Origin: an uncultured Phycisphaerales bacterium
Lineage (GTDB): Bacteria; Planctomycetota; Phycisphaerae; Tepidisphaerales; Tepidisphaeraceae
Reading direction: 5' to 3'
Assembly (NCBI GenBank): GCA_963755915.1
Contig: CAVWLP010000002.1
Coordinates: forward strand, 2,656,001 to 2,720,000
Length of the DNA stretch: 64,000 bases
This document shows, piece after piece, positions 1 through 64,000 of this stretch. Under the pieces are notes generated by a model. The model was not told the origin of the DNA, did not search any database, and was given only the letters and a program-made list of their open reading frames with translations. Position numbers and translations under genes: made by a program. Every line of letters begins with the position of its first letter. Positions within the stretch are counted from its first letter, which is position 1.

Positions 1-180
1 GTTCATAGTGTCGTTGGGAAGATGAGCTTTGAGCCACAGAAACTGGCGGACAATATTCACGCGATGATGAATCAGATTCATCGGCTCAAGCCGCAGACGT
101 CGAAGGGGGCGTATGTGAAGAAGATTGTTCTGAAAGGGTCGATGACGCCGGCGGTTTATCTGCAGGACGTGGCGCACTAG
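1..180 (+). CDS. rplA: 50S ribosomal protein L1, C-terminal part (partial)
   Basis: Frame 1 reads VHSVVGKMSFEPQKLADN...KPQTSKGAYVKKIVLKGSMTPAV*, a typical L1 C-terminus, directly upstream of L10. Confidence 0.93.
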   Translation, partial: VHSVVGKMSFEPQKLADNIHAMMNQIHRLKPQTSKGAYVKKIVLKGSMTPAVYLQDVAH

Positions 181-205
181 ACGCAGCGCTTTAGAGGATT
201 TTGTC

Positions 206-754
206 ATGAGCAAAAAAGTAAAGAGCCTGATTGAGAAGGAACTGAACACGAAATTCAGCCCGCTGGACGGCGTGGCGGTCATCAGCCCGAAGGGAATCGA
301 CGGGACGAAGACGAACCTGCTTCGGCGGAAGCTGCTGGAAAAGGGCGTGAAGATGACGGTCGTGAAGAACACGCTGGCGCGGCGCGCGGCGGCATCGACG
401 AAGCTGAAAGGCTTCGAGGTGCTGCTGGATGGGCCCAGCGCCGTGATCTACGGCAAGGCAAGCGTGGCGACGATCGCGCGGATGCTGATCGAGGAGAAGA
501 AAGCGGACGAGCGGATCGAGCTTCGCGGGGTCTTCTTCGACGGCGAAGTGTATGCCGGGCAGAAGGGCGTGGAGCAGGTGAGCAAACTGCCGACCCGCGA
601 GGAGGCGATTGCACTGATCGTTGGGGCGATCCTTGGGCCGGGGCGGAAACTGGTCGGGGCGGTCAAGGGCCCGAGCGGGAAGATTGCTGGAATACTCAAG
701 AGCATCGAGGAGAAAGCGGAGAAGTCGGCGGCGCCGGCAGCGGCAGGAGCGTAA
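206..754 (+). CDS. rplJ: 50S ribosomal protein L10
   Basis: VVKNTLARRA and SKLPTREE motifs; lies between rplA and rplL; AGAGGA RBS. Confidence 0.95.
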   Translation: MSKKVKSLIEKELNTKFSPLDGVAVISPKGIDGTKTNLLRRKLLEKGVKMTVVKNTLARRAAASTKLKGFEVLLDGPSAVIYGKASVATIARMLIEEKKADERIELRGVFFDGEVYAGQKGVEQVSKLPTREEAIALIVGAILGPGRKLVGAVKGPSGKIAGILKSIEEKAEKSAAPAAAGA

Positions 755-755
755 G

Positions 756-808
756 AAGCGCTCCTCTGCGGGACTTCGGCGAGCTCAGTCGAGCCGTCGC
801 GGCTAAAC
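756..808. repeat. REP-like element carrying a nested 24-bp palindromic insert (772-795)
   Basis: AAGCGCTCCTCTGCGG[GACTTCGGCGAGCTCAGTCGAGCC]GTCGCGGCTAAAC; an empty version AAGCGCTTCCCTTCGGGTCGCGGCTAAAC is at 19347-19375. Confidence 0.75.
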
Positions 809-942
809 AATATTGTTTGTGATCGCGTCTGACGGTGATTGATGTCCTTTATGGGTTAAATCTCCTCATTGTGAGGAGGGCATTGATGCGAGACGCAAAT
901 CGACACGTTTTTTGGCCACGTTACGGCCGGGAGTGAATTGTC

Positions 943-1341
943 ATGGCAGAAGTATCTGAAAAAGTGAAGACGCTTGCGGACCAGGTGGTTGGGCTGACGC
1001 TGAAGGAAGCGGTGGAGTTCAGCGCGTATGTCAAGGAAGCGTACGGCATCGAGCCGGCGGCGGGCGGGGTGGCAATGATGGCCGCGCCCGGCGGCGGCGG
1101 CGCGGCGGCTGCGGCGCCGGCGGAGGAGAAGACGACGTTTGACGTCATCCTCAAGGCCGCGGGCGACAAGAAGATCAATGTCATCAAGGTCGTCCGCACG
1201 GCGACGAATCTTGGGCTGAAGGAAGCCAAGGATCTGGTCGAGGGCGCGCCGAAGACGGTGAAGGAAGCGCTGCCCAAGGCGGATGCTGACAAGCTTAAGA
1301 AGGAGCTTGAGGAGCAGGGTGCGCAGGTCGAGCTGAAGTAA
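943..1341 (+). CDS. rplL: 50S ribosomal protein L7/L12
   Basis: Ala/Gly hinge, [30 protein letters not shown]. Confidence 0.98.
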
Positions 1342-1377
1342 TTTCGGATTTGAGATTTCAGATTTGAGATTTGCGCG

Positions 1378-1404
1378 AAGCCCCGGATTAATTTCCGGGG
1401 CTTT
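1378..1404. terminator. Probable bidirectional intrinsic terminator
   Basis: AAGCCCCGGA-TTAATT-TCCGGGGCTT hairpin between convergent rplL and ECF genes; the ECF stop codon lies in the loop. Confidence 0.7.
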
Positions 1405-2991
1405 GCTCGTTGTGGGGGCTGTCGCTGGTGGAGATCTTTGGATCGGTTTTCTGGCCGCGGTGGAGGGAGATGTTGCGGAATTCGATCCACTGGTTGAAGG
1501 GCCGCGATTCGAGCCGCCACTGGCGGATCAAGTGCGGCGCGAGAACGATGGAATATTGGCTCATCGTGCCCGCGCCGTTGGAGACCATGTTGCCGAATTC
1601 GGCGACGGTCTCGCGGCCGGAATAATCGATGGCGACCAGGCGAACATCCTCCCTGGTGATTTTCCCCATCATTCCGACAACGATATTGGTTTTCCCCCGA
1701 TCCTGGTAAACGGCGCTGAAGAGGAATTGACCGCCAGGCCCGCCCTCGGCGGTCTGCCCCGTGCCCTCGGCGGTGGCCAGGGTTTGCCACGGGCCGGCGG
1801 CGATGCGGGCGCGAATCGCGCCGCTGCCGTTTGTGTTGGGCAATTCCGTTGCGACGGTTTCGGAGCCGGGGAGATTGCTGCTGCCCGAATAGCTGACGCT
1901 GCCATGGTCGAGAAACCACTGGACGGTGGCGGGTTCGGAGGAGCCGTGGGTGACGGGGTTGACCTTGACGACGATTTCGCGGGCGATGTCGCCGGGGTTT
2001 ACGGAGAGTGCCTGGACGTTTGTGTGGAGATCAGAGTTAAGTGGATCGCCGTCGATTTGCCACCACAGGCTGCCGGAAGACGGATTTTCGTTGATGCCGA
2101 CAATCTCGACGGAGACGCCATTGGAAAGTTGACCAATGGCAGGGGATGAGGATTGGTCAACAGCCGCGGGGGGTGGGGGAGGAGGCGGCGGGAGAGTGGA
2201 ATCGGTTTGATCGGCGAGAAGCTTGAACCCGCCGATGCCGACGCCCGTTGCGGCGGTCAGCGCGACCATGAGAAGGAAGGCCGCTGCGACTTTTTGCCAG
2301 GTAAGCATGTGGAGAACTCCTTTTGCGATGGCCGAGGCGGCGGGCGAAGCGGTGCCGCTGACGGCGGAGAGGGTGGCGCTGCGCGCGAGCGCGGCGGGCG
2401 CCGTGGTTCGGGGAATCTGATCGAGAATGACGGCCAGCGAAACGGCCGGCGAAATGGCGCTCTTTCGCAGCAGAATTTTTCGCAGGCGGTGGATGGCGCG
2501 GGAGATTCGCTTCACGGCGGCCTGCTGGGAGATTTGCAGAAGCTCGGCGGTCTCGGTGTTGGATTTGTCCTGGAGATATCGGAGGGTGAGGGCGGAGCGG
2601 TCGGACTCGCTGAGCTGGGCGATGGCGCGGTCGAGATGGGGGGAAACGGTTTCGAGCTGGGCATTCATATCCGGCTCCGTCGAGGTGGGGGCCAGGGAGG
2701 CGGCAAGATGTTCATGGCGTTTTCGGCGGCCTTCGATCTTGGCGGCGTCGAGGCTGGCGAGATGGGTGGTTTTCATGATCCAGCCAGCGAGGGAATCGCG
2801 GTTTTGGAGCTTGTGGGCTTTTCGGGCGAGAATGATGAAGACGGCCTGGCAGACGTCCTCGGCCTGCTGGGGATTGTGAAGTTGACGGCAGGCGGCGGCG
2901 TAGACGGCGTCCATATGCGCCCGACGATCTCGGCGAAGGCCTCCTGCGAGCGGGTTTCGATGAATTTCTGGAGCAATTCGCGGTCGAGCAT
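1388..2991 (-). CDS. ECF sigma-70 factor with transmembrane helix and long C-terminal extension (frameshift near 2915)
   Basis: MLDRELLQKFIETRSQEAFAEIV + MDAVYAAACRQLHNPQQAEDVCQAVFIILARKA (region 2); LSESDRSALTLRYLQDKSNTETAELLQIS (region 4); hydrophobic VAAAFLLMVALTAATGVGIGG segment; Pro linker. Confidence 0.9.
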
Positions 2992-3059
2992 GGCTGTTCT
3001 CAATATACCCGGACGGCCAAGAGGGTAATTGGACAGCTAAAATTCCGACGGGAATGGAT

Positions 3060-3391
3060 TCAGCGGGTGATATAGATTGCGCCGGATTCGACGGTGAGTT
3101 CGACGCCGGCGGCCTTGGCGGCTTCCTGGAGGGCGGCGTCGAGCATGACGATCGGGATCGGGCCTGACGTCCAGCCGGCGCATGAGGCCTTCGCCTTTTT
3201 TGTCGCCGGCGGTGAGGGTGATCTTCAGGCCGCGGCGTTTGCATTTGACTGGCGTGCCGTCTTCGAGCTTGGTGTTCATCGGTTTGACATAGGCGTCGAC
3301 GAAATGGACGCCGATGCCGGATTTGTCTTCGGTTTTGCGGCGGGAGCTTTTCGCGGGCGGCGGGATTGAGGTCGCAGAGTTTGGTTTTCAT
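3060..3391 (-). CDS. Small hypothetical protein (~110 aa, frameshifted), last gene of the methyl-transfer operon
   Basis: ATG overlaps the stop of the homocysteine methyltransferase; stitched MKTKLCDLN...GIGVHFVDAYVKPMNTKLEDGTPVKCKRRGLKITLTAGDKKGEGLMRRLDV...AIYITR*. Confidence 0.6.
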
Positions 3392-4305
3392 ATTTTCACT
3401 TCCAGATATTGATCGATCGCTTTTCGGAACGAGGCGGATGTGGTCGGGGGTTGAGCCGCAGCAGGCGCCGATGATGTTGGCGCCGGCTTCGAGCAGGGGC
3501 ACGACGCCGGCCGACCATCTGCTCGGGCGATTCGTCGTAGAACGACTTTCATGTTGACCAGCTTGGGCTGGCCGGCGTTGGGCTGGACCATGACGGGGAG
3601 ATCGGTGGCTTTTTTGTATCGCTCGACGGCGGTTTCGCGCGCGGTTCATGTCCATGCCGGTGCCGCAGTTGAGGGCGACGATGTCGGCGCCGCGGTCCTG
3701 CATGAATTCGGCGGCGCGCTCGGGGTCGATGCCCATCATGGTGCGGAAGGTGGAGCCGTCGAGGGTCACGTCGTAGGCCATCGAGCCGATGATGCAGGGC
3801 GCGCCGGCTTCTTGGCGGCGTCGATGGCGAGGCGCAGTTCTTCCAAAGACGTTTGCGTTTCGATGATGATGGCGTCGGCACCGGCGTCGACCAGGGCTTT
3901 GGCTTGTTCGTTGAAGGCGGCGCGGACCTGGGCTTCGGTGAAATCGCCGTAAGGCTCCATCAGGCCGCCGAAGGGTCCGATGTCGCCGATGACATAGCCG
4001 GGGCGATTGCCGAACGCCTGGCGGGCGATTTCGACGGCGGCTTGGTTGATCTCGACGACTTTGCCCGCGTTGCCGTGGCGGTTGAGCATGATGCGCGGCT
4101 GCCGCCGAAGGTGTTGGTGAGAATGCAATCGGACCCGGCGTCGGCGTAGCGGCGCTGGATGGCGAGGACTTTTTCGGGATGGGTGAGGTTCCAGGCTTCG
4201 CCGCAGTTTCCCTGGACGAGGCCGGCGAACATGAGCTGCGTGCCCATGGCGCCGTCGCCGAGCAGCGGGCGGTCCGCAATTGCCTCGGAGGAGAGTTGGT
4301 TTCAT
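3388..4305 (-). CDS. Homocysteine S-methyltransferase domain protein (stand-alone MetH N-terminal module; frameshifted)
   Basis: GDGAMGTQL, TNTFG, GDIGPFG, DAIIIET, and Zn-binding ALNCG and GACCG motifs across frames. Confidence 0.9.
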
Positions 4306-4316
4306 GTTTGTGCTGC

Positions 4317-5599
4317 CTATTGCCGCGTGCTCGCGGCGGCGGATTTTTCCTGCTGCACCAGGGCGAAATGAATCGTTTCGAGAACCAGGCCCCATTTGTG
4401 TTTCCGGCTGGCGGGCTCGCAATAGCAGCCGGCGCCGGTGTTCGGGCGCTGCCAGGAGAGCACGTCGTTGAGGGGGTGGCCGAGGAGCGGTTTTTCGTGA
4501 TCGATCGCGACCATCAGGTGCTCGGCGTTGGCCATGTATTGGCACATAAACGTGTGGCCGTCATCGCCCGGGGCGGGCTCGCAATGGAGCTTCCGAATGG
4601 GATATCCCTCTTGCGCGGGCCGAGGAGGAGATGGTAGTGAAAGTAAGATCGCCCGGCCCATGTTGCTGCAGGTGGTGCCTTCGTAGCGGAAGAGAGCTTC
4701 GATGGTGCCATCGGCGTGGTGCGTCGAGCGTCAGGCGCTCGTCGGCCCAGCGGGAAAGGGCTTTGGCGTTCACGACGTACTTGGCGTTGTGATCGAGACC
4801 GACTGGGGCCGGGGGGACCTCGTCGGCGGCATTTCGGATTGTCAAGGCCCAACGTGTTGGAATATTCGGATACCCGCCGTACGGGACGCGGCGATACTGG
4901 CAGGGATTGAAGCGAGCAATTTTCGCAGGGGATCAGGTCGGTGAGACGGCCGGACGCGCTCGGTGTGATTGGTCAGTCCGAAGACGGCGAGCAGCGATTT
5001 CTTGGGCCGCAGCATTCCGGAATCGAGCACTTCGATGGCGCTGGGGGCTTTGTCGCCGTCGCGCTGCGATCAGATTCAGGAGGCGGGGCTGCTCGGAAAT
5101 ATCCCACTCGCGGATAGCCGGGGCTGTAGTGCGGGAGAACCGCCATTCCCGCGGCTTTCGGCCCAGGCGCAGAGCCGTGCGCCCGTCATGGTCATCAGAT
5201 GTTCGACAACGGCCGAGCCGAAGATTTCCAGGAAGAAATATTCGTCGGGCTTTTCATTCGGCCACAGCCTTTGTGCTTCGTACTTCAAGTTCCGGGCCGG
5301 CGCTGACGGCGACGAGAATGGCGCTGTGCGCCTGCGGCATCGAGCAGAGTTTTCTGGAGGCGTTTGCTGGTGAAGGAAACGCCGTCGATGGTGATCGAGC
5401 CGTTGGTGATGCGGAGTGCATTCGCATTGCGCGGGCGTAAACCCAGGGCTGGCCGTTGTTGGCATACCAGTGGCGCGCCCAGTCGGCGAGTTCGCGGGCG
5501 CGGCCTTCGAGGACGACATCGCCGGGGATAGCCCAGCAGCCGCTTATATTCAGCGGGCTGAACATTGATGTCCGGAAATGCGTCGAGCAATTCGATCAT
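4317..5599 (-). CDS. Methionine synthase B12 reactivation-domain-like protein with an extra Cys-containing C-terminal domain (frameshifted)
   Basis: Stitched AILVAVSAGPELE, HYSPGYP, MLRPKKSLLAVFGL, CENCSLQSCQYRR resemble stand-alone Met_synt_B12 proteins; then GTTCSNMG, FMCQY, GCYCEP. Confidence 0.65.
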
Positions 5600-7263
5600 T
5601 GCGTTCATGCCGACACCTGGGTTCGACGTCTCGACGGGTTTGAACTGGCATCCCTCGACGAAGAAATCGAAGAATCGGGGATGGGTTTCCAGCCGGCAGT
5701 GCTCCACATTTTTGACCAGCTGTTCCAGTTCGGCGCGTTTGGATTCGGAGAGCAGGGCGATGGCCGCCCCTTCGATGGCGGCGTTGCCGACCTGGACGAT
5801 TTTCGAGTCGGGCAGATTGGGAATCAGCCCGATGCGGCGGGCGGCTTCGACGTTGAAGTGCCGCCCGAAGCCACCGGCGAGATAGAAGACGTCGATATCG
5901 TCGAAATCGACGCCGTAATTGCTGAAAGACCGTTTGCAGTCCCGCGACGTTGGCGCCCTTGGCCTGAGCCAGTTCGTTGACGTCGCTTTCGAGGAAGTAG
6001 ATGTCGTGCGGCGTCGTCGAGGGTGATGCGCGATTCGCCGTCGTTCGAAGCGGCCCAGTTCGTTCATGCGGCCGGTGCGGAGCAGTTCGCTCAGGAGATC
6101 GATCAGGCCGGAGCCGCAGATGCCCTGCGGCGTGCCGCTCCGATGACGCCGAGATGGAAACGCGCCGTCGTCGTCGATGTTGATATCTTCGATCGCGCCG
6201 TCGAGTGCGGGCATGCCGCAGGAGATCGCGCCGCCTTCAAACGCCGGGCCGGCGGGGCAGGATGCGGCGAGGATGCGGTCGCTGGTTGCCGAGGATCAAG
6301 CTCGGTATTGGTGCCGATGTCCATGATGGCGACCAGGCGATCTTCGTTCGCGAGATCGACCGCCAGCATGCAGGCCGCGGCGTCGGCGCCGACGTGGCCG
6401 CTGATGATCGGGTGCGCCGTAAACGCGCGCTTTGGGATGGATCGGAAGCAGGCAGCGGCGGCCGGTGTCGGTCAGGCTGGTGGTGGTGCGTTTGCCCTCG
6501 GCCATTTCGATTTCGGTGATGGAGCGATAGGGATTCTGGCCGATGGAGTAGACGTTCTGGCGGAAGAAGAGATCGCGCATGGTGGAGTTGCCGACGACGA
6601 CCATTTCGTAAATGGTTTTGGGATCGACGGGGAATTCTTCGATGGCGTGGGTGAGATATCCGGCGAGCGTGCGCATCAGCAGCTTGGCCGCGTTGTTGCG
6701 TGTCGTAGAAGATGCGCGACATCACGTCCGAGCCGCCGAAACGCTGCGGATTTTCGAACGAGGCGTCGGCGACGAGATCGCCGGTTTCCAGGTTGATAGA
6801 GCCGAAGGACGACGGTCGTGGTGCCGAGGTCCATGGCGATGCCGTGAATCGGGCCGGTGGAGCGGTCGATTTCCTGACCGTCGATGAGGATGCGATCGCC
6901 GTCGCGGGTGACGGCCGGGATCGAGGACCATTTTGCAGGTCGCCGGCGGCAGGCCGAAGGCGCTGCGCTCGATGCGCATCTGCCCGCGGCGCATGGTGTG
7001 GCAGCGGATCTTCGCCGGCGTCGGAAGTCGACGTGTGTCTGGCAGGAGAGGCGGAAATTGCCCTTGAGATGTCTCTCCTGCGTCGGTGGGCGGCGAGAGA
7101 CAATCCATTCCCTGCGACGATCTCCACCAGGCATTCCTTGCACTTGCCCTGTTTCTGGCAGGAGGTGGGGACCTTGACGCCCAGCCTGCTCGGCGAAATC
7201 GAAGAGGGACGGCCCCGGCGCGGCCGGGGTCGATATTCCGTTGATGGTCAGCAACAAGGCCAT
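5596..7263 (-). CDS. RACo/ASKHA-family ATP-dependent corrinoid reductive activator with N-terminal 2Fe-2S domain (frameshifted)
   Basis: SCQKQGKCKEC..RLSCQ ferredoxin; AMDLGTTT, NPQRFGGSDVMSRI, GNSTM, MDIGTNTEL, AGPAFEGG, GICGSGLID, LAGGFG, VGNAAIEGA. Confidence 0.92.
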
Positions 7264-7277
7264 CGACGCACCCATTC

Positions 7278-7535
7278 TTACCATTCGTGTTTGGCCTCGA
7301 GCTCGGCCTTTACCGCAGCGGCAACATCCCGGGCGGAGCCGGCCGGTCTTCTTCGTCGCTCCATCGCCACTGGGCGAGATAGTCGTCGGCATTTTGCAGG
7401 CCGCGCTGGTGGGCCAACTGGTCGATCCGCTCCATGAAGCGCGGGGCAAGCTCGAGGCTGAACCTCGTCGCCGCCTTCCTCGGCGCTGATCTGGGAAGGA
7501 ATTTCCTGCCAGTAGAGGATTTTGAAGGTGGCCAT
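7278..7535 (-). CDS. 'Virulence factor' (Virulence_fact-like) small protein associated with corrinoid methyltransferase clusters
   Basis: MATFKILYWQEIPSQI...RFMERIDQLA...DDYLAQWR, matching the family's YWxxIP.Q and Y..W pattern; frameshifted. Confidence 0.7.
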   Translation of the reverse strand: MATFKILYWQEIPSQISAEEGGDEVQPRACPALHGADRPVGPPARPAKCRRLSRPVAMERRRRPAGSARDVAAAVKAELEAKHEW

Positions 7536-7541
7536 CGGTGT

Positions 7542-8183
7542 TCAATTCCTTTTCGCCAGCCGCAGGAAGAGATCGACGGCTGAGGAGGCGTTTTGTCCGT
7601 AGCCATCCGCGCCGATTTCATCGGCGAACATCTGGCTGATGGGCGCGCCGCCAACGGCCATTTTGATCTGTCCGCGGCCGGCGGCTTTGAAGCCGTCGAT
7701 GACCGTTTTCATGTAGGTCATGGTGGTGGTGAGCAGCGCGCTCATGCCGATGATCGTCGGATTGCACTTGTCGGCGGCGGCCATGAATTTTTCGACGCTC
7801 TGATCGACGCCGATGTCGTGGACTTCAAAGCCCGCGCCCTCGGCCATCATGCAGACGAGATTTTTGCCGATGTCGTGCAGGTCGCCGCGGACGGTGCCCA
7901 TGAGCAGGACGCCGGTGCGGTCGTCGCCTCTGCCTTGGCGCTGAGCAGCGGCTTGAGGACGGCCATGCCGGCTTTCATGGCGCGGGCGGCGATCAGCACC
8001 TCCGGCACATAGAGAATATTGTGCTTGAAATCTTCGCCGACGACGCTCATGCCGGCGATCAGGCCGTCGGTGAGAACTTCCTGGACCGCGCCGGCCTTCG
8101 GCCAGGGCGTCCTTGGTCATCTGCTCGACTTCCTTGGCTTTGCCTTCGTAGAGGCATTGATTCATCAGGGCGTAGTCGATCAT
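7542..8183 (-). CDS. Corrinoid (B12-binding) protein, MttC/MtbC-like (frameshifted)
   Basis: Cap domain GLIAGMSVVGEDF..LYVPEVLIAARAMKAG; GTVRGDLHDIGKNLV (DxHxxG), SALLTTT, VGGAP, IGADGY. Confidence 0.95.
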   Translation of the reverse strand: MIDYALMNQCLYEGKAKEVEQMTKDALAEGRRGPGSSHRRPDRRHERRRRRFQAQYSLCAGGADRRPRHESRHGRPQAAAQRQGRGDDRTGVLLMGTVRGDLHDIGKNLVCMMAEGAGFEVHDIGVDQSVEKFMAAADKCNPTIIGMSALLTTTMTYMKTVIDGFKAAGRGQIKMAVGGAPISQMFADEIGADGYGQNASSAVDLFLRLAKRN

Positions 8184-9250
8184 CGGGCGCTCCCGGCCAG
8201 TTCGGCCGTTTGGCGTTGAATTCCTCGAGGGCTTCGAGCATGGCAAGGATGTTTTGCCTCGGCATTCCGGGGCTGGTGCCGCCGCCGACGGAGAGGATGA
8301 TTCCCTGCCCGCCGGAGCCTTCGAGAACGTCGAGCGTGGCTTCCTTCACTTCCTCGGGCGTTCCGCGAACGGCAATTTCCAGCGGATTTACGTTGCCCAT
8401 CAGGCACATGCGGTCGCCGACGCGCTGCTTCACTTCGCGGATATCTTTCTGCTTGCCCCAGTTCAGCACGTTGAAGCCGCAATCGGGAAGGTGATCGAGA
8501 CAGGCGTCGACTTCGGCGTCGTTGTGATAGATCTTCACCCAATCCTTCGGGAAGGCGTCGCAGATGCGCTTGAGATAGGGATGGGCGAATTCCATGTAGT
8601 GCTCTTCGTTGATGAAGCCGACGATGTCGTCGAGGATGAAAATGCCTTCGACGGTGTCGCCCATGACTTTGTGCTGAGCCTTGAGCCAGTCGATGACGAC
8701 GCGGGTGCAGAGGTCGATGAGCTTGTGGCAGCCTTCGGGGTTTTCGACGAGCTCGACCATGAGGTTGGTGGTGCTGCGGACGAAGCCAGCGGTGCAGAGC
8801 GGGCCGCGCGAGGTGACCAGGGGCAGGATATAGCCGTGGTCGAGAATGCGCTGGCGGATCCATTTTGATGCGGTGCAGGGTCAGGGCCGCGAAGGCGTCG
8901 GCGTCTACTTCGTATTCGGGGAACTTGTCGATGTCTTCCAGGCGGTAGAGGGTGTGGTATTCGCTGGGGGTGTTGTCCTGCCAGAACTTGATCTTGGCGC
9001 CGAGGACCGAGGGCTCGGCCGCCATGCCGTATTCCATCCACCAGGAGGGGACGAAGATGATGTCGGGAAACTCCCGCATGATCTTCAGGTTCGATTGAAA
9101 CCAGAGCTCCGGATCGAGGTAGTAGTCCATGTGCTTGATGCCGAGATAGCCGGGAATCCACGGGCTATCGATGATCATGGCCATGGGGATTTTATCCAGC
9201 TTCTCAAGACGTGCGGCGCGCTTGAAGGTTTCCCACTGCTGGGGACGCAT
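8180..9250 (-). CDS. Uroporphyrinogen-decarboxylase-family methyltransferase (substrate:corrinoid MT1 candidate; frameshifted)
   Basis: GPLCTAGFVR, ILDDIVGF..EFAHPY, CLMGNVNPL..RGTPEEV, GIILSVGGG; stop overlaps the corrinoid protein start. Confidence 0.85.
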   Translation of the reverse strand: MRPQQWETFKRAARLEKLDKIPMAMIIDSPWIPGYLGIKHMDYYLDPELWFQSNLKIMREFPDIIFVPSWWMEYGMAAEPSVLGAKIKFWQDNTPSEYHTLYRLEDIDKFPEYEVDADAFAALTLHRIKMDPPAHSRPRLYPAPGHLARPALHRWLRPQHHQPHGRARRKPRRLPQAHRPLHPRRHRLAQGSAQSHGRHRRRHFHPRRHRRLHQRRALHGIRPSLSQAHLRRLPEGLGEDLSQRRRSRRLSRSPSRLRLQRAELGQAERYPRSEAARRRPHVPDGQRKSAGNCRSRNARGSEGSHARRSRRLRRAGNHPLRRRRHQPRNAEAKHPCHARSPRGIQRQTAELAGSAR

Positions 9251-9294
9251 AGGGGGGTTCCTGGCCTTTCGGAAAACTCGATTTTCGTGATTAT

Positions 9295-9308
9295 AGTAAG
9301 CGTTTACT
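9295..9308. promoter_or_regulatory. LacI-family-like operator palindrome in the divergent promoter
   Basis: AGTAAGCGTTTACT, central CG, near-perfect dyad; TATAAT at 9320-9325; 12/14 match to 16008-16021. Confidence 0.6.
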
Positions 9309-9369
9309 GAATCGCCTAGTATAATCTCCTTTGCCGCCGGAGTCGAATCGGGCGGAATCTGGACGAATA

Positions 9370-10944
9370 GTGTACACACTTCGCGAAAAATTGACCCAGC
9401 CTAACCGTTTCCTGCTCGGAATCGAGCTGGTTACGACGCGGGGGACGATGGAGGATCGGCAGGCGGTTCAGACGCGAGAGTTTGCCGGGGACTTGGTTCA
9501 TTGCGACAGCGTGGATTGGGTATCTATAACGGATAACGCGGGGGGAAATCCGCAGCTAAGTCCGCTGGCGCTGGGGAAGCCGATTCTTTATGCCGGCAAG
9601 GAGGTGCTCATCCACCTCTCATGCAAGGATTTCAATCGCAATGGTTTGGAGAGCGCGGCGTGGGAGATGGCCAGCGAGGGGTTTCATAATATTCTGGCGC
9701 TCAGCGGCGACTATCCGGCCGGTGGGTATCACGGGCGGGGAAAGCCGGTGTTTGATATCGATTCGATCGGGCTGCTGACGATGCTGGGGGAAATGAACCG
9801 CGGGCTGGCGCGGCCGCATGTGAAGGACGGCGCGGCGCGGGCGACGGATTTTTTTGCGGGGGCTGTTGCCACGAATTTTAAGCGGCATGAGAACGAGGTG
9901 ATGCCGCAACTGCTGAAGCTGGAGAAGAAGATTGAATGCGGGGCGAAATTTATTATCGCACAGATTGGATACGACGCGCGCAAGAGTCATGAGATGCTCT
10001 GCTATATGCGGCGCGTGGGAGTCGGAGATGTTCCGCTGATTGGCAACGTGTTTCTGCTCTCGGCGGCGGTGGCGCGGTTTTTCCGAAGGCAGGCGATTCC
10101 CGGGGTGATTATTTCTGATGCGCTGCTGGAGGAATGTGAGCGCCGGGCGAGGGATGCGGCATTTTTCCGGGAACTGGCGGCGAAACAGCTTGCGATTTTC
10201 CGCGGGTTGGAGTTTGCCGGGGGATATCTTGGGGGCGTACACAATATTGAAGATGTGGGGGCGATCGTGGAGATGGAGCGATCGTTTGCCGGGGGGGACT
10301 GGAAGCAGTTTGCGCGGGAGATTCAGTATCCGTTGCCGGGAGAGTTTTATTTTTTTGAGCGGGATCCTGTGACGGGCCTCGCGGATGAGACGTCGGTGCG
10401 GGAACGGCCGGCGCCTCGGAAGGTCTCCGTTGGTTATCGATTTAGCAAAGGGGTGCACCACGCAGTGTTTACGCCGGGGACGATGCTGAATCGGCTGGGG
10501 CGGGCGATTTATGCGTCTTCGAAAGATACGCGGCGGGGGCCGCTGGCGCTGCGAATTCTTGAGCATGCGGCCAAATCGGCGATGTTTGGGTGCCGGGACT
10601 GCGGGGATTGCTCGCTGCCGGACATCGCGTTTCTCTGTCCGGAATCACAGTGCGCCAAGAATCAGCGGAATGGGCCTTGCGGGGGGACGCGGGATGGGAA
10701 ATGCGAGGTGCATGACTTCGAGTGCATCTGGAGCCGGGCGTATGACCGGCTGAAATCTGAGGGGCGGGAGCGGGAATTGCTCGCCCATGCGCCGGTGATT
10801 CAGGATGAAACGCTGCGCGGGACATCGAGCTGGGCGAACGCGCTGCTGGGGCGGGATCACACGGCTTGCGAGGCGAATCGCGCTGCGACGATTTCAAAAG
10901 AAAGGAAGAAGACGAGCGATGTTCAGAGTTCCGCGACTGTTTAA
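9370..10944 (+). CDS. metF: Methylenetetrahydrofolate reductase fused to a C-terminal MetV-like Cys-rich domain
   Basis: SITDNAGG, HLSCKDFNR, LALSGDYP, KKIECGAKFIIAQ; tail CRDCGDC..CPESQCAKNQRNGPCGG..CEV..CIW; GTG start inferred. Confidence 0.88.
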   Translation: MYTLREKLTQPNRFLLGIELVTTRGTMEDRQAVQTREFAGDLVHCDSVDWVSITDNAGGNPQLSPLALGKPILYAGKEVLIHLSCKDFNRNGLESAAWEMASEGFHNILALSGDYPAGGYHGRGKPVFDIDSIGLLTMLGEMNRGLARPHVKDGAARATDFFAGAVATNFKRHENEVMPQLLKLEKKIECGAKFIIAQIGYDARKSHEMLCYMRRVGVGDVPLIGNVFLLSAAVARFFRRQAIPGVIISDALLEECERRARDAAFFRELAAKQLAIFRGLEFAGGYLGGVHNIEDVGAIVEMERSFAGGDWKQFAREIQYPLPGEFYFFERDPVTGLADETSVRERPAPRKVSVGYRFSKGVHHAVFTPGTMLNRLGRAIYASSKDTRRGPLALRILEHAAKSAMFGCRDCGDCSLPDIAFLCPESQCAKNQRNGPCGGTRDGKCEVHDFECIWSRAYDRLKSEGRERELLAHAPVIQDETLRGTSSWANALLGRDHTACEANRAATISKERKKTSDVQSSATV

Positions 10945-11849
10945 GTTGATCGGGGAGTTGATGAACAATTCCTTCGCGGGCGGCGCGGGCGTGGAAGGCG
11001 CGCGATCTGGCGGGGTTTCAGAAGCTGGCAATGATTCAGACGGACCTGGGCGCCGATTACCTGACGCTGAATATCGACGGGACGCAGTCGATGCGGGTGA
11101 GGCCCAAAGAAATGTTCGAGTTTATTCCGGAACTCATTCCGGCGATTCAGGAAGTGACGCGGGTTCCACTGTCTTTTGACAACCCATCGGCGGAATTTCA
11201 TCGGCGCTGCCTGGAGGTTTATGATCCGAAAAAGGGGGGGCGGCCGATCATCAATTCGGTGGCGGCGTCGCGGCGCGAACTGGACGAGATGCTGGAGCTG
11301 GCGAAGCATTTCGACACGATGGTGATCGGGATGGCATCCGAAAAGTTCGTCGACGGCGGGTCGGCGCAGTGTCTTTCGGCGGATGATGTTTATTGCGCGG
11401 CGCATCGCCTGGTGGAATTGCTGCGGGAGAGGTCGGGGCGGCAGTGCTCGGAGATCATCATCGATACCGGGCTGGCGCCAGTGGGGGCGGATACGTATGG
11501 GCTGGTGAACATGGGGCTCGATGCGATGCGGGCGATTCGGAGGAGTCCGGAGCTGGCGGGGGTGCATTTGTCGGTGGGGCTGACGAATGTTTCGTTCGGC
11601 ATGCCCAAGGAAATCCGCACCTCGGTGGAGAACGCGTATCTGACGCTGGCGGTGGAGGCGGGGCTGGATTTTGTGCTGGGGAATCCGGAGAAGCATTTGC
11701 GGTTGCTGGACGAGGAGGACCGTTACGTTCAGTTGGTGGCCGAGGCGCTGGAGTGCGGCCGGCCGGGAGGCGGGGAGACGCAGGAGGAGGCAGGCTTCCG
11801 GCAGGCGGCGAAAATCATCGGGCTGTTCAGTGAACACGAAATCATCTGA
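10919..11849 (+). CDS. Pterin-binding methyltetrahydrofolate:corrinoid methyltransferase (AcsE/MT2-like; frameshift near 10980)
   Basis: LIGELMN, GADYLTLN, PLSFDN, IINS, IIIDTG, VGLTNVSFGMP, AGLD..LGNP. Confidence 0.85.
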
Positions 11850-13119
11850 AAACTTCGAGGAACTGGCGCAGGATTTCGCGCACGCGAGCGGTGTGGCTGC
11901 GCGTGGGCCGGCTGATCGACGGGCGAAGCGATCGGCCGCTGCTAAATGCGGATATTTTGTTCGACGCGGGGGGGATTCAACTCGTTGCCGCTGGAGGGGA
12001 CGTTCCAACGCGAGGGGTGCCTGATGCAGTGTTGCCCGATTACACGGCGCTTCCGTGTTTGATTGAGGCGCACGCCCACATGTTTCTGGAAGGCGCGCCG
12101 ATTGACGCTAAGCGGCGCGAGGCGCATTTGAGGGAAATGCCCGAGGCGATGCTGGCAAAAGCGCGGCGGCGCTGGGCGAAGATTTTGAAATGCGGAATCG
12201 GGGCGATCCGGGATGCGGGGGACAGGCACGGGGTGGGATTGAAGCTGGCGGCGGAAGCGCGGGAGAGTCGTGGAAAGGTGGCGTCGACTCCGCTGATCGA
12301 CAGTCCGGGAGCGGCGATTCATCACCGCGGGAGATATGGGGGGTTCATGGCGGAGGCGATCGAGGAATATGCGGGGGCGGATGAGTGTGTGGCGGCGCGG
12401 GTGGCCGCGGGGGCGGATCGGATCAAGCTGCTGGTGAGCGGGATCATCAATTTTCAGGAGGGGAAGGTAACGACGGTGCCGCAGATGTTGCCGGATGAAG
12501 TTGCGGCATTCACGCGCGCGGCCAGGAGCCACGGGCGGCAGACGTTTGCGCATGCTTCGGGCGTGGAGGGGATTGCCAACTCGATCGAAGGGGGCGTGAC
12601 GACGGTGGAGCACGGTTTTTTCATCACACGCGAGCAGCTTGGGCAGATGCGCGACGCCGGGATCGGGTGGGTGCCGACGTTTGCGCCGGTGCAACTCCAG
12701 ATCGACCGGGCGGATGAGCTGGGATGGGATGAGAAGGTGGTGTCGAACCTTAAGCGTATCATCGATTGGCACCGGGAGATGTTGCGATATGCGCATTCGA
12801 TTGGCGTGAAAATTATTGCGGGGAGCGATGCGGGTTCATGCGGGGTTCCGCATGGGCTGGGATTCCTGCAGGAGCTTTGCCAGATGGAAGGGGCGGGGAT
12901 TCCGGCGATGGCGGTGATTCAAGCCGCGACGGGCGTGAGCGCCGCGGCGCTGAATTTCGCGGAGCCGATCGGGCGGATTGCGCCGGGGTTCCGGCGCGGT
13001 TCATACTTACCCGGCATGATCCGCTTCCCGGCGTTGCTAATCTGATGAAGGAGAAGACGGTGATATTCGATGGCGCCGCCGTCCAGTGTGAGACGGAGAT
13101 TGATACCGACGGTCTTTAG
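11830..13119 (+). CDS. Metal-dependent amidohydrolase (frameshifted at both ends)
   Basis: IEAHAH, GADRIKL, FAHASG, VEHG, AGSDAG metal-site motifs; overlaps the upstream methyltransferase. Confidence 0.85.
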
Positions 13120-15994
13120 CCGCCGAGGCGATAAAAGCTTTCCGGCGGTCCGAGGAAGCTGGGCTTAACGCCGCCCAGGTCGACGACGATTTTTTCCAGG
13201 ACGATTGCAGGATCGACCATCCAGAATTTCAGGGTGTGGTAGCCGGGCGAATCGATGGTCATAGGGATTTTCACTTCGCGAATGCTGTTGATGACGGATA
13301 TCTGCCAATCGCGCTGAGTGTTGTCGGCCAGGGAATCGACGACCTGGGGCGTCTGATCGTCGATTGAAATTGCGAACCGCAATCCGCGGCCGGGAACAAA
13401 GGCCTGCGTTGGTGCGATCATTACGGAGGCTTCGGCGTTGCCGGAGTGAAAGAGATACATTTTATACTCGAGACAAGGATTTCCGGTTGGCGGATCGGTG
13501 CTGGAGGCGATGGTCATCGCCGAAAGCGTGCGGCCGTAACCGGCGATTCGATACCACTGCGAGGATTTGGAATCGATCTTTTTTGTAAAGTGCTCGGCTT
13601 CCATCGAGACGCAGCGGTCGGATTCGACGAAACCGTCGAGGTTCTGCGGCGTGATTTCGCGAGGATTTACGGCTGTGCATGTCACGGGAACGGATTTTCC
13701 AGCGCCGCTAATGGTGATCGTGGCGGTGGATGTGCCCCGCGGCGCTTTGTTCCAGTCTACCTGCACATTCAGGCGCAGGTCTTCATTTACAGTTCCGCTT
13801 TTGTTGCTCAGGAGCACCCAGCTTTTGCTTGCTTCGGCTTTGAACTGAAATGATTTGCGGCCGCGATTGAAAACGTCGATATAGCGGCTCTGGCGATTGA
13901 AGGAGTCGATATCAGGCAAAATCGCCGGCGCGGCATCGCCGGGCCAGGCGGAGGGTGAACCTTCGACGGCGACTCCGAGCGCGCCGCGCGAGGCACGTCG
14001 ATTCTCGTCACCTTGGGCATGCGATTTTCCGGCGGCTGCTGCCATCTCGTATAGCCGATGTGCGTCTGGTCCATCATGTGGTCCCATCGGCCGTTGCCCA
14101 GCGTTTGGTTGTAATAGTTCGAAAGAGCCTGGTCTTTTTGAAAGAGTGTTTCCGCGTCGTCGGCGAGGTGATTCGCGCTGGCCCGGCCCTGCGCGGCAAA
14201 GAGATGATTTTTGGCGACGGTGATAAAGAGATTCGCCACGTTCTCGTACGCTTCGGCGGGATCGATCACGAATTCGAAGAACGGGTCCTTCGCGTCATCG
14301 GGCAATTCTGCTTGAAGCTTCCCGGCTTCGGTGACGATCGCCTGGTAATCGGCAAGCACCTGTTCGGCTTCGCCGTAGTTCACGATGCTGAAGGTGTCCG
14401 GCGAAAGTAGCTCGGGCTTGATCCGGCCATTGAGTTTTTCGTATCGCCAGATCAGATCGGCGATCTGATCGGCGTGCTCTGGCCCAAAATTCTGTGCGGC
14501 CCACTGGCGGGTAAATTCGATCAGGTTTTCGCCGTTCCAACGGGTGGGGTTCCAGGCCAGGCTCAGAAAAAATTCGGCAGGGAACTCTACGTGCTTCAAA
14601 TGCCCGACGTTCACGATCCAGATCCGGTCGGCGCCCATCCGCGAGGCGAGGTTCATCTGCTCCCAGATTTTCGGGATGGGATTGGTGTCGATCCACTTAT
14701 AATTCCGCGGATCGCCGACGTAATCGAGGTGGTAGTAAACCCCGGCCCCGCCGGCGCGATTGCGCTCGGCTGGCGTGGGGAGCCGCCGGATGTTGCCCCA
14801 GTTGTCGTCGGACCAAAGCAGCGTAATATCATCGGGCACGCGCATCCCCGCTTCGTAGTATCCCTGCACTTCTTTATACAAGCACCAGAGCTGCGGAACT
14901 TTGGTCACATCTGGATTGATCCGCCGGGCGATGATCTGCCGCTGGTCGGCGACAATCTTTTCCAGCATCGCGATATTCGCCGCCATGGTGCCGGTGGACG
15001 CCATCGGGGTGTCGATCTTGCCGCGCATTCCAACGGTGATGATGCTCTCGAAATGGTCGTTGCGGACGAGCCCCTCGTCCCAGAATTGGCGCAACTGCGC
15101 GGGGTTGGTCGCGTAATTCCACCTCTGCGCCGAATATCCTGCCCGGCTCCATTCCTTGTCGGCGCGCATCATCGGCTCGACGTGGCTCGTCCCCATCACG
15201 ATCCCATATTCGTCCGCCAGCTTCGGGTTCAGCGGGTCGTCCTGGTTGAAGCAGGAGTTCCACATGGCGGGCCAGAGGTAATTGGCTCTCAGGCGAAGCA
15301 GCAGCTCGAAAATTTTTTCGTAGAACTGGTGATTGTACCCGCCGAATTTTTCGTTCACCCAGCCGGTGAGGTCCGGGTCTTCGTCATTGAGGAAGATCCC
15401 GCGATATTTCACGGCCGGCGGGCCCTGGATGAATACACCGGGCCTGGCGTAGACCGCGTCGCGATGCCGGACGGGAATATCTCCCCACCAATACGAGGGC
15501 GAGACGCCCATCTGCTGGGAGAGATCGTAGATGCCGAAGATGGTTCCGCGCTTATCGCTGCCGGCGATGACCAGCGCGTCGGCGACGCCTGGCAGGGGGT
15601 TCTGGACGACCGCGGTAAGGGTTGATTCCCATTTGCCCGCGATCGAACTCGCGTCGATTTTTCCATCGTGGACGAGCCGATCGACGATGGGGCTGTTGCC
15701 GAGCGTGCCGATGATGATCGCGTGAGCGGCGAGTTTCGCGGGGTCGGTTACGATCGGCGCGGTGATGCCGGTGACGCGGGCGATGTCGGCCTGTAGGTCG
15801 CCGGCGGCGCGGGTCACGCCAGGGAAATCGTGCGGATCGACGTAGAGATTCGCCGCCGATTGGCTTTCGACGATCGCGAAGCTGCCGGGCTCGGAAGTGG
15901 TTTGAACGTACGAATTCTGCCCGAGCGCGGGGCAATGGAGACCGAGGGTTGCCAGGAGAAGACCCGCGACAAAAGAGGCGAACCTCCGTGGCAT
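13116..15994 (-). CDS. Secreted glycoside hydrolase family 115 alpha-(4-O-methyl)glucuronidase (frameshift near 13990)
   Basis: Signal peptide; GSDKRGTIFGIY, VKYRGIFLNDE, RANYLWPAMW, MGTSHVEPM, LWSDDNWG, GVYYHLDYVG, WIVNVG, DQTHIGY; C-terminal SFLGPPES. Confidence 0.93.
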
Positions 15995-16007
15995 AACCCT
16001 CTGGACA

Positions 16008-16021
16008 AGTAAACGATTTCT
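16008..16021. promoter_or_regulatory. Second LacI-like operator candidate just upstream of GH115
   Basis: AGTAAACGATTTCT, about 14 bp before the GH115 ATG; 12/14 identical to the reverse complement of 9295-9308. Confidence 0.5.
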
Positions 16022-16276
16022 AGGCCAAAAATATATGAACGCCGCAGGGAAGCCTACGCGATTTTCAGCCTCGCGGCAATCGGGGAAGAGGGGGGAAGAA
16101 ACGGCGGCGTGAATCGCGATTCTGGCGGCGAAGTCGCGACAGCGGTTTTAGGCGGAAAGCGGCCGGCGGCGGGAAAGCCGGTGACATCCGCGGTTTTAAG
16201 ATGAGCGGAACAGGAGGCGATCATCACCGGCCCGACGGCCGTTGCGATCGCCCGTAACGCGCTGCACTTCATCGCG

Positions 16277-16942
16277 CTAAACTTCATGCGCTGCCTCCAG
16301 AGGTTGCTTCTGAGTATCCCCAAGAAATCCCGGCAGATCGGCCGCCTGCGCGGTGCCGGCGAGGCCGACGCATTCGTTGACGGTCTTCTTTAGATCTTCT
16401 TGAATCGCCTCGCTGTCAATGCGCGGGCGGAAGAAATTGGCCCATGCAAATTCGGCAAAAGGGGACGATGTTTTTGCGTAACCGCCGGCGGCGCGTACAA
16501 AGCCGGCAAGACTGCGATAGGGATCGTCTTTCAGTTGCCTGAGGGATTTGGGCAGGGTGCGCAAGGGCTTGCGCTTGCCGCGGGCGTTGAAAGGATGGAC
16601 AAAACTGTCGGCCTTCATGCGCTTCCAGAAGTCGCGGGGGGATAAGTGCGAAAAATCGGCCTCGATTTGCATCGGGGCGGTTTTGAAATCTTCTTTCAAG
16701 AGGGCCAGGGCGAGGTGGTGGTGATCGATGACGTAGGCCTGGTCTTTGGGGCCGAGGACGACGCGGATGGGGGTTTCGAGGATGAATTCGACCATTTCGG
16801 CGGGCTGTTTCTCGAGGGCGCGCAGGCGTTTTCGTTTTTGTTTGACTTCGAGCATGCCGACGGTGAGCTGCGTGGGCCGCAGGCGGGAGATGGCGATGCT
16901 TTCCATCCGGGGTTGGGCGCTCGCAGGTTGGGGGATGGACAT
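16277..16942 (-). CDS. ParB-like nuclease family protein (ParBc_2-type)
   Basis: LRPTQLTVG, VVLGP..YVIDHHHL, DDPYRSLAG, FAEFAWA; start may be at 17032. Confidence 0.8.
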   Translation of the reverse strand: MSIPQPASAQPRMESIAISRLRPTQLTVGMLEVKQKRKRLRALEKQPAEMVEFILETPIRVVLGPKDQAYVIDHHHLALALLKEDFKTAPMQIEADFSHLSPRDFWKRMKADSFVHPFNARGKRKPLRTLPKSLRQLKDDPYRSLAGFVRAAGGYAKTSSPFAEFAWANFFRPRIDSEAIQEDLKKTVNECVGLAGTAQAADLPGFLGDTQKQPLEAAHEV

Positions 16943-16988
16943 TCTGGCCTCCTCGGTGGGGGATTGTAGCGGATGTTGCGGGGTAGAA

Positions 16989-17669
16989 TCATCCAAAAGT
17001 TTTTCGCTGCTGATGCTGCTCTCGATAGACATGGTGGTTATGGGAAATCTGGCGGGTGAAATCAGCGAGGCGCTGGGCGTCGGCGTGGCCGGTCTGATGA
17101 TGCCAGGTTTCGCGTTTGAAGGGGATCACCTGGACCAGGGGGGTTCCGCGTTTTAGTGCCTGTTTTGATGTGCGCGGCATCAGGCAGACGGCGGGGAAAT
17201 TGACGTGGGCATAAAACGTGTCGGTGTCGACCACGCCGGCGAGAATTCGGAATGCGTTTGGCTCGTGATTCAGCGGGGGCAGGTAGAGGGTGGAATAGCC
17301 GGGCGGGGTGACGATGATCCAGGGGTTGATGAACTTGATGACCGGGGAATCGGCCCAGGGAGAGCCGGCGAGTTGGGCGGGGTGATGGAGCTCGATGGTG
17401 GCGTCGCCGTTGGGCGAGTCGAAGGTGAGGGCGCCGGATTCGTTGAGATCGAAATTGACGTCGCCGGGGAGGGGGATGATGTAGCCGGTGGTCATGGCGT
17501 CGAGGAAGGGGGGGCATTGCTTCACCGTGTGCATCGTCCCCGCCACGTCGGGCAACTCGAGGTCGCCGGCCAGATCGCGATACCAGTGTGGCAATCCTCT
17601 GCTGGCCGGAAATGGTGCGGGAATCCAATCCTTTTCAGCCGCGTGGAATTCGATCACTTTGTCACTCAT
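16989..17669 (-). CDS. DUF6065-like protein
   Basis: KQCPPFLDAMTTGY, NPWIIVTPPGYS..LPPLN, GVVDTD, RGTPLVQVIPFKRE; ATG overlaps the upstream stop. Confidence 0.7.
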   Translation of the reverse strand: MSDKVIEFHAAEKDWIPAPFPASRGLPHWYRDLAGDLELPDVAGTMHTVKQCPPFLDAMTTGYIIPLPGDVNFDLNESGALTFDSPNGDATIELHHPAQLAGSPWADSPVIKFINPWIIVTPPGYSTLYLPPLNHEPNAFRILAGVVDTDTFYAHVNFPAVCLMPRTSKQALKRGTPLVQVIPFKRETWHHQTGHADAQRLADFTRQISHNHHVYREQHQQRKTFG

Positions 17670-19296
17670 GTCGCAGCCATCGCTTTCAATTCGGTTTCCA
17701 AACGGTCGAAAACGTCGTGCCAATTTCCGCGTGTTTTCTGGCGGAAGAGTCGCATGGTCGGATACCAGGCGGTGCGGTCGCCGTGCATTCCCCACCTCCA
17801 ATCGGGCGCAAACTGGAGGAGGGTCCAGACGGGCCTTCCGATTGCGCCGGCGAGGTGGGCCATGGCCGTGTCTACGGTGATGATCAGATCCATCTGGGCG
17901 ACGAAGGCGGCCGTAGCTGCAAAATCGTTTAGCTGATCCTGCAAATCCGTAATCGCAAATCGCACATGTCGCGCCTCCTTTGCCGGCCATCCGTTTTGGA
18001 AACTAAAGAATCGGACTCCGGGGATTTCGGCGAGCGGCGCAAATCGGTCGAGTGGAATCGAACGGTTCAAATCCTCGATTTCAGATTGACTGCCGGCCCA
18101 GACCAGGCCAATGTTGAGCCCTGCCGATTTTTTCCAATTTGGGGGCGGCTCTAAAGCACGCAGATATGGGCCTTGCCAATTGGTTCTTTCTTCCATTCCG
18201 AGCGCCAGGGGTAAACTGCCGAGGGGAGAATAACAATCCAGCGGAGGCAATTTCTGGGGGTGGGGAAACCATTTCATATCTGGCAAATTCAGTTCGAACA
18301 ATTTGCTTAGCGCAGGCAGACATTCACAAATGATCTTCGCCCCGCGATCGCTCAGGGCGGGCAAATATCGCGCGTATTGAATCGTATCGCCATAGCCACC
18401 ATCCTCGTAGACGAAAATTGTTCGTCCTGCCAGGTCGCCTCCATCCCATCTTGGGCAGGGGAATTTGCGCTTTGACCAGAGCGATCCCGGAATCCTGGAT
18501 CGCCACTCAAGTTCGGCAAATCCCTGGCGATATTCGCCGTTCATCATCAGCAGACTTCCGAGTGTTGTATGCGCCTGTGGATCCTCCGGCGCATGGCCAC
18601 GACGCGGTGCTGAAGCTCGAGCGCATCGTCAATTCGGCCACTCGCCCATAAAGCCTCGGCCTGTGCGGCGCACGTTTGGACGTTGTCCGGGGCGAGTTGA
18701 ATCGCCCGCCCAAACGCTTCACTGGCATCCTCGGGTAAATCCTTCTCGCGCAGCAGTTTCCCGAGTTGGAGCCACGCCTCGGTAAAATCGGTTTTGATTT
18801 CGAGTGCCTTGCGGGCATTGGCAATTGCCTCATCGATTTTGCCGCCTCCGCGCAGGGCGATGGCAAAGTTCAGTAGGGTTAGCGGATCATCGCCTTTGAT
18901 TTCGATCGCGCGCTGGAAAGCGGCGATGGCGCCGTTGCCCTGACCGGAGATTTGAAGGCAAACCGCCAGATTGAACTGTGCTTCGAAAAGCTGGGGATTC
19001 AGTGCAACGGCGCGGCGAAAGGCGACGATCGCCGACTGGAATTTGCCGAGTCCCTGCAGGGCCACGCCGAGGTGATAGTACGCCTCGGGCCAGTCGCCCT
19101 GCGCGGCGATGGCGCGGCGGATGAGATCGGCGGCGGTGCCGTATTGTTCGGACTGGAGGGCGAGGGTGCCGAGGCCGTAGAGTGCGCCGGCATGGTTGGG
19201 ATCCATGTGCAGGATCTGGCGGTAGCGCGCTTCGGCCTCGGCGCGGCGGCCGGCGCGATGGTGCTGAACGGCAAGGTCGAGGTCGTTGGTCATCAC
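17666..19296 (-). CDS. TPR-repeat protein with C-terminal GT-B glycosyltransferase-like domain (frameshift near 18550)
   Basis: Multiple TPRs; WDG..L.G.TI.V..DGGYGDTIQYARY, IGLVWAG, DLIITVDTAMAHLAGA, PDWRW..WYPTMRLFRQ. Confidence 0.85.
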
Positions 19297-19346
19297 TGAT
19301 GGGGGAATTCTAAGTGAGGGTTGGTGATTCGGAAACGGAGGGGGAA

Positions 19347-19375
19347 AAGCGCTTCCCTTCGGGTCGCGGCTAAAC
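19347..19375. repeat. REP-like element (empty form of 756-808)
   Basis: AAGCGCTTCCCTTCGGGTCGCGGCTAAAC. Confidence 0.6.
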
Positions 19376-19390
19376 GGGCGGAAACAGGGT

Positions 19391-21319
19391 TTAGGGAGTG
19401 ATGGGCTCGACGGCGCGGAGGACTTGCCAGTGTTCCGCGACTGCTGGGCCGATGTTTATTGCGGGGGCTTCGGGCATCTGGCAATAGATGCAGGCTTGGC
19501 CGGATTTTATGAGGGCGTCGATGCGGGCGGCGCGGTCGGGGGAAATGTCGCCGACGTTGGTGGGCAACCCATCCGGGGCGATTGGGTCGGTGGATAGGGG
19601 CTGATCGATGTCGAGGGTTTGTCCCGCGGTGATTTGGATGGTGGGGATGTGAACATTACCGGCGGCGGTGGCGATTTGGATATCTCCCAGGAGGGTCGGC
19701 GAGAGGTTTGTGATTGAGCCGACGAGATGCGGGCCGGAATTTTCTGACTGAAGCTGGAGCGTGGTTTTGAGTAGGGGAGGGCCGAGGTTGGCGGATTCGC
19801 CGTGCCAGGCCTGGGCTTCGGAGCCGGTGAGATCGACGAATTCGGGGCGGCAGCCAGCGCGGTCTTCGCGGCACTGGGCGTCGACGAAACGGTCGGGGCG
19901 ATAGGTGCGGGCGGCCTGGTTGGCGGGTTCCCACCACTCGCTCGGGTCCAGCGAAAGATTCACGCGCATGGGGTCGTCGGAATTAAGGGCGATGATGTCG
20001 GACGCGGCGACGGTGGAATCGCCTATCTGGTCGATCAGACGGAAGGTTGAAACTGTCGCCGAGGGATGGACGGCACGTGCGGCGATGCAGAATCCGATGC
20101 TGAGGAGTAGTCCGATCCATCCGGTGAGGGTGAGGGCGTTTCGCGGGTGCTGGCCGAGGCGCATCAGGAGGATGGAATCGACGGGGCCGAGGAGGAAAAA
20201 GATTCCGGCGAGGAGGAGTAGCTCGCCGGTGCGGTCGGGGCGCGGGCTTGAGCCGGTTGCGCCGAGGAGGTTGAGGAGGGGCAGGATGGCCCGGGATTCG
20301 CGTGCGCCGCGTCCGACGCTTTCGGCGGCGTTGGGGCCGGCGACGAGGTTTTGGTCTTCTTCGGCAACCCGCAATTCTGAGGGTTGGCCGATGCCTGGGA
20401 CTTTCACCATGGGGCTGAGGATTGATTTCCAGAGGGCGTTGACGGAGGCGTCATCCGAGAGAGGCAGCGGGGCGATATCGACGGGAAGAACGGTGATTTT
20501 GCCGAGGCCGATGTTCGCGAAATAGCCAACCTGGTCGAGTACGTGAAGTTCGCTGGCGTTGCCGCGCGGGGTAAGCTGGCGGGCGTTGAGATGGGAATCT
20601 CCCACGGTTTGATTGATGCCGATCGTGCAGGGGAGGGCGTCGATGAGCGGGCTCTTTGGGGGCAGGGGGGTGGGGCCGGGGATGAGGACGAGATTTCCGC
20701 CGCGATGGATCCACTCGGTGATCGCCTGGTCCTGGTCGGCGGTGGTTTGGGTGAGGTCGGGGGCGGCGAGGAGGAGGACGGAAAGGCCGTCGTAGCCGGC
20801 GAAGTTTGCGGGGAGTTTTAGAGAGTCGAGCACTCCGGCGGGTATTTGGGCGCGATCCAGTTGGGCCTGGAGACGGAGGCTGTCGTCGACGTTTCCGCTG
20901 ATGCCAATCAGGAGGTCGCCGGGGGCGAGGAGACGCATTGGAGTTTGGCCGGCGGGGGTGAAATTGGAATTGGTTTGGAGGGGCTGGTAGCCGAGGGTTT
21001 TGCCGGTTTGGAGGTCGGAGACGATGACTTCGATGCGGGAGGGCTGGGCGTTGATGGGGAAGAGGAGGGCAAAGGTGGTGGGGCGGGGGGAGGCGGGGGC
21101 GGTTTGGTGGAGCGACATGGCGAGGGTTTTTTCGCCGTAGGAGCCGTGGATCTGGAGATCGACGGCGCGGGTTTGGGGGTCTTCGATGGTGACGAAGATT
21201 GGTTCCCAGCGGCCGAGGCGCATGGCGTTGCCCCAGCCGACGGTGACGTTGCGGATTTCTTGGGCGAAGGAGGGGGTGAAACTCAGAAGCAGGATCAGGG
21301 GTGTGAGGAGGGATTTCAC
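19391..21319 (-). CDS. Hypothetical exported/membrane protein with GATase-like central domain
   Basis: Signal peptide, GYDGL..LLL, WIHRGGNLV, GLGKI, two TM helices (LLGPVD). Confidence 0.65.
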   Translation of the reverse strand: MKSLLTPLILLLSFTPSFAQEIRNVTVGWGNAMRLGRWEPIFVTIEDPQTRAVDLQIHGSYGEKTLAMSLHQTAPASPRPTTFALLFPINAQPSRIEVIVSDLQTGKTLGYQPLQTNSNFTPAGQTPMRLLAPGDLLIGISGNVDDSLRLQAQLDRAQIPAGVLDSLKLPANFAGYDGLSVLLLAAPDLTQTTADQDQAITEWIHRGGNLVLIPGPTPLPPKSPLIDALPCTIGINQTVGDSHLNARQLTPRGNASELHVLDQVGYFANIGLGKITVLPVDIAPLPLSDDASVNALWKSILSPMVKVPGIGQPSELRVAEEDQNLVAGPNAAESVGRGARESRAILPLLNLLGATGSSPRPDRTGELLLLAGIFFLLGPVDSILLMRLGQHPRNALTLTGWIGLLLSIGFCIAARAVHPSATVSTFRLIDQIGDSTVAASDIIALNSDDPMRVNLSLDPSEWWEPANQAARTYRPDRFVDAQCREDRAGCRPEFVDLTGSEAQAWHGESANLGPPLLKTTLQLQSENSGPHLVGSITNLSPTLLGDIQIATAAGNVHIPTIQITAGQTLDIDQPLSTDPIAPDGLPTNVGDISPDRAARIDALIKSGQACIYCQMPEAPAINIGPAVAEHWQVLRAVEPITP

Positions 21320-21391
21320 GTTTGCGATTGTCGCGCGCGGGGGAGGGCATTGCCAGACGCTTTTGGCGTCGCAATATCGCGTGATTAGACT

Positions 21392-22165
21392 ATGGGGATG
21401 CCCATCCCGTTACATGAGGATCCGCCGATTCCACCGGAGCTGAAGAGGATGCCACCGAGGGAGGTTCGGCTGAAGCAGGATGCGCTTTCGGGGAATGTGT
21501 TCAAGGTTCTGGTGTTCGTGGTCATGGGATTGTTTGCGATCGGGGGAATTTTGTTCGGGGTTTGCGAGATGGCGTTTATCGCGAGTGCGCCGATTGTGCC
21601 TGGGCATGTGATTGATATGGCGACGCGAGAAGGGAGCAAGGGCGGGAGGACGTACCTGGTGACGTATGAGTTCAGCGATTCGGGGAGCATTTATACGAAT
21701 ACGCAGACGGTGAGCGAGACGTATTACCATGATCTTTACGATGGGGCCGGGGTGCCGGTTAATACGATGGTGATCGCGTCGCATCGATTCGAGAAGATTC
21801 ACGTTTCGTGGGGGGAATATTTCAAGGAGTCGCCGGTGTGGTTTGTCGCGGTTTTTTTTGGGGCAATGATGTTGTTGCTGTGGAGGCGGAGGCGGGTCGT
21901 GCTGTATGGCGTTGTGCGGGATGGGGAGGCGACGATTGGGATCATTGAGAGTAAAAAGACTTATCGTACGCGCAACGGGAGAACTTATTATGTGAAGTAT
22001 CAGTATACGGATTCGCAGAAGTGTTTGAGGACGGGGAAGCGGATGAACGTGAAGCAGGTGGATTATGAGGAGCTGCAGCAGGGGGATCGGGTGGTGGTGC
22101 TGTTTGATCCGATGAAACAGGGGCGGAGTTTGATCTACAAGTGTGGCCCGTATGAGGCGGTGTGA
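21392..22165 (+). CDS. Membrane protein with two DUF3592-like segments
   Basis: TM + G.V..Y.V.Y.F repeated twice; GDRVVVLFDP. Confidence 0.6.
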   Translation: MGMPIPLHEDPPIPPELKRMPPREVRLKQDALSGNVFKVLVFVVMGLFAIGGILFGVCEMAFIASAPIVPGHVIDMATREGSKGGRTYLVTYEFSDSGSIYTNTQTVSETYYHDLYDGAGVPVNTMVIASHRFEKIHVSWGEYFKESPVWFVAVFFGAMMLLLWRRRRVVLYGVVRDGEATIGIIESKKTYRTRNGRTYYVKYQYTDSQKCLRTGKRMNVKQVDYEELQQGDRVVVLFDPMKQGRSLIYKCGPYEAV

Positions 22166-22173
22166 TAAAACAA

Positions 22174-22280
22174 GCGCCTCGCAAGCGAGGCGGCTACACG
22201 GCCCTCACCCCAACTCCCGACAAGTCGGGACTTCGCTTCGCTCAGCCTCTGATCTCCCGGGGTACCGGGAGAGGGAGTAA
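22174..22280. repeat. Mosaic of REP-like palindromes between convergent genes
   Basis: GCGCCTCGCAAGCGAGGCGGCTACACG (related copies at 33034 and 63929), TCCCGACAAGTCGGGA, CTCCCGG..CCGGGAG. Confidence 0.7.
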
Positions 22281-22305
22281 GAGAGGGGGAATATCTTTTG
22301 ATAGT

Positions 22306-24051
22306 TTACGCGAGGGTACCGAGTTCCATCTCGTGCAATCCTTTGCCGCTGGGGACCATGGGGTAGACGTGCTCGTTGGGTTCGACGAGGAAGTCGACGA
22401 CCACCGGGCCTTTGTGGTCCAGCATTTCTTTGACGGCTTTGGGGACATCGGATTTGTGGTCGCAGCGGATTCCGCGGACGCCGCAGGCTTCGGCCAGCTT
22501 GGAGAAGTTGGGGTTTTTCATGGCGGACTGGCTGTAGCGTTTTTCGTAGAAGAGGTCCTGCCACTGCTTGATCATGCCCTGGAACTCGTTGTTGAGGATG
22601 GCGACTTTCACCGGGATGTTGTATTCGGCGGCGGTGACGAGTTCGTACATGGTCATGAGGAAGCTGGCGTCGCCGTCGATGTCGATGACGATTTTGCCTG
22701 GGCTGCCGAGCTGGGCGCCGATGGCGCTGGGGAGTCCGTAGCCCATGGTGCCGAGTCCGCCACTGGTGATCATCTGGCGGGGGAAGCGCCAGCGGTAGAA
22801 CTGGGCGGCCCACATCTGATGCTGGCCGACGCCGGTGGTAATGATGGCTTCGCCGTTGGTCTGGCGGTTGATTTCTTCGATAACGTACTGGGGTTTGGCC
22901 ATCTTGGAGTCGTCAAGATAGTGGAACGGATATTTTTGCCGCCAGGCGTTGATCTGGGCCCACCAGGCGGTGCGATCGCGATGCTCGATGAGGGGGAGCA
23001 TGGCTTCGAGGGAGGTTTTAGCGTCGCCGACGACGGGGACATCGACGTCGACGGTTTTGCTGATGCTGCTGGGGTCGATGTCGATGTGGATGATTTTTGC
23101 GTGGGGGGCGAAGGAGGCGAGGTTGCCGGTGACCCGGTCGTCGAAGCGAGCGCCGATGCTGATAAGGCAATCGGAGGCCTGGACGGAATAATTGGCGGCG
23201 GCGGCACCGTGCATGCCGAGCATGAGCATGGCGCGGGGGTCCATTTCGTCGAAGGCGCCCAGACCAAGGAGGGTCGTGGTGCAGGGGATGTTTGCTTTTT
23301 CGGCGAGCTTGCGGACGGCGGCGGAAGCGCCGCTGATGATGGCGCCGCCACCGACGTAGAGGATGGGCTTTTCGCTGCGGTTGATCAATTCGGCGGCTTC
23401 CTGGACCTGGCGCTCGTGGGCGGCCATGTAGTTGGTCTTGCGTTTTTGGATGTGGGGGCGCGGGGTGTCGTCGACTTCGCGGGTGCAGAGGTTGGTGGAG
23501 ACGTCTTTGGGGATGTCGACGAGGACGGGGCCGGGGCGTCCGGTGGTGGCGATGAGGAAGGCTTCGTTGATGATGCGGGGGAGTTCGTGGACGTCCTTGA
23601 TGAGGTAATTCCACTTGGTACAGGGACGTGAGATGCCGGTGACGTCGGCTTCCTGGAAGGCGTCGTTGCCGATGAATTTGGTGGCGACTTGGCCGCTGAA
23701 GACGAGGATGGGGACGGAGTCGAGCTGGGCGGTGGCGAGTGGGGTGATGGTGTTGGTGGCGCCGGGGCCGGAGGTGACGACGCAGACACCGGGTTTGCCG
23801 GTGGCGCGGGCGTAGCCGTCGGCGCAGTGACCGGAGCCTTGTTCGTGGCGGTTCAGGATGAATTTGGCGCTGGTCTTATAAAGCTGGTCGAAGACGGGGA
23901 GGATGGCTCCGCCGGGGTAGCCGAACATGACTTCGACTTTGTGAGCGCCGACGAGCATCTCGTGGAAGATCTGGGCGCCGGACTTGCCCTGGTATTTGGG
24001 CTTGGAGGGGGTGGTTGTATTGGTCTGAACTTCGGATTGAACTGTGGCCAT
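22306..24051 (-). CDS. ilvB: Acetolactate synthase large subunit, biosynthetic
   Basis: [52 protein letters not shown]. Confidence 0.96.
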
Positions 24052-24148
24052 TGGAGTTTCCAAAAAGTTATAACTATTTTAAAATCAGGGAGTTAAGCTC
24101 TGAGGTGGGCCGGTTCGCGGCAGGAATTTGAGGTCCCAGGCCGCCGGC

Positions 24149-24202
24149 CTATCGTACGACGACCGTAAGCTGCTGACCGAGAACCTGGGTGCGAACCGCC
24201 AT
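24149..24202 (-). promoter_or_regulatory. Putative ilv leader peptide MAVRTQVLGQQLTVVVR
   Basis: 17 codons with 5 Val and 2 Leu, ending LTVVVR, about 100 bp upstream of ilvB. Confidence 0.7.
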
Positions 24203-24497
24203 TGTGGTTTGAATCCTACGATGTTGGAGGGTTATCGTCAATTCAAAAGATTTTGGTTAGCGACGTGCTGCGCGAGGGGGAATGTCCGAAAATGTCCGAA
24301 AGTGTCCGGGATTTGACGATGGAATTTCTTCCTAGGGTGCGATTGAAACGGCGGGGGTGGGTCGGGAGCATGGGTTAAAAACGTGTGCATCTACATATAG
24401 GTCCAAAGGGTGTACGTTTTGGACCTATTTTTGAGAAATCGGGGAATTTTTTGGGGTTGGATTGTTGAGAATGCAAAGAATCTGACAAAGCCGAGAG

Positions 24498-25347
24498 TCA
24501 ATGTGATCGGGGGGCGAGTTGGAAGGGGTCGGCGCGGAGGCCGGTGTTGCGGATGGAATCGGCGAGGGATTGGGCCTCGGGGAGGTCGTCGGCGAGGGTG
24601 AAGAGGGAGCTGCCGCTGCCGCTCATGCGGACGGGGCGGGAGATTTGGGATTCGATTTTCGCGGAGTTCGGCGAGGTCGGGGTGGAGGGCGAAGGCGGAG
24701 GGTTCGAGATCATTAATTAGTTTGGGGAGTAATTCTTTGGCGGGGAGGTTGGTCCACGCGTTCCAATCGCGGTGATTTTGGACGTCGGCGGTTGAGCCGA
24801 GTTTCAGGTCGTCGAATTTTTTGTAGACGGCGGGGGTGGGCATTGAAAGGTGGGGGAGGATGAGGATGACGAATTTTGGTTTGGGGAGGGAGATGGGAGT
24901 GACGCGCTCGCCGCGGCCTTGGCAGATGCTGCTGGGGCCGTGGAGGAAGAAGACGATGTCGCTGCCGAGGTTGGCGGCGATCTGGGCGAGGTCGTTTGTG
25001 GATTTCCGGAGGCGCCAGAGTTCGTTTAGCGCGAGAAGGGTAGACGCGGCGTTGGAGCTTCCGCCGCCGAGGCCGCCGCCGATGGGGATATTTTTTTGGA
25101 GGATTGCGTCGGCGCCGAGATGGGGGGCGAGCATTTTTGCTGCGCGGGCGATTAGGTTGGTTTCGTCGAGGGGAATGTCGGGAAGGTCGCAGGTTAATTT
25201 CACACCGGGGGTGCTCGAATTACGAAATTCGATTTCGTCGTGCAGGCCGAGGGTACACATCCAGCTTAGGAGTGGATGGAATCCGTCGGCAGCGGGCGGG
25301 GCGACGCGTAGATGGAGGTTGATTTTGGCTGGGGAGAGAATCTTCAC
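24498..25347 (-). CDS. ispE: 4-diphosphocytidyl-2-C-methyl-D-erythritol kinase (frameshift near 24660)
   Basis: PAKINLHL, KNIPIGGGLGGGSSNAA, LGSDIVFF, NDLE, MSGSGSSLF. Confidence 0.93.
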
Positions 25348-25370
25348 AATCAATTTCCAAGAAATACGTG

Positions 25371-25456
25371 GAACCACGGATTTCACGGATTTCGCGGATA
25401 AGAAAATGCAGTTTTGGTTTTTCTCTTATCCGTGTGATCCGTGTAATCCGCGGTTC
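25371..25456. repeat. Inverted array of 9-mer repeats
   Basis: GAACCACGGATTTCACGGATTTCGCGGATAAGA ... TCTTATCCGTGTGATCCGTGTAATCCGCGGTTC. Confidence 0.8.
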
Positions 25457-25461
25457 TATTT

Positions 25462-25938
25462 TTATTTTCCGTCGCGGAAGAGGCCTTGTTCGCAGCTTAA
25501 TACGAAATGCTCGGCGCAGGCTTTTAGGTCTTCCCATTTCTGGCGGATGCGGTCGGCCTCGGCGGAGTCTACGTTGTGGGCGTCCTGCTGGGATGCGGTG
25601 ACGGCGTCGAGAAGCTCGCTGAAGTCGCGGACCATCTCGCGGGTTTCGTCGAAGATGGTTTCGTCGGCGCTCTTGCGGAGGTTGGGGACGGGGTTGGAGG
25701 CGAAGAATCCGCCGGCCTCGTTGCAGAGCCAGCGGATGAGGTGGACGTCTTTGGTGAGTTGGTAGAGCTCGCGGACGCGGTCCAGCGGGTTTTTGGCGCC
25801 GGAGGCTTCGGGGTCGGCGTGCTCGGCGGGGGGCTCGCACCATTTGTATACCAGGGCGGCAGAGACTTTGAGGCCGGCGGCGACGGCTTTGACGCCGAGA
25901 TCGTCGACGGCGTTGCGGATGACTTCGTAGGATTTCAT
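25462..25938 (-). CDS. HTH protein, phage regulatory CII-like family
   Basis: GVKAVAAGLKVSAALVYKW HTH; NPLDRV, WLCNEAGGFF; helical C-terminus. Confidence 0.6.
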   Translation of the reverse strand: MKSYEVIRNAVDDLGVKAVAAGLKVSAALVYKWCEPPAEHADPEASGAKNPLDRVRELYQLTKDVHLIRWLCNEAGGFFASNPVPNLRKSADETIFDETREMVRDFSELLDAVTASQQDAHNVDSAEADRIRQKWEDLKACAEHFVLSCEQGLFRDGK

Positions 25939-26050
25939 AAGCCGAATTGTAACAAGGCGCTGTTGGAAAATTCTATGGTCGTCGGGGGGCAATTGGGTTT
26001 GATGATCGGATTGGAAGAATTCCCCACGGCAGCGCCGTGGGCGTTCCGGT

Positions 26051-26386
26051 TCAAATGGTTTTTTCGGTCGGTGGTTTGGAGGGGATGCGAATGGATGAGC
26101 GGTCCTCAAATGTCAGACGGAGGAAATGGTCAGGGTCGGGCTCGATCTCGCACATTCCGGTGGCGATTCGTTTTACGGTTCCGCGATTTGCGGAGATTTC
26201 GCCTTCGTATTCGAGATAGATGCGGCGGTGGTCGGGGATTCGTTCGAATTTTGTGGTGGGGGTGGGGGGCCAATCAGAGCAGCGCACTGACGCGAGTGGT
26301 GAATCGGCATTCAGCTCAAAAAGCAGATCGTAATGGGGGTGGGGGATTCCGGTGTGGTGGAGTACGACGTAGCGCCTGCGCGGCAT
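26051..26386 (-). CDS. Stand-alone LigD phosphoesterase (LigD_N)-like protein
   Basis: YVVLHH..HYDLLFE, DHRRIYLEYEGEIS.NRGTV. Confidence 0.7.
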   Translation of the reverse strand: MPRRRYVVLHHTGIPHPHYDLLFELNADSPLASVRCSDWPPTPTTKFERIPDHRRIYLEYEGEISANRGTVKRIATGMCEIEPDPDHFLRLTFEDRSSIRIPSKPPTEKTI

Positions 26387-26391
26387 AAATA

Positions 26392-27466
26392 TTACCTGGC
26401 GGGGGCGGGGATGGGGGCGGGCTCGTAGGTGCTGCGGACGGAGCCGGACGGCGATGTGCTGCTTTTGAGGTCGCAAGGGTGGGCGTCGGGGCCGAGGTTC
26501 CAGTCGCGGGCGTAATCTTCGGCGAGTTGGCGCATTTCGGATTGGGATAAATCCGGCTTGTCGACGGATTCGGCGGCTTCGCGGACTTCTTCTTCGTTGA
26601 GGAGGGTGCCGGTGATGCTGGTGAGGGCGGGGTCCATGAGGAGCCATTTGCAGGCGAGCTGGTGGACGTTCATGCCGTGATCGGAGGCGAAAGTGGCGGA
26701 TGAGTTCGAGCTTTTTCAGGCCATAGATTTTCCAGGCCTGGTCGCGGAATTTGCGGTGGTCGTTTTGGGAGATTTCGGTGTCGAGGCGGACCTTGTCTTT
26801 GAGGATGCTGCTGTTGTCGTGGACGCGGGCGAGGACGCCGGCGTGGGTGGAGTGGGCGACTTCGCAGAATTCGCGGCCGGGGTTTTGCTCGAAGAGGTTG
26901 TAGACGGTTTGGACGGCCTTGGCGTTGTGGTCGAGCATGGCCTGGATGCCCTCTTCGCGCCAGCCGATGGCTGGGCCGAGGGAGACGCCCCAGACGCGGA
27001 TTTTTCCTTCGGATTTGATTTTTTCCAGCTCGGCGAAGAGATCGTCGCGGAATTGGGGGAGCTTGATGTTGTGAGCCATGTAGAGGTCAATGGTTTCTAC
27101 GCCGAGGCGCTCCAGGGATTTTTCGAGGGCGAAGCGTAGGAACTTTGGGGAGAAGTCTTGTTTGCGTTCTTTGTGGGAGCCGGGCTCGCCGGGGTCGGAG
27201 TAGAAGTCGTAGCCGAATTTTCCGCCGATCTCGATTTTTTCGCGGGGGAGGGTTTTGAGGAATTGGCCGAGGAGTGATTCGGCGCGGCCGTTGCCGTAGG
27301 CGTCGCCGGAATCGAAGAAGGTGATGCCCTGGTCGTGGGCGAAGTGCATGAGATGGAGGGCCTGGTCGTCGGTGTAATGGCCCCACCAGTCGACGCCGAA
27401 GGGCCAGCAGCCGAGGCTGATGGCGGAGACTTCGAGGTCGGTGTCGCCGAATTTGCGTCGTTGCAT
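26392..27466 (-). CDS. Aldo/keto reductase (frameshift near 26690)
   Basis: VSAISLGCW, GITFFDSGDAYGNGRAE, SLERLGVETIDLY..H, GKIRVWGVS, QTVYNL. Confidence 0.9.
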
Positions 27467-27520
27467 GATGTCTATGATCATATTTGTTGGATTGGGATTT
27501 GCTACTGAGAAAGGAAGAAT

Positions 27521-27574
27521 ATCTCACGCAGAGGCGCAGAGAAGAAAGCTTTATGCTCTGCGCCTCTGCGTGAG
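27521..27574. repeat. Palindromic repeat CTCACGCAGAGGCGCAGAG...CTCTGCGCCTCTGCGTGAG
   Basis: Long inverted repeat; related copies at 56211-56320 and 63697-63802. Confidence 0.8.
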
Positions 27575-27584
27575 GTTTTTTTAG

Positions 27585-28313
27585 ATGTTGTCACGCTGCA
27601 AAATACCTGGGCTGTTTGTGACGGGGACGGATACCGGCGTGGGGAAGACGCTCGTTGCCGGGGCGATTGCGGATTGGGGGAGGCGGCGGAAGTTGCGGGT
27701 GGCGGTTTGTAAGCCGGTGGCGACGGGGTGCGAGCGGCGGCGGGAGGGGCTGGTGAGCGAGGATGCGGAATTTTTGGCGCATCATGCGGATGCGCGGTTT
27801 CCGCTGGATACGATTTGCCCACAGCGGTTTGCCGAGGCGCTGGCGCCGGCTGTGGCGGCGGAGAGGGCGAAAACGTCGATCGAGTGGAATGCGATCGATG
27901 CGGTGATTCAGATGATGTCTCGGGAGAGTGATTTTCTGATCGTGGAGGGGGTGGGGGGGGTGATGGTGCCGATGGATCGGAATTCGACGGTGCTGGATAT
28001 GATGGGGTGGTTGGGGTTGCCGGCGGTTGTGGTTGCCCGCGCGGGGCTGGGGACGATTAATCATACGCTGCTCACTGTGGAGGCGCTGCGGTGGGTGAAG
28101 GTTCGGGTGGCGGGGGTGGTGATTAACGGGTATCCGCCGGAGACGCCGGGACCTGTCGAGGAGACGAATCCGCGGGCGATCGAGAAGTGGGGGAGGGTGC
28201 CGGTGCTTTGTCTGGTGCCGAAATTTTCGGGGAAGGCGATTCCGAAATTGCCGGAGGACGTGGTGGCGGCGGTGGAGCCGGTGGATTGGCTGGAGAAGGG
28301 GCGGGGGGGGTGA
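27585..28313 (+). CDS. bioD: Dethiobiotin synthase
   Basis: FVTGTDTGVGKT, KPVATG, VEGVGG, LGTINHTLLT. Confidence 0.95.
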   Translation: MLSRCKIPGLFVTGTDTGVGKTLVAGAIADWGRRRKLRVAVCKPVATGCERRREGLVSEDAEFLAHHADARFPLDTICPQRFAEALAPAVAAERAKTSIEWNAIDAVIQMMSRESDFLIVEGVGGVMVPMDRNSTVLDMMGWLGLPAVVVARAGLGTINHTLLTVEALRWVKVRVAGVVINGYPPETPGPVEETNPRAIEKWGRVPVLCLVPKFSGKAIPKLPEDVVAAVEPVDWLEKGRGG

Positions 28314-28899
28314 ATAATCTTTTGGTGGTGCTGGATCGGGAAATTGTTGGCTACATCATCGAGGGGCTGTGGTGCATCTGGCTGGCGTATTGGATTTATA
28401 AATCGTTTGGAAACAAACGGACAATTTACTCGCAGGGTCGCGGCACGCGATTGATTTATGTTGGTGTGCTGGCATTTGCGTGGTATGCGGCCGAAAATCA
28501 TGGGCTGATTCCCCGCGTTCGACTCTTCCACGAAAATGTTTTCACACAGGTGGGAGGCATCCTGATTTGTGCGGCGGGGATTGCGCTGGCGATCTGGCGC
28601 GGGTGATTCTGGGGACCAACTGGAGCGGAATTGTTACTCTCAAGGAGAATCACGAGCTGATCCAGAGCGGGCCGTATCGGTTCGTCCGCCATCCGATTTA
28701 TTCGGGGATTCTGCTGGGGATTTTCGGAAGCATCTTTGCGCTGAATCCGTTTTCGGGGGGCCTTGTGGTGATGGCGGTCGCGATCTTCACGCTGCGCATT
28801 AAGTCGCTGCTGGAGGAGAGGATCATGCTGCGGACGTTTCCGGATCAGTATCCGGGGTATATGAAACGGGTGAGGGCGCTGATTCCATACGTCTGGTGA
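28310..28899 (+). CDS. Isoprenylcysteine carboxyl methyltransferase family membrane protein (frameshift near 28600)
   Basis: LGTNWS..HELIQSGPYRFVRHPIYSG, EERIM..YPGY..LIP. Confidence 0.85.
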
Positions 28900-28942
28900 G
28901 GCGCGATGGAAATGGGTCCGGCGGTGGCATATAACGCTTTGG

Positions 28943-29722
28943 ATGCCGGGGATTGAGATACTTTTTCTGGGGACGGGGACGTCGGCGGGGATTCCGATGA
29001 TCGGGTGCCATTGCCCGGTTTGTTCGAGCGCGGATCCGCGCGATAAACGGATGCGGCCGTCGGCGTTGATTACGTATGGGCAGACGCGGGTGCTGATCGA
29101 TGCGACGCCGGAACTGCGGTTGCAGTGTGTGAACAATGGCGTCGACATGATCGAGGCGGTGGTTTTTACGCATGCGCATGCGGATCACATTATGGGGCTG
29201 GATGATCTGCGGCGGTTCAATGCGCTGAAGAAGGGGCCGGTGGATGTGTGGGCGGATGAGGCGACGCATGCTGTGCTGACGCGGTGCTTCGGGTATGCGT
29301 TTCAGGAGCCGGAGCCGGAGATGAAAGTTTTTCGGCCGCATTTGGTGAGGAGGATGATTGAGGGGGCGTTTGAGATCGGGGGGAAGGTTTGGACGCCGAT
29401 TCCGATGATGCATGGGGATATGCCGGTGCTGGGGTTTCGGGTCGGGAACCTGGCGTATTGCACGGATGTGAATTTTATTCCGGAGGCTTCGTTCGATTTG
29501 CTTAAGGGTGTGGATGTGCTGGTGCTGGATGCGCTGCAGTATAAGCGGCATACGACGCATTTTTCGGTGGAGGAGTCGGTGGAGGTGTCGAGGAGAATCG
29601 GGGCGCGGCGGACGTTTTTTACGCATATCGCGCATGCGCTGGGGCATGAGGCAACGAATGCATCGCTGCCGGTAAATATCCGCCTGGCGCACGATGGCTT
29701 GAGGGTGGAAGCGGGAGAATAG
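28943..29722 (+). CDS. MBL-fold metallo-hydrolase, PhnP-like
   Basis: LGTGTSAGIP..C.CPVC, THAHADH, AYCTD, THIAH. Confidence 0.9.
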   Translation: MPGIEILFLGTGTSAGIPMIGCHCPVCSSADPRDKRMRPSALITYGQTRVLIDATPELRLQCVNNGVDMIEAVVFTHAHADHIMGLDDLRRFNALKKGPVDVWADEATHAVLTRCFGYAFQEPEPEMKVFRPHLVRRMIEGAFEIGGKVWTPIPMMHGDMPVLGFRVGNLAYCTDVNFIPEASFDLLKGVDVLVLDALQYKRHTTHFSVEESVEVSRRIGARRTFFTHIAHALGHEATNASLPVNIRLAHDGLRVEAGE

Positions 29723-29938
29723 GGCCGGAAGAGGTCGGCTGGGGGGGTGGGGAAAGCTGCTTGGGGCTTTTTTGGGACGCCTAGCTATTTATCGCTAAGA
29801 AAACCCTTTGAAAAAAGACTGAAATGGTATTTGAGCGTTCGATTTGGAGGACGATAGGGAAAGCGTTGACGTTGAAGAGGGAATCGCTCAGGGAGAAGTA
29901 TGCGTATAGATTCGAATGCCAGCGGGGTGGGGGAGACG

Positions 29939-30367
29939 ATGGCCGTGGAAGGCGGTTCGCCGAGCGCCATATCTGAAAAACGGGGCGAGCGGAAAGGGCT
30001 GGGAAAGCGGCTGGTGTTTTGCGTTTTGACGGCGCTGCTGGCGTTGCCGGGGATGGCCATTGTTTCCAACGAAAGTATCCGGGGTTTCGCGGAGGCGTCG
30101 CGCTGGGATGACCATACCTACCAGGTGATTGCGTCGATTGACGCATTGACGTCCGAAGTGAACCGCGCGGTGGGGGCGTCGCGCGGTTACGTGATAACGG
30201 GCCAAACGCAGTATTTGGGAGCCTGGAAAGAGGCGACAGATCAGATTGCGCCATCGATACAAATACTGCAGACGCTGACGGCGGACAATACGGTGCACCG
30301 GATCGTGCAACGCCAGGGGGGCAGAGTATGGGCGGAAGGGCGAGTTGACGCGGGAGCGACGTTGTAG
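29939..30367 (+). pseudogene. Internally deleted CHASE3 sensor histidine kinase
   Basis: TM + CHASE3 start (HTYQVI..RGYVITG..LTADN) joined directly to the HATPase tail TVHRIVQRQGGRVWAEGRVDAGAT. Confidence 0.75.
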
Positions 30368-30459
30368 TTTTCGCTGGAGGCGTTTGCGGCGGACGCAAAC
30401 GACGGAAAACAGGAACCGGAACATGCCGAGTTGATCGGCGCAACTCTAGGGAATTAATC

Positions 30460-30897
30460 ATGATGGACAAACCTATTTTACTGGTAGAGGACAATCGCGA
30501 CGACGAAGATTTGACGGTGCGCGCGCTGAAGAAGAACAAGATCGCCAATGGATTGGCGATAGCGCGGGACGGCGTGGAGGCGCTGGATTATCTGTTCGGG
30601 ACGGGGGCGTATGCGGGCAGAGACACGAGCGTTATGCCGGGCTTGATGCTGCTGGACCTGAAACTGCCGAAGGTTGACGGGCTGGAGGTTCTGCGGCGCG
30701 TGCGTGAGAACGAGAAGACGCGGAGGTTACCGGTGGTTGTTCTGACGAGTTCCAAGGAGGAACTGGATCTGGTGACGAGCTACAACCTTGGGGCGAACAG
30801 CTATATCCGCAAGCCGGTGGATTTTAATCAGTTCACGGACGCGGTGCGGCAGCTGGGTCTTTACTGGCTGATGCTCAACGAAGTTCCAACGGTATGA
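30460..30897 (+). CDS. Single-domain response regulator (Rcp1-like)
   Basis: ILLVEDN, LLDLKLPKVDG, VVLTSS, GANSYIRKP. Confidence 0.93.
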   Translation: MMDKPILLVEDNRDDEDLTVRALKKNKIANGLAIARDGVEALDYLFGTGAYAGRDTSVMPGLMLLDLKLPKVDGLEVLRRVRENEKTRRLPVVVLTSSKEELDLVTSYNLGANSYIRKPVDFNQFTDAVRQLGLYWLMLNEVPTV

Positions 30898-32919
30898 ATT
30901 CTGAAGAGAAAAAATCGAACGACCGGCTGAGGGTCCTGATCGTCGAAGACTGCGAAAGCGATGCGGAGCTTCTGCTGATAGAGCTGCGTCGCGGCAGTTG
31001 GGACATCGTTCACCAGCGGGTGGAGACGCGTCGGGCGATGATCGATGCGCTGGGTGAACATCAGTGGGACCTGATCATCGCCGACTATTCGCTGCCGAGC
31101 TTCGACGGGCTGGACGCGCTGGCGGTGGCGCGGGAGAGATCGGCGGAGATACCGTTTGTTCTGATTTCGGGCCAGATCGGCGAGGAGATAGCCGTGCAGG
31201 CGATGAAGGCGGGGGCGGACGACTACCTGTTCAAGGGTAACCTGAAGCGTCTGGTACCGGCGGTGAAGCGCGAGCTGCGCGGGCTGAAAGGCCGGCGGAA
31301 GGCGCGGCACACGGAGCGGCAACTCCGGAAGGGAGAGCGGCAACTGGCGGAGGCGCAGCGGCTGGCGCACCTGGGAACGTGGCACGTGGATTTTCGCAGC
31401 GGACAGACGGTTTGGTCGGAGGAAGCGTGCCGAATCCTGGGCTGCCGATTGCCGGAATCGGGGCCGAGCTTTGAGGAATTTCTGGGATATCTCGGCGAGG
31501 AGGAACTGCGCGAAGATCAAAGAGGAATTGAGTTCGCCGAATGAGAGTTTGATTGTGCGGGATTGCCGGATGAAGTGTCCAAATGCGGAGGCGCAGTTCA
31601 TTCACCTCCGGGGTGAGATCGTTCGCGACGACCGTGGAGAGGCGATCGAGGCGATGGGGATGATCCAGGACATAACGCAAAATCATCACGCGGAAATTGA
31701 GCTTCAACACGCGAAAGAATCGGCGGAGGCGGCGAATCGGGCGAAGAGCGAATTTCTGGCGAACATGAGCCACGAGATCCGCACACCGATGACGGCGATC
31801 CTGGGTTTCGCCGACATGCTGCATCGGAAGGGGGCGAACGCGCCGGACCATGGCGAGTGCGTGGAAACGATCCGGCGGAACGGTGCGCATCTGCTTCAGA
31901 TCATCAACGAGATCCTCGACCTGTCGAAAATCGAGAGCGGGCAGTTGACGGTGGAGCGGATTCGTTGCGACCTGCCGCGGCTGATTTCGGAAGTGGCGAT
32001 GCTGATGAAGTCTCGGGCCGAGCAGCGGCGGCTGCAATTCAAAACGGTGATTGATGAATCGATTCCGCATTACATTCAGACGGATCCGCTGCGGCTGCGG
32101 GAGATTTTGATGAACCTGGTGGGAAACGCGGTCAAGTTTACGTCCAAAGGTGAAGTTGAAATGCGGGCGTGGTGCGAGCGGGGGGCGGAATCGAGCATGT
32201 TGCGGGTGGCGATCCGGGATAGCGGAATCGGAATGACGGAGGAACAGGTGGCGAAGATATTCGAACCGTTTTCGCAGGCGGAGCATTCGACGACGCGGAA
32301 ATTTGGGGGCACGGGGCTGGGGCTGGCGATCAGCCGGAGGTTGGCGCGGCTTTTGGGGGGCGACATTTCGGCTAAATCGGAATTGGGGGCGGGAAGCGAA
32401 TTTTACGTCTGGATTGACGGCGGCGCGATCGATGAGAGTGATGGCGGACCGGCCGGCGGCGAGACGCCCGGGCAGGGTTCGAGCAGGGATGAGGAGGGGG
32501 CGGAGATAACGCTGCGTGGGCGGATTCTGCTGGTGGAAGATGGGCGCGACAACCAGCGGCTGCTGTCGTCTTACCTGGAAATGGCGGGAGCGGAAGTGGT
32601 GATTGCGGAGAACGGGCAGCTGGGTGTGGAACGGGCCGAGTCAGAGGATTTTGATCTGATCCTGATGGACATGCAGATGCCGGTGATGGATGGGTACACG
32701 GCGGCGCGGGAGTTGCGGAAGTGGGGGAGCAAGCTGCCGATCATCGCGCTGACGGCGTATGCGATGTCGAGCGATCGTGACAAGTGCCTGGCGGCTGGAT
32801 GCACCGACTATTTGAGCAAGCCGGTGGATAGCGAGGCGATGCTGCGGATGGTGAAGCGTTATCTGGGGGAGGGGGCGGGGTCGGGGGAGCTTCAGGCGGC
32901 GGGGTTGGGGCAGGGGTGA
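30894..32919 (+). CDS. Hybrid histidine kinase REC-PAS-HisKA-HATPase-REC (frameshift near 31500)
   Basis: N-terminal [34 protein letters not shown]-terminal LMDMQMP..KP. Confidence 0.9.
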
Positions 32920-33033
32920 TGGTGGTTGGTGACGAGAAAAGGCGGTTTCTCGTGCATGGTGATGCGGTTCCGCCGCGGGAGCACATGACTGCTCTGGCGA
33001 GGTTCCGGGGGCCGTGGGGTGTTGGGCGGGAAA

Positions 33034-33084
33034 GCGCCGTGCGGTTCGACACAGCTCACCGAAGTCAAGCACGGCGGCTACACG
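33034..33084. repeat. REP hairpin with 24-bp insert (33043-33066) in its loop
   Basis: GCGCCGTGC[GGTTCGACACAGCTCACCGAAGTC]AAGCACGGCGGCTACACG. Confidence 0.75.
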
Positions 33085-33261
33085 GGGAGAGGTTGGGGAC
33101 GGCGGGAGGGGAGGGGAGAAGGCGCAACCTCGCCGGAATTTTGACGTTTTGGGTCTCACTTTGCTTTTGACACTCACTCCCCTGCGCGTAAACTCGGTTT
33201 TTGAGGCGGAAAAATGGCGTAGCCCCCGCCTTTGAAGTTTTTATATAATTTCGTCCGATAA

Positions 33262-34597
<1,336 letters not shown>

Positions 34598-34645
34598 TGC
34601 CTGTGTGCTGAGCTTGCTCGTGGGTGCGGGCCAGGGACGGCTTTT

Positions 34646-35434
34646 ATGGTGTTGAAACTTGGTCGTAGTGAAAAGACGCAGCCGGTGACGCTGCCGTGGG
34701 AGTCTATCGATTCTCAGGAGGCGGAGAAGGCGACGAACTGGGAAGCGGAAGACAAGGGCGATTGGTTTCTGGATGCGCCGCAGGGGGAATGGGAGATCGA
34801 TTCGGCGGCTAAATCTGGGGACAATTCGCCGGATGATGCGGAAGAGGATGATCGCGCGGTTCCGATGGAGTCGATGCACGAGGTTGAGGATGAGGAACCG
34901 GCTGAGCCGCACCGCGGGGCGGAGCGCGGGGGTTGGACGTTTGCCGTTTTGTGCATGGGGCTGGGGATTTTGGGGGCGAGCATTTTGATCCCGCAGGCGG
35001 ATGCGAATCGACGGCTGGTTTACGAGCGGGAGAAACTGCGGCTGGACCTGACGCAGGTGCAGAGGCAGATCGCGGTGAATTCGCAGTTTCTGGATGAGAT
35101 GGAGCGCGATCCGCAGCTTACGGAGCGGCTGGCGCAGCGGGAAATGCATGCGGTAAAGGAGGGGGAGAACGTGGTGAATACGAGCGGGAATTCCGTGGGG
35201 GCTTCGGCGACCGCGCGGGCGGATCGAATGTCGCCGTTCAGCATAGTGAATGTTCCGCCGCCACCGGCGCTGGCGCCCTATCAACCTGTGGGGGGACTTT
35301 TCGCGGGGCTTTGCCGGGATCCGAAGTCGCATCTTTATGTGCTGGGGGCGGGGATGCTTCTGGTGGCGGGGGGGTTGACGCTGGGGGGTGGGCGATCTGG
35401 CGTTGCAGAAGAGATTAATACGACGAAATCATAA
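34646..35434 (+). CDS. Membrane protein with an FtsB/DivIC-like TM plus coiled-coil
   Basis: TM followed by coiled coil ending DPQLTERLAQREMHAVKEGE; directly after eno; acidic N-terminus; second TM at the C-terminus. Confidence 0.5.
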   Translation: MVLKLGRSEKTQPVTLPWESIDSQEAEKATNWEAEDKGDWFLDAPQGEWEIDSAAKSGDNSPDDAEEDDRAVPMESMHEVEDEEPAEPHRGAERGGWTFAVLCMGLGILGASILIPQADANRRLVYEREKLRLDLTQVQRQIAVNSQFLDEMERDPQLTERLAQREMHAVKEGENVVNTSGNSVGASATARADRMSPFSIVNVPPPPALAPYQPVGGLFAGLCRDPKSHLYVLGAGMLLVAGGLTLGGGRSGVAEEINTTKS

Positions 35435-36837
35435 ACTGCATGGACTGGCACATTGCAGCGGTGATTAACAGCGTTGCCGCGAACACGGTCAGCCGCGCGC
35501 GGGGGCCAGGTTGTGAGTTCGAGGCCGATGGGGAGCATGAGCATGGGGTACATGAAAATCCAGATGCGGGCGGATTCGGTTTGGAGGAGGCCGATGATGG
35601 CGATAATCAGAAATTGGGAGACGGCGGCGATGGCGATTTTGGATTCTAAGGTCAGGCCGGTTCTGATGGCGGTGGTGAAATAAAAGCTCGCGATGACGAA
35701 GCTGATCCAGGCGGAGCCGAGGGCGAAATCGTAGAGGTCGGTGAAGAAGGTCCAGGGGAGGGAATGGCGGGGGTAGCCGACGTTGTATATCAGCTTGTCC
35801 CAGAGGATTGCGTTCTGGCGGGCGCACTCGCGGAGAGTGGTGAAGGGATCGAAGCCGGTGGCGAGCCAGAGGAGGAGATAGAAGGTTGAAAAGACGGCCA
35901 GGGCGAAGGCCAAATGTTTGGCGACTTCCTTCCAGCGGAATTTTGGGTCGGAGCGGGAGAGGATGAAGGTGTAGCCGGCGAAAAAGATGGGGAGGATTCC
36001 GGGGAGATAGGTGATCAGGCCGGTGAGGGCGTAGGTCAGGCCGAAGAGGGCTCCGAAGAGAGGACGGTTTCGTTTCAGGGCCAAGGCCCAGGAGATGGCC
36101 AAGGCGCAGGTGAGGACGGGGAAGGTGGGATCGAAATCGGGGAAGAAGAGGAGCAGGGAAGGGCAAAGGGCGAAGAAAGAAGCGCCGAAGAATCCGGCAT
36201 CGCGGTTTTCGGTGTGGATGGCGATGAAGAGGTAGGTGAGGGGTACGCCGGTGGCGGCGATGAGGCCGGTGAGGAGTCCGGAGATCATCATGCCGGTCGA
36301 ACCCGTGCCGAATAAGTGAATCACGGCGATTTCGAAGAGGAGAATTCCCGGGGGTTTCTGGCGCGGGTGGAGATAGAAATGGTCGAGCAGGGTGGGGTAG
36401 CGGCGGAGGAGTTCCCTTATGGGGAAATTTTGCTGAACGATTCCGGCGGCGGAGGCGAAATAGCCGGTGCTCCAGCGGCTGGCGACGACATCGGTGATTC
36501 GCGAAAAGCTGGGGGGATTATTTTGGACGACGGCGGCGCCGACCATCAGGGCAAATGCTGAAAGGGTTATCAGCGCGACCGCGAGCGCTCGATTCTTGCG
36601 GTAAACGAATTGGGCGAGGAACAGGGGCACGCCGAGCGGGAGAAGAATCGGATAGACATAAATCGACGGGGACCATTTCCAGGGCCAGCTATAGTAGTAA
36701 TAGTTGTTGACGGAAAGCAGGTGCCCATGAACGGCGACGGCGAAGAACGCGGCGACGGCCAGGACGATGAATACCCGTATGCGAACCTGGGACGGTTTGG
36801 CGATCGCATGGTTGGCAACTGGGATCGTTTTTTCCAT
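35335..36837 (-). CDS. Polytopic membrane protein, GT-C/PMT-like glycosyltransferase (3' end uncertain, frameshift near 35490)
   Basis: About 10 TM helices, HPRQKPPG loop, ESARIWIF. Confidence 0.6.
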   Translation of the reverse strand: MEKTIPVANHAIAKPSQVRIRVFIVLAVAAFFAVAVHGHLLSVNNYYYYSWPWKWSPSIYVYPILLPLGVPLFLAQFVYRKNRALAVALITLSAFALMVGAAVVQNNPPSFSRITDVVASRWSTGYFASAAGIVQQNFPIRELLRRYPTLLDHFYLHPRQKPPGILLFEIAVIHLFGTGSTGMMISGLLTGLIAATGVPLTYLFIAIHTENRDAGFFGASFFALCPSLLLFFPDFDPTFPVLTCALAISWALALKRNRPLFGALFGLTYALTGLITYLPGILPIFFAGYTFILSRSDPKFRWKEVAKHLAFALAVFSTFYLLLWLATGFDPFTTLRECARQNAILWDKLIYNVGYPRHSLPWTFFTDLYDFALGSAWISFVIASFYFTTAIRTGLTLESKIAIAAVSQFLIIAIIGLLQTESARIWIFMYPMLMLPIGLELTTWPPRAADRVRGNAVNHRCNVPVHAVYDFVVLISSATPDRPPPSVNPPATRSIPAPST

Positions 36838-36838
36838 T

Positions 36839-38110
36839 TCAGATTGATTTGAGCGTTTCGACGAGCTTGAGGGCGTCTTCTTTGGAGGAGATTTTTGCTT
36901 CGAGCTGGGCGTCGTAGACCGAATCCAGGATCTGGCGGAATTTGGGGCCGGGATTGAGGCCGAGGGTGATGAGATCGTTGCCGTCGATGAACGGGGTGGG
37001 GGCGACATCCTGGCCGTCGAGTTGGGCGAAACGTGGTTTTAGGGCGGCGATCTTTTCCTGGTGCAAGCCGACTGCGGAGATGGTGTCGAGGAGGCGGCGG
37101 GATTGGGCCGATGTCGGGCGGGCGAGAAATCGTTTTATGGTTGCCAGTCCGGGCGGCTGATCCTGGAGCAGGGGAGAGATCGCGCCCAGGATCTCGGCCA
37201 TCTCGTCGCTCTCTTCGTTGCTGATTCGCATTGCCTGGCGCATGGCGCGGACGGTGCGGGAGACTTCGGAATGTTTGAAGGACTCGAGAATTTCGTCCCC
37301 GGCCTGATGGTGAATGCAAACTGCGGCCGCCGCGAGGGCGAGGCCGACTGAAATCGGATTGTTTGCATCAACGGAAAGGAAGATTGACCGATCGAAATTC
37401 ATCTGCTGGGGCAGTTTTGGGAAAAATCGGAAAATTTCCGGGGCGAGGCGCAAATTCCAGATCAATCGCCAGGCGATACTCCGCGTTGTCGGGGTGAGCA
37501 TGAGGCGGATTTCTTCGCCGACGCGTTCGGGGCTGATGGTTTTTACGCGAGGGGCGAGGGAAGTGATGGCGGCCGAGGTGGCGGGTTCGATGTCGAAGGA
37601 GAATCGGGCGGCAAAGCGGACGGCGCGAAGAAGTCGCAGGTGGTCTTCGCTGAAGCGCTGGTGGGGATCGCCGATGGCGCGGATTCGGCGGGCGGCGAGG
37701 TCGTCGCGGCCGCCGACGAAGTCGATGACGCGGTCTTCGATGGGGTCGAGGAATAGGCCGTTGATGGTGAAATCTCGGCGGCGGGCGTCTTCCTCGGCGG
37801 TTGTGAAGGTGACCGAGCTGGGCCGGCGGCCGTCTTCGTAGGTTCCGTCCGATCTGAAGGTGGCGACTTCGACGGTGCTCTTGCCGGATCGGACGAGGAT
37901 TACGCCGAAGGCGGCCCCGACGGCCTGGGTCGCGGGGAAGAGGGAACGGACTCTTTGGGGCGGGGCGTCGGTGGCGACGTCCCAATCGGCCGGCTCCAGC
38001 CCCAGGAGCGAGTCGCGGACGCAACCACCGGCGAAGTAGGCGATGTGGCCGCTGTCGCGCAGCCGTTTGAGAACGGCCAGGGCGTCGGGGCGCGAGCAGG
38101 GGGGTTTCAT
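36839..38110 (-). CDS. CCA tRNA nucleotidyltransferase / poly(A) polymerase family
   Basis: AGGCVRD, DWDVAT, EVATFR, RRDFTIN, EDHLRLLRAVRF. Confidence 0.92.
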   Translation of the reverse strand: MKPPCSRPDALAVLKRLRDSGHIAYFAGGCVRDSLLGLEPADWDVATDAPPQRVRSLFPATQAVGAAFGVILVRSGKSTVEVATFRSDGTYEDGRRPSSVTFTTAEEDARRRDFTINGLFLDPIEDRVIDFVGGRDDLAARRIRAIGDPHQRFSEDHLRLLRAVRFAARFSFDIEPATSAAITSLAPRVKTISPERVGEEIRLMLTPTTRSIAWRLIWNLRLAPEIFRFFPKLPQQMNFDRSIFLSVDANNPISVGLALAAAAVCIHHQAGDEILESFKHSEVSRTVRAMRQAMRISNEESDEMAEILGAISPLLQDQPPGLATIKRFLARPTSAQSRRLLDTISAVGLHQEKIAALKPRFAQLDGQDVAPTPFIDGNDLITLGLNPGPKFRQILDSVYDAQLEAKISSKEDALKLVETLKSI

Positions 38111-38182
38111 TGGGGGGGATTCTATCGGAAATCGCTGGGATTTTTGATAACATGGCGCGGGTTCACCGGGAGTTTGAAGACG

Positions 38183-39271
38183 ATGAATCGACTTGTTGTT
38201 TTTCTATGCATTTTCGTGCTGGGCGCGGCGGGGTGCAGCAGCTCGCCACCGGCGGCGAGTTCCAGCGGTGAATCTTTCCAGGCGCAGGGGGGTGGGTCGG
38301 ATACGTCTTCCACGGCGGCTGCACCCGATCCCAATTCGGATATGCCGACGATTCCGCCGGACGCGATGTATACGCTGCATTGCGCGACGTTCACCGGGCT
38401 GACGCATATCGAGGACGCCAAGCGGGTGAAGCAGTTGCTGGTTCAATCGACCGGGTCGAAGGATTGGTACGTGGTTCACGAGAGCGACTCGAGCGATCTT
38501 TATTTTGGGTTTTATAAGACTTTCGACGACCGGTCGCAGCTTGCGGATTTCAACCGGGCACAATCGGACAAGGTGAGAATCGGGTCCATGGTGAACGACC
38601 AGGGGGATCCCCTTTTTCCGATGGTGATGTTTACGTCGATCAACACGCCTGATCCTCCGGCGCCCAAGGCGTGGGATCTTTCCAGCAACCCGGGGTATTG
38701 GACGCTGCAGATCGCGGTTTATAAGGGGAGCCCATTGCGTAAGCAGATGGCGGTGGATGCGGTGAAGGGATTCAGGGCGGAGGGAGTGGAGGCGTATTAC
38801 CGGCATGGGCCGGCGACGAGCGAGGTGTATATCGGGTCGTGGCCGCGCGAGGCGGTGCAGGAGCAGGAGGCGGCGTCGGCGGAGGCGGACGATCCGGATG
38901 AATCGCTGCTGGTTGTTCCGGGGCCTCTGCCGAAGGGGATCGATCCGAACAATCTGCACGATGCCCAGGGGCGAAAGGTGAAAGTAGTGATGCCTCAGTT
39001 GGTCATTCAGGATGAATCGCTGAAGCGCGTCACCCAGCAGTATCCCAACTATTACGTTAACGGAGTTGTGGCAGGGCACAAGGTGAAGATGGCAGACGGG
39101 ACCTACCAGGTCGTCGCGTGGCCGTCGTATTTGATCCAGGTTCCGCATGACAACCAGGACGAGCAGGACCAAACGGACAAGACGGATCTTGGGCAGTCGC
39201 CTTCGCAGCAGCAGGGGGGGGAGACCGAGGAGCCGGGGAGCAATGTTCCGGGTCTCGGCGGGCTGCGATGA
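38183..39271 (+). CDS. Hypothetical lipoprotein
   Basis: MNRLVVFLCIFVLGAAGC lipobox; two similar modules (YTLHCATF / WTLQIAVY). Confidence 0.7.
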   Translation: MNRLVVFLCIFVLGAAGCSSSPPAASSSGESFQAQGGGSDTSSTAAAPDPNSDMPTIPPDAMYTLHCATFTGLTHIEDAKRVKQLLVQSTGSKDWYVVHESDSSDLYFGFYKTFDDRSQLADFNRAQSDKVRIGSMVNDQGDPLFPMVMFTSINTPDPPAPKAWDLSSNPGYWTLQIAVYKGSPLRKQMAVDAVKGFRAEGVEAYYRHGPATSEVYIGSWPREAVQEQEAASAEADDPDESLLVVPGPLPKGIDPNNLHDAQGRKVKVVMPQLVIQDESLKRVTQQYPNYYVNGVVAGHKVKMADGTYQVVAWPSYLIQVPHDNQDEQDQTDKTDLGQSPSQQQGGETEEPGSNVPGLGGLR

Positions 39272-39936
39272 TGGAAATCGTCATTGCGAGCACCAATCAA
39301 GGGAAGATCCGTGAGTTTCGGCAGATGCTGGAGGGATGGGAGGGGATTCGAGTCAGCGATTTGAGCCAGCGTGAAGGCTTGCCGGTGGTTGAGGAGACGG
39401 GGCATACGTTTTTGGCGAACGCGTGCCTGAAGGCGTCGGGATATGCGCGCATTCTGAAGAAATGGTGCCTGGCGGATGACAGCGGGCTGGCGGTGGATGC
39501 TTTGGGGGGCAAACCGGGGGTTCTCAGTGCCCGGTGGGCGGCGGTGAATCATGCCGGGGAGGGGGATACGGATAACAATGCGCTGCTGCTGAAGCAGTTG
39601 GCGGGAGTGCCGGCGGAGAGCAAGACGGCGCGGTTTATTTGTGCGTTGGCGCTGGCGAATGAGCAGGGGATGATCGTTGTGACGGCAAGCGGAGCTGTAG
39701 AGGGGCGGATTCTGGAGGAGCCGAGGGGCGAGGCGGGGTTTGGGTATGATCCGCTGTTTCTCATCGATGCACTGGGGAAGACGACGGCGGAGCTGCCGGC
39801 GGGGGAGAAGCATGGGATTAGCCATCGGGGGCAGGCGCTGCGGAGGTTGGCCGGGGTGATGGGGAGGGTGGGGGGGATTGCCAATTGCGGTTCGACTGAG
39901 CTCACCGAAGTCCGATTGCCAAATGCCGAATTTTGA
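39268..39936 (+). CDS. rdgB: Non-canonical purine NTP pyrophosphatase
   Basis: ASTNQGK, LADDSGL.VDAL.G.PGV.SAR, GFGYDPLF, SHRGQAL. Confidence 0.93.
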   Translation: MMEIVIASTNQGKIREFRQMLEGWEGIRVSDLSQREGLPVVEETGHTFLANACLKASGYARILKKWCLADDSGLAVDALGGKPGVLSARWAAVNHAGEGDTDNNALLLKQLAGVPAESKTARFICALALANEQGMIVVTASGAVEGRILEEPRGEAGFGYDPLFLIDALGKTTAELPAGEKHGISHRGQALRRLAGVMGRVGGIANCGSTELTEVRLPNAEF

Positions 39937-40004
39937 ACAGCAAAGATTCACGCTTCCGCCCGGGTGTCCCTCATTCGGCAATTGGCAATCGGCAATCGGC
40001 AATC
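39875..40004. repeat. Inverted heptamer (GATTGCC/GGCAATC) array with 24-bp insert at 39889-39912
   Basis: GGATTGCCAATTGC[GGTTCGACTGAGCTCACCGAAGTC]CGATTGCCAAATGCCGA ... TCGGCAATTGGCAATCGGCAATCGGCAATC. Confidence 0.75.
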
Positions 40005-40020
40005 TATGATTTCCAACCAC

Positions 40021-40437
40021 ATGAGCCGAGTCCTCATAGCTGTGAGCAGTCCCTGGGCGGCGGAGAAGGTGGTGGTGCCGCTGGCGGACCTGGCCAAGCG
40101 GCTGGAGGCGGAGGTTCTGGTGGTTCATGTCTCCCGGCCCAGCGGGGGTCAGATGCGCGAGCAGGAACAGGCGGACGGGGAGGCGGCGATCAGCCTCCTG
40201 CGGAGCAAGCTCCAGGAGCGGGACGTGGCGGTGCAGACGCTGCTGATGTTCAGCGACGACATCGCCCGGGCAATCCTCAATACGGCCGCAGAGCGGGACG
40301 TGACGCTGATTGCGCTGGGGTTGACGGGTAAGAACATTTTTGCACGGCTGCTGGCGGGGAATGTTCCTGTGGAATTGATTAAGAACACGAAAATTCCGGT
40401 TATCCTGCTGCCACCGGACTGGAACGGGGCGCTTTGA
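40021..40437 (+). CDS. Universal stress protein
   Basis: RVLIAVS, LVVHV, LIALG..G, GNVPVELIKNTKIPVILL. Confidence 0.85.
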   Translation: MSRVLIAVSSPWAAEKVVVPLADLAKRLEAEVLVVHVSRPSGGQMREQEQADGEAAISLLRSKLQERDVAVQTLLMFSDDIARAILNTAAERDVTLIALGLTGKNIFARLLAGNVPVELIKNTKIPVILLPPDWNGAL

Positions 40438-40598
40438 AGGGAAAGATTTTCGCGGTTGAGAAAGAATGGGGGGAAAAGAATTATCCTAATTCTGTCGTCA
40501 AAACCGAAGAATATATTTGCGTAGAAGAGAATAACGCTATAATTCCGCCTCGCGCGGAGAAAAAAACACCTCGCGGGCGATAGAAGGAGTTTTCAGGA

Positions 40599-41264
40599 AT
40601 GGTTAATGGCGATGACTTCATGCCGAAGGAATGCTTTTTCACCAAGGGCGTCGGACGGCATGCACAGAAGCTGATGAGTTTTGAATTGGCGCTTCGGGAT
40701 GCGGGGATTGAAAAGCAAAATCTGGTGCGCGTCTCCTCGATTTATCCGACAAGCTGCAAAATCGTTCCGATGAAGGAGGGTCAGCCCAAGCTCAAGCCGG
40801 GGCAGATTACCTTCGTGGTGCTGGCGGAGGCGGCGACGGACGAGCCCAACCGGCTGATCTGCGCCGGCATCGGGCTGGCGATCCCGCGGAATCATGCCCA
40901 TGGGTATATCGCGGAGCACCACGGCTATGGGATGACGGAAAAGAAGACCGAGGACCTGTGCGAAGATCTGGCTGCCACCATGCTGGCGACGACGTTGGGA
41001 ATTCCGTTCGAAGCCGACAAGAATTGGGACGAGCGCGAGCAGCAGTACAAGATGAGCGGGGAAATATTCAAGACCCGCGCGGTGGTTCAGACCGCTGAAG
41101 GGGATAAGAGCGGGCTGTGGACGAGCGTGGTTTCGGCGGTGGTGTTTATCCTTGACAAGAACTACGTCGAGAAGCCGGCGGGGGAGGCTGCGCCTGCAGC
41201 GCCGAGTTCGGAGAAGACGATTTCCGATCGGATGGGGGGCGGGCTGAGCGGGCCGGCGGTTTAA
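40599..41264 (+). CDS. pdaD: Pyruvoyl-dependent arginine decarboxylase
   Basis: SFELALRDAGI..NLVRVSSI (SS self-cleavage site), GYIAEHH. Confidence 0.9.
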   Translation: MVNGDDFMPKECFFTKGVGRHAQKLMSFELALRDAGIEKQNLVRVSSIYPTSCKIVPMKEGQPKLKPGQITFVVLAEAATDEPNRLICAGIGLAIPRNHAHGYIAEHHGYGMTEKKTEDLCEDLAATMLATTLGIPFEADKNWDEREQQYKMSGEIFKTRAVVQTAEGDKSGLWTSVVSAVVFILDKNYVEKPAGEAAPAAPSSEKTISDRMGGGLSGPAV

Positions 41265-42559
41265 ACTCCGTTTGGTTTGAATTCCTTCCAGATCACATTG
41301 GTTACCGATGTGCGCACGCCAACTCCCTGGATCATGAATCCGAGTTTCCGCGTGTCGGCGGGTGCGCGGATGGGGCCGTAAAAGGCCATCTTGTTGTCGA
41401 TGAAGACCTGGACGTCGGGGCCGATCACCAGGACGCGAATGGTTCCGTCCTGATCCCACGCGGGGGTGGGCGTCTCGGATATGCCGACACCGGGACCGGG
41501 GCCGTCGAAATCGATCAGGCCCTGGGGAAAGAGGCTGATTTTGATCTGGGCGACATTGCGTGTCCCCAGGTCGACGATTCCAAAGTTCAGGGATGGATCC
41601 CAGTCGTCGCTGTGTCCGACGGGCTTGAAATGGAAATGGGCGCTGAGCTCGACGTTTGGCGCGGTCGGCTTGAACGCGAAGAGCTGGTACTGGCCGGCCG
41701 GGGCTTTGAGGGTGAGCGTGCCGGTGTTGATGAACTGGCTGATCTGATTCGGGGCATCGACGCTTCCATCGACGTGAAATGTGGCCAGCTCGGTGCTGTG
41801 ATCGACGGAGGTCATTTGCGCGGCGGCGTCGGCGGGGATGAGCCGCTGGCGGGGGGTGAAGGAACGAACCAGCCGCAATGCCTTTCGCAGCGCGGGGCGA
41901 TCGTCCTGAACCGCGACGGGATATTGTCGCGACAGACCCTGGGCGAGCTGGAGCTTAAAATCGGCCTTGGCGGCTCCGTACATCCAGCGGGCGATGATGG
42001 GGGCGCGATCTGGCGGGGCGAGCTTGATGGCAAAAGTGCCGAAGTCGAGGGTGTCCTGAAAGCGCCAATCCCGCCAGGCGATCCGGGCGGCAAGAGCGGG
42101 GAGAAGCCAGGCGTGATATCCGGCCTGCTGCGCCTGGGCCAGGGCGCTTTGGGCGAGTGGGGGGTCGTCGTCGCAGTGGATGCAGGCGACTAGCATCGCG
42201 GAATCCCAGCGCGGGTCGCGATCTTTTCCGTTCCAATACGCCTGGACCGGATACCAGGCTTGGTCGATGTCGATCGGCTGGCCTTGGGTTAATTGGACGG
42301 GACCAACGTCGGTGAGCGTGGTTGTGTCGATCTGCTTGATCGCTGCCTGGAACCTGTTCTGGAAATCGGCGGCGTTGAGCGTTGGCTTGATCGCCGGCAT
42401 CTGCGCCGGGGATTGCCAGGCCATGGGATCTGCCGCCGTTACGGGACTCTGATCCGCCCGGGCCGAGGTCCGGGCGAAAAAAAGAGCGAGGACGACAGCC
42501 CAAAGCGCCAAGTCACGCGCTTCGCCAAAATGAAACCGTACAGGTTGTCGTAGAGTCAT
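41261..42559 (-). CDS. Hypothetical exported protein (helical N-half, beta-rich C-half)
   Basis: 432-aa ORF with signal-like segment ALFFARTSARA. Confidence 0.6.
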   Translation of the reverse strand: MTLRQPVRFHFGEARDLALWAVVLALFFARTSARADQSPVTAADPMAWQSPAQMPAIKPTLNAADFQNRFQAAIKQIDTTTLTDVGPVQLTQGQPIDIDQAWYPVQAYWNGKDRDPRWDSAMLVACIHCDDDPPLAQSALAQAQQAGYHAWLLPALAARIAWRDWRFQDTLDFGTFAIKLAPPDRAPIIARWMYGAAKADFKLQLAQGLSRQYPVAVQDDRPALRKALRLVRSFTPRQRLIPADAAAQMTSVDHSTELATFHVDGSVDAPNQISQFINTGTLTLKAPAGQYQLFAFKPTAPNVELSAHFHFKPVGHSDDWDPSLNFGIVDLGTRNVAQIKISLFPQGLIDFDGPGPGVGISETPTPAWDQDGTIRVLVIGPDVQVFIDNKMAFYGPIRAPADTRKLGFMIQGVGVRTSVTNVIWKEFKPNGV

Positions 42560-42606
42560 GGTTCCGCTCCGCCGCGAATGATAAGCGAAGCGCGATCGCC
42601 TTTCGA

Positions 42607-45193
42607 TTACTTCGCAGCCGCCATGAGCCGCTGGAGGGTTGGCTTGACCTGGTCTGCGGTGAGATTCATCGCGGCGATTTTGCCGGTGGGGTCGATGATG
42701 AAAATCGGGGCTTGGTTCTGATCGTTGATCGTGCTCCAGTTAAACGTCCCCTCGTCGATGAGGGACAAATAGCCGCTCGTCCAGCCCGGCGTGGAAATCA
42801 CCGGGGGCCGCCGCGGCGGAGCGTGGTAATCCAGCGACAGCAGCAGATCGAGATTGTCGCCGATCAACGCGACGCGGCGATCGCTCGCTAAACTGGGATC
42901 GAGATGAGCAAGGTTGGCGGACGTTTCGTCGAGACTGCCCCAAATCGTTTCCCAGAGCATCCAGACCACCCATCGGCCGGTGTAATCGCTGAGGCGGATG
43001 GGCGATCCATCGAGAGTCCGGCCAAGCTGCGGCGGCGCGGGATCGCCCACCTTGAGCGTCGGCGCGATTCCGGTTTTCAGCGGCGGGATCGCGAACGTCG
43101 TCTGCGCCGGCACGTCGAATTCCGCGGTCGCGAAGGCGTGCGGCTCGGCGTAGGAATAGACCGCCAATTCGTAATGTCCAGGTGAAACGCCGGGGATGCT
43201 GAAATCTCCTTTCGCTCCAAGGTTGACGCTGCACCCAAATATTCCGTTGCACGCCTGGGCGGCGGGCAGCCAGTCGGCGGGCCAGCTTGCCGCGGCGCCA
43301 CTGGGCATCCTCATCATGACGACACTCAATTCGAGAGGCGTGCTTGTCGGGGGGAATAATATCTGACCAGTGACTTTTGTCCCTTTGCTCAGGTCCAGGA
43401 CCGCAGTTTGGCCCGCGGCAACCTGGGCGATGAAATCCCACGCAGGGTATTTCGAATCGGGGGCCGTGTATTGCATGGACGCGAGCCCCTCGGGGTAGGT
43501 CGCTGGAATGCGGTCGAAAATCACGTCGCCGTCGCCTGAAGGGGGGGCTGAGTAATACCAGTTCGCATAGTTGTAGCGCGCGGTGGCATCGGCCGCCGGG
43601 CGCAGTCGCAAATCGGCGCTGTTCTGCGAGCCGATTCCCACCGGCGAACCGTGTACCCGCAAATGCGCCCAGGGCAGAAAGTTCAATTGCAGCGGTTGCG
43701 TGATTGGCCCGTTCAATTGCACCTCCACCGCGCCGGAATCATTCGCCGCACAAATCTCAAATGGGCCGGCCTCCGGACTGAATTTAAATTCCCCTTTTGC
43801 GTCCGTGGTCTGGGGATCGACTCGGTTGAACTGCCCGTTAAAAATATTGATCGCCGATCCCGGAATGATCACGGCGATGGGCACTTTCGAAACCGGATTT
43901 CCGCCGCTATCCACAAGCGTGCCCGTCAGATCGGGCGAGGGGTGAAGAGCGGCGTCGAACCTTACCGCGCCTTTCCCGTGAACTGCTTCGCTGATTGCGG
44001 GAAGATACCCATCCGCTTCAATTCGAACATACCATCCCAGCACCTCTCCGCCGAAGCCTCCGGCTTGCTGCCTGTAGTGGCCATTCTCAAACGCCACCGT
44101 GTTTTCGGCGAAGATCGGCCGCCCCCAGCCCGGCCACAGCGCCCCGCAGCGAACCTGGAATTTCGGAATCAGTTTCCCGGTGACGGCATCGGTCACGTCC
44201 CCGCTGAACTCGGGCAGCGGAAGAATCGTCACCGTCTGGTTTTCCACACCCGCCGTCAAATCCTGCTGCGGGTTCTCGAAACCGTCCTTGTCAAATTCGA
44301 ACGTCACCGGATCGGAAGGGGCGTCGGGCATCTCAAAATAGCCGTCGGCGTTCGTGGATCCGTGCCACTGATACATCTGCGTGGAGTGCCAAACCCACAC
44401 GCGCGCTTGCACCCGCGCCACCGGCTTACCGTCCCCGTCCACAACCCGCGCGCAAAGTCTGCCCAGGCGAGAGGCGAATTTTCAGCGGTGTTGAAGCCGT
44501 CTGCCGGCTGATTTTCTGGGTCTGGGGGGCCAAATGATGAGCCGTCACCAGCACCTGAGAGGCCAGGTCGGTCAGGTGGCGCAGGACGAAATGACCCTGG
44601 GCATCGGAAGTGGCGGTGGGGTCGGCGGAATCGCCTTCCCATCGCTTGGTCGAGACTTTCGCACCATCCACGGGCTGGCCGCTAAGGTCAACGACATCTC
44701 CCTCGATCGCGTACCCACTGGCCAGCATGAAGACTGCCGAATGATGAATCAGATCATCCATCCGCGGCTCCGACACCTCCAGCGGAATAAAATCCCGGCT
44801 GGTAAAACTGAGCTCCAGGCGCGATGCGCCCTGCGAAGGCAAGCCGCCATAGCTCCAAAATCCAGCGGCATTCGTGACGGCCCTGCCGCTTTTGCGCACG
44901 ATCCGCGATGCACCGGGCGACGCGGAGTTCGATTGCTGGAGCCACGAGATTGCCACGCGGACATTCGCGATGGGCTCCCCGCGTTCGTTGCGGACAACTC
45001 CGCCGATTCCGCTTTCCGACGGGGCCGTGGCGGGACCCGCCGGCGGCGCCGATGTCACGGGCGGCGAAGGGGGCGGCTGGGAATTGTCCCCTCCGAAAAA
45101 CATCCAGACCCCAACCCCCGCGAGCATTGCCATTACGACAACGATCACGATCAGCGGCACAACCCATCGCTTAGCGCCCGATGCATGCGGCAT
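42607..45193 (-). CDS. Membrane-anchored protein with carboxypeptidase-regulatory-like repeats and a degenerate redoxin domain (frameshift near 44440)
   Basis: Repeated G.V.D..G.PV..A.V..TDA.G.F; C-terminal VGDPAP..LDGSPIRLSDYTGRWV..FIIDPTGKIA. Confidence 0.75.
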
Positions 45194-45296
45194 TTTGGCT
45201 CAATCATAACGGACGGACTCGCTGGAGAAATGTTGCGGGATTCTCCACGTCAAATGTGCAGAGCTTCCGCTTTGGTTATATTGGATTGCTCGACCC

Positions 45297-47308
45297 ATGA
45301 GCTCAGTTCTGGAATATCAGACCGATTCTCCTCCCGCGACCGGCGACTCGAGCCGGTGGAAGCTTTATGGGTTGCGGGTCTTGATTTGGGTCTTGATCCT
45401 GGCGGCTCTTTCGGTCTGCGCCGTGGAAGGCTGGAAACTTCGGCGATGGGTGTTCGACGCGTTCGACCCGGTGCGGTTCATTGGGGACATGCAGCGGGGC
45501 ACGTACTGGGGCCTGGTGGCGAGCGGGCCGGAGGGTTATCTCAATCAGTTCGACAAGATGGACCCCCAGGTGCCCGAATGGCAGGACGACCGGTGGGTGC
45601 CGTGGCTTGATTACAATCCGCTGCGGCTTGGGGTGATGTACGAGTGGGGGCGATGGCAGTGGAAGAATGCGCCGCCGGATTCGGGGGTGGCGAGTCTGGA
45701 CGCCTGGCAGCACCCCTACGCGTTTAACTGGCCGGTTCTGACTTTCAATGCGGTGCTGGAGAGCGTTTCGGCGATTTTCGCGTTCCTGCTGACGCATCAT
45801 TGGGTGAGGCGGGGGACGACGGTGGGGCAGCGCAAACATTTTACGGGTGTGTGGCAGGGGGCCGCGGCGGGGCTGTTTATCTGGTTCAGCCCGGACATCA
45901 TCGTCAACGCGCACGGGTGGGTGCAGTGGGACACGTGGGTGGTGCCGTGGTATCTGGGGGCCTGTTTTCTGGCGAGCATCGACTGGTGGTTTTTGGCGGG
46001 GGTGATGATTGCCATCGGAATTAATTTCAAGGGGCAGATGTTTCCTATTTCGCCGATCTTTATCATCTGGCCGCTGGTGCAGGGGCGGGTTGGGGCGGCA
46101 GCGCGATGGGTTTGTGGGGCGGCATTCTGTTATTCGCTGATCGTTTCCGGGTGGATGCTGAGCTATATCCCGCCCGATCTTCTGGCGAAAGCGCGGGCGG
46201 TGCAGGACACGATGGCGGTTTCGGATTATTCGCCGACTCTTTTTGCGATTCCGCGAACATTTGATGTGCCGGCGGCGGTTTGGATATTCGAGATGCTCCT
46301 GGTGGTTTTGACGGTGCCGTGGCTTTTGCGGGTGCTGATGCCGCAGGGGTCGGAAGCGGATTCGTCCAAGCCAGGGTGGAAGCGCGTGGCGAAATCGCCG
46401 GGGCTTTGGATTGCGGCAGCGGCGGTGATCATCAGCGCGACAGTTTTCTGGCCGTGGCTGATTCCGCAAAACCGGGGAAGCTGGTATTTCGGCCCGGTTG
46501 CGGCGCGGGGGTGGCGGCGGCGGCGCTGAGCCTTCCGCGCCGGGCAACGCCCTATTTTCTGGCGGCGATTGCGGCCGGGGGATTGTTCGGGTGCATGGGG
46601 CTATTTCACGGCGGAACGGGGTGGTGGGATTGCGGCGTCCGCTACGGCAGCATTCATTGGCCATATCTCACCACCGGCCCGACCAGCAACATCCCCGGCC
46701 TTTTTCAGTACCGGTTCAATTGGCCGCGCGAGGTTGATGAAATCGCCTTTACGCTGCCGGCGGTGGGACAACATTGGTCCTCTTTTTTTGTCAGCCGAGG
46801 CTGGTGGCCGGCGTTTGGATTGGATGTCACCGAGAAAATGCTCTTCAACTCGATCTTCATCGTCACGCTGATCGCCAGCGGGATCGGCCTAGGGATTCAG
46901 ACCCGGCGGAACGATCGTCGGGCGCTGATTGCCTTCGTCACGCCGTGGATCATGATGTTTCTCTGGGCCGTGCAGATGCAGGAGCGATATCTGCTTTACG
47001 GTGCGGCCGCTGCGGCGTGCTGCATTGGGGAAAGCTTTGGCATGGCGCTGCTCGGTTTCATGCTGACCGGCTTCAGCCTCATGATGACGAGTGTCGATCT
47101 GGTGGATGCCGGATGGTCCAACCCTGACCTGCTGGGCCAGAACCTTTCGAATGCGGTGCCGTGGCTTTTGTCGCCGGACTGCGCAAACGTGGCGGCAATT
47201 CGTCGACAATTCCCACCCCGACGCCGCTTGGGCAATCCTCGTGGTCGGCCTGGTCTTCCTTTACCTTTCGCTGACGCCGTCGCGGCGGTGGCGGGCACGA
47301 AATATTAA
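45297..47308 (+). CDS. Polytopic membrane protein, GT-C-like (frameshift near 46500)
   Basis: DYNPL, WVQWD, KGQ, QMQERYL motifs; many TM segments. Confidence 0.6.
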
Positions 47309-48361
47309 GCTTTCGGCTGCTGCTGACTGAGACAGTGGATGGCGCCGAGGCCCCAGATCAACTCGACGCAATCGATTCCGATGACTTTTCGATCGGGCAG
47401 GTGTTGCTGGAGAATATCTATTGCCCGCCGATCGTTTTTCCGGTCGCGAAAGGTGGGCACCAGGAGGGCGCCGTTGACGAAATAGAAGTTGACGTAGGTC
47501 GCGGGGAGCCGCTGATTGTCATAAACGATCGGGTGGGGCATCGGGATTTCTACGATCTCAAACAGTTTTCCCGATTGATCCGTTAGACTTTCGAGTTGCT
47601 TGCGGGCGTCGCGTAGGACCGCAAAATTCTCGTCCTTGCGATCCTCTTCGATGGCGATGACGATTTTGCGCGGGGTGATGAAGCGCCAGGTCGTCGACGT
47701 GCCCATCGGTGTCGTCGCCGGCGATTCCGCCAGTTAGCCAGCAGACTTTTTTCTGGCCGTAATAATCTTTCAGATACTTCTCGATCTGCGATTTGCTGAG
47801 CTTTGGGTTGCGATTTTTATTCAGCAGGCAATCGGTGGTTGTCAGCACGGTGCCGGCGCCGTTGAAATCGACCGCACCTCCCTCCATGACGATGTTGGGA
47901 TAGAAGACGGGGAGCCGAAGCTGCTCGGCAATTCGCGTGGGCACGGCGTCGTCGTCATCGTAAGGGGGATACTTTCCGCCCCAGGCGTTGAATTTCCAAT
48001 CGACGATCGCCAGCGACCGGCCTTTTTTCACGAAAGCCGGTCCATGATCGCGGCACCAGCTTTCGTTGGTTTTGATGTGGTAGAAGTGAATGTTGCGAAG
48101 GGGGCAGCCGTGGGATTTGAGCTGCTCCTGGACGATCCGCTGGTAGTTGCCGTTGGGGACATTGATGCAGACTTTTTCCCGCGGCGCGATTTCGGCGAAA
48201 ATCCTGGCCAGGTTTTCCGGGACGGTGTGATATTTGTCGGGGAAGGAGATTCCCTCGGGGCGCGGCCAGCTAAACCAGGTCGCCTCGTGGGTGGCCCATT
48301 CCGGCGGAAAGACATATCCCAGCGCCGCTGGGGATTGCTTCAAAATCTTGAGGTTACCCAT
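47305..48361 (-). CDS. aguA: Agmatine deiminase (frameshift near 47690)
   Basis: PPEW, WCRDHGP, FNAWGGKY, EGGA, DTDGHVD, GAIHCLSQQQP. Confidence 0.93.
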
Positions 48362-48364
48362 AAT

Positions 48365-49603
48365 CTAAGATGCTTTTCGCCGTCGCCGACTCTTGGATTT
48401 AGTCGACAGCCGTTCGATTCGCGTTATGTAGTTCAGCGGAAACGTGTCATAACTTTTCGCGACTGATTTTCCTGGCGTCTTCCCGATAAACACCAGGAGA
48501 CGATCGCCCAAAAACCGCGTCTCATCGGGATAATGTATGTCGAACTTCTTTCCATTTCGAACGTGAATACGCAATGGAGCGAACGGCAGTCGATTTAATT
48601 CCGCGGTAAGTTCTTCCTTTATTGAGCTTCCAAATGTTTGGCGTTTTGAGGTGCTGTCGCTTGACAATTCAGATGGGCCCTCTACAAACCGCTTCGTCAT
48701 ATCCCCATACGCATCAATTCTCCGATCGCGCAGGAACGGCCAGTGCGTGCGGCTGAACTCCACCTTCTCCAGATCGCAATCCGCGATGAGAACCGCTTCT
48801 TTGTCGACGGGTGCCTTGGCGATCACCTGGCCATTGGGCGCGGCCACGAACGATTGGCCCCAGAATTCGATGCCATCCTCGCTGACGGGTTTGCCGGATG
48901 CATCGAGGATTTTTTCGACGCCGATGCGGTTGGGCGAGCAGACGAAACATCCGTTGGCCACGGCATGGCTGCGCTGGATCAGCTCCCAGCTTTCGTGCTG
49001 GGCTTTGCCGTATTCCTTCTTTTCGCCCGGATGCCAGCCGATGGCGGTGGGGTAGAACAGAATCTGTGCGCCCTGGAGTGCGGTGAGGCGGGCGCCTTCG
49101 GGGAACCACTGGTCCCAGCAGATCAAAACGCCGATGCGGGCGTGTTTGGTCTGGAAGGAGCGGAATCCGGTATCGCCCGGCGTGAAATAGAATTTCTCGT
49201 AATAAAGCGGGTCGTCGGGGATGTGCATCTTGCGGTAGATGCCGAGGATCGATCCGTCGGTGTCGATGACCGCGGCGGTGTTGTGGTAGACGCCGGCGGC
49301 GCGGCGCTCGAAGAGGGAGGCGATGATGACGATCCGGTGTTTTCGCGCCAGTTTCCCCAGGGCGTCGGTGCTGGGGCCGGGGATTGTTTCCGCGAGCTTG
49401 AAAAAGCGGTGGTCTTCGAGCTGGCAGAAGTATTGGGAGCGGAAAAGCTCCTGCGTGCAGACGATTTGTGTGCCCTCTGAAGCCGCGCGGGTTACCAGGC
49501 GAAGCTGGTTCGACAGGTTTTTCTTTGAATCGGTGCTGCACGCCATCTGCGTCAGGGCGACTTTTACGATCGAATTGCTGATTTTCTGTCCGTTTCGTTT
49601 CAT
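48365..49603 (-). CDS. aguB: N-carbamoylputrescine amidase (carbon-nitrogen hydrolase) with ~100-aa C-terminal extension
   Basis: QELF, YRKMHIPDDP.YYEKFYF, LICWDQWFPE, FLRDRR; adjacent to aguA. Confidence 0.88.
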   Translation of the reverse strand: MKRNGQKISNSIVKVALTQMACSTDSKKNLSNQLRLVTRAASEGTQIVCTQELFRSQYFCQLEDHRFFKLAETIPGPSTDALGKLARKHRIVIIASLFERRAAGVYHNTAAVIDTDGSILGIYRKMHIPDDPLYYEKFYFTPGDTGFRSFQTKHARIGVLICWDQWFPEGARLTALQGAQILFYPTAIGWHPGEKKEYGKAQHESWELIQRSHAVANGCFVCSPNRIGVEKILDASGKPVSEDGIEFWGQSFVAAPNGQVIAKAPVDKEAVLIADCDLEKVEFSRTHWPFLRDRRIDAYGDMTKRFVEGPSELSSDSTSKRQTFGSSIKEELTAELNRLPFAPLRIHVRNGKKFDIHYPDETRFLGDRLLVFIGKTPGKSVAKSYDTFPLNYITRIERLSTKSKSRRRRKAS

Positions 49604-49737
49604 TGTGGTCGCATTCTCGCCATTGTGTAGGCAATTGAAAATAGGCGCAGGAAACGCGCGTTGCCCGTTGGCCTTCGCTGAAATAGTATTCACCCTGTCA
49701 GGATAGATCGAATCGCCATAATGACAGGAGCAAGGCA

Positions 49738-50889
49738 ATGATGTTTCCAACGGCGCGGCGGCTGGTGGCGGTGATCGTCGTTCTGGTGTGCGGATTTGGC
49801 GTTGCAGCCGTCAGGGCCGATCCGATCGAAGAGAGATTGTTTGGCCAGACGGAAGAAGGATGGCCGGTCGAGCAGTATATCCTCACCAATAAAAACGGCG
49901 CGTCCGTGCGGGTCATCAACTATGGGGCGATCGTCACCAACCTCTTTGTGCCCGGACGCAACGGAAACATGGACGACGTGGTGCTGGGTTTTGACGACGT
50001 CAAGCAATACCAGGAAAGCGGGCCGGCGCTGGGGTGCATCCCCGGGCGTTATGCCAATCGCATCGCCAACGGCACGTTCACGATCGACGGCAATACTTAT
50101 TTTGTCACGCTCAATTCGGGAATGAACACCCTGCACGGCGGCTTCAAGGGCCTGGCGAAGCGAATGTGGGATGCCGATACCGGCGTGGCCGCCGATGGGC
50201 CGACAGTGCGGCTGAAAATCGTCGATCCTGACGGCGAAGAGGGATTTCCCGGCACCTTGACCGTGACGGTGCTTTATACGCTGACCAACGACAATACGTT
50301 GAAGGTGCAGTATTACGCGACGACGACCAAACCCACGCCGATTAACCTCACGCATCACAGCTATTTCAATTTGCACGGGAACGGGCGCGGGGATGTCCTG
50401 GGATATGTGGCGAAAATTTTCGCGTCGCATTACCTGCCGGTGACGGATGACGAGATCCCGACCGGGCAGATTGCTCCGGTGGCGGGGACGCCGTTTGATT
50501 TCACCAAGGCGAAGCCGATTGGGGCGGACGTTAAATCGCTGCCGCCGCCCTTCACGGGCTATGACCACACGATGGTTCTGGACAACCCGGACGGGAAGCT
50601 GAAGGAGGCGGCGGAAGTTTATGATCCGGATTCGGGCCGGTTGCTGGATTGCTGGACGACGGAGCCGGCGGTGCATTTCTTTATCGGCAACAATCTTGGC
50701 GGCCTGGTGGGGAAGGATGGGGCCACTTACTTCCCGCACGAGGCGTTCTGCCTGGAGTGCCAGCATTATCCGGATTCGCCCAATGAGCCCAGTTTTCCCA
50801 ATACGATTTTGCGGCCGGGGCATGTTTATCGGCAAGTGACCGAGTTCCGGTTCACGGTGCCGACGAACCCGCTGAAGGTGGGGCAGTGA
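49738..50889 (+). CDS. galM: Aldose 1-epimerase with signal peptide
   Basis: GRYANRI, LHGG, NLTHHSYFNL, GYDH, CLECQHYPDSPN. Confidence 0.93.
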   Translation: MMFPTARRLVAVIVVLVCGFGVAAVRADPIEERLFGQTEEGWPVEQYILTNKNGASVRVINYGAIVTNLFVPGRNGNMDDVVLGFDDVKQYQESGPALGCIPGRYANRIANGTFTIDGNTYFVTLNSGMNTLHGGFKGLAKRMWDADTGVAADGPTVRLKIVDPDGEEGFPGTLTVTVLYTLTNDNTLKVQYYATTTKPTPINLTHHSYFNLHGNGRGDVLGYVAKIFASHYLPVTDDEIPTGQIAPVAGTPFDFTKAKPIGADVKSLPPPFTGYDHTMVLDNPDGKLKEAAEVYDPDSGRLLDCWTTEPAVHFFIGNNLGGLVGKDGATYFPHEAFCLECQHYPDSPNEPSFPNTILRPGHVYRQVTEFRFTVPTNPLKVGQ

Positions 50890-50890
50890 T

Positions 50891-51754
50891 ATGAACGGGT
50901 TGTTGAATCGGCTGGTGCTCGTGCTGGTGATCCTTGGCGCGGCGACCTTCGGCCTCGCGCAGACGGCGCCTTCTTATCCGCAGATCGGCGCGGGGAAGGT
51001 GGTCGGGCTCGATTATTACTTTAACCACCAGGTCAAGAACGGGGAGCAGTTTCACTATATCTGGGATGATACGAAGCTGTCGGGGTACTCGAAGTTTGGG
51101 GATGTGTGGAAGCAGTATGGGGCGACGCTGGCATCGCTGAAGACGGAGCCGACCAGGAAGGATTTGGCGCAGTATTCAATTTTTATCATCGTCAATCCGA
51201 GCACGGTGAAGAACGCGGCGGATCATCAGCCGAATTTTATGACGCAGGGGGATGCGGATGTGATTGCGCAGTGGGTGAACGATGGGGGTGTGCTTTGTCT
51301 ATTTGCCAATGATGTGAACAACTGCGAGTTCGAGCATTTCAATTTGCTGCCGGAGAAGTTTGGGATCAAGTTTAACGCGGATTTGCGGAACACGGTGCCG
51401 ACGCATATGGACATGGCTCGGGGGACGTTCGCGGATTTGCCGGATGTGCCGCTGTTTAAGGGGGTGCGGGGGATGTATGTGAAGGAGATTTCGACGATCA
51501 CGGTGAGCGATCCGGCGCAGCCGCTGCTGGTTGCGTCGAAGCAGGATGGGGCGAGCGGAACGGATGTCATTATTGCGACGGCGCATTATGGGAAGGGGTT
51601 TGTGTTCGCGGTCGGGGATCCGTGGTTTTACAACGAATATATTGATGCGAAGGCGCCGGCGGCGCTGAATCTGCCGCTGGATAATCGATTGGCGGCGAAT
51701 AATTTCTGCCAGTGGATTTTGGGGATGGCGGGGATGCCGATGGGGAGTCCGTAA
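50891..51754 (+). CDS. Secreted GATase-like (DUF4350-type) protein
   Basis: Signal peptide; LDYYFN..FHYIW, WVNDGGVL..ND, YGKGFVFAVGDPWFYNEY. Confidence 0.65.
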   Translation: MNGLLNRLVLVLVILGAATFGLAQTAPSYPQIGAGKVVGLDYYFNHQVKNGEQFHYIWDDTKLSGYSKFGDVWKQYGATLASLKTEPTRKDLAQYSIFIIVNPSTVKNAADHQPNFMTQGDADVIAQWVNDGGVLCLFANDVNNCEFEHFNLLPEKFGIKFNADLRNTVPTHMDMARGTFADLPDVPLFKGVRGMYVKEISTITVSDPAQPLLVASKQDGASGTDVIIATAHYGKGFVFAVGDPWFYNEYIDAKAPAALNLPLDNRLAANNFCQWILGMAGMPMGSP

Positions 51755-51868
51755 GAAAAAATCTGAACCCTTTAATTCGGATTGTTCACCGCGTAGCGCT
51801 CACGGTCTTGCAGGCAGCCGGCTGGACTTCCGGCGCCACAAAACCTACGTTGATGGTGGAGGTTCGCC

Positions 51869-52378
51869 ATGGGCTCTGAATCGATAGCTCGAGTGTCGGC
51901 CGGGGCCCAGCAACCCCATCTTGTCCGCACCGGAGAAAGCCTGACCGGCGGGCCGATACGCTTTGTCGGCAAAGAAACTTTTGTGAAACTGGCGGCCGGA
52001 ACAGGTCCCGCTCCTATCAGTCTCCTCGAAGACGTGAGCCCGCCTCACCACGGCCCTCCGCTCCACAAGCACGACTTTGAGGAGTTTTTCTATATTTTGA
52101 GCGGAGAATACCTGTTTGAAGTTGACGGGAAACAATTCCAGGCCCGGCCCGGCGACTTTGCCCACGCGCCATCGAATGTTCCGCACGTCTTCCAGAATAT
52201 CACCGACCAGGAGGCAAAGATGCTGGTCGTGGCGCGGCCAGGCGGCATTGAGAACTACTTTGTCGAACTGGCCGAGCGTGCGATGGCCGATCCGGGCAAT
52301 GTTGCCGCGCTGAACGCAATCGCTCCCCGCTACGGCATCACCATCCTGGGTCCGCCCATGGCGGCACGCCCCAAGTGA
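51869..52378 (+). CDS. Cupin domain protein
   Basis: GPPLHKH.FEEFFYILSG, GD..P.NVPH.F. Confidence 0.85.
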   Translation: MGSESIARVSAGAQQPHLVRTGESLTGGPIRFVGKETFVKLAAGTGPAPISLLEDVSPPHHGPPLHKHDFEEFFYILSGEYLFEVDGKQFQARPGDFAHAPSNVPHVFQNITDQEAKMLVVARPGGIENYFVELAERAMADPGNVAALNAIAPRYGITILGPPMAARPK

Positions 52379-52443
52379 CGAATTTCCCGCAAGGGGTCGC
52401 AGTTTCGATGACACGATCTCCATCCGTACCAGCGCGCGGCGAG

Positions 52444-52968
52444 TCAGCTTGAGATAATGTTGTTTGCGGGCGGGATCGCGCCGCATTCGGGGCAGCGGTA
52501 GGGGGTGGCGCGGAGGTCGTAGCCGCAGGAGGGGCATGAGCCGGGGTTGGGGGCGAGGCGTTTGCGGAGGATGAGGGAGCTAAATGCGATGGCGGCGGTG
52601 AGGAAGCAAATGGCCCAGTTGGCGATTTGGATTCTATTGAAGGATGCGACGGGTCCCGGTTGTCGATAGGTGTCGAAGAGACGTGAGAAGAACCACTTGC
52701 GGTCTGCGGGGTAGGTGGTGAGGCGCCAGCCCCAGGGGCCGCGATTCTGTTTCAACATGGCCCATTGATGAATCCAGACTAGATACACACTGCCGTTGCC
52801 AATGCTCGCCTCAAAAGCGTTTCCGCTGGTTGCGGTTTGCTGGTTGTACCAGAGTCCGTGTGACTTGGACTGTACGCTGGTGATCGGCCACATGACGGCG
52901 ACGAGGGCGAAGAGGAGGATGGAAAGGATTCCTGCGACGTTGAGGATGCGTTGGCGAAAACGGTTCAC
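52444..52968 (-). CDS. Small membrane protein with C-terminal zinc ribbon
   Basis: Two TMs and CPSCGYDLRATPYRCPECG; start uncertain. Confidence 0.7.
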   Translation of the reverse strand: MNRFRQRILNVAGILSILLFALVAVMWPITSVQSKSHGLWYNQQTATSGNAFEASIGNGSVYLVWIHQWAMLKQNRGPWGWRLTTYPADRKWFFSRLFDTYRQPGPVASFNRIQIANWAICFLTAAIAFSSLILRKRLAPNPGSCPSCGYDLRATPYRCPECGAIPPANNIISS

Positions 52969-53142
52969 ATGGACATTGTATTGCGATTCGGTCGACCGGC
53001 TTGCCGCAAACACGGCCGCAAATGTTACATCCCCCATCCGTTTCGGACCATAAAACCCGCGCGCACCTCACAACCTCTTGGCCTCACGAAGCTTACAGTG
53101 AGAGCGATTAGTTAGTGTGTACTTACCATTTTTCTTAAAACG

Positions 53143-54665
53143 CAATATTGTCCGGGACTTCCGCGTCTTAAAGCTGGGATTTTTCGGGTTTTCACTCGAA
53201 AGGCTGCGTTGCCTCGATGGGCAACGGCGTGGAAGGTTCAGCGCTGCTCCTGCAGCGCATGCCGCGGCGTTCACCGGCGGCCGGACAACAAAAACCCCCG
53301 GTGACTTACTTGACGATTTTTTCAGCCTTCTTCCGTGCCACACGCTGACGCTGCAGCTCGCATTCCCGTTCTCGGCGCTGCAGGATGGGAATAATCTCTT
53401 GCAACGTGGCCCCTCCCGCGGCGACCAGGCTCAGCATCGCGTAGGCATATTTGCTCACCGGACGCTGCGTGTGCAGATAGATCAACAGCACCCCGATGAC
53501 CGCGATGTAGAACCCGGTGGTGACGCCGTTTTTGCTGTGGCTGGTGAGATGGCGGAAGTGGGCGTGCACTTTCAGCCAGCGGAAAAACAGCTCGATCTTC
53601 CATCGCCAGCGGTAGAGCAGACCGATGACATGGGCGGGAATGTTAAGAAGATTGGTCAGCAGCCGCAGGGGCCTGTCGGGTTTGTCCGGGTCGAAGATCG
53701 TCACTTCCCGAAGCCATTTTCCCGCCGGAGGAGCAAAGCGTGGCCCTTCTGAGCCCAGGTATCCGATCCGGTCGCTGAGAATGCCGGCAGCGCGGTCTTC
53801 ATCGCTCAGCGGCAGGGACTTGGGGGTCAAGTCATTGTTTTCGATGGGAATGAAATAGTTGTTTGACTTGAGCCGGAGCACAAAATCGCTGCAGGCATGT
53901 ACGATCCGCTCCAGCAGCTCGAAACAGACGTAGCCGCGGTCCATGACGTAAATCTGTCCCGGCTCCAGGGACTGCATCAGCGCCTGCGCCTCGGAGCATC
54001 CCGCGCCGCTGATCGTCACTCCCTCGGGAACCCCCACGCCCGCCGCCCATTGAAGATTCAGGCGAATCGTGTCCATGGGCTTTCCGTTGGGTCGACTTTG
54101 ATGCAGCGCCCAGGCCACGTCGGCGGCAACGGTGAACAGCGACCCATCCACCACCCGTACCCGCTCGGTCAACTCCGCCAGCTTCGGATCGCCGTGACGC
54201 AGGTGCGGCAGCCGCGCCCGCAACTCCTCGATGATCGGCTCCAGCAGCGTCGGATCGAACAGGGCGTTGGCATCGGAAAGCGTGGAACGCGGCAGGCGAT
54301 CGACCGAAAGCTGCTCCTGCATCTGCTCGGTCTGGCTGAAATCCTCCATCGTCCGCAGGCTGCGAATCGCCGGCGTGAAAAACGCCAGCAGATAGGCAAG
54401 GGTCACATCGTCATAAAAAAGCGTGCGATTGGGGTGGGGATGCGCCGCCCGCAGGCGGGCCAGATGATCCTGCAAAATACCGACGTACTTGCCGCCGAAC
54501 AAATCCTCCCCCCGCACCGCCGGCCGCGGCTTTCGTCCCGGCTTGGCGGGCAATCCAGAAGCTGGGCAAAGGTCCGCGTGCACGTGGCGGCAGTGAACCA
54601 CAAAACGCTGCTTCGCGCAAGCGCAAGATTGTGTTATTTGTGAGCCTGCGTTCCGGACACTATTG
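53143..54665 (-). mobile_element. IS4-family insertion sequence (inner element)
   Basis: Terminal IRs CAATATTGTCCGGGAC / CAATAGTGTCCGGAAC (reverse complement), with CG on both flanks. Confidence 0.85.
53306..54553 (-). CDS. IS4-family DDE transposase
   Basis: STLSDAN, VVDGS, YVMDRGY, YRWRWKIELFFRWLK (YREK signature); start approximate. Confidence 0.92.
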   Translation of the reverse strand: MPAKPGRKPRPAVRGEDLFGGKYVGILQDHLARLRAAHPHPNRTLFYDDVTLAYLLAFFTPAIRSLRTMEDFSQTEQMQEQLSVDRLPRSTLSDANALFDPTLLEPIIEELRARLPHLRHGDPKLAELTERVRVVDGSLFTVAADVAWALHQSRPNGKPMDTIRLNLQWAAGVGVPEGVTISGAGCSEAQALMQSLEPGQIYVMDRGYVCFELLERIVHACSDFVLRLKSNNYFIPIENNDLTPKSLPLSDEDRAAGILSDRIGYLGSEGPRFAPPAGKWLREVTIFDPDKPDRPLRLLTNLLNIPAHVIGLLYRWRWKIELFFRWLKVHAHFRHLTSHSKNGVTTGFYIAVIGVLLIYLHTQRPVSKYAYAMLSLVAAGGATLQEIIPILQRRERECELQRQRVARKKAEKIVK

Positions 54666-55929
54666 CGCTGGACGTCCTGAACATCGGCAAAGCCCAGCAG
54701 ATACCACATGATCCGTTCCATGACGGCCCTGGCCGGCTTCAACCCGGTGGTCAGATTCAGCAGCATGCACACGATCACCGCGCAGTAGATCTGGATCTCC
54801 ACGCCGGTCTTGCGCTGGCTCAGTAAATGGCGGCACCCCAGCAGTTGTTTCATGAATTTGAAAAAGGTCTCGATGGTCCAGCGGTAGCGATACAAGATCG
54901 AGATCAGCTCCGGCGCCAGTACCAGGTCCGGACACAGGAACCTCATCTGTCCGCTGCTGGGGACGTAACCTTTGCGGGTGCGTTTGGCATGAACCTCGGC
55001 CTTCACGACCACCAGCCGCGTCGGGTGATCCAGGCCTTCCAACCGCACCACCGCGTCGCGGATCACGCCCTCCTCAATCGCCTGGGCACTGAGCTTGCGT
55101 TCCTCGACCACTTGGTACTTCAGGTCGTCGATGGCGCGAAAGACATAAAGGCTGTGGGCCTGGACGATGCGGTTTATCAGCGGCTTGTCGAAGTAGCCAC
55201 GGTCGGCGACGTAGAGCCGGCCCGGCTCCAGCATCGCCTCCAGCACGCGTCGTTCGTTGTTCGAGCCGCGCGGGCTTCCACCGGTCAGACGCACCCGTTG
55301 CGGAACCATCGTGTCCAGGTCCAGCAGGGTGTGAATGCGCCAGGCGTGATAAGCCCCGGCGTCGGGCGCTTCTTGCCCGGTACAGCGGGCTGGGGTGAGA
55401 CAACGCCGTTTGGCGTTGTAGAGCGTCTCGATGAGCCTGGGCAATGCCTTGATCAGCGTCCCGTCCACGAGCGTGATGGCGTGGTGGATATCGGCCAGTC
55501 GCGGATCGCGAGGCAACCGGTGTAAATCGCCGGTCAGCTCTTCAATCACCCGGATCAACTCCCGCGGCTGGAAGACCACGGGCGCCTTGAGAAACTGGCT
55601 TTGGAAAAATCCTTGATGCCCAGTTGTTTGGCCAGTCGCGGCAGTTCCATGGCGCGCTGCAGGCCGCTGATCGATTCGATCATCGGCGTGATGAGGTAGA
55701 CTAGAACGAGCTTGACGTAGTCGTCGAAGAAGAGTTGTCGATTGCCGGCCGTGTCGCGCTCGGTTCCAACCTCATGGAGCCGATCCAGCAGCGGCAACAC
55801 GCGAGTGAGCAGCCCAAACGGAACATCCTTGATCTGAAGTTCCAGCACCAACCCCTATGCTGACATACCATAGCGCGTCGCGCAAGCGCAAGAATCGGCA
55901 ACAAGCGAATCGTGTACCGAACGGCAATG
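54666..55929 (-). mobile_element. Second IS4-family element; transposase (~54666-55851, frameshift near 55580) interrupted at its 3' end by the inner IS
   Basis: LVDGT, YVADRGY, YRYRWTIETFFKFMK; candidate end CATTGCCGTTCGGTAC at 55929 on the minus strand. Confidence 0.8.
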
Positions 55930-56078
55930 ACATTATGTAACATCGCCCCCAAGAACCCGTAAAACCCCATCGCTGCCTTTTGAATGCGGTCTACCGGTTA
56001 TCGGACGCTTCAGCCTTCCGCGGCGCACGAATTAGGCCGATAAAGTCGGGTCCAAATATCGTCGATAGTTCTAATAGT

Positions 56079-56198
56079 ATGATTGCTGTTTATGGCGAAG
56101 TTCTTGCGGGGTTTAAGACGGTAGTGCATCTGGTCGCGGCGCTGGCGATCATGTGGTTTTTCTACCGCGTGGCGAACGGGCAGCTTTCCTTCCTGTAA
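56079..56198 (+). CDS. Possible small membrane peptide
   Basis: MIAVYGEVLAGFKTVVHLVAALAIMWFFYRVANGQLSFL; single hydrophobic helix only. Confidence 0.3.
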   Translation: MIAVYGEVLAGFKTVVHLVAALAIMWFFYRVANGQLSFL

Positions 56199-56210
56199 AA
56201 GATAAAGAGA

Positions 56211-56320
56211 TCTCACGCAGTGGCGCGGAGATCAGAGTTTAAAATCCATCCTGAAATTTAAAAATGGGGTTTTGGGCGTGGGCCTGTGCAACTCCGCGCC
56301 TTTGCGCCTCTGCGTGAGAT
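56211..56320. repeat. Palindromic repeat of the CTCACGCAG family
   Basis: TCTCACGCAGTGGCGCGGAG ... CTCCGCGCCTTTGCGCCTCTGCGTGAGA. Confidence 0.7.
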
Positions 56321-56326
56321 CATCTT

Positions 56327-56617
56327 CTATTGATTGCGGGCCATCAGGGCGACGATCAGGAGGGTGACGATCGTGAAGACAAACCTCGCGGCCAAGGGGC
56401 GGCGGCCGGCGAGGAAATAGCCGAGGCGGGCGAGGGGCGTGCCGAAGAGGTAGATGAGGACCATGGAGGCGAGGAGGCTGCCGCAGACGCCGAGGGAGTG
56501 GGCGGCCGAGTCGTGGCGGAGGGTGGTCCAGGTGAGGCTGGAGAGGAGGGCGACGGTGAAAACACGGCCGTCGTCGGTGACTGAATATTTTGCCGCGGGT
56601 CTGGCGTCGAGAATCAT
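56327..56617 (-). CDS. Small hydrophobic hypothetical protein
   Basis: 96 aa, about 3 TM segments. Confidence 0.5.
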   Translation of the reverse strand: MILDARPAAKYSVTDDGRVFTVALLSSLTWTTLRHDSAAHSLGVCGSLLASMVLIYLFGTPLARLGYFLAGRRPLAARFVFTIVTLLIVALMARNQ

Positions 56618-56761
56618 TGCGGTACTCCGTTAAAAAGAGACTCCAATAAAAACGGTTTCGGCAGAATTGATGGGTAAGTTCAACGAAATCGGCGGTTTTT
56701 GGTATGTTTTGCTTAAGCGGGTGGTTTCGCGCGGGGGCGGGAAGCCGCTAGAGTAGGGGGC

Positions 56762-58123
56762 ATGATCCCACGCAAATGGCGGACAGGGGTTGGACTCATC
56801 GGGATTCTGATATTGCAGGCTTGTGCGACGACATCGTCGCCGCCGCAGATGGCGGTTGCGCCGGTGGCGGTGGATCCGGCGGATCTGATTCATGTGGCGC
56901 TGCCGGTGATTCCGGATCGGCAGTTCAATCTTGTGCAATTCGGGGGCGTGGGGGATGGGAAGACGATGAATACCGATGCGTTTGTGCGCGCGGTGGGAGC
57001 GATCAAGGCGGCGGGCGGGGGGCATCTGGAAGTTCCGCCGGGGGTTTTTATGGCGTTGTCGTTTGGATTCGCGAGTCATATGGATTTGCACCTGGATGCG
57101 GGGGCGACGATCAAGACGCCGGATTCTTTGACGGCGTGGGGTCTACCCGATCCGGCGAAGGCGTCGCAGGAGGATGTGGATGCGTTTACGCAGGGGAATG
57201 TGATATATGGAACTAATCTGACAGATATTGCGATCACCGGGAGCGGGACGATCGATGGATCGGGGCAGCTCTTCTGGATCTGGTCGGACAAGGCGGCGCG
57301 AAGATATCCGCCGGGGCGGCTGATTTATCCTCGTCCGCGGTTGGTATCGTTTCGATCGTGCCAGCGCGTGCATGTGGAAGGCGTGACGCTGACGGATTCG
57401 CCGATGTATCACCTGGTCATTGGCGGAAAATCCGAGGATATTTTAGTCGAGAATATTCGCGTTTTTGCCCCGAGCGATGCGCCGAATACGGATGCGATCG
57501 ATCCGAATGGGACGCGGATCATTATCCGCAACTGCGAGATCGATACGGGGGACGATCATGTGGCGGTATCCGGAGGGTCTAAGGATGTGGTCATTGAGGA
57601 TCTGACGTGTTTGCATGGGCATGGGATTTCGATTGGGAGCGGGACGACGGGGGGCGTGAGCCATATGTTCGTGCGGAGGTGTACGTTTGATGGGTCGGAG
57701 AATGGGCTGCGGATTAAGTCGTTTCGCGGGAGGGGGGGCGAGGTGCATGATATTCATTACAGCGATATCACGATGAAGAATGTGGCGCGGCCGTTTGATA
57801 TCAACATGCTGTACAACGGGAACGCGAATGCGCCGACAGATATTGGGCCTAGATATTTCAAGGGGCAGGCAAGGAATGTGCCGTATTTTCATGACATTGA
57901 TGTGACGAATCTGACGGTGACGCGGTCGCCGGTGGCGGGGAGGATTCTGGGGGTGCTGGAGCAGCCGGCGAGGGATATCACGTTTACGAATGTTTCGATC
58001 CAGGCGGATCGGGGGTTTGTGGTGCAGGATGCGAAGGATGTGAGGTTTGTGAATGTGAGGCTGGATGTGGCGGTGGGGCCGCCGGTGAGCATGGATAATG
58101 CGGAGGTGATTTGGGAGAAGTGA
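56762..58123 (+). CDS. Glycoside hydrolase family 28 (polygalacturonase-like) lipoprotein
   Basis: LQAC lipobox; NTD, GDD, GHG, RIK catalytic motifs. Confidence 0.92.
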   Translation: MIPRKWRTGVGLIGILILQACATTSSPPQMAVAPVAVDPADLIHVALPVIPDRQFNLVQFGGVGDGKTMNTDAFVRAVGAIKAAGGGHLEVPPGVFMALSFGFASHMDLHLDAGATIKTPDSLTAWGLPDPAKASQEDVDAFTQGNVIYGTNLTDIAITGSGTIDGSGQLFWIWSDKAARRYPPGRLIYPRPRLVSFRSCQRVHVEGVTLTDSPMYHLVIGGKSEDILVENIRVFAPSDAPNTDAIDPNGTRIIIRNCEIDTGDDHVAVSGGSKDVVIEDLTCLHGHGISIGSGTTGGVSHMFVRRCTFDGSENGLRIKSFRGRGGEVHDIHYSDITMKNVARPFDINMLYNGNANAPTDIGPRYFKGQARNVPYFHDIDVTNLTVTRSPVAGRILGVLEQPARDITFTNVSIQADRGFVVQDAKDVRFVNVRLDVAVGPPVSMDNAEVIWEK

Positions 58124-58145
58124 CCCGAGCGAATTCGACCGGCGG

Positions 58146-58271
58146 AAATTCGAAATTCGAATGACGAATCAAATTCGAAATTCGAATGTTCGAAACGGTG
58201 GTCGGACGCATTTGTTTCGAATTTTGGTCATTCGAGTTTGATTCGTCATTCGAGTTTCGAATTTCGAATTT
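58146..58271. repeat. Inverted heptamer (AATTCGA/TTCGAAT) array between convergent genes
   Basis: AAATTCGAAATTCGAATGACGAATCAAA ... TTTGATTCGTCATTCGAGTTTCGAATTTCGAATTT. Confidence 0.8.
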
Positions 58272-59837
58272 CTACTTGCACTGTACCTGCGGCGTCTCGC
58301 TAGACCAGAAGTCCTCGCACCAGTACGGTTGGCTGCGAAACTGATCGTGTTCCTGGGGGCCGTAGGCGGTGGAGTCGTCGGGGGCGAGGGCGAAGGCTTT
58401 TAACATTATTTGGCCGCGGATTTCTTTGGGGATGACGTCGATGGCGGGGATGATGTTGTCCCAGCGTCCGAAGGTTCGGTCGAGGGGCGCCTGGGGCTCG
58501 GCGAGGAAATCGTCGAGCCAGACGAGGAGGGAGCCGCGCGGGGGGATGTCGTAGCCACGGCGGCGTTCGAGGAGCTCGGCGGTGGGGTTTAGCATGAGGC
58601 TGTAGAAATTCGTTTCTTTGTGCTGCTGGAGGTAGGGGACGACGGAACGGCTGAAATCGCGGACGGAGCAGGCGGCGCCCATGTAGACGATGTTGGAATA
58701 ATACTGGTCGGCACTTGCGAGGATGTCGCGGCGGAGCCATTCGTTGAGGACCATGGTGCCCATGCTGTGACCGACAAGGATGATGTCGTAGCCGTTGGCA
58801 TTTGCCTCGGCCTGGAGGCGTTGTCGGAAGACGTCGACGGCGCCGGTGGTGTCAAAGGAGGGGGCCGTGGTGGCGCGCGTGGCGCGGGCGCCGACGGATT
58901 GGAGGTCGAAGGGGCTGAGGTCGGCGGGGTTTCCACCGAGGGCGCCGTCGAAGCAGAGCTGGGTTCGGCGCGACATGACCTGCCAGGCGGGGAAGCCGAG
59001 CCAGTCGATGATGGGTTGGGAGATGATTTTGGTGGGGAGGGTGAGGATGTAGAGCGCGCCGATTTCGGTCATGTGACCGGCGTCGACGTCGAGATCGGGG
59101 CCGATGTAGATGCGGAGGTGGTGGCGTTTGTTGTCCTTCATATCCTCCGTTTTCTGTTCGGTGTGGAGTTGCTGGTAGAGCTGAGCGAGGGCTTTGCCGT
59201 GAGGGGTGGCGGCCCAGCGCTGGTCGGTTGCGGTTTCGGAAGTGTAGGAGGAGGCGAGTTCGTTTTTCTTCGAGAGGGCGTCAATGTCGGCGGAGGCGGC
59301 CTGGAGGTCGCTGGCGAATTCGTTGAGATAGACGATGGGCATTCGGGTGGCGGCGCGGCCGATGTCTGCCAGGACGTAGGCGGGGGTGAAGAGCCAGCGG
59401 ATGATGGTGTTGTCGGTGCGGCCCTGGGTGAGGGAGATGCAGTGCTCGCCGTAGGTGTTCAAAAGGTCGGAGTTCCAGTCAATGTAAATGGGGTAGTAGC
59501 CGGCGGCGATGACGTTTTTCATTTCCAGGTCGGCGGCGGCGAGGGAGTCATCGGGGGAGTTGAGACCGCCGTGGATGAAAATGAGGATGGTTTTTTTGCC
59601 GGGCTTGCCTTTAAAGAAGGTGGAGGCGTCGGCAAAGATATCGTCGAGGCGGGTGCGGTATTGGGGCATCGTGAAGGGGTCGGCGCTTGGGGAGAAGGGG
59701 TCGTGGGGGAGGCCTTTGCCGTCGACGACCAGGACGTGGGCGCGGATTTGGTCGGGGGTATTTTGCAGGGGGGCGGCGCAGGCTGCGAGAAGGGCGACAG
59801 CGCTTATAACGATAAGACGGGAAAGGAATTGGAGCAC
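58272..59837 (-). CDS. Alpha/beta-hydrolase-fold lipoprotein
   Basis: LLAAC lipobox; FIHGGLN, VGHSMG nucleophile elbow, YMGAA, late His. Confidence 0.75.
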   Translation of the reverse strand: MLQFLSRLIVISAVALLAACAAPLQNTPDQIRAHVLVVDGKGLPHDPFSPSADPFTMPQYRTRLDDIFADASTFFKGKPGKKTILIFIHGGLNSPDDSLAAADLEMKNVIAAGYYPIYIDWNSDLLNTYGEHCISLTQGRTDNTIIRWLFTPAYVLADIGRAATRMPIVYLNEFASDLQAASADIDALSKKNELASSYTSETATDQRWAATPHGKALAQLYQQLHTEQKTEDMKDNKRHHLRIYIGPDLDVDAGHMTEIGALYILTLPTKIISQPIIDWLGFPAWQVMSRRTQLCFDGALGGNPADLSPFDLQSVGARATRATTAPSFDTTGAVDVFRQRLQAEANANGYDIILVGHSMGTMVLNEWLRRDILASADQYYSNIVYMGAACSVRDFSRSVVPYLQQHKETNFYSLMLNPTAELLERRRGYDIPPRGSLLVWLDDFLAEPQAPLDRTFGRWDNIIPAIDVIPKEIRGQIMLKAFALAPDDSTAYGPQEHDQFRSQPYWCEDFWSSETPQVQCK

Positions 59838-59946
59838 GTGGGAGATTATCGCATTGGCGCGGCGTGCTGCAAAAAACTGCTATTGTTTACGACAGTTTCA
59901 CAACACCATGTCCCGACTTGTGCTTCGAGCGGCCGGTTACAATTGA

Positions 59947-61919
59947 ATGGCGATGTTGGACAGCGAGCTGCTGGAGAAGTTTCTGGGTGCGGGGGACCAG
60001 GAGGCGTTTGCCGACCTGGTGGGGCGGTATATGGATGCGGTTTACTCCGCGGCGCGGCGGCAGGTGAAGGATCCGCAGATGGCGGAGGATGTTGCGCAGG
60101 CGGTATTCATCATATTGGCGCGGAAGGCGGGAAAGCTTCGGCGGCGGACCTCGCTCGCCGGATGGGTGATCGAGACGACTTATCTGGCGGGCCGGGATGC
60201 AATGCGTGCGGAGAGCCGCCGACGAAGGCATGAAGAGGCGCGGCGATGCAATCGAAGTTTTATCGGGAGAAGGATATGCCGGCATCATCCGGGGAGATTT
60301 CGGCGCAGGTGGATGCGGGATTGGCGAAGCTGAGCGAGGCCGACCGCGGGGTGCTGGTTTTGCGGTATCTGCAGGGGCAGAGTGTGACCGAGGCGGCGGC
60401 GGCGCTGGAAATTTCTGAGACGGCGGTGGCCAAGCGGATTACGCGGGCGCTGGATCGATTGCGGAGAGTTCTGGCGGCGAATGGGGCGATCACGCCGGGG
60501 CTTTCCGTGGGCGTGATGCTGGAGCAGTTGCCTCGGACGGCGGCGCCAGCGACGCTCGCGAAAACGGCCGCGACGGCGGCCACGTTGGGGGGCAACACGG
60601 CGGGCGTGGCGATTGCGAATGGTGTGATTCATCACATGATTTGGGGGAAGGTGGCAGCGGTTTTGGCGATTCTGATCGGCATCGGCGGGATTGCTGCGGC
60701 CGGCGGCGTGGGGATGAAGCTGTTGGCGGATGGTTCGGATGTGGCTGCGCCGGTGACGCCGGTGGCAACGGATACTTCGAGCGTTGCAAATGCCACGACG
60801 GGTCGGCTTGCCGATGGGGTTTCGGTTTCGATTCTTGGAATTCATGTCCGGATCTATTCGCCGACCGGATGGTGGGCGGCGAATGGCGATCCTCTGGCGC
60901 TGGCCCCGTGCACGGGAATGCAAGAGAGGCCGTTCGACTCGCGGGGGCATCTCTTGCGGACAATGGTACTAGAAATAGATGGCCGGGTGCAGGGTTCTAC
61001 CGATCCGGCGACGGTCGTTTGGAGCATGCAAAACTCCTGGGGTTGGAACCAGTGGCGTATCGAAGGAGCAAATTCGCCAGATGCAGAGGGCGCGGTGGTA
61101 TCAGTCGACGACAAGCCGCCGGGGGTGATTTTGCACGCCCGCGTGGCTGCGGGGCGATGGATGACGATTGGCACGTGGAGGGCCGATGGCTCTAGAGACA
61201 CGCCGCAGGGAAAGATCAGCGTCGTCATGGGCGAGCCGTATGCGGTCGCTGGCAATGCGCACGTTGAAGTTGCCTACGTTGATCCCACCAGCAGAGACGA
61301 CTTTCGCTTGGTTGCGTTTGATTCGCAGGGCCGGGAGATTGTTTTGCCGGGGAATTCCTTTGTCGGGTGGACTGGCGCGGATAGCGGTGGGTATGTCGCG
61401 GATTATTCAGGGCCAATCGCGCCGCCCGGGATCGGACGGTTGGAATTTCAGATGCGGCCGTTTAACGAATTCATTGAGATTCAGAATATTTCGATGCATT
61501 TGAGTCAGGGGACTCATCCGGTGATCAAGACGAGCGACGGAGCTGCGGCTGCACAGGAGCGTCCGGTTCCAGTTGCACAAGCGGCAACCGACGCGACACC
61601 GCCTGCCAAAGTCGCCAGCGGACCATGGAAAACGCTCGTTATGATTGTTGGCAATGGGCGTGACAGTGAGTGGACAGGCAAGCTGGATGTTTGCTGGGGA
61701 GCTTCCTACGCAGTTGCGGGCGAAACACGGAAGATCGTGATGTGGAACGGCGTTGCGAATTCTGAATTCCAACTGGTGGCGGTTGGGGCTGGAGGGCAAC
61801 GAGAGGTGGCAGTGTTACGGCAGGCGACCGACCTGTTTAGCACGCGACTCGCGCAGTATTCAGTCCAAATGCGCTTGAGATCGATCGCGCGGTGGCAAGT
61901 TCAATCCCGACCATACTGA
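59947..61919 (+). CDS. ECF sigma-70 factor with TM and C-terminal extension, paralog of 1388-2991 (frameshift near 60245)
   Basis: AEDVAQAVFIILARKA, LSEADRGVLVLRYLQG, TM, GRLADGVSVSILG..WWAANGDPL. Confidence 0.9.
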
Positions 61920-62063
61920 ACGCCGCCGTTAACAAAATTCTAACTCGCAATTCATTTCGCATCCGCGCTTTCTATTTCATTTTTGGGTGCCTAAGGTTGG
62001 CGCATTGGGACCCGTGTCGGAAGTCGGGGGGAAAGTCGATGGGGAACAGGAAGGACGTGGATC

Positions 62064-62795
62064 GTGGAAAATCCGAACAAGGTTGCGTTCATCACGGGGG
62101 GAAATCGGGGTATCGGGCTGGAGACGGCGCGGGTTCTGGCGACGCTGGGGATTGACGTGGTGATCGGGTCGCGCGATGCGGAAAAGGGGGAAGCGGCGGC
62201 ATCGGCGCTTTTTTCGCAGAGATTGGCGGTGACGACGGTGCGATGCGATGTGACCAGCACGTCCGATCATCAGGCGGTTTTTCAGTATTTTCAGCGGAAA
62301 TATGGCGGGCTGGATATCCTGATCAACAACGCGGGCATAAGGATTCCTGAAAGCGACTCGACGGCGGAGGTGTCGATGTCGGCCCTGCATAAGACGTTTG
62401 AAACAAACTTTTTCTCGCAGGTGGCGCTGACGCAAAAGCTGCTGCCGCTGATTCGGCTTTCGCCAGCGGGGCGGATTGTGAATGTGTCGAGCATATTGGG
62501 GTCGCTGACGCTGCATTCGACGCCGGGGTCGCCGATTTACGATTCTAAGTCTTTTGCGTACGACGCTTCGAAGACGGCATTGAATGCCTTTACGGTACAC
62601 CTGGCGCACGAATTGCGGGACACATCGATCAAGGTGAATTCCGCGCATCCGGGGTGGGTGAAGACGGAGATGGGGGGCAAGAACGCCCCGATGGAGATCG
62701 TCGACGGCGCGAAGACATCCGTGCAACTGGCGATGCTTTCGGCCGACGGACCCACAGGGGGATATTTTTTTCTTGGCGAAAGACTTCCCTGGTAG
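62064..62795 (+). CDS. Short-chain dehydrogenase/reductase
   Basis: TGGNRGIG, NNAG, YDASK, HPGWVKTEMG. Confidence 0.93.
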   Translation: MENPNKVAFITGGNRGIGLETARVLATLGIDVVIGSRDAEKGEAAASALFSQRLAVTTVRCDVTSTSDHQAVFQYFQRKYGGLDILINNAGIRIPESDSTAEVSMSALHKTFETNFFSQVALTQKLLPLIRLSPAGRIVNVSSILGSLTLHSTPGSPIYDSKSFAYDASKTALNAFTVHLAHELRDTSIKVNSAHPGWVKTEMGGKNAPMEIVDGAKTSVQLAMLSADGPTGGYFFLGERLPW

Positions 62796-62834
62796 ATCAC
62801 ATTTTCATACTCCCTCTTGGGAAAGGAGACGGCT

Positions 62835-63674
62835 ATGCCTTACGTGACAGTCGGGAAAGACGGATCGCAGGACGTTCAGATTTATTACAAGGATTGGGGC
62901 AGCGGCCAGCCGGTGGTTTTCAGCCATGGGTGGCCTCTTTGTTCAGATGCGTTTGAAGACCAGATGTTTTTCCTGGCGTCGCGGGGATATCGGTGCGTTG
63001 CCGCCGACAGGCGCGGGCATGGGCGATCGAGCCAGCCGTGCTCGGGAAATGACATGAATACCTATGCCGACGATTTGGCGGCAGTGGTGGAAAAGCTCGA
63101 TTTGAAAGACGCGGTTCACGTGGGGCATTCGACCGGCGGGGGGGAAGTGGCGCGATATATTGGGCGGCATGGGACCAAACGGGTGGCGAAGGCGGTGCTT
63201 ATCGGGGCGGTTCCGCCGCTGATGCTCAAGACGCCGGCGAATCCGGGTGGGCTGCCAATCGATGCGTTCGATCAGATCCGCTCGGCGGTGCTGGCGGATC
63301 GGTCGCAGTTCTGGAAAGACCTGAGCATGCCGTTTTATGGATACAACCGGCCCGGGGCGAAGGTCTCGGAAGGCGTGCGCAATTCGTTCTGGCTTCAGGG
63401 AATGATGGCCGGGCTTCCCGCTTCTTACTTTTGTGTGAAGGCCTTCTCTGAGACGGATCAGACGGAGGACCTGAAAAAGTTTGACGTGCCGACGCTGATC
63501 CTGCACGGGGATGACGACCAGATCGTCCCGATTGCGGATGCGGCGATGCTTTCGTCCAAACTTGTGAAGGGAGCAAAGCTGAAGGTTTATCCCGGCGCGC
63601 CGCATGGGATGTGTACGACGCTGAAGAACCAGGTGAATGAGGATCTGCTGGCGTTTATTCAGCAGCGGGACTGA
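62835..63674 (+). CDS. Non-heme chloroperoxidase/arylesterase
   Basis: [28 protein letters not shown]. Confidence 0.9.
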
Positions 63675-63696
63675 TCCTGACCGCGAAAATGCGGAG

Positions 63697-63802
63697 CTCA
63701 CCGCGGAGCACGTAGAGAGCGCGGGGAAAGAGGGGAAGAGATTTGGATCAAAATCTATATCTCTGTTTCTGTCTCGGCGATCTCTGCGTTCTCGGCGGTG
63801 AA
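63697..63802. repeat. Inverted repeat CTCACCGCGGAG...CTCGGCGGTGA
   Basis: Degenerate member of the 27521/56211 family. Confidence 0.55.
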
Positions 63803-63914
63803 AAATTCCGTTTACGTTTTGCGGTCGGCCGTCGTATAACAGCGCCTTGAAAGGAGATCGATCATGCCGACGGGAGTATCACGAAGACAATAGGCATCGC
63901 AGCCCAATTAAGAC

Positions 63915-63955
63915 GCGCCCCGCAAGTCGCGCCCCGCAAGCGAGGCGGCTACACG
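63915..63955. repeat. REP-like GCGCCCCGCAAGCGAGGCGGCTACACG with partial tandem duplication
   Basis: Near identical to 22174-22200. Confidence 0.7.
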
Positions 63956-64000
63956 GGCGTAAATAGATAAAAGGAGAGATTAATCATGCCAAAAATGCGA

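Follow-up and report, generated by a model that had tools for sequence, protein, structure and literature searches.

A corrinoid methyl-transfer gene cluster with 4-O-methyl-D-glucuronate as its predicted methyl donor in soil Planctomycetota and Acidobacteriota

The gene cluster at positions 3060–16021 of the window (the whole 64,000-nt stretch of DNA analysed here) is predicted to encode a corrinoid-dependent methyl-transfer system, for which 4-O-methyl-D-glucuronate is the most likely methyl donor, at a probability of about 0.6. Enzymes of GH115, GH67, and CE15 free methylated uronic acid from glucuronoxylan, and this gene set lies beside genes for such enzymes in two phyla, so it probably removes the methyl group of that sugar. 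Judged from its gene families, the architecture is that of a methionine synthase in pieces, in which a new donor enzyme stands in for the folate module or is added to it. An earlier note on this DNA had proposed that the cluster demethylates the GH115 product, and the enrichment of glucuronidase genes in its neighborhood and a shared predicted operator lend support to this proposal. Our literature search returned neither a published description of the system nor an enzyme for methylglucuronate O-demethylation; if the prediction is true, the cluster supplies the demethylation step for the 4-O-methyl-glucuronate of wood xylan, which has no enzyme in the literature searched.

Gene content and reading frames of the cluster

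Every gene named in the earlier note was found in the region (Table 1), and its set of two divergent operons was confirmed by Pfam matches and by intact orthologs in a congener, G003. The note had also described a tail-to-tail interlock with GH115; the ORF ends indeed place the amidohydrolase and GH115 stops in a convergent 4-nt overlap at 13116–13119, but this feature is peculiar to this genome, and the congeners differ. The minus-strand operon contains a sixth gene, an ORF of ~108 aa, which was absent from the note's list.

Table 1. Features of the cluster and its flanking regulatory regions (positions in the window)
Feature	Position	Strand	Family, domains, or basis	Frame breaks
Small conserved ORF, ~108 aa	3066–3391	−	sixth core gene	2
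Homocysteine S-methyltransferase (HcyMT), proposed methyl acceptor enzyme	~3394–4286	−	PF02574	6
429-aa protein (p429), "reactivation-like"	4320–5599	−	MetH activation fold in model	15
RACo-type ATP-dependent reductive activator of corrinoid protein	5609–7263	−	2Fe-2S, middle, and ASKHA domains	16
Corrinoid protein, B12-binding cap and Rossmann domain	7545–8183	−	PF02310	2
MT1, UroD-superfamily methyltransferase	8180–9250	−	PF01208	1, near 8860
Divergent promoter region with LacI-type palindrome	9251–9369		motif search	
MetF-MetV fusion (MetFV; MTHFR and MetV-type C-terminal domain)	9370–10944	+	PF02219, PF12225	0
Pterin-binding methyltransferase, methylcorrinoid:tetrahydrofolate type	10934–11849	+	PF00809	1, near 10976
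Amidohydrolase-family protein	11704–13119	+	PF01979	2
GH115 alpha-glucuronidase	13116–15994	−	PF15979, PF17829	1, near 13977
Second operator-like site	16008–16021		immediately upstream of GH115	

Most of the encoded proteins were assigned by family. Pieces of HcyMT gave Pfam matches in the window, and the intact G003 ortholog (86% identity once frames were corrected) matched its family at 1.9e-59, with NCBIfam matches to the YitJ N-terminal half, BHMT, and MetH. RACo pieces matched PF14574 and PF17651, and the G003 ortholog, 81% identical after frame correction, matched PF14574, PF17651, and PF00111. The corrinoid protein (92% identical to that of G003) matched PF02310 in the window, PF02310 and PF02607 in G003, and the MtgC, MtbC, and MetH cobalamin regions of NCBIfam. 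The pterin-binding enzyme matched the NCBIfam methyltetrahydrofolate:corrinoid methyltransferase domain. GH115 matched PF15979 (3e-151) and PF17829 (2e-56) across two frames and is 71% identical to the 986-aa G003 ortholog; its N-terminal residues resemble a signal peptide, judged by eye rather than with a predictor.

Searches of Pfam, NCBIfam, and PDB sequences with p429 returned no match. An AF2 model of the intact G003 ortholog (28-sequence alignment, pLDDT 84) gave 1j6r, the TM0269 activation domain, as the best Foldseek match (E 1e-8, TM 0.84 on target), followed by MetH reactivation domains; in this model, the N-terminal half is predicted to fold like the AdoMet-binding activation domain of MetH. 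The C-terminal half forms a Cys-rich domain, and p429 has invariant cysteines. The small ORF, which tblastn placed after HcyMT in 61 of 80 surveyed loci, had no match in Pfam or NCBIfam, and its AF2 model (pLDDT 75) had none in Foldseek at E ≤ 0.001.

MT1 is 96% identical to its G003 ortholog and remote from the solved UroD-family methyltransferases (E ~1e-10). Its best NCBIfam match is the MtaA/CmuA subfamily, at 110 bits against a cut-off of 235. Aligned to the MtaA chain (4ay7), MT1 has H-N-D and G where MtaA has H-I-C and C, columns that we take to include the zinc-binding residues of MtaA; these substitutions suit an enzyme of the donor side better than a thiol methylase. An activating metal site could not be recognised in MT1, a point against the demethylase reading.

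The reading frames are discontinuous in this assembly, which the earlier note had overlooked. Frameshift-aware alignment of the window to the intact G003 orthologs called for 46 frame changes, 35 of them 1-base insertions, and nine of the ten genes are broken. These breaks are most likely assembly errors and not gene decay, because the essential gene rpoC also lies in six pieces in the same assembly (G000; three contigs, completeness 81%) and because intact copies exist in four congeners; in G003, all cluster genes are intact. One base at 8859, near the MT1 break, is missing from soil contigs of relatives, and of the 12 places where such contigs carry indels, about ten are no more than 5 nt away from an inferred break and one no more than 12 nt, the last being a 2-base indel at 6140, close to an inferred break (6137). 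Alternatively, the module could be decaying in this genome, the breaks being real mutations that followed GH67 loss and left pseudogenes. For decay speak the 39 breaks crowded into 4.2 kb (3066–7263) against 7 in the other 8.5 kb, a roughly tenfold difference in density, and the genome-wide failure to find GH67 in G000 when four congeners have it at this spot, between the amidohydrolase and GH115 genes; the missing GH67 also counts against the proposed donor. We nevertheless consider decay improbable: besides rpoC, MetH is split (in two) in this assembly, the few-contig congeners G001 and G007 are broken alike in this cluster, completeness is low (59–83%) in congener assemblies of 5–9 contigs, and the in-frame pieces retain 75–96% identity to G003. 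Moreover, bacterial gene decay is biased toward deletions, whereas 1-base insertions prevail here and large deletions are absent.

Conservation and genomic neighborhood of MT1

We surveyed the 80 best MT1 loci (of more than 500) from 185,579 species genomes, with flanks of up to 10 kb, some shortened by contig ends; three of the 80 are congeners. MT1 is 85–92% identical across Planctomycetota and Acidobacteriota, and its best 120 database relatives, all at least 80% identical, span phyla. According to record titles, the carriers are soil members of these two phyla, many of them bearing Acidobacteriota genus names that we presume to be largely aerobic. The core consists of six genes, encoding MT1, the corrinoid protein, RACo, the MetH-activation-like protein, HcyMT, and the small ORF. 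Within the flanks, the corrinoid protein gene comes after MT1 in 77 of 80 loci, mostly ~1.1 kb from where MT1 begins (the two genes overlap stop-to-start in G003, with ORF ends at 13402 and 13399), RACo after MT1 in 73, and HcyMT after the module in 62. MetFV, the pterin-binding enzyme, and the amidohydrolase form a three-gene unit that lies within 10 kb of MT1 in the same 8 loci only. All five module genomes tested encode, in addition, a full-length MetH that scored above the curated cut-off; the module thus comes on top of MetH and has another donor. Searches for SAM and cobalamin riboswitches were negative in positions 1–20000 of the window and in six other loci.

The enrichment of glucuronoxylan genes near MT1 homologs, suggested as a check in the earlier note, was clearly observed. 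At least one of GH67 (20), GH115 (9), or CE15 (11) lies within the flanks of 26 loci, against 0.8–2.6 expected by chance (3–10 copies of these families per 6-Mb genome); the flanks of the other 54 hold none, which counts against the preferred reading. MT1 is joined to these families in at least six different arrangements, such as GH115 directly upstream and co-oriented (L034, L055, L061, L068, L087, and L091), GH67 between MT1 and the corrinoid gene (L027, L029, L042, L049, and L063), CE15 within the cluster (three congeners), and a single-strand series of ManD-like, MT1, corrinoid protein, RACo, p429, HcyMT, small ORF, SDR, and GH67 genes (L048, L058, L079, and L088). GH67 is single-copy in five of five genomes (5.3–7.3 Mb), and in 4 of these 5 the glucuronidase adjoining MT1 has no second family member in the genome. 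Among 201 Terriglobia genomes, GH67 occurs in 9/9 with an MT1 ortholog versus 38/192 without (Fisher p = 1e-6, not corrected for kinship and overstated, as kin are not independent), and in 5 of the 9 it lies within 7 kb of the ortholog. Further MT1 neighbors are of uronate-pathway types (ManD-like enolase, SDR, PfkB kinase, and MFS transporter), and no aromatic-catabolism or feruloyl-esterase family occurs among the 20 recurrent neighbor clusters annotated.

An MT1 paralogue, 49–57% identical, has no corrinoid genes alongside in any of the seven loci fetched. In four of them (L100, L101, L105, and L103), it stands beside GH67, CE15, ManD-like, SDR, or MFS genes, with only an MFS gene in L103, and the corrinoid protein (5/5 genomes), RACo, and HcyMT are kept at a separate locus. 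That the paralogue occurs alone in uronate loci indicates that the UroD gene, the expected specificity determinant, tracks the glucuronidases. When searched for GH67, 5 of 13 paralogue genomes gave no match, which counts against the proposed donor.

The similar operator-like sites that the earlier note had seen in both promoter regions are the only two sites of their pattern within the 64 kb, where chance alone would produce 0.01. The first, AGTAAGCGTTTACT at 9295–9308, contains the LacI-type palindrome GTAAGCGTTTAC at 9296–9307, which is nested in a longer inverted repeat (9289–9326); the second, upstream of GH115, is AGTAAACGATTTCT. Four congeners carry the perfect GTAAnCGnTTAC exactly twice per 20-kb locus, at the divergent promoter and at the GH115 start, and five of the ten genomic sites in G000 fall in one locus of GH10, GH52, GH44, sugar-binding-protein, and LacI-type regulator genes. 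This shared predicted operator ties the cluster to GH115 and xylanase genes. A search for RNA runs containing this part of the genome returned none.

Proposed mechanism and alternative functions

In the proposed pathway, GH115 here, and GH67 and CE15 in relatives, would release 4-O-methyl-D-glucuronate, and cytoplasmic MT1 would move its O-methyl group to the corrinoid protein's Co(I); the glucuronate that remains would then enter ordinary uronate catabolism. For HcyMT, family and core position suggest that it methylates homocysteine to methionine at the expense of methyl-Co(III). In this genus and a few lineages, the pterin-binding enzyme may alternatively load tetrahydrofolate (THF), with MetFV oxidising the methyl-THF, as their families imply. 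Cobalt oxidised to Co(II) would be rescued by RACo through ATP-dependent reduction, as expected of its family, and by the MetH-activation-like protein, whose fold points to AdoMet-dependent re-methylation as the probable route. The earlier note had sent the methyl group to THF; that branch is present here as an accessory, but the conserved acceptor is homocysteine (62 against 8 of 80 loci), so that a split MetH is a better comparison for the system than a classical four-component O-demethylase. Its notion of methyl removal without oxygen stands insofar as the chemistry does not need O2, but a tie to anoxic life is unsupported. By a rough estimate, a catabolic flux with methionine as the only methyl sink would yield more methionine than biosynthesis requires. 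To our knowledge, the substrates of characterised corrinoid O-demethylases are aryl methyl ethers, methanol, methylamines, or methyl thioethers; the leaving group of an aliphatic sugar ether is poorer, which weighs against the proposed donor.

Some other donor co-released with glucuronoxylan or lignin-carbohydrate complexes, such as methoxylated aromatics (ferulate or CE15-released lignin fragments) or methanol, is an unlikely alternative but the strongest one, with the glucuronidase neighbors then reflecting co-regulation only. The lignin-xylan ester is the site of CE15 action, aryl methyl ethers are, as far as we know, the substrates of the characterised UroD-family MT I enzymes, and the 54 loci with neither glucuronidase nor esterase nearby are in keeping with such a donor. 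So is the expression by peatland Acidobacteriota of genes assigned to methanol and "methoxylated compounds", as given in the accessible text of PMC10805028. Yet the enriched neighbors are precisely the three families acting on (methyl)glucuronyl side chains together with uronate-pathway genes, the annotated neighbor clusters lack aromatic-catabolism and feruloyl-esterase families, and MT1 is distant from all solved UroD-family methyltransferases. As for methanol, the known systems use MtaB-type enzymes, not UroD-type ones.

A general alternative route of B12-dependent methionine synthesis or methyl salvage, using a common cellular donor, is also an improbable role for the module; its proximity to xylan genes would then be incidental or help provide methionine while the cell grows on xylan. 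The donor module excepted, its parts do equal MetH domain by domain (Hcy, cap and B12, and activation-like fold), and most loci have no CAZyme neighbor; but MetH is already present in the module genomes tested, the riboswitch search was negative, the several arrangements beside single-copy GH67 or GH115 are unexpected for a housekeeping gene, and the paralogue occupies uronate loci without the remaining module. The lone paralogue, and the fact that UroD proper scores like MtaA against MT1 (E 2.5e-10 vs 4.5e-10), would also suit a protein that is no methyltransferase and acts otherwise on the uronic acid, e.g., as a cofactor-free decarboxylase like UroD. This we regard as very improbable, given the corrinoid and RACo genes that follow MT1 in nearly all loci, the MT1/corrinoid gene overlap in G003, the stand-alone corrinoid protein and RACo elsewhere in the paralogue genomes, and a methyltransferase subfamily as the best NCBIfam match.

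Comparison with known methyl-transfer systems

The four-component O-demethylases of acetogens and Desulfitobacterium (Odm, Vdm, and Mtv) and the archaeal MtoABCD consist of MT I, corrinoid protein, MT II, and activating enzyme. The cluster shares with them a UroD-superfamily donor enzyme, a stand-alone cap-and-B12 corrinoid protein, a RACo-type activator, and, in this window, a pterin-binding methyltransferase for tetrahydrofolate. It differs in its predicted donor (an aliphatic sugar methyl ether instead of an aryl one), in having HcyMT as the conserved acceptor, with the pterin enzyme near MT1 in few loci, in its extra MetH-activation-like protein and small ORF, and in its carriers, which are soil Acidobacteriota and Planctomycetota and not strict anaerobes. 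MT1 is remote from solved relatives, and the comparison with OdmB, VdmB, and MtvB is by gene families. MtaA/MtbA and the type 1 mlp clusters (Kountz and Balskus, PMC10418091, in its available text) likewise combine the UroD superfamily, a corrinoid protein, and a RACo/Ram-type activator. However, MtaA/MtbA are methylcobamide:coenzyme M methyltransferases, from which MT1 differs in score and residues, and the mlp clusters, as far as that text goes, have two or three Mlp paralogues, are found chiefly among Firmicutes and other obligate anaerobes, have been connected with methyl-sulfur or methyl-selenium compounds, and are described with no mention of homocysteine methyltransferase or CAZyme neighbors.

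The marine cytochrome P450 sugar O-demethylases, which act on 6-O-methyl-D-galactose of porphyran, present the same situation of a sugar methyl ether that blocks catabolism and a gene among the polymer's glycoside hydrolases (PMC6292453, accessible portion). Their reaction is oxidative, consuming O2 and producing formaldehyde, whereas the methyl group here would be transferred intact without O2. With MetH and with MtgBCD of Ruegeria pomeroyi, as presented in the available part of PMC12478193, the cluster has in common the Hcy module, the B12 cap and binding module, the activation-domain fold, and, here, the pterin module. Unlike in MetH, the modules are separate genes, RACo is present, and a canonical MetH is encoded additionally; unlike MtgB, which belongs to the MttB family and is linked to glycine betaine genes, the donor enzyme here is a UroD-family protein and CAZyme-linked. 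For MtgBCD, a single corrinoid carrier has been proposed to act in substrate demethylation as well as in methionine synthesis (PMC12478193, same part), an idea that the present cluster would share.

Gene content and the state of the reading frames

ORF lists and Pfam scans of the window bore out the gene list of the earlier note, and the genes are collected in the table together with the number of frame changes that each requires. MT1, the UroD-family methyltransferase, is the proposed substrate:corrinoid methyltransferase, and HcyMT denotes the homocysteine methyltransferase. The GH115 gene encodes a member of that family, a predicted α-glucuronidase, as both the catalytic domain and the GH115 C-terminal domain were matched, and it lies tail to tail with the amidohydrolase gene with a 4-nt overlap (13116-13119). 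The best named match of the amidohydrolase is an Xaa-Pro dipeptidase model, with a score far below the cut-off.

Features of the cluster and its surroundings (window coordinates, or coordinates within the named locus), with frame changes relative to the intact proteins of congener G003
Feature	Position	Strand	Matches and remarks	Frame changes
Small ORF, ~108 aa	3066-3391	-		2
Homocysteine S-methyltransferase (HcyMT)	3394-4286	-	PF02574	6
429-aa protein	4320-5599	-	no family match	15
RACo activator	5609-7263	-	PF14574, PF17651, PF00111	16
Corrinoid protein, cap and B12-binding	7545-8183	-	PF02310, PF02607	2
MT1, URO-D family	8180-9250	-	PF01208, 4e-34 (window piece), 1e-42 (intact G003 ortholog)	1
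MTHFR/MetV fusion (MetFV)	9370-10944	+	divergent from the minus-strand genes	0
Pterin-binding methyltransferase	10934-11849	+	PF00809	1
Amidohydrolase	11704-13119	+		2
GH115	13116-15994	-	PF15979 3e-151, PF17829 2e-56; two frames joined near 13977	1
ECF-type sigma factor	1388-3000	-	Sigma70_r2 and r4	
ParB-like nuclease	16280-17032	-	PF08857	
DDE transposase	53309-55579	-		
GH28 (pectin-type hydrolase)	56762-58120	+		
GH67, congener locus L014	6149-8362			
GH67, congener locus L015	12689-14809			
GH67, congener locus L016	6464-8656			
GH67, congener locus L017	11952-14179			

The sigma-factor frame lies immediately downstream of the cluster and, judged by eye, continues into a region that resembles an anti-sigma factor and includes a proline run; two genes may have been fused here by a frame error. 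The ParB-like gene adjoins GH115, and the transposase and GH28 genes lie farther along the window. Local GC skew is very strong (+0.2 to +0.36 in many 2-kb bins), its sign switches patchily along contig C2, and it reaches +0.20 and -0.20 across the whole 20-kb loci of two congeners (L016 and L017). A search of window positions 1-20000 against Rfam at E <= 0.01 returned no riboswitch or other RNA family, and six related loci yielded one tRNA and nothing else. No RNA sequencing run was listed as holding the stretch, and the best DNA runs shared at most 0.15 of the sampled words.

The source assembly (G000) comprises 6.6 Mb in 3 contigs with an estimated completeness of 81%, and translations of the window switch between good protein and arginine/proline-rich off-frame text. 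The intact G003 proteins were aligned to the window by dynamic programming that allows for frameshifts. The alignments needed 46 frame changes (35 one-base insertions, four two-base insertions, and seven one-base deletions), and the in-frame pieces were 68-96% identical to G003. A GC3-phase scan of the whole window for frame breaks gave a signal too noisy to use. Real decay of the module in this genome, a reading that concerns the state of the copy and not its function, would fit both the concentration of 39 of the 46 events in 3066-7263 and the loss of GH67 from the same genome; however, the essential rpoC gene of this assembly is in six pieces in different frames (G000:C2:4870723-4874979) and MetH is in two (G000:C3:656969-660432), and we consider decay improbable. 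The breaks are most likely assembly errors, because these two genes are fragmented as well, because congeners in few contigs are 59-83% complete and two of them (G001 and G007) are broken similarly here, because G003 carries all the genes intact, and because single-base differences in short-read soil contigs coincide with the inferred breaks. The soil contigs come from relatives 90-99% alike, are usable for indel comparison only, and differ at 4647, 4914, 4954, 5109, 5922, 6012, 6046, and 8859, among others. Many frame errors fit the 81% completeness despite the assembly having only 3 contigs, and ORF-based readings of this genome need frameshift-aware tools.

Distribution of the module and its glucuronidase neighbours

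MT1 orthologs were found in five of 12 other genomes of the genus (89-96% identity over the matched part), and the whole cluster is syntenic in four of them (G003, G004, G005, and G007) at a nucleotide identity of 66-79%. All four carry a GH67 α-glucuronidase between GH115 and the amidohydrolase, and in G004, G005, and G007 the 429-aa gene and HcyMT are separated by a gene for a CE15 glucuronoyl esterase (PF22244), with none there in G000 or G003. GH67 is absent from G000, both at the cluster and in the whole assembly (tblastn, E 1e-15); a second GH115 and two CE15 genes are located elsewhere in this genome. The earlier note had described the cluster as interlocked with GH115. The overlap of the two genes stands, but it is peculiar to G000, as the four congeners hold GH67 at that very place, and the apparent interlock is therefore a remnant of local GH67 loss.

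MT1 has 2351 database relatives at E <= 1e-20, and among the top 120, which come from several phyla, identity is never below 80%. When one genome per species was scanned, 502 relatives were confirmed, and the best 80 of the 502 loci (85-92% identity), comprising 65 from Acidobacteriota, 14 from Planctomycetota, and one labelled Limnocylindrales, were analysed; MT1 lies at about 10001-11070 in most of them. When these 80 loci, many of which end at contig ends, were searched by tblastn with the G003 proteins at coverage >50%, the corrinoid protein was found near MT1 in 77, RACo in 73, the 429-aa protein in 66, and HcyMT in 62, in a fixed order on a single strand; the ~108-aa ORF then follows in 61 (coverage >=30%). 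MetFV, the pterin methyltransferase, and the amidohydrolase travel together, all three in the same eight of the 80 loci within 10 kb of MT1. The pterin module is thus absent from 72 of the 80 neighbourhoods, and the conserved slot is taken by the homocysteine methyltransferase. Between Planctomycetota and Acidobacteriota, MT1 is 85-92% and the corrinoid protein mostly 81-92% identical, with lower corrinoid-protein values solely in partial or broken matches. In our judgement, this cross-phylum identity seems far above the expectation for vertical inheritance; horizontal movement of the module among soil bacteria may account for it, as may extreme constraint.

All ORFs of the best 80 loci were clustered and the recurrent neighbours annotated. 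These neighbours were GH67 (two types), GH115, CE15, a ManD-like enolase-superfamily protein, an SDR, a PfkB kinase, an MFS transporter, and an IlvD/Edd-family dehydratase. The link to glucuronoxylan enzymes that the earlier note had proposed to look for was seen in 26 of the 80 loci, with GH67 in 20, CE15 in 11, and GH115 in nine, against a chance expectation of 0.8-2.6 loci (an estimate from 3-10 family copies per 6-Mb genome, not a shuffle). By phylum, such loci number 16/65 in Acidobacteriota and 9/14 in Planctomycetota, plus the single Limnocylindrales-labelled locus. The arrangements vary. In some loci GH115 stands directly upstream of MT1 in the same orientation; in others MT1 and the corrinoid gene are separated by GH67 and an MFS gene; in others again a row on one strand begins with the ManD-like gene, continues with the core, and closes with the SDR and GH67. 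GH67 is single-copy in 5/5 carriers, and the adjacent glucuronidase is the sole copy of its family in 4/5. Of 201 genomes sampled evenly from one class, nine hold the ortholog, and GH67 occurs in all nine versus 38 of the 192 others (Fisher p = 1e-6, uncorrected for kinship), within 7 kb of the ortholog in five.

The same sample contains an MT1 paralogue (49-57% identical) in 13 genomes, eight of them with GH67, and none of seven fetched paralogue loci has a corrinoid gene nearby. The neighbours are GH67 at one locus (L100), CE15, GH67, and the ManD-like gene at another (L101), CE15, SDR, MFS, and ManD-like genes at a third (L105), and an MFS gene at a fourth (L103); the other three have no such neighbour. 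In five paralogue genomes, the 429-aa protein was not found, and each has a stand-alone corrinoid protein elsewhere. Four of these corrinoid loci were fetched, and three of them also hold RACo and HcyMT; among those three, a pterin methyltransferase occurs in two, MetFV in one, and further UroD paralogues in two. Since the paralogue sits with glucuronidases without corrinoid genes, the UroD gene is the one that tracks the glucuronidases. The UroD enzyme sets substrate specificity in such corrinoid systems, and the paralogue strengthens the methylglucuronate link. Some Acidobacteriota have hub loci (L107, G108:C7:485500-505499; L109; L110) with a corrinoid protein, RACo, HcyMT, and a pterin methyltransferase, plus MetFV in L109. 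L107 adds five consecutive distant UroD-family paralogues, which would suit a single carrier fed by many methyl donors.

Predicted proteins and a shared operator-like site

The translated corrinoid protein contains D-x-H-x-x-G, which we take to be the defining motif of B12-binding corrinoid proteins. HcyMT matches PF02574 at 1.9e-59, the NCBIfam metH model aligns over residues 14-296 (the MetH N-terminus), and its translation has the Cys motifs that presumably provide the zinc ligands. The 429-aa protein had no sequence match in Pfam, NCBIfam, or PDB, and a PDB search with its profile returned a chance match only (E 0.09). An AF2 model of the G003 ortholog (pLDDT 84) was then compared using Foldseek; the N-terminal half matched 1j6r (E 1e-8, TM 0.84 on target), followed by the Thermus, E. 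coli, and human MetH reactivation domains, and by fold it would correspond to the AdoMet-binding activation domain of MetH. Its C-terminal half forms a Cys-rich domain (~165 aa) in which eight cysteines are invariant; no known fold or family was matched and the ESM Atlas gave nothing usable for it. The ~108-aa ORF, likewise without a family match, has a mean column identity of 79% across 24 loci; the ESM Atlas was again uninformative, and its predicted structure (pLDDT 75) had no Foldseek match at E <= 0.001.

MT1 is about equally distant from the UroD, MtaA, and CdmB structures (E ~1e-10). It scores 110 bits against TIGR01463 (cut-off 235) and 81 against the MtaA equivalog (cut-off 400). In the alignment with 4ay7, the H-I-C and G-C-G of MtaA, which presumably hold the His-x-Cys ... 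Cys zinc site, correspond to H-N-D and G-G-G in MT1. With scores below the curated cut-offs and the zinc-site columns not matched, MT1 was rejected as an MtaA/MtbA-type methylcobamide:CoM methyltransferase.

Given that the homocysteine module, the cap/B12 module, and the activation module reside in separate genes, the core is MetH taken apart, and we therefore view it as a dismantled MetH plus RACo with a UroD-type enzyme in the place of the folate module.

The operator-like site that the earlier note had pointed out in both promoter regions was recovered, with GTAAGCGTTTAC at 9296-9307 in the divergent promoter and a close variant at 16009-16020 upstream of GH115; the 14-nt pattern matches these two places and no other in 64 kb, with 0.01 expected. 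Four congeners each have GTAAnCGnTTAC twice and no more per 20 kb, at the same two positions. G000 has 10 perfect sites and 10 sites for the reversed-pattern control; the count alone therefore means nothing, and it is the clustering and conserved placement that count. Five of the ten fall in a 13-kb stretch of contig C1, where they precede GH52, GH44, and other genes. The xylan-utilisation locus with these five palindromes (G000:C1:36000-55999, on a contig of 93 kb) encodes GH52, GH44, GH10, a BNR-repeat protein, a sugar-binding protein, PEP-CTERM proteins, and a LacI-type regulator. The site pattern suggests that a single putative xylan regulon takes in the corrinoid genes.

Proposed methyl transfer and comparison with known systems

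Xylan from hardwood, like many other xylans, carries 4-O-methyl-glucuronic acid as its main acidic side group. From the family assignments and gene context observed here, we infer a sequence of chemical steps, the best supported of those considered, in which GH115, GH67, and CE15 would free methylglucuronate, and MT1 would methylate the Co(I) of the corrinoid protein and release glucuronate. The methyl group would pass to homocysteine in the core system and, in the window, also to tetrahydrofolate and through MetFV to methylene-THF, while RACo and the activation-like protein would repair Co(II). A further-reaching reading, to which we give a probability of roughly one half, is that in Acidobacteriota and Planctomycetota abundant in soil the 4-O-methyl ether on the glucuronic acid of xylan serves as a direct methyl donor for methionine, via a methylglucuronate:homocysteine methyltransferase system made of MetH parts and a new UroD-type enzyme. 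On that reading, the module would owe its spread to recent horizontal transfer (85-92% identity between phyla).

Other explanations carry less weight. The donor could be another compound freed together with xylan or lignin, which we regard as unlikely, although less so than the remaining two. A general methionine-synthase-like system is doubtful, as full-length MetH is present in 5/5 carriers tested (MetE, PF01717, in 2/5); the module is therefore an additional system, and a housekeeping methionine synthase was rejected on the same ground. A UroD protein with a role other than methyl transfer seems very improbable.

If the methylglucuronate reading is true, MT1 would supply the step with which methylglucuronate catabolism begins and which has so far been missing, and it would be the first of the corrinoid methyltransferases to act on an aliphatic sugar ether; methyl-ether removal before the uronate pathway would then have a named enzyme family. 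It would extend corrinoid methyl-transfer chemistry to carbohydrate ethers, provide an oxygen-independent counterpart of the P450 sugar demethylases, and offer a clean demethylating enzyme for biomass conversion. Hemicellulose breakdown in soil would depend on vitamin B12, and plant-polymer decay by soil and peat bacteria would be tied to methionine and one-carbon metabolism as well as to the supply of B12. It would also change the reading of 'methoxy-type' methyltransferase genes of Acidobacteriota in peat metagenomes. In the accessible part of a peatland study (PMC10805028), Acidobacteriota are reported to express 'methanol and methoxylated compound' methyltransferase genes and xylan is never mentioned. 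In the literature searched, no corrinoid or other methylglucuronate demethylase was found, and the 4-O-methyl group does not appear in the available portion of a 2019 review of hexuronate catabolism.

The earlier note had set the locus beside the four-component corrinoid O-demethylases. Three of their components are present here, namely a UroD-superfamily MT I, a stand-alone corrinoid protein, and a RACo-type activator; the fourth, the pterin-binding MT II (PF00809), is present in the window but near MT1 in only the eight loci, and gene context points to a sugar instead of a phenyl (aryl) methyl ether as the substrate. MetH shares the homocysteine module and, by predicted fold, the activation domain, but it takes its methyl group from methyl-THF via a joined pterin module, whereas here the genes are separate, the pterin module is mostly missing, and a UroD-type enzyme heads the operon. 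Type 1 mlp clusters, as far as they are described in the consulted part of PMC10418091, differ in architecture and hosts and were rejected as the same system. The nearest conceptual relative, judging from the part of PMC12478193 available, is the modular MetH/MtgBCD system of Ruegeria. Corrinoid methyl transfer itself is known; we class as new the predicted substrate class, the putative donor-enzyme clade, and the MetH-like architecture deduced from gene content.
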